From positions 1-36,989 of the forward strand of contig MEDY01000408.1 of NCBI GenBank assembly GCA_001724265.1: 36,989 nt of DNA, in the 5' to 3' direction. The notes under the pieces are model-generated. The model had not been told where the DNA came from, made no database searches, and worked only from the letters and a program-made list of their open reading frames with translations. Source of the stretch: Rhizaria sp. SCN 62-66. Its lineage: Eukaryota. This document shows, piece after piece, positions 1 through 36,989 of the stretch (position 1 is the stretch's first letter; every line of letters begins with the position of its first letter). Both the position numbers and the translations under genes were made by a program.

Positions 1-972
1 GGCCATCTCGAGCTGGGCCTCGAAGTCCTTGATGTGCTCGACGCCGCCGTGGAGCTCGACGAGACGGCCGAGGTCGGCCTTGGGGGCGCGGAGGACCTTG
101 ACCTTGCGGACGAGGACGTTCTGCAGGGGGTAGATGGCCTGGGTCTGCTTCTCAATCTGGCGGCCGATGGTCTCGGTCGAGAGCTTGATGACGAGCTGGG
201 AAATGTCAGAGGCGGCGACCTCCTTGTTGACGATCTCGACCATCTTCTTGCGGATCTGGTAGACCTGGCGGGTCTGGGCGTAAGAAGAGACGCGCTGCTG
301 GTTGGGGCGGCGCTTGGTGGAGGCGGTGGTGAAGACGCGGAGGACGTAGCCGTCAGCGGTCTTGACGTCAGTGAAGGCGTCGATCAGGGTCTGCTTCTTG
401 CGGGCAAGGGAGCGGAGCTTGTCGGTGGTGGTGTCCATGCCGTAGAACGAGGTGAGGCACTGGGAGCCCTGGACGTCGTCAACCTTGAGCTTGAACTTGC
501 GGAAGTCCTCGCCCTTGGGGTTGAGGTCGCCGAGGTTGGACTCGACGACGCGGCCGAGGAGCGACTCGCGTGAAGTGCGCTGGCCAATGGTCTTGGTGGC
601 AGGGGTGATGCCAACGACGCGCTTGACGAAGTAGTTGGGGGCCTTGATGGTGAACCACTCCTTGCGGGTGAAGGGGTCAACACTGTTGGAGTAGGACAAA
701 GCAAGGAAGAGGAAAAGAGATAGAAGGGGTCACACGAGAGAGCGAAGGGAAGATAAGGGGGAGTGAGCTAAGGCTTGTATAGCGAATGCGTCGGACCAAG
801 GGAGAGAGAAATGAAGGAGAGGAAGCGAGGGAATGTGGCGCACTGCGCAGCGACAGACGCAGCGTCTCCATAGAGCGAGAGTCCATGCGGGAGAGAGAGG
901 AACGTACATCTTCTTGTTGCCCTTCTTGCCCTTCTTGTTAGCGCCAGCGCCAGCCTTCTTGTCGATAGCCAT
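1..972 (-). CDS. RPS3A: 40S ribosomal protein eS1 (S3a); exons 972-908 and 682-<1, 3' end outside the window
   Basis: Manual spliced translation: [40 protein letters not shown]...GRVVESNLGDL...FRKFKLKVDDVQGSQCLTSFYGMDTTTDKLRSLARKKQTLIDAFTDVKTADGYVLRVF...YAQ...IRKKM...IYPLQNVLVRKVKVLRAPK. These are recognisable eS1 motifs. Very strong C/G-ending codon bias. Missed by the ORF track because exon 2 has no stop inside the window. Confidence 0.97.
683..907 (-). other. Spliceosomal GT-AG intron (225 nt, phase 2) in RPS3A
   Basis: On the minus strand: AAG AT|GTACGT ... long pyrimidine tract ... CCTACTCCAACAG|T GTT GAC CCC. Splicing restores KK-I-VDPF, matching the conserved eS1 N-terminus. Confidence 0.93.
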
Positions 973-1678
973 GGTACTGCGAGGGAATGAAAGCAAAAGG
1001 GAAAGGGAGAAAAAAGATGGAAGTGAGCGGGGAGCGGCACAGAGAGCGCAGGGCGAGCGGGGCCGGAGTTCCAGAGAGGGTCTTAGCAGCAGAGTGCGAC
1101 AAGAGCTAGGCTCGAGCCGTAGGGCGAGGTCGCAGCATCTTTCTTGAGCGGAGGACGCGTCCGGGCGTCATGGCCGACAGTCACAACATACATCACAACG
1201 GTTTAGTAGCATTCCTATTCCCCAGGCCGCTATTCACTCGAAAACGAGACGCAGAAAGGGCGCACAGTCGGCCGGCCAGTCGTCGGTCCGGTCCTCCAAG
1301 CGCGGCACCGCCCTGCGGCTTACTTAGATTTCGGGTGCTCACGGTCGCTTCCAAACTTGGTCGGTTCGCAGAAATGCAGCGAGCGAATCGAGCTGGTGAC
1401 GAGAAGAGAATCTTCAATATTGCTGTACGATATCAAGACATCCGTTATTTGTATTTTAAAGCCATGCCAAACCAGGTACTACACGTATAATTGTGAAAAC
1501 GCTATACATCTGCCCCATATGTTAGGCATACCCTAGATATGCGTGTTTTTCAAGACTGGTGAATTCACAGCATTGTTGCCTCTTCCAATCTTTCCATTCA
1601 CGGCGGGTAGACAGGTCTAGCCGCACCTTCCAGACATAGAACCCTAACGAAGCGCTGGCTAAGCCCTTTAGCTGCGAC
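973..1678. promoter_or_regulatory. Divergent (head-to-head) intergenic region holding the promoters and 5' UTRs of RPS3A and the PQ-loop gene
   Basis: 706 bp between the two divergent ATGs, with an AT-richer core at ~1400-1560. Position-based inference; no TSS can be placed. Confidence 0.55.
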
Positions 1679-3826
1679 ATGTCGGCCCCGTGCGCGTGCA
1701 CGCCCCTGGTGAACGCTGCGGGCGAGCCCTACAGCCAGCCCATCGGCACTTGGTTCGGCGACTGCGTCTACTCCACCGACGATTACCTGTCGTTCGCCGC
1801 CGGACTAGTCACCATGGTGCTGTGGATGTTTGCCCAGTTCCCGCAGCTCTGGCTCAACTTCAAGCGCAAACGCGTCGACGCCCTCTCAGCCGGTCTGCTC
1901 GCCACGTGGTTCTTAGGCGATTTCACTAACTATCTAGGCTGCATCCTCACCAACCAGCTCCCCACACAGCGATACACCGCGCTCTACTACACGTGCATCG
2001 ACATCGTCATCCTCTTCCAGTTCTGCTACTACCGCTTCCTTTACAAGCGCTGGTATAGCGCCAGTAGCGGTACTTACCGCGGTTTGCCAGTGAGTGGTTT
2101 GCCAGTGAGTGAGTACAGCAAGCTCTCCTCTGGCCCCGCCCCGTCCATCGCTCTCTGCACCTCCGCTCTCCAGTCAAATTCGACTAACAGCAACAATGCG
2201 AGCAATATCAGCGCTGGCGGGCTGACAGGCGCCAGCAGCAGTGAAACAAGTCCTTTACTCGGCGTCACCATGAACAACAGCGGCGATGCGTCGACTGCAA
2301 GGGCTGGCAAGACGAACAACAACGCTAACAACAACGCTGGCTGGAACAACATGGCTATCGCCGGCAACGCCAAGGCGCACCGGACCGCGCGACTCGCGGG
2401 CCTCTCCATCCCGTCCCTCTCCGTCGCCATGGCAACCACCACGCACAGCAATCTGAGCAATAGTACCGGCGGCGACTGCAGCTGTGATGAGAACAGCGGC
2501 CGGCTATCAGCGTTTCCCATGATGCCCTACGGCCCCAGCTCAGCGCCGCCGTCGCCGTCGCTTGGCCCGCGGGCGGCGCTGCCCCCCGCAACGCCCCTCG
2601 ATATCGACGGCGGTGACGACGATGACGACGGCGAGGACGAGGACGAGGACCGTGGCAACAGCAGCGGCTACGGCAGCGCTCGTGGCTCAGTCCCCGTCGC
2701 CGCTGGCGCTGGCACTGGCGCTGGCGCTGGTCGAGGCCCGTCGTCGCGGGCAAAGACCTTGCTGTCTGCGGCGGCGCTTTTCACCCTCACTTTCTCTCTC
2801 TCGTCATCGCTTTACGCAGCGACAACAACTGAGCCGGCGCTTTCTCACAGCGGGGCGAGTTACCACACTGCTGCGACAACCACCACCAGTGCCGGTGCCA
2901 GCGCAGGCGCAAGCGCAAGCGCCAGTGCGAGTGCGAGTACGGCGGCGGCAGCTTGGCTCGAGTTTGCAACAGAGTCACCGCCGCCGCTGCTGCTCGTGCC
3001 CAGCTCGAGCCGCAAACTCCTGCTCGCAGCCACTGACCACCCGACTGCCACTGCCAGTGATGCTGTTGCTGTTACTGACTCGACGTCAGTCGCTGACCAC
3101 GCCTACGAGGCCGCGTTCGTCTCTGGCTATGCTCCAGGCTCCAGCTCAGTCTCAGGCTCCGGCTCGAGCTCGAGCTCTAGCGCGGAAGGTGCAGTCCCTC
3201 CAGTGCATCCGCCTCCGTCGTCTCCGTCGTCGTTGGCGTTGTCGCCGTTCATAGCGTCTGCCTCACCCCTCGGCCCCCGGTCCTGCCGCGCCGAGGGCCC
3301 CGCCCCCGGCTCAACCCTCGCGCGCCTTGGTCCCTTCGTCGCATGGATCAGCGGTCTATCCTATCTCCTCTCGCGGACGCCGCAGATCGCGCACATGCTC
3401 GCCCGCGGCCGCCGCGGCGCGCGCGGACTGGCGCCACAGATGTTCTTCACGGCCTTCACCGCAAACGGGCTCTATGGACTGTCAGTGCTTCTGCGGAAGC
3501 CGCGGATTGATGGGGAGTTTTGGCGGGCGACGTTTCCGTTCATTCTCGGCAGCGTCGGCACAATGGTGTTTGATTTCGTCATTTTGTGCATTATTTTTAG
3601 GCTCAGGCTCACAGCGCCGGCCAAACGCAGTGCTCTTGGCGTGAACTCAGACGGCACCACTGACAACAACAGCTGCAATAACAACAGCGTTGATGCAGAG
3701 TGCAACGGCAGTGATGTTGAGTCAGTGATGAGCTCCACTGCCGGCTCCCCCGCTCTTGCAGCCGCTCTCGTGCCTTCAGACTCGACTCCAGCTTCGACCG
3801 CAGCTAACTCGCAGACACAGCTATGA
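1679..3826 (+). CDS. PQ-loop lysosomal/vacuolar amino acid transporter (PQLC2/LAAT1/Ypq-like) with a long low-complexity insertion
   Basis: 715-aa ORF, ATG to TGA. PQ repeat 1: LWMFAQFPQLWLNFKRKRVDALS...WFLGDFTNYLGCILTNQLPTQRYTALYY...DIVILFQ. PQ repeat 2: WISGLSYLLSRTPQI...GLAPQMF...ANGLYGLS...PFILGSVGTMVFDFVIL. Acidic dileucine motif ETSPLL. Confidence 0.92.
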   Translation: MSAPCACTPLVNAAGEPYSQPIGTWFGDCVYSTDDYLSFAAGLVTMVLWMFAQFPQLWLNFKRKRVDALSAGLLATWFLGDFTNYLGCILTNQLPTQRYTALYYTCIDIVILFQFCYYRFLYKRWYSASSGTYRGLPVSGLPVSEYSKLSSGPAPSIALCTSALQSNSTNSNNASNISAGGLTGASSSETSPLLGVTMNNSGDASTARAGKTNNNANNNAGWNNMAIAGNAKAHRTARLAGLSIPSLSVAMATTTHSNLSNSTGGDCSCDENSGRLSAFPMMPYGPSSAPPSPSLGPRAALPPATPLDIDGGDDDDDGEDEDEDRGNSSGYGSARGSVPVAAGAGTGAGAGRGPSSRAKTLLSAAALFTLTFSLSSSLYAATTTEPALSHSGASYHTAATTTTSAGASAGASASASASASTAAAAWLEFATESPPPLLLVPSSSRKLLLAATDHPTATASDAVAVTDSTSVADHAYEAAFVSGYAPGSSSVSGSGSSSSSSAEGAVPPVHPPPSSPSSLALSPFIASASPLGPRSCRAEGPAPGSTLARLGPFVAWISGLSYLLSRTPQIAHMLARGRRGARGLAPQMFFTAFTANGLYGLSVLLRKPRIDGEFWRATFPFILGSVGTMVFDFVILCIIFRLRLTAPAKRSALGVNSDGTTDNNSCNNNSVDAECNGSDVESVMSSTAGSPALAAALVPSDSTPASTAANSQTQL
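2081..2110 (+). repeat. Perfect 15-bp tandem duplication (GGTTTGCCAGTGAGT x2; GLPVS-GLPVS)
   Basis: Read directly at 2081-2095 and 2096-2110. Confidence 0.95.
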
Positions 3827-4779
3827 GATGAAACTCTCTGGAGTACTCAGCCTGTTTGTACATGTACAGCACTCGCGGTTGACAGTGCTGCGTGGTAGCC
3901 ACCAAATTTATACGCTATATAGCATTTCGTTTTTATATTAGAAGTTGAGTAATCGAGAATAAATCTACTCTATGTCAGCAAGCCTCGCTTGAGGTTATGC
4001 TTTTGGTGTTTTCACCGACAACTTAATTTTCTGTTCTCCTCGCATATTTACATGTAATCAGCTCATATGAATTCATTGCTGTGATGAAGTCAATATCTTC
4101 TATGTTACTCGATATTGCCAAAATATAAATAAAAAACACGTTTGTTGCTATGTGGATCTATTACACACACGCGTTGCTTGCTTTTAGTGGAGGGAATGAC
4201 TGGACCAGTCTGAATACAGTGGAACAGGACCATGCCCTCAGTCCAGTGTGGCCACAATAAAAAGGAGACCATCAAAGAAATTGAGGAGTCCCATACGCGT
4301 TCGGGAAACAGGTTTCGACTTCTCACAGAGCAATATTTGAACTTTTAAGGGACGGAAATTGTGTAAAACTAATTTGAGATCTTCTGATTTTCTCCGTAGA
4401 TTTCGAATTTTGTCAATATTTACGGCCACCCTAGCCCCCCAGCCTCACCAACGATACTCACCTTGTTCCTCTTTTGCGTAGACTACACACGCGTGGAGTC
4501 TGTCTGTCAGCACATTCAGACAAATTAACGCGTTGTTTTCTGTATTTTCAGCGGCGTACCTGTTCAATCCACACGGTTCCTCGCGCTCATTGGCTCGTTT
4601 TCTTGCCCGGTCATCCTCGGCTAACGCTCCTGCCCTGCAACCGAGTCGCCTCCTCCTTTTATCAGCCGTCCTCTGCGACACCCACTGTTCTCTCAATCCG
4701 CGGTTTGACTGTCGTATTTTGACCGCACCCGTTCCCCGTGCGATCTGTAGTGTCGGCGCATCAACACAGGCTCTCTGCC

Positions 4780-7700
4780 ATGATACAACGCCACCCCGCG
4801 CTGTACGCGTCCGCTGTGGCTTTGCTGCTCTGGACGTTGCTGGGCCTCGTCTTTGCGGCCCCACACACACAGTTTGCATTCACATTCCCTGCAACTTATG
4901 TTCCAAGTCTCTCAAAATCGACTAAGACTATCACCGTCAAAACAACGATTACTGCCGATGTTCCTAACAGCATCCCTGGAAATGAGACTGCCTCGACGTA
5001 CTTCACCTTCGTTTGCGACCACCCCGCGATCATCAGCGTCACGCCCGATAGCGGCGGACCCTCTGGTTCGTCAGTAACCACCATCTCTGGCGTTTAGTAC
5101 GGTCGTAGCGGCTCGAACCAGAATGATATGTACGGTTCCACCAAGGCGCTGACTGCGACGTTCGTTCTCGATCTCTTTACCGTTGCACCCGTCTACTCCA
5201 CTGCAGCTTCAGGCTACAGTCTCCCGGCTGGGCTGTGCGTCAGTCTACAGCATAACATGGCTGAAGAGCGCAACCGCGCAGAGACACCGCAGACACCCCT
5301 CACAGTCGCTCCCTCGTGGTCCACGAGCCCTTTGCTCACCGCCTCACGCGATGTCACTTCGACTGCAAACCAGGGCGTGTTTGACTTTACAAACAAGGTA
5401 CTGACATCGTCAATGACGTTTACCTCGGACCACCCGTATCCGGTTTTGGGCGGTTACATTGAAATGCGCACCGCCTCCGGTCAATGCACCAACAGCAAGC
5501 TCGACTTGATGACGCTTAATGTTGACGCCTCGACGCCAGGTTTCATGCTCCACGCGAATCGCACGACGACTAAGGTGTTTTTCGAGGCCATGACAGACTT
5601 TGTTCCTGTTGATGGCGGTATCAAACTTGTAGTAGACAATATTAGTTTCAGCACAACCAGCTCTGTGGCCTCGAACAACCTCAAACAGTGTTTCAATGTC
5701 ATGCTCATTGGTGCCAATGATTCTACGCTGCACTCAACGACGCTGCCACTGTCAAGCACGCCGGTGTCGGTGCCCCTGACTGCCCCTGAGTTAAGGGTTG
5801 CGACAGCGCACACCGAGATGCCCCTGACGTCTTACTGGATTGACACATACTTTAACCACAACAAGTCGCCGGCCGTTAACGTTGTACTCACGATGAAGTC
5901 GGACGCGACAACCTGCCGCCAGACGCTGCGACCGTCATCATCCGTACCCGTGGAATTCACACCGCTCTATGTTAAGAGGGCTTTTGTGCGAGATGTCAAC
6001 GATACCATGGGCTGCACCGTGACTTACGACGGTGCAAGCCGCATTGACGCGTGGATGGTGTCGTCGTTCGTGCCCATTCGATTCCTAATTAGCTGCAGTT
6101 CAGCAGGCGGCGCGGAATGGATCCGGCTGCGCATCAAAGGAGTGATGACTGAGACAACACCAATTCCGGCTTCGTGCTGGACACTTGAAAGCTCAAGTTC
6201 ACTCACAACATATTCGTCTGTCGCCACTACTGCGTCGGCGGCGTGGGTTGTCAACCCGACTCCAACGTATGCATTCACGCAGTCCTCCACATCTACATCT
6301 TATCGCTTTGCGTGGAGCATATCCTCCCAGTCCACAAACGCTCAGCTGACATTTCTCTCTAGTAACAGCTTATCCCATTGCCCTCTGTCTGATCCTGTCA
6401 AATCTAACGCGGTTGCCTCTTCATCTCCTGTCAGTTTTACCTCCTCCAGTTCAGGAAAGCAAAGCACCCCTGGAATTTTTGTGGCGTTTCAAGGTACACC
6501 CTCAACGTCACTGAGTGCATATTTTGACGTGTTAAAGTCTTATTTTACCGATTTCGCAACGAAATTCCCTGCGTCCTGTACACAAGCCACGCTGCTTTTT
6601 GGATCAACAATTCCTCTGCAAGTGACAACATTTCCTTCCGATTTTGATATTGCAATTACCCGCACCAACACGACGAACGTTGATGTGATCTATGAAGCTT
6701 ACGGTTTTAATCGAACCAGTTTCACAAATCCCTGGGAAGTTGACATTAAAGCCCGTGTCTCAATTCTTAACTTCACGGCTGCCACGACGCAAGCCGATGC
6801 AGGAGACAACCGCAGGTATACTCATCGTGTTGAAGATGAATGTCCTGCATGGAGCCCCACCAATGGTCCTCACGCCATCTCTGTCCCTAGCTGTGCTGCT
6901 CCAGTAACTCAGGGCCGCGACCTTTATTCCACATGTACTTCTAGCCCGGCAGGTGCCAACGTGACAAGCGTATCATATGTGCTATCGGGACCATATGCCG
7001 CTCCTCTTACGACTCGACACGACTGTTTTCGTGTTATATCTCAAAAGGGTGTGGCAACTGTCAGCACAACACATTCCGTTGGTGAAACTTTGTATTCTTT
7101 TGCGGCCAATTCAGCTAAGGCAAATGTTGGTTCAAGAATCGTTTCTTACAAACTCAACTCTTTCTCAACATCTACATCCGAATTCACGATGAAGCTCGGA
7201 TTTTTGATCCTGCCAGTGTACACCTTTTCAAGTGTCTCGTTCATTATCAACAAGGGAGGAAACAATTATTCTTGGTCTTCGACCGTCAACCTTGATGCAG
7301 CATCCGTCGCTCACTGGGGGCGTGTGCAGCAATCGAACGTTTGTAGTTCAGCAATGGACAGTGGGCAAGTCAAAGTCACTTGCACTCTTACCGTTCCTTC
7401 TAGCTCGTATATCGCATCGCCAATTGGCTTTGTTATTAACTCCCTGATTGTGCCTTACTCTCTAATTAGCTCTGGCTCGCTGCCTGACAGCGCATTAAGC
7501 ATGTCAAACACAGTTGCATATACCGGTACTAGTCTTTCCATGCCAGAAACCCAGCCCGACGTCTTTGACCACGCCCTGCTGATGAATTACGCCTATACTA
7601 CCAAAACGGCCACCACGCGCGTGCGCGCAACGCTTAAGTTTCAGCTCTACCGAAAGATTCCCAGCTCAAGTACTGTCCGTTTCACCTGGTCTGTCGTGCC

Positions 7701-10700
7701 CGGTTGCGGCGGCGTGCGTGAGCTGGCTGAGTGGGCCGCCACTGCATCTTGCACATCGACTATTTCCTCTGATGGATACAGCGCGCAACTGGCGTGCCCG
7801 ACGGTGACGCCGACGATGACGACACCGTATCCCATCGTCGAGGCATTGATTGAACTGGTCTACTTTCCGATCAAGGTCACTGCGCTGCTAGACACAAAGT
7901 GCGTCTCAGCATACGTAGAGTTCTTGAACGGCGCGACGACAACCTTTACCTCAAGCTCAATTTCGCCAATGGAAGTTTACGCGTCGACGACTGGTAAGTT
8001 GCTTAGTCCGATGCGTTTCTACGTGCGATCTGAGGCCTACAGCGCCGTGGTCGGGTCAGTCACGAATGGGACATTTACGATTCGCTACCATGTGCGGTAT
8101 ACGCTTTCTACGTACCGTGACACGGCTTTTGCCGCGCGCACTCTCACGGTCTCAGCATGCGCGTCACCCTCACCAGTTTCGTTTCAGCAAGGTACTCTTG
8201 AGCCGACATCGTCCGGCTCGACGGACACGGCAGATGGCGCGTTTACTTGCACAGATGTGACGGCGCCGATTGTTGGTTCAGGCTTAAAGATTAACATTAA
8301 CGGCTGTCAAGAAGATGTAGCGCCCAATCCAGTAAACTTCGGCCAAACTGCGCAGCGCTGGGTTATTGCGGATGGTGTTTTGCTGAACAACAAGACTGCA
8401 ACGTCGGCATGCCTCCAAGTCACAAACACAGAAGGGTCAACGGATACTTTAAATACTGAAAACGCATCGCTCGATTTTGCACAAACGCGCAATGCAATGC
8501 AGTATGATTTGACCGCAATTAATCGCGTCACGGTTATGGGCGCCGATCTCTACGGCACTGACGCTATGTACTATTATAACGTCAAGATGACAGTGTACTT
8601 GCTGCAGGAAATTCCCGCCGGCGAACCCGTCTACTTCACGATTAAGATGTCCAGTAGTCCCCAGTGCACAACTTACTTTGCCAACGGTATCCCCGCCAGT
8701 GCAAAGCGACCCATGACGTCAAGCTGGGGCTTGTCGATGACAGACTCGTGCACGGAGGAAGGCTTCTTGTCTGACGGCCGCCGCGTCATCAAGTGTCCTC
8801 ACCCCGGTGCGGGGCTTAATCACAACGCTTACTGGATCAATATTCCCACGTTGTTTAAGAATACTCAAGTGACTGCGACTGCGCCCAAAGAATGCTTCCT
8901 TGTCACAATGTCTAACATGAACTTGCTCTCGTCCAATCCACGCGATGACGTTGCTCTCAACGCAGTTGGCACACACCCGATCGATTTGGCTGTACGCATC
9001 AAGGCAAAGAAGGTGATCGGTGACTGGGACAACACCGATGCGAGTTTGCCGAGTCCGTGGATCCATGTCACGCGCGCTGATCTTGCGCTTTCGACGCACG
9101 AGGCAATCGACGCAGAGGGATCCGTTGCGTTTGACGTTAAGTACACCGGCGGCCAAACTAATTGTCCTGCTGGTGCGTTCGAGTTTGTCGGAGGTGCTAC
9201 GCTGACGCCCCTTGACAGTGGCACAGAAATCACCGCAGTGAACTCAACCAACGGTGGTGATTTTGCCTGTGGCACTTCCGTAAATGTGACCCATCTTACT
9301 GTCAGTTGCAATGCCACAAACGCGGTACCGGTAGGCAAAACGCATATCATGTCTCTGCGGAATGCCTTTCGTTTTCTCTATAGCACTTCGTATTTCCACC
9401 CAGCAATCTCTCAAGACTGTTTTGAAATCACAGCCTATCCAATATTAGGATCTCCAGTCCTTACGGAGCCCACCGAGTTAATGGATCTGTATGAGGACCT
9501 GCTCACCGGTCATGCGCAGTACGAGTTCTTGCCGTTACACGTTTCTAAAAGGCTTCTCTCCGCGTTGCCAACGAGTGAGAACCCGGCGGCGTTTAAAGAA
9601 ATCCACACGTTTGAGGTTCATCTTTTTGCCCACACGTTTTCATACCTCAACCTGTCGGCATTGTCACACAATGTCTCGTTTGACGTGTCTAGCAGCTCAG
9701 TTCTTTTCCCCAGCGTCTCGCTGGTCGCAATCCCAAGCTCAACATGGATCTGTGGGGGATCTTCTATCGCAAATGACACCCTCGGTGTCACGTGTCCACA
9801 GGCCATTCAGCCGTCTGCCACCCTCTACAGCCCAATGCGCTTCCGCTTTGAGGGTCCCGTTACGCCGTACGGCTCGGCGTGGCCTCGCTTTCCGAACAGC
9901 GTGATTAAGCTCGACAACGTAGTGTCTGCGCGCACGAACGATATTCTTGCTATCAACTCCGAGAATAAGTTCGATGTTCTTGTGGTCGCCGACAACGCCG
10001 TGCTGGAAAGCTCCTGGGATGCCGTGACTTCGAGCGCAGACCTGCGCTGGCGCATGTACTTCCACGCATCATACGACATCGCCAAGCTTAGCGTTAATAT
10101 CAGCAAGTTGTGTGCGCTGCGATTTGGCGAGTTGACTACGGTGTCCGGCAGCAACACCAACACTGGCAACAACGTAATCCCCACAGGCAGTTCGTCGATG
10201 TGGGATTTAATGATAAGTGGTTTTGAGTTCCCGGACACGAACCCTCTTTCCGCCATGACTACCACGCCCTACGATTTGCCTATGACGCCGTACGTTGAGT
10301 TCACTGTGATGGGTCTTGCGTCGGCCACGTTTAGCTCAAACGAAAACCGCGAGATTGATGCCTCGTGCTTTTCCTTTATTGCCGTTCCCAGTTTAGCTGT
10401 CTTTTCTTCGTGGACTGGTACGACAAATAACGTGGACATGACTGGCGATGCCGTCACCGGCTCGTTGCAAGACAACATTTTCGACGTGTCGGCGGATTTG
10501 CTTGACCATGTGATGACAGATGCAGCAAGGTTCACGAGCGTGATGGACGTGCTGGTGTTGCCCCGCTTTGACTACTCAGCTGAGGTTGCCAGCTTCACTA
10601 TTCAGCTCACTGCCCACTGTCGAGGTGCTCTTACGTTCGTCTCCCCTGCACATTCCGCATCGCCCCCAGCGACTGGCGAGGATCCGAACGCACATTTATG

Positions 10701-13700
10701 GGGAGTTAACCTTCTCAATACTTCATCCTCGATGATTGAGCTCACGTGCAGTTTGGACCCGTGTCTTGAAAAAGATAAGTTCCTGCGCTTCCGCATCAGC
10801 GGCGTGACTCTAGATCTCACAACAGCCGGCGCGCGCAATATGGCCGCCATCCCGGGCCGCTGCGTGGAGGTCCAGGCCACGATCGGCGGTATTGTCTACC
10901 GGCGGCCTGCAATCGGCCCGCTTGCGCTCCCGTCTGCGGGCTCGGTGCATCACATGGTGCAAGCCAGTCAGGCCAGTGCGCTCCCTTATTCGACGCAGAT
11001 TGCCGCTCCGACTGACGCCGGCCACTACGCTGCGTTCACCTTTACACGGCTTTATCTTGGTCTTAATGACAAGCTGATGATGACTATTCCCACTCCCGAT
11101 ATTACGATCCTCTCCAGTGCCTTTTCTACCAACTCGCTATCACTGCCAATCTACAGTAGCTCTGGTATTATTGTCACGAGCACGTCGTTCACATGCGGTA
11201 GTTCCTGCACATCATCTCCAACGTTCACGTTCTCTGGCACGTCCACTCTCACGTGCACACCAGCGTCGCCGTGTCACTTTTACGTGCCTATCACGCCGAT
11301 CAGCTCGACACCGCAGCCGCGGCTTACCGAGTGGATCTTTGCTGTAAGCATCCAGCCTTCGACTGCGACGATGCGCACTGTCCTGGAGCTGCCGATGGCA
11401 GACCGCCGCGATGCCGTCTCGGTGCCCGATCTCGCCATCACTGGCGTCACGGTCAGTGCTATTGTCGAGGCCGGATATAGTGATGTGTACGACACGGGGT
11501 TTGACGTTACGTTTGTCTTGCCGTCGCTCAATTCCGTTCTTAGCACGTACAAAAGCGTGGCAGTTGTGGTTACTTTTAGCGATTCGATTAGCTTTGTGGC
11601 CGGTTTCGATTCGACTAAGGTTGTATCGGATCCTTTCGGTGGCTTGACTTATCTATCACATTCATCTCCTGGGCGTTTTGTGGTATTCGCACCCGACAGC
11701 GTCTCTTCAGCGACTACCGTCAAGATCTCTGGGCTTGTATACCGCGACATGCACTGCGTCGCTACTCAGACAGCACTTAAGAAGGCGGGTGTCTGCGCCT
11801 CCCCCAGCTTCAACGTTACCGTTGTCAGCGACATGGACAAGTTGAAGCAAGATATTGACGCTTTCGGCGCCTCTGCGTACACTTCGCTCATCACCGCAAG
11901 TCGCACTGTGCAAGAGGGCGTTGTACTTGCGTACACCAAGACTCCCGTGCTGTTTGCGCCCACTACCGTGGACGAGTCCTATTGGTCGCTGATCAATCGC
12001 ACGGAAACGCTCGCTGTTGACAGGGCAAGCTACTCCGGCTCTGCAACTTTTGTGCCCGTTGCTTCTAATGATATCTCGACTGCGTTGGATGGTGTCTTTG
12101 CGCTTGAGTTCACGCAGGACTCTGTCGACGCAATCCCTGATCTTATAATTGAGTCTGTGACGTTTGTGTTTACCACTTTGGACACCATTGTCGTCCAACT
12201 AACTGCCGATGTGTCAAACGCGCTCTTGTGGACTGGTCTAATTGATTCGACCCATGAATTTAACGATGATGTTGTCCCAATTAATTCCCTGGTAATTGGC
12301 ATCAAGTACAATATGACTACGCAACTCCTCACGCCTCTGGTTGCGTTTGTCCGCATTGTGCCTGCTCGCGACGCTCTGTGGGGCCGGCTCAAGGAGGCCA
12401 TCCTTCGTGTTCCGCCGTCAGCTTCAGAGGCGCCGCAGAAGGGGAGAGCCATCTTGATTCCCGGATTTAGTTGGGAACGGAACACTGAAAATGAGTCGCT
12501 GGTCATTTCTTCACCGCCATTCGATGTTATCACAAACACCTCTGCATTGGATTACTTTACGCTGAGTTTTTCCCTCCGCGGTGCTTCTCTTGCTAGCTGT
12601 GCCGGCACAGACAATATTATTTTAATGCCATCTACCGTGGACCTGAGTAGTTTTAATCCAGCAAGTTACACTGCGTTTTCCAGCTGCATCTTCAGCAGTA
12701 ACGAGCTTACCTGCCCCTTGACTGGCTTAACGCTGCTTGTTGCCGCCACGTCCGACATGTACTTTCTGTTCAATAGCTGTGTCAAGGCCCCGTACTCGTC
12801 GCTGGAGTCATTCTCTGGTGAAGTTCAGCTCCGCGTCTCCAGCACAGGCTTTCCGCTGGCACACAAAATCCGCCGCTCGACACCGCTGGCTCAGACACTC
12901 TTTGTGCTTCCTCGCGTGGCGCCTGCCGTGATTAGCACGGCTATAACTGGCTCTGTCACTGCGACGGCAAACGTGGCAAAGCAGGCGTACAATTTGTCCA
13001 TAGAGATTTCCGCCGCTGTGGCATTTGAGTTGTGTCCGTATTCGATGCCGCGCAACGGCGCAGCGCGACTTATTATCCCGGAGGAGGCGCGTACCAAGTA
13101 CGTGCTTGACGTGTTGCCAAACAATGAAGTGGCTGGAACGACGTTTATCCGCGACCCGATGAATCTGGGCTATCTAGTGACTGGATTCACCGCCTCCTCT
13201 GGATGCGGGACCGCTTCAGCGCCATTTACTTTCGGATTCAACGAAATCTTCTACCATCCCCTCGTCCTCCCTGGGAGCGTGTACACAATGCAGTTTGGTT
13301 CGTACGACCTTGCATCACATTTTTTCGAGCCTGATGTCACATTTGACCACATTACTGTGAGCTGGCCCGCGCTGCCTGCGCTTCCCGCCGCAGCTACCTT
13401 CCTTACGTCCTCAATGGTCAGTATGTCCAATTTCCAGCAGTCTGTTGGTGATAGTTCCATTGACATCACCGTGGATCTTAGCAGTATTGCAGCCACCTCA
13501 CTGTGGCTTCCCCTGGTCAACGTACGGATTGAGTCCATCGATACGAACTGCTTTTTTGATTCTGCACTTGTTGCACGCCGTCCGGCGACAAACAAAACGA
13601 CAGAAGCACTATCAGTTGAAGTGATGCCGAGTTCAACGTCAAAGTCGGTTGTGTATCTCCGCTTGCGTGCAGCCTCCAATACGCCTACAGAGCTCAAGAT

Positions 13701-16700
13701 TGCGCACACCTTGTACGGACTGCTGTGCACACCGGGTAATGGCCGCGGATTCAAAGTCTCGCTGGTTGACGCGCTGACGCATGTGCGCATCAGCAACGAG
13801 GTTGCGGCACCATCAACAACGTTTACTGTCAATGCACTGCCAGTTTCCGCCGACGACAACACGGCTGACGCACCGCGCACAATGTGTCACGTCTTTAGCG
13901 GAACCGGCACACACGGACCTGGACTGCCAGAGGAACTGCGCCCCATCAGCGTGATTGCAGGAGAGAAGTATGACATCTACTGCTCCGTCTCACTGCCGCG
14001 GTCATGGGAAGTAAATCAGCTGCTTTACATGCCCATTGGCCGTGGTTGGGTCATTGTTGACTCGCGTGTGATTTTTGTTCAGGGATCCTCTTCTGCGAGC
14101 GCGGACACAGCAGCTTTTACGTGGCGCACAACTGCAACAATCCCACCGGAGAGTCGCATCACTGTGTGGTACTACAAAGTGACAGCGCCGACACTGGACA
14201 ACATTGCAACGTACTTGTTTGGCAAGTTTCACGGCTCTGTTGCACTCCAAAACACCCACGTTGATCCGAGTACCGCCGGATTGCCTCAGGACCTGAGTCT
14301 TGAATTTTCGTGGCTTAATCCTAATTCGATCACTGCGACTAATGCGTCTATCACAAATTACCCGTACGGTCTTGCATGTTTGACAGTTCTTTCGTTCACC
14401 CCTACTATCACGGTTGGAGCAGGCTATTATTCGGGATGGGTTATTCTCGACTTTCCGTCAGTTATGCCGATGTTTTCAGATATGATATTTGCAGGAGGAA
14501 GTGATGCAGCTCCGACTGACTTTTCAACGTTTTTTCATGTCAAACGTCTCAGTGACAACTTCAAGATTTCATACTCGACGTATTCGACACGCGTTGTGAT
14601 CGATCAAACGGCGTCGACAACGAATATTCGTTTCGCTATTCCGATCACCACAAACAACGCTATGACCACCACGCCACACGAGATCAAAGCATGTTTGTTT
14701 CATATAAAAACGTCGGAAGATCTCGCAATGATGCGCAGATATCGTACAGGCGGAGATTTGTCTGTTAAGCTCTCTCATTGGTCATTTATTAGTGGGAACT
14801 CCGCGACACAAACTGAGCAGTCCAAGTACTTCATTCAAATTAATTCTGCTCAGCCCTCGCTACAATTACTTGACCAGTCCGAAAATCCGCCCCAGGTCAC
14901 TCTGCGGCCCCATCCATTGACGGGCGCTATCGGTTGGCAACCAGTCTCATATGCCTATAATGGCACCACTGACTTTAACACTGGTGCGATATCGATGCGT
15001 TTCGCACTTTCAGCTGATGCAGCTACCGGTGGGGACAGGATTGCTTTTTTTGTTCCACATAACCTTGTTACAAGTGGTCGTGCCATTCGCGTCGAAGTTC
15101 TTGGCAACCTATCATCCGTCTACTATACTACAGACCTTGGCTCCAGCGCTGACTGCTCGCAAACTGGCACTGTCGCGGGCATGATGATGCACACCAGGCG
15201 GCGCAGCTCGTTTACGACTACAACTAATGATGACGCAGTTTTGGCGTACGGAATTAATACTGTGTCAAGTATGGGCACATGTTTCCGTACGAGTGCTCCG
15301 GAATTCTTAGAGGCAGCATATCTTGGCGCTTGTGAAGTGGAAGTCACAATTTTCAATCTTGCTTTGTCACAATCTGCCCCACCCCGCGATGGAGCTTACT
15401 TTACGGTGGGTATCTTCAGCGGCTCTTACCCGGCAGCTGTCAAACCGTTGATGTCGACATCATGGGCGCACTCCTACCCGATTCACCCCATGCCGCGCGA
15501 CTCCACTGCCAGCATCACTGTGGCCTCCCCTGGCACATCGGGCATTCTCGACACGGTGCGCACTGCGTCGAGCAAGATCATTTATCGTCTGCACCAGAAC
15601 GGCGCCGTTGTTAAGTGTGACGTTGGGGTTTCGGAAAGCACAACCACACTTTTGGCGTCCTACACTGAATTATCTTGTAGCCAACAGCTAGACCTACTGA
15701 GCTACGCGCGCCTGTATACTGATCCAACCGTTGGCAAGGCACACCAAGGGTTGCGTGGTGCCATTGCGCTTTCGCCTGACGAGACTCTCCTCTTAGTTAA
15801 CTTCAACAACCGCGTACTTATCGCAGTCCGCCGTGATCCTGTTAAGGGGTCATTTATGCGTGACCTAGTCTCTACGGAGACCTTTGACCTCGGTTCTTAT
15901 CTCGAGCCCACGTCGTCGTCGGTCAGTAGTGCCGCAGCGCGCGCTGCATCGCACGCGGTAGCGCCGTTTGTGTTCCATGACTATACTTCGTCATACGGTC
16001 AGAACTTTTACGTTGGCGTGATGATCGGCACGCGGTTTCTTTCGTTCCGCGTTGTTTACGGCGCATTTACACTCTGGACACTGGTCGAGACTGTTGAGTT
16101 CACACACGCTGGTCACTCCGCTGTTTCCATCGCACTCCGCCAAGAGCAGCCCGCGGTGATTCACGCGCGCAACACCAACTCGTTTGTGTTGTGCCAGCGC
16201 GCTCTGTGCAAGCTCTACGACCGCGACGCTTCAAACCCAACATCAACTTACGCCGTCACGACGCGTGCAGAATTCACGCTTTCGCATGCCACATCAGCTG
16301 CGGCGCTGCGCCCCGGTATGGTCGCTGTAGGCCGCGCGCTGCCATGGATCATCCCGCATTTGTGGCTCAGCAATGACTACGCTGCGGACGACGATCTTTA
16401 CTACGCGTACGTCTCGGGCAAGCAGCGCCTCGCCATTTCGCGCATCAGCGGTCTACGCAGTTTATCCACGCTGAGTCTGAGTGCCAGTCGCCGCATTGCA
16501 CTTGTTGACGTGGTTGCCTTGCTTGGCACCAATACTGAAATGCTGGGCGTGGTGAGCGTTGTCCCTACCGGCGATGGCTCTGCTGTCGTTGACGTTTTGA
16601 CTAAATCCAACTCTTGGAGCGAAAGCAATCTCGTCGGCGACCTGCACCGGCTGTTCTTCACGTTTGCAGACAGCAAGTACTCGAAGGAGACAACGGATCT

Positions 16701-19700
16701 TCCTCTTGTTTCCATTGCCAATCGCGACATCCTCACTAATATCCCTGTGCCGCAAACGCAGTACCAGTGGGAAGCATTGCGCCCGCGCGTGTCGCAGGAC
16801 GGCCGCATGTTCACCACAATTCCTCCTCATGTGCCACAAGACGCTTCCTCGTTTGCGACACCCCTTCTCTTTATTTACAGTCTGCGCCTTGCAAGCGTCG
16901 AAACGTCAGGATTGTTTACGGACACAACGATGTACATGCAAAAGTCCTTTAGTACAGCCTCCAAGATGTCGCTCACTGTGCGACACCCGCGCAAGTTTTT
17001 AGTTGCTGATGCCACAAAGGAACATATCGCAACTGATTATGCTATGTGGACCTTAACAGACAACAACGGATTGTCTAAATGCGACACCACCCAAAATAGC
17101 AATAGTTGGAGCTTAATTGGCAACAATGCAACGTCTGATTTCTCTATCACTACGTCGACGAGCAGTTCGTATGCTAGTGCCCGTCAGTGTGACGTCTCCG
17201 TCGAGTCAAAATGCTACGATGTACGCTCCAAGCTACACGCTTACCCATCATACTTTATTGCCAATAAGTCTAATGCCGCAAGTAAGTACTTTGAACGAGC
17301 TATCCAGCGCCATGTACAGATTGAGCCAATGCCGTCCACGCTTATTGCAATGTTATACCGCAACTGTATTCCCCTTCCCAACGCCGTATGTGATTTAACA
17401 ACAGTTATTCAGATGCCTTCATTCACCGGTGCTGCAACAGTTGAGATTCGACCGTCTTTGACATTATTCGTGCCTTCTGCGTCTTTTAATTTACAGTATT
17501 ATACTGAAACTGGCGCCTCCGACAGTGTGTCCTGCACCGTCGCAACAAGTTCACGCATTAACTGCATTTTCTCAGGAACTCGTGCAGATGGAATTACCGT
17601 GTGGATTCCTTTCGGGAGTTATGTGCTTGATCAACATGTTCTTCAGAAATTTGAAAATCAATCCCGTCTGTTGCCGTTTGCGCGAATTTCTGGTGGCGTC
17701 CAGAGTATGCGCGCTTCTGCCGCGACCACCGCCTCTTCGCTCAACGTTACCGGCATTATTAGTGGTTACTATATTGTTGGTAGCGCGAACGTTCTCTCTG
17801 ATTCGACGCGTGTAATTCGCTTTGCTGGTGTTATGGCCGACTGGCGCGAAAGTGCACTGTGCGCCTCTGTATGGGGCGGCAACGCAACGCGTTGTATGAA
17901 AGCACCATATGCTACCAACGGCGGAGCCAAGCTTCTTTCGCTCGCGAATTTAACGCTGGACATGCCCGAGACGCCACCAGACGTGCAGCGCGTGTTTCTG
18001 CCTTCGGGTGACACATTTGGCTGGAGCCAGGCCGAACACAAGCTGTATTTCTGGCGCTACACTCCGGAGTGTCCTTTTAAACCATTGTCAGATACTGAGC
18101 CTGTGCGTTCTACACTCATGGTGCGCGAGATTACACAACCGGCGCCGATGTTTACCGAGGGCGGACTTATCCAGCGCCTGCACGTGATCCGCTCTACGCA
18201 CCCTGCGCGCGGCGCGTTCGTGCTTGCTGTGGACCAGACCGGCGAGACGATTCCGCTGCGCATTGACCCGCGCGGCAACGGCTTCTCGCTGCTGACGGCC
18301 AAGGCCGGCACTACGGGCTGGTCACCTCTGTCTTCCGGCACGGGCGTGTGGGACGTGTACAAGACCCAGATTGGCTCAGCGGCCACAGGCTACGCCATCA
18401 CGGCCATGGTTGACTGGACGGATCTGGGGCATCACAACGCCAACGTGCTTACCAGCGTGCTTGTTGCCTTTGAGTCTGGCGCGTTTGTGCATTATTCGGC
18501 CCCCGTGCTTCGTCTCACCACCTCAGCTACTGGCGCCACAAACCCTACTGCGAACGACCTCAAGCTGGCACTCACCCAAAAGGGGAATGTGCGCAAGCCG
18601 ACTGGCACTGCCGCCCTCCGCGCCATTGCTGTTGTTCACGAGTGGGGTTTGTTCTTTACTGCTGGCGATGTTGGCGTAATTTTCTTCGGCTTTTTCCCAC
18701 GTAACAGCAGTGCAGTTGATGGGACTTTCCAAGATATTTCACTCTCACGCGTGACTAACCTGCGTCTTCCTTGCAGTGTCACAAGTCTTGCGTTAAATCC
18801 TGTGGCCAGCGTACTCGTTACAGGCTGTTCTTCAGGCTACTTGTACTCAATGCGTGTTACACTTACGCCCACGGGCAATATTGCGACTCCCGTTACTGTG
18901 GAGCTTGCGTTTATCCCGCGCGACCCAACAAAAAAACGGCTTAGCACTGTCCCTACATTCTTGCAGGACTATCAGACACGTTGGGAAGACCTAAATCTCG
19001 TCGACAGCCAGGATGATGCGTACTTTGGAAAGACGTACACTGATGTGTTCGCGCTGCGCACGCCGTGGGCAACTGTAAATGACCTGGCGTTCCACTCGAA
19101 CGGCGCTCATATTATGGTGCTGGGTTCTAATCCAGCGACTGACGACAGCAAGGGGGGTTGTTTCTGGTCAGTTGCTGCGTATCATTTCTCGCAGCCGATT
19201 AACAATCTTGCATACACGGTGGCTAACAACTCGTTAAATGTTGTCACAACCTGGAGCATCTCTGCATCACTGCCTCACATCGACTACGCTGGGCTGCCGC
19301 TTTTGTGTCGGCTTGACTTTCCACCCACAACAAGCTTCAGTACAAACACATCAGTGTCAACGACCTGGCCAGGCGCAATTGTCAGCCAAGCAACAGCCGT
19401 ACCACAATTAACACCAACGGCGCGTTCGCAGCTGCAGTTTACGCTCACTGGAAGTTCTTCTGTCAATGCATCGACCGTGTTTCACCTCACAGTTGCAAAC
19501 GTGACTAACCCGTCACAATTGTACGACAACCTCCATGACCTGACTCTTGTGTGCTACACGCCGCACCCGGATGACACGAGCACGGACTTGATTGGCCTCT
19601 TTAATAATGGCTTCGAAATCGCTCGCGCAAGCGATGGTACAGTCACAGGCATGCTTTTGACGGCGAAGCTACAACGTAAAGCCACTGGCGGTCCTATTGA

Positions 19701-22700
19701 GTCGCTCAAGCACTACGTCGTAGGTGCGGCACCGCTTGAGTTAGAGTTACAACTATCAACAACGGCTACGTCCGACCCTATTCCAATGCAGATTGATGCT
19801 CTCACCGACGGCCTTGGCGCTCAAACAAAGTGCCTTCTTTCTGCCACAGACAGCGTCTTTAGCGCTGCAGCATACTCGGATAGCATTGATGTTGTAATCG
19901 CAGTGGGCAAGGATAAGGAGACTTTCTACATCTCTTGTCAATCATCGACGCCTACATCAGGTACTGGGGGTCTCAAGTTGAAGCTTGTATCCAACTCCGG
20001 CTCCGCAATCATCGATCCTTTCACCACTCAAGCCTTCTATGTGATGCCCTCGGTTACAACGAGCATCGAGTACCATGAACTGGCCCCAAGCACTGTAATT
20101 CATAAGGAGCCTTTGAGTTTTCCTGCCACATCCGATGTCAACGTCGTGTTCATGTGGAACGCTCCTATCTATGACCCAACGGTGTTTGTCACTATCAGCT
20201 CCTCGGCAAGCGCTGAATGCACGTTCCGCGACGTCAACACCAATGCCACTAATGCGGCGCTTGTGGTCAATATTGGCACGGATAATACTTTCATCGCTGC
20301 GAATGCGCTGAAATATGACGGTGTCGTTATGAGGTGCTCTCAAATTAATCCAGCCTTGACAATCTCATTCGCTCATAGCGCATCGCCGCCACATATTGAA
20401 TTGATTTCTACAGCGTCGGGTATCTCACGTAATGTGTATGGCTCCGCCTATCTGGAACAAGCCGCCGGTTTCAACTTAGAAATCAACACCGCTTGGCCAT
20501 TTACAGTCAATATTCGCCCGGGTGCCCTAACTGAGTCAGTCATGATCGTGAAGCTGTTGCGCAACAGTATCGCAATGACTAACTCCCCCTGCCGTCTTAG
20601 CACCATTTTGAACGGAGCTGAGTCTGTTGAGATTACTGTCACGATTCCCGAAAATGCGTCCGAAGCAACAGCGTATATCAAATGCACACAGTCATTTTTC
20701 CTGCGTGAGTCGATTGACATTTTCCTTGCATACGGTGCCAGCGAAGATCAAAACGGTTTTGAGATTGTACCAACCTCGAACATTCGAGCATACAATCCTA
20801 ACACAGTCAGCAACTTTTATCTGCTTGATGGGACCGCGATGACACTCTCTGGTGCCGAGACATCGCACATGACTTCCGCGGAAACTGCAATTGAAATCGA
20901 GAGCGTATTTAAGTATGCCATCAGTCGTGCAACGGTGATGGTTCTATTGGCCCCTACTGCTGCTGGTTGCCGTTTCTCCACCGACACCACAACGATCGCG
21001 TATAATGAGATGAATTCAACCTCTGTTGCGGGCTTTGCGTTTATGCCTGACGGTGTGACACCGGCCTCAGGCATTATGTATAACTTAGAGACAGGATTGA
21101 CTTCTGCCAAATTCTTTGTGGCCTGCACTAAACCGGCGGTGCCCATTCAAATTGAGCGCGATATTCTGTCTGGTGATAACATCAAGTGGAGTGTGCTGCC
21201 GACAATTAAGATCCGCAATGAAATGCTTGTGCGCACCACTGCTGTCGGCAACCACAACAACTACTTTTATAGCGCGCTGCAGTCGCTTGTGCTACACCCA
21301 CTTTCAATCACACTATCTCCAGCGTGGGCTGGTAATGAGACTGTTCGCGCTGTCATTACAGGTCCCACATCGTGCAAGTTTGCTCTGGGCTCTGATTATA
21401 TCAATACCATCCCTACTACTCTTCAGTTAAGTCTAAGTTACTTTGACGCGCCTTTCTCTGTCCAGATCGCGCCAGGAGTCGGTGTTGTAAACATGCGCAT
21501 GCATTGCCCTGCCACAAGTATTGGTGGACAAGTCACCCTCAACATGATTCCGCCTGAGTCCCCTACAGTAGAGAACCCTGCGGACGCGGTATTGCGTCAG
21601 TCGTACACTTCGTACGCATCCCGCGTATTCAACGTGAATGGCTTTTACGAGCTAACATGGCAGCGTGCAATGACGGGGAACACAACAGTACCCGTTGATA
21701 TTTCAACCTCGACTGCAGATATTGTTCCGATTCCAGCCGGACAGGAGTTCTCTGAGGCACGCATCCGCATTGAAGTCTTAATGCGTCCATTACTGGATAT
21801 AGGGAACAATCTCGTTGTTGAAATTGCGCTTCAACGCGATGCAGCTGATGCAGATGCATGCCACTTGTCATATAGCGAGATGAAGGATAATATTAGTGTT
21901 TTAAAAACATTCAGCTACACAGCCCAAAAAACTAACATTTATCTCTGGTGCGAGGCGCCGACTTCAAGTCCGATTTCGATCCGCTTTTCAGTGGCCGGCG
22001 CCACGAATGGCACGTCCTACCCGCCGTTTTTCTCGACAAGTCTGCAGCCCCAGGGTTCGTTCCAACTTGTTGATCTGCCTGATACAGTGACATTTATCAC
22101 AGCATCGCCGCAGATTGGCTCCATCATGCTCTCAATTAACCCGAACGTGCCACAGAAGATTCGTATCGAGCGCTCTGACTCCTCTGCTGACTGTCGCTTT
22201 ACGTCGATCGATAATATCTCTGTCACTTCAAGCTATACAGCGTCAACCGTCGTGACGCAGACACAGGCGCAGTTTAACAATATCACCACGCGCATGGGTC
22301 CGATTCAGTTTGCTATCTACTGTCGCCGCACGCACGTCAAGGGCCCTATGATTCGCATCGTCTCTCCAACCGGCAGTTACGTCACAGAGACCTTTGGTCC
22401 GTATCAAGTTAAGGGCCGCATGTCTATCTCGTTTTTGGACCCGACCTCGCAGGTGCCGCATAACATCACCGACACAGCTGCTCACCTCAACGAAGACGGC
22501 ACGGAGATGCTTCCTGGCGCTGCCGTTGCTGTGATGGAGGACCCGTACTTCTTACGTGCGCCCAAGACCGAACTGCGCAACTTCGTACTGCAGATGGCGC
22601 CTGCGCTCTCGGCCCAGACCATTGTGCGTGTGTCCCTGTCCACCATCCGCGGTTCGTGTGGCTTTGTTGCCACTGACGCCGGGTCCACTGGGGCCGGCAG

Positions 22701-25700
22701 CGGGTCGACCACCACCGACCTATCTACAACGTTCCAGGTGCTTTTTTACCTCGGTGACTCGCGTATCAACTTTGCCGTTGCGTGCCGTGAAGCCACAACT
22801 GAGTTCCCATACCTTATCGCTGAGGCCATTGCCGGTGAGCGTTACATCACCGCCCTGACACACCCGATGCGCGTCCGCGGCCACCTGGAGTTCAGCGATG
22901 TTACAAAGCTTCTGGCTGAGGTCACCTCGTTTAACGTAATCTCGTTTGCAATCCGTCCTGTGCCGCTGCCAACCGAAGAAACGGCAATCATGATTTCTGA
23001 CGGTACGCCTGCGACAGCGTCCAATGACTGCGTATTCCGTCTCTTTGGGGCTACAACCGCCTACGTGCCTTCTCCGTTTAACTTCACGTACACGTCAACA
23101 ATGGAGACGCAGGACGTTGCTTTTTACTGTCGCCGCGTAGACAAAACTCCGTCAACAGCTTTCAAAATTACTGCGTTGAATGATATCTACCTTTCCACGA
23201 CCTCCACATCCTTTGCACTGCGCGGTGCGCTTTGGATTGAGGACTACGTTGCCCATGAGCTCATGGAGGTTGCACCACTGACTCCACTGCCGCTTGAGAC
23301 CGTGCGCACCGCCAAACCCCATCGTATCAGAATGCGCTTCCGTCCTGCATTGTCCGCTAGCGCACAGTTCCAGCTCTCGACATCGTTGGCCACCTGCCTT
23401 GTGTCAACATCGCCTGCGCCCACAGCGTCAACGACGACATTCACGCTGTCGGCTAACACAGAAACCCTCGACGCCTACGTCTTGTGCTCTGTCTCGGTTT
23501 CTTCGCAGACCGGTGTCACGCTGACTCTGCGTCCTCAAAATGGCAACACCTACTACGTGCCGTACACCACCGCAGCGTTCCCTGTTTACAGTACCTTTGT
23601 GTTAAGCCTGCCGTCGGGCAACCCTATCACTTCCATTCACATCCGCGAGCCAAACCGCTTCAAGCTCATCTACGAGCCCAACACGGGGCTGCCAGCGCTC
23701 TCCCAGATCCGGGTAACCGTGCCCAACACGGTTGCCGGAGAGTGTATGATTGCAGCTGAAGCTGCAGGCGTTGTGCCCGCGGCACCGGAGACTTCCTGGA
23801 CTGCGACGCGCCTCTTTACCTCAGCCGTGGGTGCGCGCGAGCTTTATCTCTGGGTGCGTTGCAACGACTATACTCGCGACCGTGCTATTGATGCTGACAA
23901 GATGCCTGTGCTTACGGTTACACGCGAGAGTGGTGAGCTCTTCTGGCCGCTCACAATAGCTTCGTTTGAGACGTACTATATTACATGCGACACTTATAGT
24001 GATGTAACCAACGGTGAGATTGCGGTCGTAGCTGGCGAATTTGGTCCCCGTGGCTACGGCAGTATTCTTACATTCTCTTGTAACACAGGCTATAACCTTA
24101 ACACAACACTGTCTGTCGCCGCTGTCCCCGCGAGCTGCTCAACTGCGACCAACGCGTTTGGGCTGTCTGAGGCGACGTGCAAGCAGGAGGTCCGTTGCGC
24201 GTGGAATGGTTGGGCCGCGGAACGCATGCCGACATGTTCTCTCCATGTGTGTCCGACTATCTTTGCACCCGTGTACGGTTCTATCACGCGCACGGTTGGT
24301 TACAACGCCGGTGAGTCCACGTATGACGCCAAGGCTAATTTTGCCTGCTCAGTTGGTTACGGTGTCGAGGGTGCAAATAACATCACATGCACACGTGGTG
24401 GTTGGAGTGCTTCCGTGCCAGAATGTCTCGGTGTTGAATGTGATCTCCTGGAGGCGCGTGAAGGTGTCGATGTGGAGAAAGTGTCCTACACCTTAACCCC
24501 ACCTCGATTCTTGACCGTCGCGACGTATGTCTGCCCCAGTGGCTACCGTGCTGTGCTCAACAACACACGCCGCTGCCTCGCTGATCGCACTTGGGACGGT
24601 GAGCCAGGCGTGTGCACCACCAGCACTTGTTCGCCGCTGCTCTACGACACGGAACGCATGACTCCAATTACCTACCGCACCCAAGGCGGAGCTACGTTGC
24701 CGCAAGGATCCCTAAAGTACGACGAAACAACACGCGCGACCTACACTTGTAAGCCTGGCTACGAATTCCTCATTACGTCGGCTTCTCATACGTCAACACG
24801 CACATGCACTGAGAACACATGGACGCCGATCTACGTACCTGTTTGTACCCACAAGACGTGCCCTGCGCTTACGCGCCAGTTTGGCACGATTGTGCAGGAT
24901 CCCGCATCTCTGGCCAACAAGTTCTCTGTTAATCTCACCATGACGTGCGCCTACGGTACAATTCCCGACGCCGCAAAACCAACTGCTATTTGGTGTGATG
25001 AAAACGGCGAGTGGAGCAGTACTCTGACCGAATGTAAACCCAAATTTTGCGATGCTCCGTCGACGGGCTCGTATCTCACGGTTGAAGTTGCCAACGGTCC
25101 TTCTAACTTCGGGGTTAACTACAACTCGTCGACTGCCACTTACCGCTGCGCCGATGGCTATGACCTCTCATACACGGGTTATAGCCCGACGGACAACAAA
25201 GGTGTGGTCGCTTACCTCAATAACTCGCTCCAGCTGCGCGCGACGCGCACATGCTTGCCCGACGGTTGGACGCCTGCAGGTACGCCGGTGTGCGCGGTGC
25301 ACGTGTGTGCCGCGCTTATTATGCCCGTTAACGTCAAGGAGGTGCTCTACACGCCTCCATCGGGCCTAAGCACAACCAACCCTGGTACCCCTGGCGCCCG
25401 TGTGTACCTCAGTACGGCATTGTACCGTTGCGCTGAAGGATACGAGCCGCGCGATATGCTCAACACATCAATGTCGCATACGGCGCTTCGTACCTGTCGT
25501 AATATCGACATTGGATGGGACCACACCGAGCCCGTTTGTATCCCGTACAATTGCGGTCCGGCTAACACGATTCCATACATGGGCTCGATCACATATGACT
25601 ACGATCCCTTGATTACACCGACACCAACAAGCTACCGCTCCAAGGCCATCTACAAGTGTGCGGAAGGCTTTGTCATGCAGTCCGGCGGAGCCTCCGCAAC

Positions 25701-28700
25701 ACGCGTCTGCAGTGGTGCCGAACTTGGCTGGTCTCCCGCTGCTCCAGTGTGCGTTGATGTCAATGAGTGCGACCCCAAAGGCGATTTCTTCTTTGACTGC
25801 GCCAATACCTATGGCGCAAACTCGCGCTGCATCAACACGTTTGGCTCGTTTGTCTGCACGCCGTATGTGACGAGCTCACCGGCGCTCGAGGCCGTTGTAA
25901 CTGAGCAGCAGTACACATCGTACTGGCTTAACCCCGATCTCTACCCGCTTCCAGCCACGGTCGACGAGCTGACGCGTACGATCCACCCGGCCGACGCGTC
26001 TGGCGGCCAGCTTGTTGCGATGTCTGTGATCCGCGGCCGCAACTTGGCTGAGCCATACATCAGCGCGGTTATGTTCTCTAACCCCAACATTGACGCCTTC
26101 CCTGGCCTGCTCGACTACGACTGCCGCAACGTTGTCGTAAGCAACCATGCAATGCAGCCCGACACCATGTTACACGTGCAGTGTCTGGTGACGCCTGGAC
26201 AGGGCATGGATCTGTACTTGCGCATCCAGTTCTGTTACGCCGAGAGCATTATTGCAAACGCCTCTATCAACTGCGAGCGTTGGAACTGGAACTGGGACGG
26301 CGCAACTGTGGGCCACCCGGACATGGGTGTGAACAGTAACTATAAGCTGCGTTACCCGGCGCCGTCGTTTGTTGCTTCGTCGCTTTTTTCTGTCACATAC
26401 GACTCTGGCCGTACCGACGACTACGTCATGCCTAGTGTCGTGAGCGAGCAGATTGGCTTTGATGTTAACAACCTTTACTTTGACCGCCCCGGACTACTGG
26501 CCATGTACATGGGTGAGGCGTTTACAGCTGACGATTACCCCTATGAGTGTGAGGTTGACATTGAGCGCTCTCTTGAGCTCTCTACCGTCAACCGCACAAT
26601 TGTGTGTCGCGTGCCTGATTTGGTGAACAAGGCAAACCTGCGCTTCAAGCTTGCGCTCGCAGGTCATTTTGCGTATTCCACGGACCAACTCTCGTACCCG
26701 CAAATTCCTCGCGTTGACTCCGTCACAGGTTGTGCTGAGTCTATTAACAACGAAGAGACAGGCGTTATCTCAACTACGGGCTGCTCAACTGAAGGTTCTG
26801 ACTACCTACATGTTCTTGGCAACGCGTTTATTGAGCCTCTCACGGCCTTTGTTCACGGTCGCCGTTGCGTGATTGAGCAGTACATTGACTCGACCAACTT
26901 TTACTGCCGCGTCCCCATCGGTACCGGTTCAAACTTGACGTTTATTGTCAAGGCCTCAACGCAAACTGTACAGGTCGACAACATGCTTAGCTACGGAGCG
27001 CCCACAATTGACGCTATTGAAGGCTGCACCATGCCACTTGCAGGCTCGAACACAGTTACCAACTGCGCTCGCCAGGGTGGCAACGTGCTTCTTATCCGCG
27101 GCCGCAACTTTGGTTACGACGGCGCCACAGTTACTATCGGTGGCATCTCGTGTCTCTACCCGCAGCAACGCGCTGAACGCGTCGCTGCCGCACCGTGTCG
27201 TGCGCTGTCACGTGCCGCCTGGAACTGGACTGGTCCAGCGGATTGTAATTACTCAGCGATACGGCGCAGCGTCCACGCAGGACTTCTTTTTGTCCTACGT
27301 GCAGTGCACGGCGGGCACATTCGAGCGCGGTTACTCGTGCCAGGCGTGCTTCCCAGGTGAGTACAACAACCGCACGGGCTCTCAGGCGCAATGCACGCAG
27401 TGCCCGTCTGGTACGCACGCTGCGGCGTACGGTTCCACCGAGTGCCTGCCGTGCGAAGCTGGTTCGTACTCACCTCTCGGCGCTTCCACTTGTTACCTGT
27501 GCCCGCGTGGTACATTTTCAGGCCCGAGAGCTGACCGCTGCGCGCAGTGCGTGCCGGGCACGTACGCGTCGCGCGAGGGCAGCACAGCCTGCGCCAAGTG
27601 CGGTGAGAACGCTGAGCAAACCATCGACTACTCTTACTGCCAGTGCAAGGCTGGCTACTACCAGGCGCTAAATGGACTGTGCATGCCCTGCGTGAGCGGC
27701 GGTGACTGCAGTCTTGGTGGCACAACCGCGTACAGCATTCTGTCGCTCGAGTCGTACTCCCCATCTGCAATTCAGAGTGACGTCGTCAAGGCCGTGCGCC
27801 TTTCGATTGACCTTCGTCTCTCTGCAGTCACTACAGCTGAACAGGCTGTTGTGCGTGCACTCATAAACAAGGTTCTGTTTGACAACTCGACGCTGCCACA
27901 GGAACGTGTTGTGATCGTTTCGATTACGCCGCAGACTGTGCAGCCCGACGGCTTCTACGGTGCTCGCGTTGTGTTGCTCATCACTCCCGCCTACTCGCAA
28001 AATGGACTCGTTGCTCATGATAACATTGCAACTACATCAGTCGATGGCAAGTTTGTTTCCTCCGTTTCCGACATTTCCCAGGCCCCGTTCGCAATTGCCT
28101 CGACATCTGGCTGGACCAAGCGTGACAATCCAGTAGCAGACGAGATTGCATTGCTGCTGGACGTTATTATGGCTCTTTTTGCGCGCCCGGCGCAGCAAGA
28201 AGGCTCGTCTAACGCCAACGCCACGCTTTCTGCGGCTGAGACTACTCTTGGTGACGCATACGTTGCTGAGCCGACGCTGGACGAGGCATTTGCGCGCCGC
28301 CCCGTGTCGTCGTTCCAGGAGTGCTTCCACGAAGCCTGTATGTCCGGCAGCAACTGCAAGGCGGGCCACGGTGGCAACCTCTGCACGGTCTGCGAGCCCG
28401 GCTACGGCCGTCAGTCAACTTTTACGTGCCGCCAGTGTTTTAGCACGCCTGTCCAGGCATTGTACCTTACCGCGTCGATTATTGCCGCTATTCTTATCTG
28501 CGCTGTGCTGGCGTGGAAGCAAATTGTCGACGGTCGTAAGTCGACCAATGAGCTACCCGCGCCTGCCGTACCGCTGTTGTTTAAGATCGCTGTCTCAGGC
28601 ATCCAGATCTTTGCCATTGCTGCGCGCTATGATGTCTACTGGCCCGGTATCCTGCGTCCATTCTTTGACGCCATGGACGTCATCGGCGGCCTTGGTACCA

Positions 28701-31700
28701 CCATTGCCACGCTCGACTGCTTTTTGTCGTACAACTCGTCGATCCGCCCGTTTTGGGTGTCGTCTATTGCCATCATGATGCTGCCGCTGGTCGGCATCCT
28801 CCTGCCTCTTGCAGTGCTGCTACCCAGCTACCTCCTAAACCGTCGCAACTACCATCAACAGGTTCGTCTCGCACTTAAAGATCAACGCAAGCACTTAGTT
28901 GTCATGGCCGAGGAGTACCTTGAGTACCTGCAGACCATGCGCCGCCGCCGTGCTGCCGAGTCTACGTTGCAAACGGAGAACAACGTTGACAAGCCCGACG
29001 CCAAGCTGGGCCACGTCAAGCCTATTTGGGACTATGTTGACGAGTCTGCCGAGCTCGGTATCGCCGGTCACAACGCGTCGCAGCGCGCCGCACTGGATGC
29101 AATGCGCGACACCACTGTTCTCTCCACAGGTAGTCGTGTTTTTGGCGATATCCGTATCCACGAGCGTGAAGACCGCCGTACGCGTTTGCGCAGCAACTCT
29201 GATGAAGAGGCTGAGCATTCGGCGGCAGTCTTGGCTGCGGGAGGCTCACGCGCGAGGTCGGGATCTATTGCAAAGTCTGTATTGAGCAGTGCTGGTCCAC
29301 TGGCGCCACCGAGCGTGCCAGATACCCCGAGCGAGCCCGGCTCGCCGCTTGGTCGGCGGCGCGTGCGTATTGTGCGCCGTAAGATTAAGCGTGCGCAGAT
29401 GTCTTCCTCGTCGTCCGGTGCGCTGAGCTTCGGCGACAACAGCTCTGTTGCGGTGACCGACTCAATGCCCGACGCCACTGGCGCGGACAATGATGACACC
29501 GACACGGTGACGCCAACGACTACGGTAGGCGACGCCACCGCGATGCTTGCAACCGAGGGCGATGCCGTTACTGCAGCTTATGGGCGCGTGACACTGCACA
29601 TGCTAGACAGCACGGGCGTCAAGTCTGTTGCGCAGCAGGATGAGGAGGAGGACGTTGGCAATCTGTTTGTTAATGCCGACGAACTTGACTTGGTGCCCGT
29701 TGCCGTGCTGCCCAACGCGCACGCGCACGCCGCTGCAGTGGCTCGCCTGACGACGACGCGCGACAAGAAGGTTGACCCGCTCGCCAAGTACCGTGCAATG
29801 CAGGAGAAGCTCGAGCATGAGGCTGCGCTCTCCAAGGCGCAAGCCAAGGCCCTGCGTGCCGGCAAGGCGTCTGCGATTGAATCGCCGTTTGAGCTTCCCA
29901 GCGACCGCGCGCTCAGCGTGAACAACGGTGTGGCTGTACGGGACGACGATCACTTGGACCTGACTCTCGGCGAGGATGAGCACAAGTCCGACTTGTTTGG
30001 TGTTGATGGCGCTAAGATTGCCACTGTCGTCTGCAACACAGCTGCTCGCGCGCTTGCTTTGGGTGCTGCTGCCGTTAACGCTGATGTGTTTAATGACGTG
30101 TATATTGACGATGACGGCAATGAGTATGACTTGCGCGGCGAATACGGCGCGCGCAAGGAAGGCTTCAACAAGGACGAGGACTTCGAGGTCAACTTTTTGC
30201 GTGAGGATAGCTACAACAACGCCGAGCATGTGCACAATCAACACGCTGCGTTGATGCTTGACGTTGCGCCCATTGCTTCTGACGAATATGCAATGCAGTC
30301 TCAGTTTGCGGCTATGTTGGCACGTTACATGCCTTTCCGCAAGCATCCCGAAGCGGATGCCGCCGCTGCTGCCGCTGCTGCTGGATCTGATAAGGCTGTC
30401 AATAGTACCGACAACGAGAAGGCTAAGCAGTCACTTGTCAACACTGTGGGCACCGACGCGGTTGACGATGAAGACGCCGCCAATATCAACTACCTGTCCA
30501 CGGCCGAGTTTGAACTGCTTTATGAGTCCGAGCTATACCGCGTGCGCGCAGTGCGCAAGGAGCGCGCGATCGCCCGCGTCCGAGCACGTACTAAGCGTGA
30601 CTGGTACATCAAGACGTACGGCGAAGTCGCCGGTAAGAAGATGTTGCGTGAGATGGAGATCGCCGACGATGGCAGTCGCCCCACTGCGGCTGAGCTGCGC
30701 CACAACGTCGATGTGACAGAGTCGCGGTACATGTTTGCGCCCGCAGAGCTGATCGGCTTTATCGTGACGTCGATCACCGTCGTCATGTTCGTTATGCACC
30801 CCAACATCGCCAAGCAGTTCTTCACCTTTGTGTCGTGCCACGAGATTGGCGGCACGGACTGGGTCGGCGCCAGCTACTTCCTGGGCGACATGACTGTGCC
30901 TTGCTGGGGCAGCGACCACACGATGTTTTTCCTTGCGCTGGGTCTACCTATGGGCCTAATCTGGGTTTTTGGCCTGCCGACGTTCGCGTGCTGGTACCTC
31001 TACAGCAATCGCGGGCTAATCCAGATGCACCACTCCGGCGTGTCGTTGGTGATGCGCAAGCGCAAGCTCGCGTTCGAGTCCCGCATGGCCTTCCTGTACC
31101 GTGGCTACCGTACCACGCGCTACTACTGGTTCCTGGCTGAGCTCTTCCGCAAGGTCGTGCTCGTGGCGATCCCCATCTTGTTTCCCGGCGCGGTGCACAC
31201 GCAGCTTATCCTCGCCGCGCTCATTGTGTTCCTCTTCATCGCAGCTCAGGTCTCTGCGCGCCCCTTTGAGAACAAGATCACAGAGTTTGTCGAGTACTTC
31301 TCGCTCTTCAGCTCGTTCATGATCTTCTTCCTGGCCAATTTTCTCTTTATCGAGTCCGTTAAGCAAGTCGTCAAGGACACGATCAAGTGGGTCATTGTCT
31401 TCATCCTCATCTTTTTCATCCTCGCTGTCGTCGTCGCTTTTATCCTGCTGGCGCGTGAGGAGCTCGAAATGGGCCCGCTGCGCCGCCGCATCTACGAGGC
31501 ACACGCGGCCGGCAACGACGTTCAGGTTGTTATTCGTCAGTGGCGTATTGCGCGCTTGCAGCGCCGCCGCGAGAAGTCCGGCGAGGCCGAGCTCAAGGAG
31601 CAGGCCAAGCTGGAAAAGCGCGCTGCGCGTCGTCAGATTGCCGGCGACGTCAATGTGCGTGTCGTTACGATTGACGAGACCAAGGACAAGCGCTCTGCGT

Positions 31701-32047
31701 TTGCGCAAATGTTTGGTGAAGTCAACAAAGCACAGGGTCACCCAACCGGTCTCGATGGCCCTGTCGACGTGCAGAACGGGCTTTCGGAGGATAATATCAA
31801 TGCACTCGACCGTGCCACCGCCGTCGCGGCGTACACGCACACGGTCGCGAACATGATCAACAGCGGCGTTGACGTCGGCAATGACGCTATGACCATCTAC
31901 TTGCAATCGGCTCGCGCTATGGCCAACACGGACAAAGAGTTCAACGTGAACCTTGATGCCTTTGATGACAGCGACGATGGCAGCCAAGCTATTGTCCCCA
32001 GTTCGATCCTCAACACTGATGATGAGCCTCTCCATTTGAGCTACTAA
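4780..32047 (+). CDS. Giant (~9,090 aa) multidomain cell-surface receptor with a multi-pass TM C-terminus; one in-frame TAG (5095-5097) and one +1 frame discontinuity (~27165)
   Basis: ATG at 4780 starts a signal peptide (MIQRHPALYASAVALLLWTLLGLVFA) in the same frame as the 7410-aa ORF at 5128, separated only by TAG at 5095. That ORF passes into the 26945-32047 ORF in the middle of an IPT/TIG unit. Ends at TAA, followed by an abrupt switch to T-rich sequence. Confidence 0.85.
15540..19190 (+). other. Beta-propeller-like (WD40/YVTN-type) blocks in the ectodomain, probably two (~15540-16890 and ~17740-19190)
   Basis: Blade-like segments: GAIALSPDETLLLV, RPRVSQDGRMFTT, LRAIAVVHEWGLFFTAGDVGVIFF, SVTSLALNPVASVLVTGCSSGYLY, TVNDLAFHSNGAHIMVLG. 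Boundaries approximate. Confidence 0.55.
23986..25752 (+). other. Array of 8 Sushi/CCP domains
   Basis: Eight units of C...(F/Y/M)xCxxG(Y/F)...C...W...C, e.g. ANFACSVGYGVEGANNITCTRGGWSASVPEC and AIYKCAEGFVMQSGGASATRVCSGAELGWSPAAPVC. Confidence 0.9.
25756..25857 (+). other. Calcium-binding EGF-like domain (truncated, 4 Cys)
   Basis: DVNECDPKGDFFFDCANTYGANSRCINTFGSFVC fits the DxNEC and CxNTxGSFxC signatures. Confidence 0.85.
25990..27300 (+). other. About four IPT/TIG-like domains
   Basis: Motifs: GGNVLLIRGRNFG..GATVTIGGISC, GSDYLHVLGNAF, CRVPIGTG, CHVPPGTG, CLVTPGQG, and LSYxxP linkers. Confidence 0.75.
27305..27712 (+). other. Cys-rich GCC2/GCC3 (ephrin-receptor-like) repeats
   Basis: CxxCxxG(T/E/S)(Y/F/H) repeats: CQACFPGEY, CTQCPSGTH, CLPCEAGSY, CYLCPRGTF, CAQCVPGTY, CQCKAGYY. 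Confidence 0.85.
28322..31450 (+). other. Juxtamembrane Cys-rich cap plus ~9-helix membrane domain, interrupted by a ~630-aa hydrophilic loop (~28840-30740)
   Basis: CKAGHGGNLCTVCEPGY cap, then about nine hydrophobic segments. Motifs YWP, LDC, FLYRGYRTTRYYWFLAELFRK and RPF are typical of protist 'large ectodomain + TRP/FLC-like TM' proteins. Confidence 0.75.
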
Positions 32048-32460
32048 AAAATGAACAAGCCGCTGAACTTGACTTGTTTTGCACTTTGTGTATTCTTATT
32101 TCTGAGATGCCACTGTGAGACTGTGCGTTCTTCGTATGGTTTCCTGTTTGTCCTGTATTTTTTTCTTGCGAAGAAAATATTTTGTTCTATTTTCACTACG
32201 TTTTACTCTTCTTTTTTTCTTTGTTTTTTTCGATTTTTTTGTAAAACCGATATGTCTTTGCGTTGTCTCCACTTGTTCTCGATCTTTCCTGAGGATGCAT
32301 AACTTCCCACCTTCTGACTCACCATTTGTCGCGTTGCTACTGTGACTACTGTTGTTGATTCACCCCTGAAGATTCATTTGATTTTCTGCGTTGTTCTTTG
32401 GTAAATTAATTCTTTTTTGTTTTTCTGTGTGTTCTATCATGCTCATTTGATGTTAATTTG
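32048..32460 (+). other. T-rich low-complexity 3' flank, probably the 3' UTR of the giant gene
   Basis: Abrupt shift to poly-T and TG-rich sequence right after TAA at 32047. Confidence 0.6.
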
Positions 32461-33976
32461 GTCTCTAGTCGACTCGGCTGCACCCCGTTGAGCTTTGCCC
32501 CGTGTTGTGAACCCTCTCTTGAGCAGTGTTGTTTACACGTGCACGAGAGCACAACACGCTGTTGTTCCGTATACATCTTTTTGTAAAGACATATGATATG
32601 CCGTTATAATCAAAGCCTGAGCAAAACAATATAATAGAGAGGTTTATTGATGAAAATGTTTGTACATATTAGGTTCAATACTGTAAGCTTACGAGTACAA
32701 TGAGTGCGAAGGAAGTATCGGACACCTTTATTGTTTACTGAATGACAATAGCTTTCTTGGCAGACAAAACTAGTGTTGCCTTATAGGTCCGTGCCGGGAG
32801 GGTACAACACCCGAGCCAATTCTTGAATCATTCTTTTTTCGAATATTTACTCCCATTTTCCTCCACCCGCTATCGTTCGGTTTTTTTTTATGTGGTGAGA
32901 GCAACCAGCTACTTCAGTGGACCGAAAAATGTCTACAAATTGCAAAAACTGTAGCTTCTAAGGAGACACTCAGTGGTTGGGCGCAACGCCTATTATTATC
33001 AATTACGCAGCAGGCACATCATTTAATCTCAAAGAAACAATAATATCATGCTGCTTTTAGGTTGTTACAACAAGAGAACTGTGTATCGTGCGTTTGTACG
33101 GTGTTCATGGCATTGTAAATGTCGTCAAACTTCGCCGCCCGAACGGAAAGCGCTTTGCCATTATCATGCTTCTCGAAGTCACTTGTGTAGAGCGAAGGCA
33201 CAGGGATTACAAGTTCAATTTGTGTTTTTCCGAAATGAAAAATGTTTATCTATATAATGAGCAGCCTTGAATTACTCGAACTCCTTTCTTTGTGATGGAA
33301 CCCCCCTCGAATCGAAACTGGCGCCAGACTTACGGGAGGTCAAGCAGACTTATATTTCTTCAGTCGTCTTGGTGGTCGTATGTTGATGAGATTAACATCA
33401 ATGCGCAGAACTACACGTGCGTTAGTCTTTGATGCCGTATGATTGTGTCCAGTTTCCTTCACATGAAGAAGTTCTATTCTCCCGCCCGCTGAGCGACTAG
33501 CACCCCGCTTCGGTGTTGTCGGCAACAAAAATGGGCGTCATACTCACGCGCTAGGAGTTCTAATCTGGCTCTGTTATTTTAGTAGCTTTAAAGATGGCCC
33601 AGTTGCATTGGATAGCTCTGTCGTATTGGAGTCGCCTTAAAAATCGATCTTGTGGAGGCGCTTTCAATGCTTGTCAACGAAGAGTAGCTTGCCACCAGGG
33701 TCCCGACGGTTAAATGCACGATACGTACTCTCGCTTTGCATATAAGACTTACAAGTCGCAAGAGCTCATTTATTTGACATCTTTTTTTCCGTGCTTTGCT
33801 CTGGCACCTTTATAGACTTGATCCTTTGGCTTTTTTCACTTCCTCAGAGCAGCTACACCATTTGCTTCGCTGGCTGTAACCTAAACGCGCCCGTAACGCC
33901 CAAACCCGTCACTTCTCTGTTCGCTCCTATTGGAGACGCGTTCATCCCAAGGTTCTGGACGTCATTCTCAAACGCA

Positions 33977-36900
33977 ATGCGCGCGACCACTTGCGCCGTG
34001 TGGGCACTCAACGCTCTCGTGTTGTTGTTCTTTATAACGATGGCATTTGCGACTCACTCAAGCTCTACTGTGGCTGCCACCGCCGCTGTCACCGTGACCG
34101 CGACTGCCACTTCCACTGACGACAGTCCCAGTTTCTCAAGCTCTGACTCGTCTCACAACGCTGTAGTCAGTTCCCATGAGGCCTCGTACTCTGCCTCCGC
34201 GCTCTCCACTGCGTTCCCCTTTGACTTAAGCTCGCCGTCTCGCATTCACACGTACGTGACCTTCGTGAACAGCATTGCCCAAAATGCAACAATGCGCAAC
34301 AGCTTGCTCAATAACCCTAAAAACCTGCCGCCGAGCATGTGGCGCGCGCTTGCGACTAAGCTTGGCGAGCCTCTCGACGGTCTCCCGCCGCAATTTATGC
34401 CTGGAATGCCCGACAAGACCCCAGAGCAGGCGGTCGCACTCGAAGTTGAGCGCGTGAATGCTGCAAGTGACGACCGCTTTGCCCTCCTCCGCGCTCACGC
34501 TGTCGACCACAAAGTTAGCAGCGGTGGTGTCTTTGCATATAATGGCGTCATTGCGAATAATCACTCCCCTGACAGCGGCATCAGCCCTAGCACCGGTGCA
34601 TTCGCCTCCGCGGCCGTGTCGCCTTATCAGCAGGGTGCGTCCTCGCTTGGTGCACAAGTTCAAGCGGCTAGTGGTGGTTATATCTACGCGGCGCGCGTTG
34701 TTTCGGCGGTAGAATATAGGGACGCAAGTGTAGCGACTGTGGACATCTATCGTTATTACGCCGCCGAGCACTTGATCTCACTCTCGTGCACGAGCTGCTC
34801 CAGCTTTACCTTCGACGGCCTATGGGCCTTGTTTCTCGAGCCGGTAAATTACTGGGTTGACAACTGCGCTTCAGCTGTGACGCATTCCTCATAGTGTTAT
34901 GATTACATTTGTTTCACCACCGGGGTTGCCGCAAGCGGATGCCCAGCGACTCAAACCCACGCAACAACAATCTGGACGTCGTTCGTCGGTGGCGGTTACG
35001 CAAGTACAGATAACTTTACTAAGGCGGGCTGCACGGCGACCGACTCGCGCTTTGCAGCGTACCACTCCTCTACCGTGGCCACTTCGTTTTACATTGGCTC
35101 GTCGTTTCCGACTCTGGCAACATCCCCATTAACGTTTTATGACCCTTTTCAGCTCTCTGTTGCAGTCACCAGCATAGGCTCACCAAGGACAGGCACCGAA
35201 ACGTCGTTTGTGCTCGAATTGAGCATGCGAAACTTTAACTCGCGCTCGTTAGCTGATGTTAAAGCTGCACACTTAGCTGCCACGGCGTACTACACTTACA
35301 GTGCAAGCATTGTTGATATTGAGATTGATATCACAACATCTCTTGGTGCAATTGTCACTGATTTAAGTTATATCACAACCGGAAGTACCTATTTGCCTTT
35401 TTCTTCGCCCTTAACCGAATCTAACGAAGCAACAATTAGCTCGATTGCACTCCGAGAGAAGCGCAGCAACACATAGTATGTATTCAGGCTGAATCTCGGC
35501 TACGCCTTTTTTAACCACAATGCCGCAAACTCCCTCACATTACGGTTTCTTGCCACAACGAGCAGCTCTCTTTCCTCGTACTCGTCGGCTAACCTGATCG
35601 TTTCCTCACGGCCTTCTACGTACTATACGTACAGCAATTATCTTTATTGGGACTTCTTTGGCTGCGGCAATAGTGTTGCAAGCACGAAGATCTATACGCC
35701 AACGCAGTTAGCGTTTACAGTTGTAGGAACAACGCGAACAGGCTCATCAGGGTCGAATAATTTGCTCACAACCTCGTTTTCTACTTGGGTTGGTGCCGGT
35801 GTAGAGTCGCTTTTCAGTAGCGTTGGTGGCGTCCGTGGCACTGTTCGCTTCTGTGATAGCTCGCCAGTGCTCTTTTCGACGAGTTCAACTATTATCAACT
35901 CTGGTTGCTTGACTGTATTAGCTGTTACGACACGTTTAGTCTTTACATGTACTACAGCTGGTGTTTTGGGCGTAGGCAAGGTTTAGCTTAACATTACAGA
36001 CGTGCAGTCGCCAATGAGCACCGCCACGCCTTCAATCCCCGGATATTGCCTTATGATCCATCTCACATCGCAGTCGACCTCGGGCGTCCCCGTCACCGTA
36101 GCGACATCGCTATCGGCAGCCATTGTTGCGAGTATGCAGACAATGACCTACAGCTATTCTCCTTCTTCGTTGGTGCTCACTCCTGTGTCAACTGACTACA
36201 CACAGGTTGTTTCGACGTTTAGCGGTATCTTTAATATTGAAGCTGGTGAAACCCTGACCACTTCTTCCTCTCTCACGTTTACCACAGCGCTGACGTCATT
36301 TGACTTTTCGTCGACCACCGCCACAAGCGGCTGCACAGTCGCCAGCGCCGCGAGCAACCAGCTGGTGATTCGGCCCACCGCGACCACGGCTTCCGGCTCA
36401 TATATTAATTGTGTTCTCGCCAACATGCGTGTTGTGTTCGCCAACGCGGCCTCGCGTGTGTTGTCCTTTGATCCCTACATTATCAGTAAGGACGCACTGA
36501 AGCTCACGTCGCCCTCGATTACCTCAGGCATCTCAGCTTCCTCTGATCTCACAATTCGTGCCAGTGATACTGCTGCTTACTGGTGGCATATGACACCAAT
36601 TGACCGCGTTCTAGTTCAAGGAACAGTTCTGGCCACGACACGCCTGCTGCAAGTGAATATGCGCATTTACTTTTATGCTACGAACCCCGGTGGTAGTGCC
36701 ATCTCGTACACGGTGTCTTCGTCGTGCAGCGATATCTCAATCGTAACGGCTTCAAGCTCCGTCACATCGTCGGGCGACTACCGCGTAACACAAGGCACGG
36801 CGACATCGATCACATTTGATGTCACCAGCTCAACACGCTACTCGCTGGACCTGTCGTGCTTTAGTATGGGGTCGATCACCCGGGCTGTAAGCGCAGTGCA

Positions 36901-36989
36901 GGCCGTCTCAGCATACTCTCGCCAGCTCGATTTTGTGTTTTACCCTGTTAGCGCGAGTCTTAGCTCCGGAATTGACCTCAGCGTAACGA
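33977..36989 (+). CDS. Large secreted or surface protein (>=1004 codons, 3'-partial) with three in-frame TAG codons; shares a repeat type with the giant receptor
   Basis: ATG at 33977 gives the signal-like MRATTCAVWALNALVLLFFITMAFA. Track ORFs 33791-34894, 35075-35476 and 35762-35986 are all in one frame. Manual translation from the ATG to the window end finds only TAG at 34892, 35474 and 35984, with no TAA or TGA and uniform Ser/Thr-rich beta-type composition. Confidence 0.8.

Follow-up and report, generated by a model that had tools for sequence, protein, structure and literature searches.

The window analysed here is one whole contig of 36,989 nucleotides from an assembly of 34.9 Mb in 714 contigs; the analysis covered about 0.9 of the 35 Mb. 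An RPS3A gene, interrupted by a single intron of about 220 nt, lies on the minus strand (positions 1-973), followed on the plus strand by a PQ-loop transporter-like gene (1679-3826), recognised by eye, with a long low-complexity insert and a TGA end. Downstream of these lie a giant gene interrupted by a single in-frame TAG and the beginning of a gene for another secreted protein (Table 1).

Table 1. Features of the giant gene and of the neighbouring gene in the window.
Feature	Position	Strand	Evidence
ATG and predicted signal peptide of 26 codons (MIQRH...VFA)	4780..4857	+	Hydropathy; leader in 3/3 paralogues
Mature N-terminus, codons 27-105, before the TAG	4858..5094	+	Alignment with paralogues C19, C663 and C11
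In-frame TAG, codon 106; putatively Glu, probably derived from CAG	5095..5097	+	Same in runs X1, X2 and X3; CAG in X4; Lys in C19
Giant Ser/Thr-rich ectodomain with Sushi repeats, IPT/TIG near its end	5098..27159	+	Without in-frame TAG, TAA or TGA; Sushi E 1e-26, TIG E 9e-7
11-nt deletion relative to C19 and C11; frame 1 then stops at TGA 27358-27360	27159..27160	+	Alignment to paralogues
C-terminal part in a second frame: Cys-rich repeats, several hydrophobic membrane segments, TAA end	27161..32047	+	
Secreted-protein gene with three in-frame TAGs; runs off the contig	33977..36989	+	
Uninformative in-frame TAG where alignment is poor	34892..34894	+	
In-frame TAG in KRSNT*YVFR	35474..35476	+	Column TAG x3, GAG x2, GAA, GAC, TCG
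In-frame TAG in GKV*LNIT	35984..35986	+	Other rows Gln x6, Glu x2

Translation of the giant gene from ATG 4780 was found to yield a basic N-region, a hydrophobic core and a cleavage-like site between VFA and A. The best 11-residue Kyte-Doolittle mean was 2.53 from this start versus 1.98 from the Met at 5128, where the stretch contains an Asp; thus, position 4780 appears to open a signal peptide, predicted to span the first 26 residues, and the Met at 5128 does not look like one. A hydrophobic leader was detected at the same place in all three paralogues, which also aligned with residues 27 to 105, indicating that the piece upstream of the TAG belongs to the same protein. The codon is embedded in TTISGV*YGRSGSNQNDMYG; beyond it, the stop-free frame (5098-27360) comprises 7,420 codons, or 7,410 when counted from ATG 5128. 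The start, the predicted leader lacking at Met 5128 and the single TAG ahead of the long frame were therefore all as an earlier note on this DNA had described them. Its frame of 7,410 residues was likewise real and stop-free but is not the whole gene, as the 11-nt deletion moves 1,628 codons, including the membrane part and ending at TAA 32045, into another frame.

The giant gene belongs to a set of four genes without introns, each about 9,100-9,240 codons long (4780-32047 of the window, C19, C11 and C663), laid out as a signal peptide, a Ser/Thr-rich ectodomain, Sushi and TIG domains, Cys-rich repeats and a multi-pass membrane end. The copies are 84-93% identical near the frameshift, and their N-termini 34-43%. 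Pfam searches of the C-terminal part returned Ephrin_rec_like and TRP matches, both below cut-offs. The three paralogues form continuous frames of 9,082-9,238 codons; C19 and C11 are without the deletion, and C663 lacks 33 nt at the same spot with its frame kept. The 11-nt deletion is possibly an assembly error, a dead allele or the source of a secreted 7,526-aa form; the first and last are possible because paralogue DNA is about 80% alike there and another copy carries an in-frame deletion.

The TAG at 5095-5097 was examined in other assemblies and in related sequences. It was unchanged in contigs of runs X1, X2 and X3, at a depth of 38 in X1; the X2/X3 contig bridges the site by 52 letters at a depth of 3.8. 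X2 and X3 gave identical tables and are perhaps one data set, and X1 is possibly the same DNA as the window. Relative X4, about 95% identical (90-95% band), has CAG at codon 106 and, among the matches listed, is without an indel nearby. BLAST aligned TTISGV*YG ungapped across the TAG with TLITGVKFG of C19, which has Lys there, and a MAFFT alignment of the paralogues placed gaps in a variable loop around the codon. From these comparisons, the TAG probably arose by CAG to TAG, which would change Gln to Glu. Taken alone, codon 106 would point to Gln as the residue inserted; the genome-wide evidence given below points to Glu.

The neighbouring gene belongs to a second gene family, whose very large secreted products repeat a unit of about 300 residues (C704, C518, C646, C295, C699, C412, C68, C141 and C363). 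The N-terminal region of this family has about one TAG per 500 codons, far above other genes. A search for the family gave 12 TAG, 0 TAA and 0 TGA over 28 matches. Nine aligned copies (6,704 codons) held 13 TAG, 0 TAA and 0 TGA, a distribution with a P of about 1e-4 if made by transition decay. TAG was found to alternate with GAG or GAA in three of the seven scored columns, twice in several copies. Three other columns were of the Gln type (Q6/E2, Q3/E2 and one with a single Gln neighbour), and one had Leu in six of the seven other rows.

In-frame TAGs were also found within conserved genes. In eRF1 (C63; L065, exon 2), a mid-exon TAG occupies codon 111, equivalent to E107; the aligned column in 117 homologues holds E 106, D 10, V 1 and Q 0. 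The same TAG was present in a second assembly (L197), an identical copy possibly of shared source, and the metagenome scan returned no relative's eRF1 locus, only that copy. The closest relative, P0004 (84%), has Val at this column, which suggests that the site is relaxed in the lineage. Nine of 142 kinase matches were TAG-only, five of these TAGs being mid-exon and four at intron ends; the column of kinase C16 holds E 9, A 8 and D 6 of 37. A Ubc6-like gene has one in-frame TAG, aligned with Asp and Ser rather than Glu. The AMPK/SNF1 alpha gene (C304; L069 1921-2280, minus strand) opens ATG AAC TTG TAG (MNL*RVGQY), so that its TAG at codon 4 is either a sense codon, the next Met lying beyond the Gly loop, or an unusual acceptor site. 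Dyneins and giant paralogues had almost no TAG sites. Model-based prediction gave 252 coding segments (179,597 codons, about 850 kb), in which there were 25 TAGs, or 19 after removal of six at edges or intron ends; five of the 19 sit in sequence chosen because of a TAG. TAGs at intron 3' ends (four of nine in kinases, the one in a kinesin and the six above) were removed before counting, and a TAG-only SNF2 match, dynein L114 and a TAA-only kinase match were left uninspected in the counts. TAG is thereby the rarest codon, at about 1 in 10,000, followed by ATA (87) and AGA (91). These sites support a reading of UAG as sense in this genome.

We also examined which codons end genes. Among 76 model-based segment ends without a donor-like motif, 50 were TAA, 25 TGA and one TAG, and TAG has a share of 22% in non-coding DNA. 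A second model-based count of 95 ends gave TAA 58, TGA 34 and TAG 3, and of the three TAGs, one fell in a 5' leader, one probably in a wrong frame and one in the ambiguous L054, where TAA follows 23 codons on. Two of 83 TAA candidates were scored as continuing (uninspected), and none occurred inside the surface-protein family. By these counts, UAA and UGA appear to be kept as stops and are absent in frame within the family, with TAA as the main terminal codon. In the standard-code protist Euthynema, UAG ends amount to only 4.12% (PMC9161772). Since terminal UAG can be rare in such protists, the low number of TAG ends supports, and does not prove, a lost stop role.

The lineage of the DNA was assessed from the dynein heavy chain, for which the best named matches were Mataza (60%), Plasmodiophora (57%), Elphidium (55%), chlorarachniophytes (54%) and stramenopiles (about 50%). 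A quick tree of 28 rows gave a rhizarian clade with SH-aLRT 99 and a clade with Mataza and chlorarachniophytes at 96. The organism thus appears, from this one gene, to be a cercozoan. Codon usage differed little among 38 stretches (median r 0.97, minimum 0.86), which speaks against a mixed bin; at the tRNA locus described below, too little sequence was scored for this comparison. Relatives were found in P0004, P0245, P0126, P0127 and run X4 (eRF1 84%, dynein 92%, RPS3A 81-86%). The ubiquitin genes (L229, L232 and L233) begin MSMQIF, with an extra Ser, and are unusually divergent; these features may stem from the insertion that rhizarians carry at polyubiquitin junctions. An AT-rich ORF (L231, C681), possibly a mobile element, holds an internal ubiquitin copy with TAG in place of the CAG of the parent genes, ahead of a domain that may resemble a tail-fibre chaperone.

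A candidate decoder of UAG was identified. Among 30 pattern matches there was one tRNA gene with a CUA anticodon (C84; L041 1489-1561, minus strand), in a search blind to CUA tRNAs that contain introns or break the pattern. The gene was also found by ARAGORN, scored 58 bits with Rfam, is followed 3' by a T-run terminator and is flanked by GC-rich eukaryote-like frames. Its cloverleaf is taken from ARAGORN and Rfam, as minimum free energy folding did not return the full form (z -1.5); a low-threshold ARAGORN run gave mostly noise. Over 73 letters, the tRNA shares 47 with the genome's own tRNA-Glu(CUC), 40 with Glu(UUC), 39 each with Lys and Asp, and 33 and 29 with Gln. The UCCCA/UGGGA acceptor end and the T stem are the same as in tRNA-Glu(CUC), which has eight pattern matches in the genome, and the short variable loop and Glu body are not of the Leu type. 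Recoding of the selenocysteine or pyrrolysine type was considered and rejected: the 'Pyl' label of ARAGORN follows the anticodon only, and the tRNA body is Glu-like.

The release factor was found to be altered. eRF1 is changed at the near-invariant residues T32S, G57S, T58K, L124M, L126M and K130Q (human numbering by offset), such that the GTS motif reads GSS, TASNIKS reads KASNIKS and the surroundings of YxCxxxF are changed. Thr32, which is Gly in Iotanema, makes contact with the G of UAG (PMC5304391). We infer that these changes weaken recognition of UAG; they need not concern UAG, since T32S keeps the hydroxyl and 19 positions of the N-domain are off consensus. The eRF1 of relative P0004 has T58K and L126M in common and retains GTS and G57, and may order the steps of change.

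The earlier note had regarded the giant gene as independent support for UAG being decoded as sense. The decoding claim itself was borne out by the mid-exon TAGs in eRF1, kinases and the Ubc6-like gene, by the CUA tRNA and by the near-absence of TAG from gene ends. The 5095 site, by contrast, proved weak evidence on its own, because this copy carries the 11-nt deletion and because CAG in X4 also fits a fresh nonsense mutation.

We next considered which amino acid UAG may specify. Summed Pfam scores at six sites, with six of the 20 residues tried, were E 445.0, K 443.3, Q 443.2, S 440.1, Y 435.5 and L 432.9, a margin of Glu over Gln and Lys of less than 2 bits, with Leu 12 bits below Glu. Within the second family, log-likelihoods over seven columns under the family's own substitution pattern were E -22.7, Q -25.2 and K -32.2 bits, with Leu 20 bits below Glu. 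Columns of the Glu type were found in eRF1, in three family columns and, weakly, in kinase C16; those of the Gln type, about half of the informative ones, comprise the 5095 site, the ubiquitin copy and three family columns. Three further TAGs lie inside Gln/His runs. Transitions are 3.2 times as frequent as transversions per type, and UAG as Gln would predict, through a predominance of silent CAG transitions, about ten Gln-type columns per Glu-type column; with UAG as Glu, silent transversions from GAG and conservative transitions from CAG should be similarly frequent. The even 5:5 split has a P of 0.0008-0.0035 under Gln and of about 0.6 under Glu, in a test that assumes a Glu/Gln acceptance of 0.3 and is weakened by a higher value. 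Glu is the best reading because of this split together with the identity of the CUA tRNA.

Taken together, it is likely, as judged from sequence, that this putative cercozoan uses a code in which UAG specifies Glu and UAA and UGA remain stops, and that the TAG at 5095 is read through as Glu. Such a code may have come about when a copy of tRNA-Glu(CUC) changed C36 to A and, still charged with Glu, became able to decode UAG, with the eRF1 changes loosening the hold of the factor on this codon. UAG would be kept rare by being served by few tRNA genes, of which one was found. New TAGs could appear silently from GAG, or by the commoner CAG to TAG transition where a change from Gln to Glu is tolerated; the TAG at 5095 would be of the latter kind, and the ribosome, in passing it, would join the signal peptide to the ectodomain.

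The boldest reading of these data, which we regard as unlikely, is an early stage of code change. UAG would here still be partly a stop at which one tRNA-Glu competes with a weakened eRF1, and the UAG in eRF1's own gene could form a feedback loop in which a rise in eRF1 increases premature termination on its own mRNA; the frameshift of bacterial RF2 is a precedent for such autoregulation. If reassignment were incomplete, the scarcity of TAG in the four giant paralogues (2 in about 36,000 codons, versus 13 in 6,704 in the second family) would be a cost of leaky decoding. Against this, the eRF1 site is Val in P0004, and a low supply of tRNA could by itself account for the rarity of UAG.

Among the rival readings, the most weight falls on UAG as sense for Gln, or for a mixture of Glu and Gln produced by mischarging of the CUA tRNA or by wobble of tRNA-Gln(CUG), which we also hold improbable. 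CAG at codon 106 of X4, the share of Gln-type columns and the narrow Pfam margin all agree with it, and UAG-only Gln is known in Iotanema and in ciliates (PMC5304391, PMC11687900). However, the single CUA tRNA identified is built on a Glu body and matches tRNA-Gln poorly, as given above, Gln is absent from the eRF1 homologues, three family columns are dominated by Glu or Asp, and pure Gln has a P of at most 0.004 on the column split.

A smaller chance still attaches to the giant copy being a young pseudogene, in which CAG mutated to a nonsense TAG and the 11-nt deletion followed, leaving the site mute on decoding whatever the code. Two lesions do fall in one copy, CAG to TAG is a single transition, TAG is absent from C663 (9,238 codons) and C11 (9,189 codons), and the 34 codons changed relative to X4 (12 silent and 22 changed, from 38 of 191 substitutions) indicate weak constraint. 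On the other hand, about 9,050 codons across both frames hold no other stop, the intact C19 also contains one TAG, the deletion may be an assembly error or give a secreted form, and the genome-wide evidence makes it unnecessary to call the TAG a lesion.

An intron, a sequencing error and RNA editing are, even jointly, very unlikely. A base-call error, or editing back to a sense codon, has hardly any credit: X1 is possibly the same DNA and X2/X3 perhaps one shallow data set, but the TAG recurs in the contigs of these other assemblies, three paralogues of the surface-protein family have TAG in one same column, no informative column is dominated by Trp, as A-to-I editing would give, and a cognate tRNA exists. 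Least credible is a frame-preserving GT...AG intron of 24 nt (5074-5097) or 30 nt (5092-5121) that removes the TAG, for which CAG in X4 would also serve as acceptor and to which the MAFFT gaps could be attributed: the usual GTACG/GTATG donor and a pyrimidine tract are missing from both candidates, both are far shorter than the measured introns (three in eRF1 of 292, 134 and 169 nt and those of dyneins, at least 102 nt long, with GTACG, GTATG or GTCCG donors and pyrimidine tracts), the 24-nt form would lose residues aligned ungapped with C19, and the TAGs in eRF1, kinases and the second family, whose flanks align ungapped, would go unexplained. The earlier note had doubted both introns on similar grounds. 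A gap estimated at 28 nt was rejected as an intron because it falls in an unaligned stretch.

We then compared the proposed code, UAG as Glu with UAA and UGA as stops, with known codes, as described in the sources cited and in PMC4381064. UAG-only reassignment to Glu had no match in the full-text literature searched; most subscription papers and supplements lie outside that literature, and an earlier mention is possible. Known UAG-only changes, as listed in PMC11687900, are to Leu, Gln and Ser, and UAG is Glu there only alongside UAA as Lys. The closest parallel by lineage is the rhizarian exLh (Sainouroidea, Cercozoa; PMC5304391), from the same phylum-level group, in which a nuclear code likewise reassigns UAG alone and keeps UAA and UGA as stops. 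Unlike in exLh, where UAG is Leu, Leu was here the worst of the six residues and one of seven family columns was of the Leu type; a Leu reading failed on both scores and on the Glu-bodied tRNA. In addition, exLh has UAGs in most marker genes and an eRF1 that keeps GTS (PMC5304391), compared to about 1 in 10,000 codons and GSS here. Iotanema spirale and phyllopharyngean ciliates, with UAG as Gln or Leu, similarly uncouple UAG from UAA (PMC5304391, PMC9161772, PMC11687900), and Iotanema eRF1 carries T32G at the same GTS threonine as T32S here (PMC5304391). They differ in the amino acid and in supergroup or phylum, and the ciliates use UAG widely; a Gln reading as in Iotanema and Hartmannula failed on the Glu-like tRNA and on columns that split about evenly.

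The closest parallel in decoding is Oligohymenophorea sp. PL0344 (PMC10553269), in which UAG is Glu by way of CUA tRNAs nearest to tRNA-Glu. That ciliate has UAA as Lys and ten CUA genes (PMC10553269), whereas the present genome ends genes mainly with TAA and yielded a single CUA gene. That a tRNA-Glu(CUA) can function in eukaryotes is known from peritrich ciliates and Blastocrithidia (UAR as Glu; PMC11687900, PMC12153298); these organisms read both UAA and UAG as Glu in AT-rich genomes, unlike the UAG-only change in GC-rich coding DNA proposed here. UAA as sense, as in peritrichs, Blastocrithidia and PL0344, failed on the use of TAA as main terminal codon. Few codes separate UAG from UAA, and most of these are from ciliates; the present case lies in a putative GC-rich cercozoan for which a candidate tRNA and the release factor are both identified, and, if true, it would be a second and different UAG change in Cercozoa, after Leu in exLh. 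Codes of this kind may go unnoticed in screens of marker genes and be taken for introns or pseudogenes during annotation. UAG as Glu with UAA and UGA as stops would thus be a further variant of the stop-splitting codes, and, since UAG is so rare, this genome may show a stage just after a stop codon was abandoned and captured, at which codon capture versus an ambiguous intermediate becomes testable.
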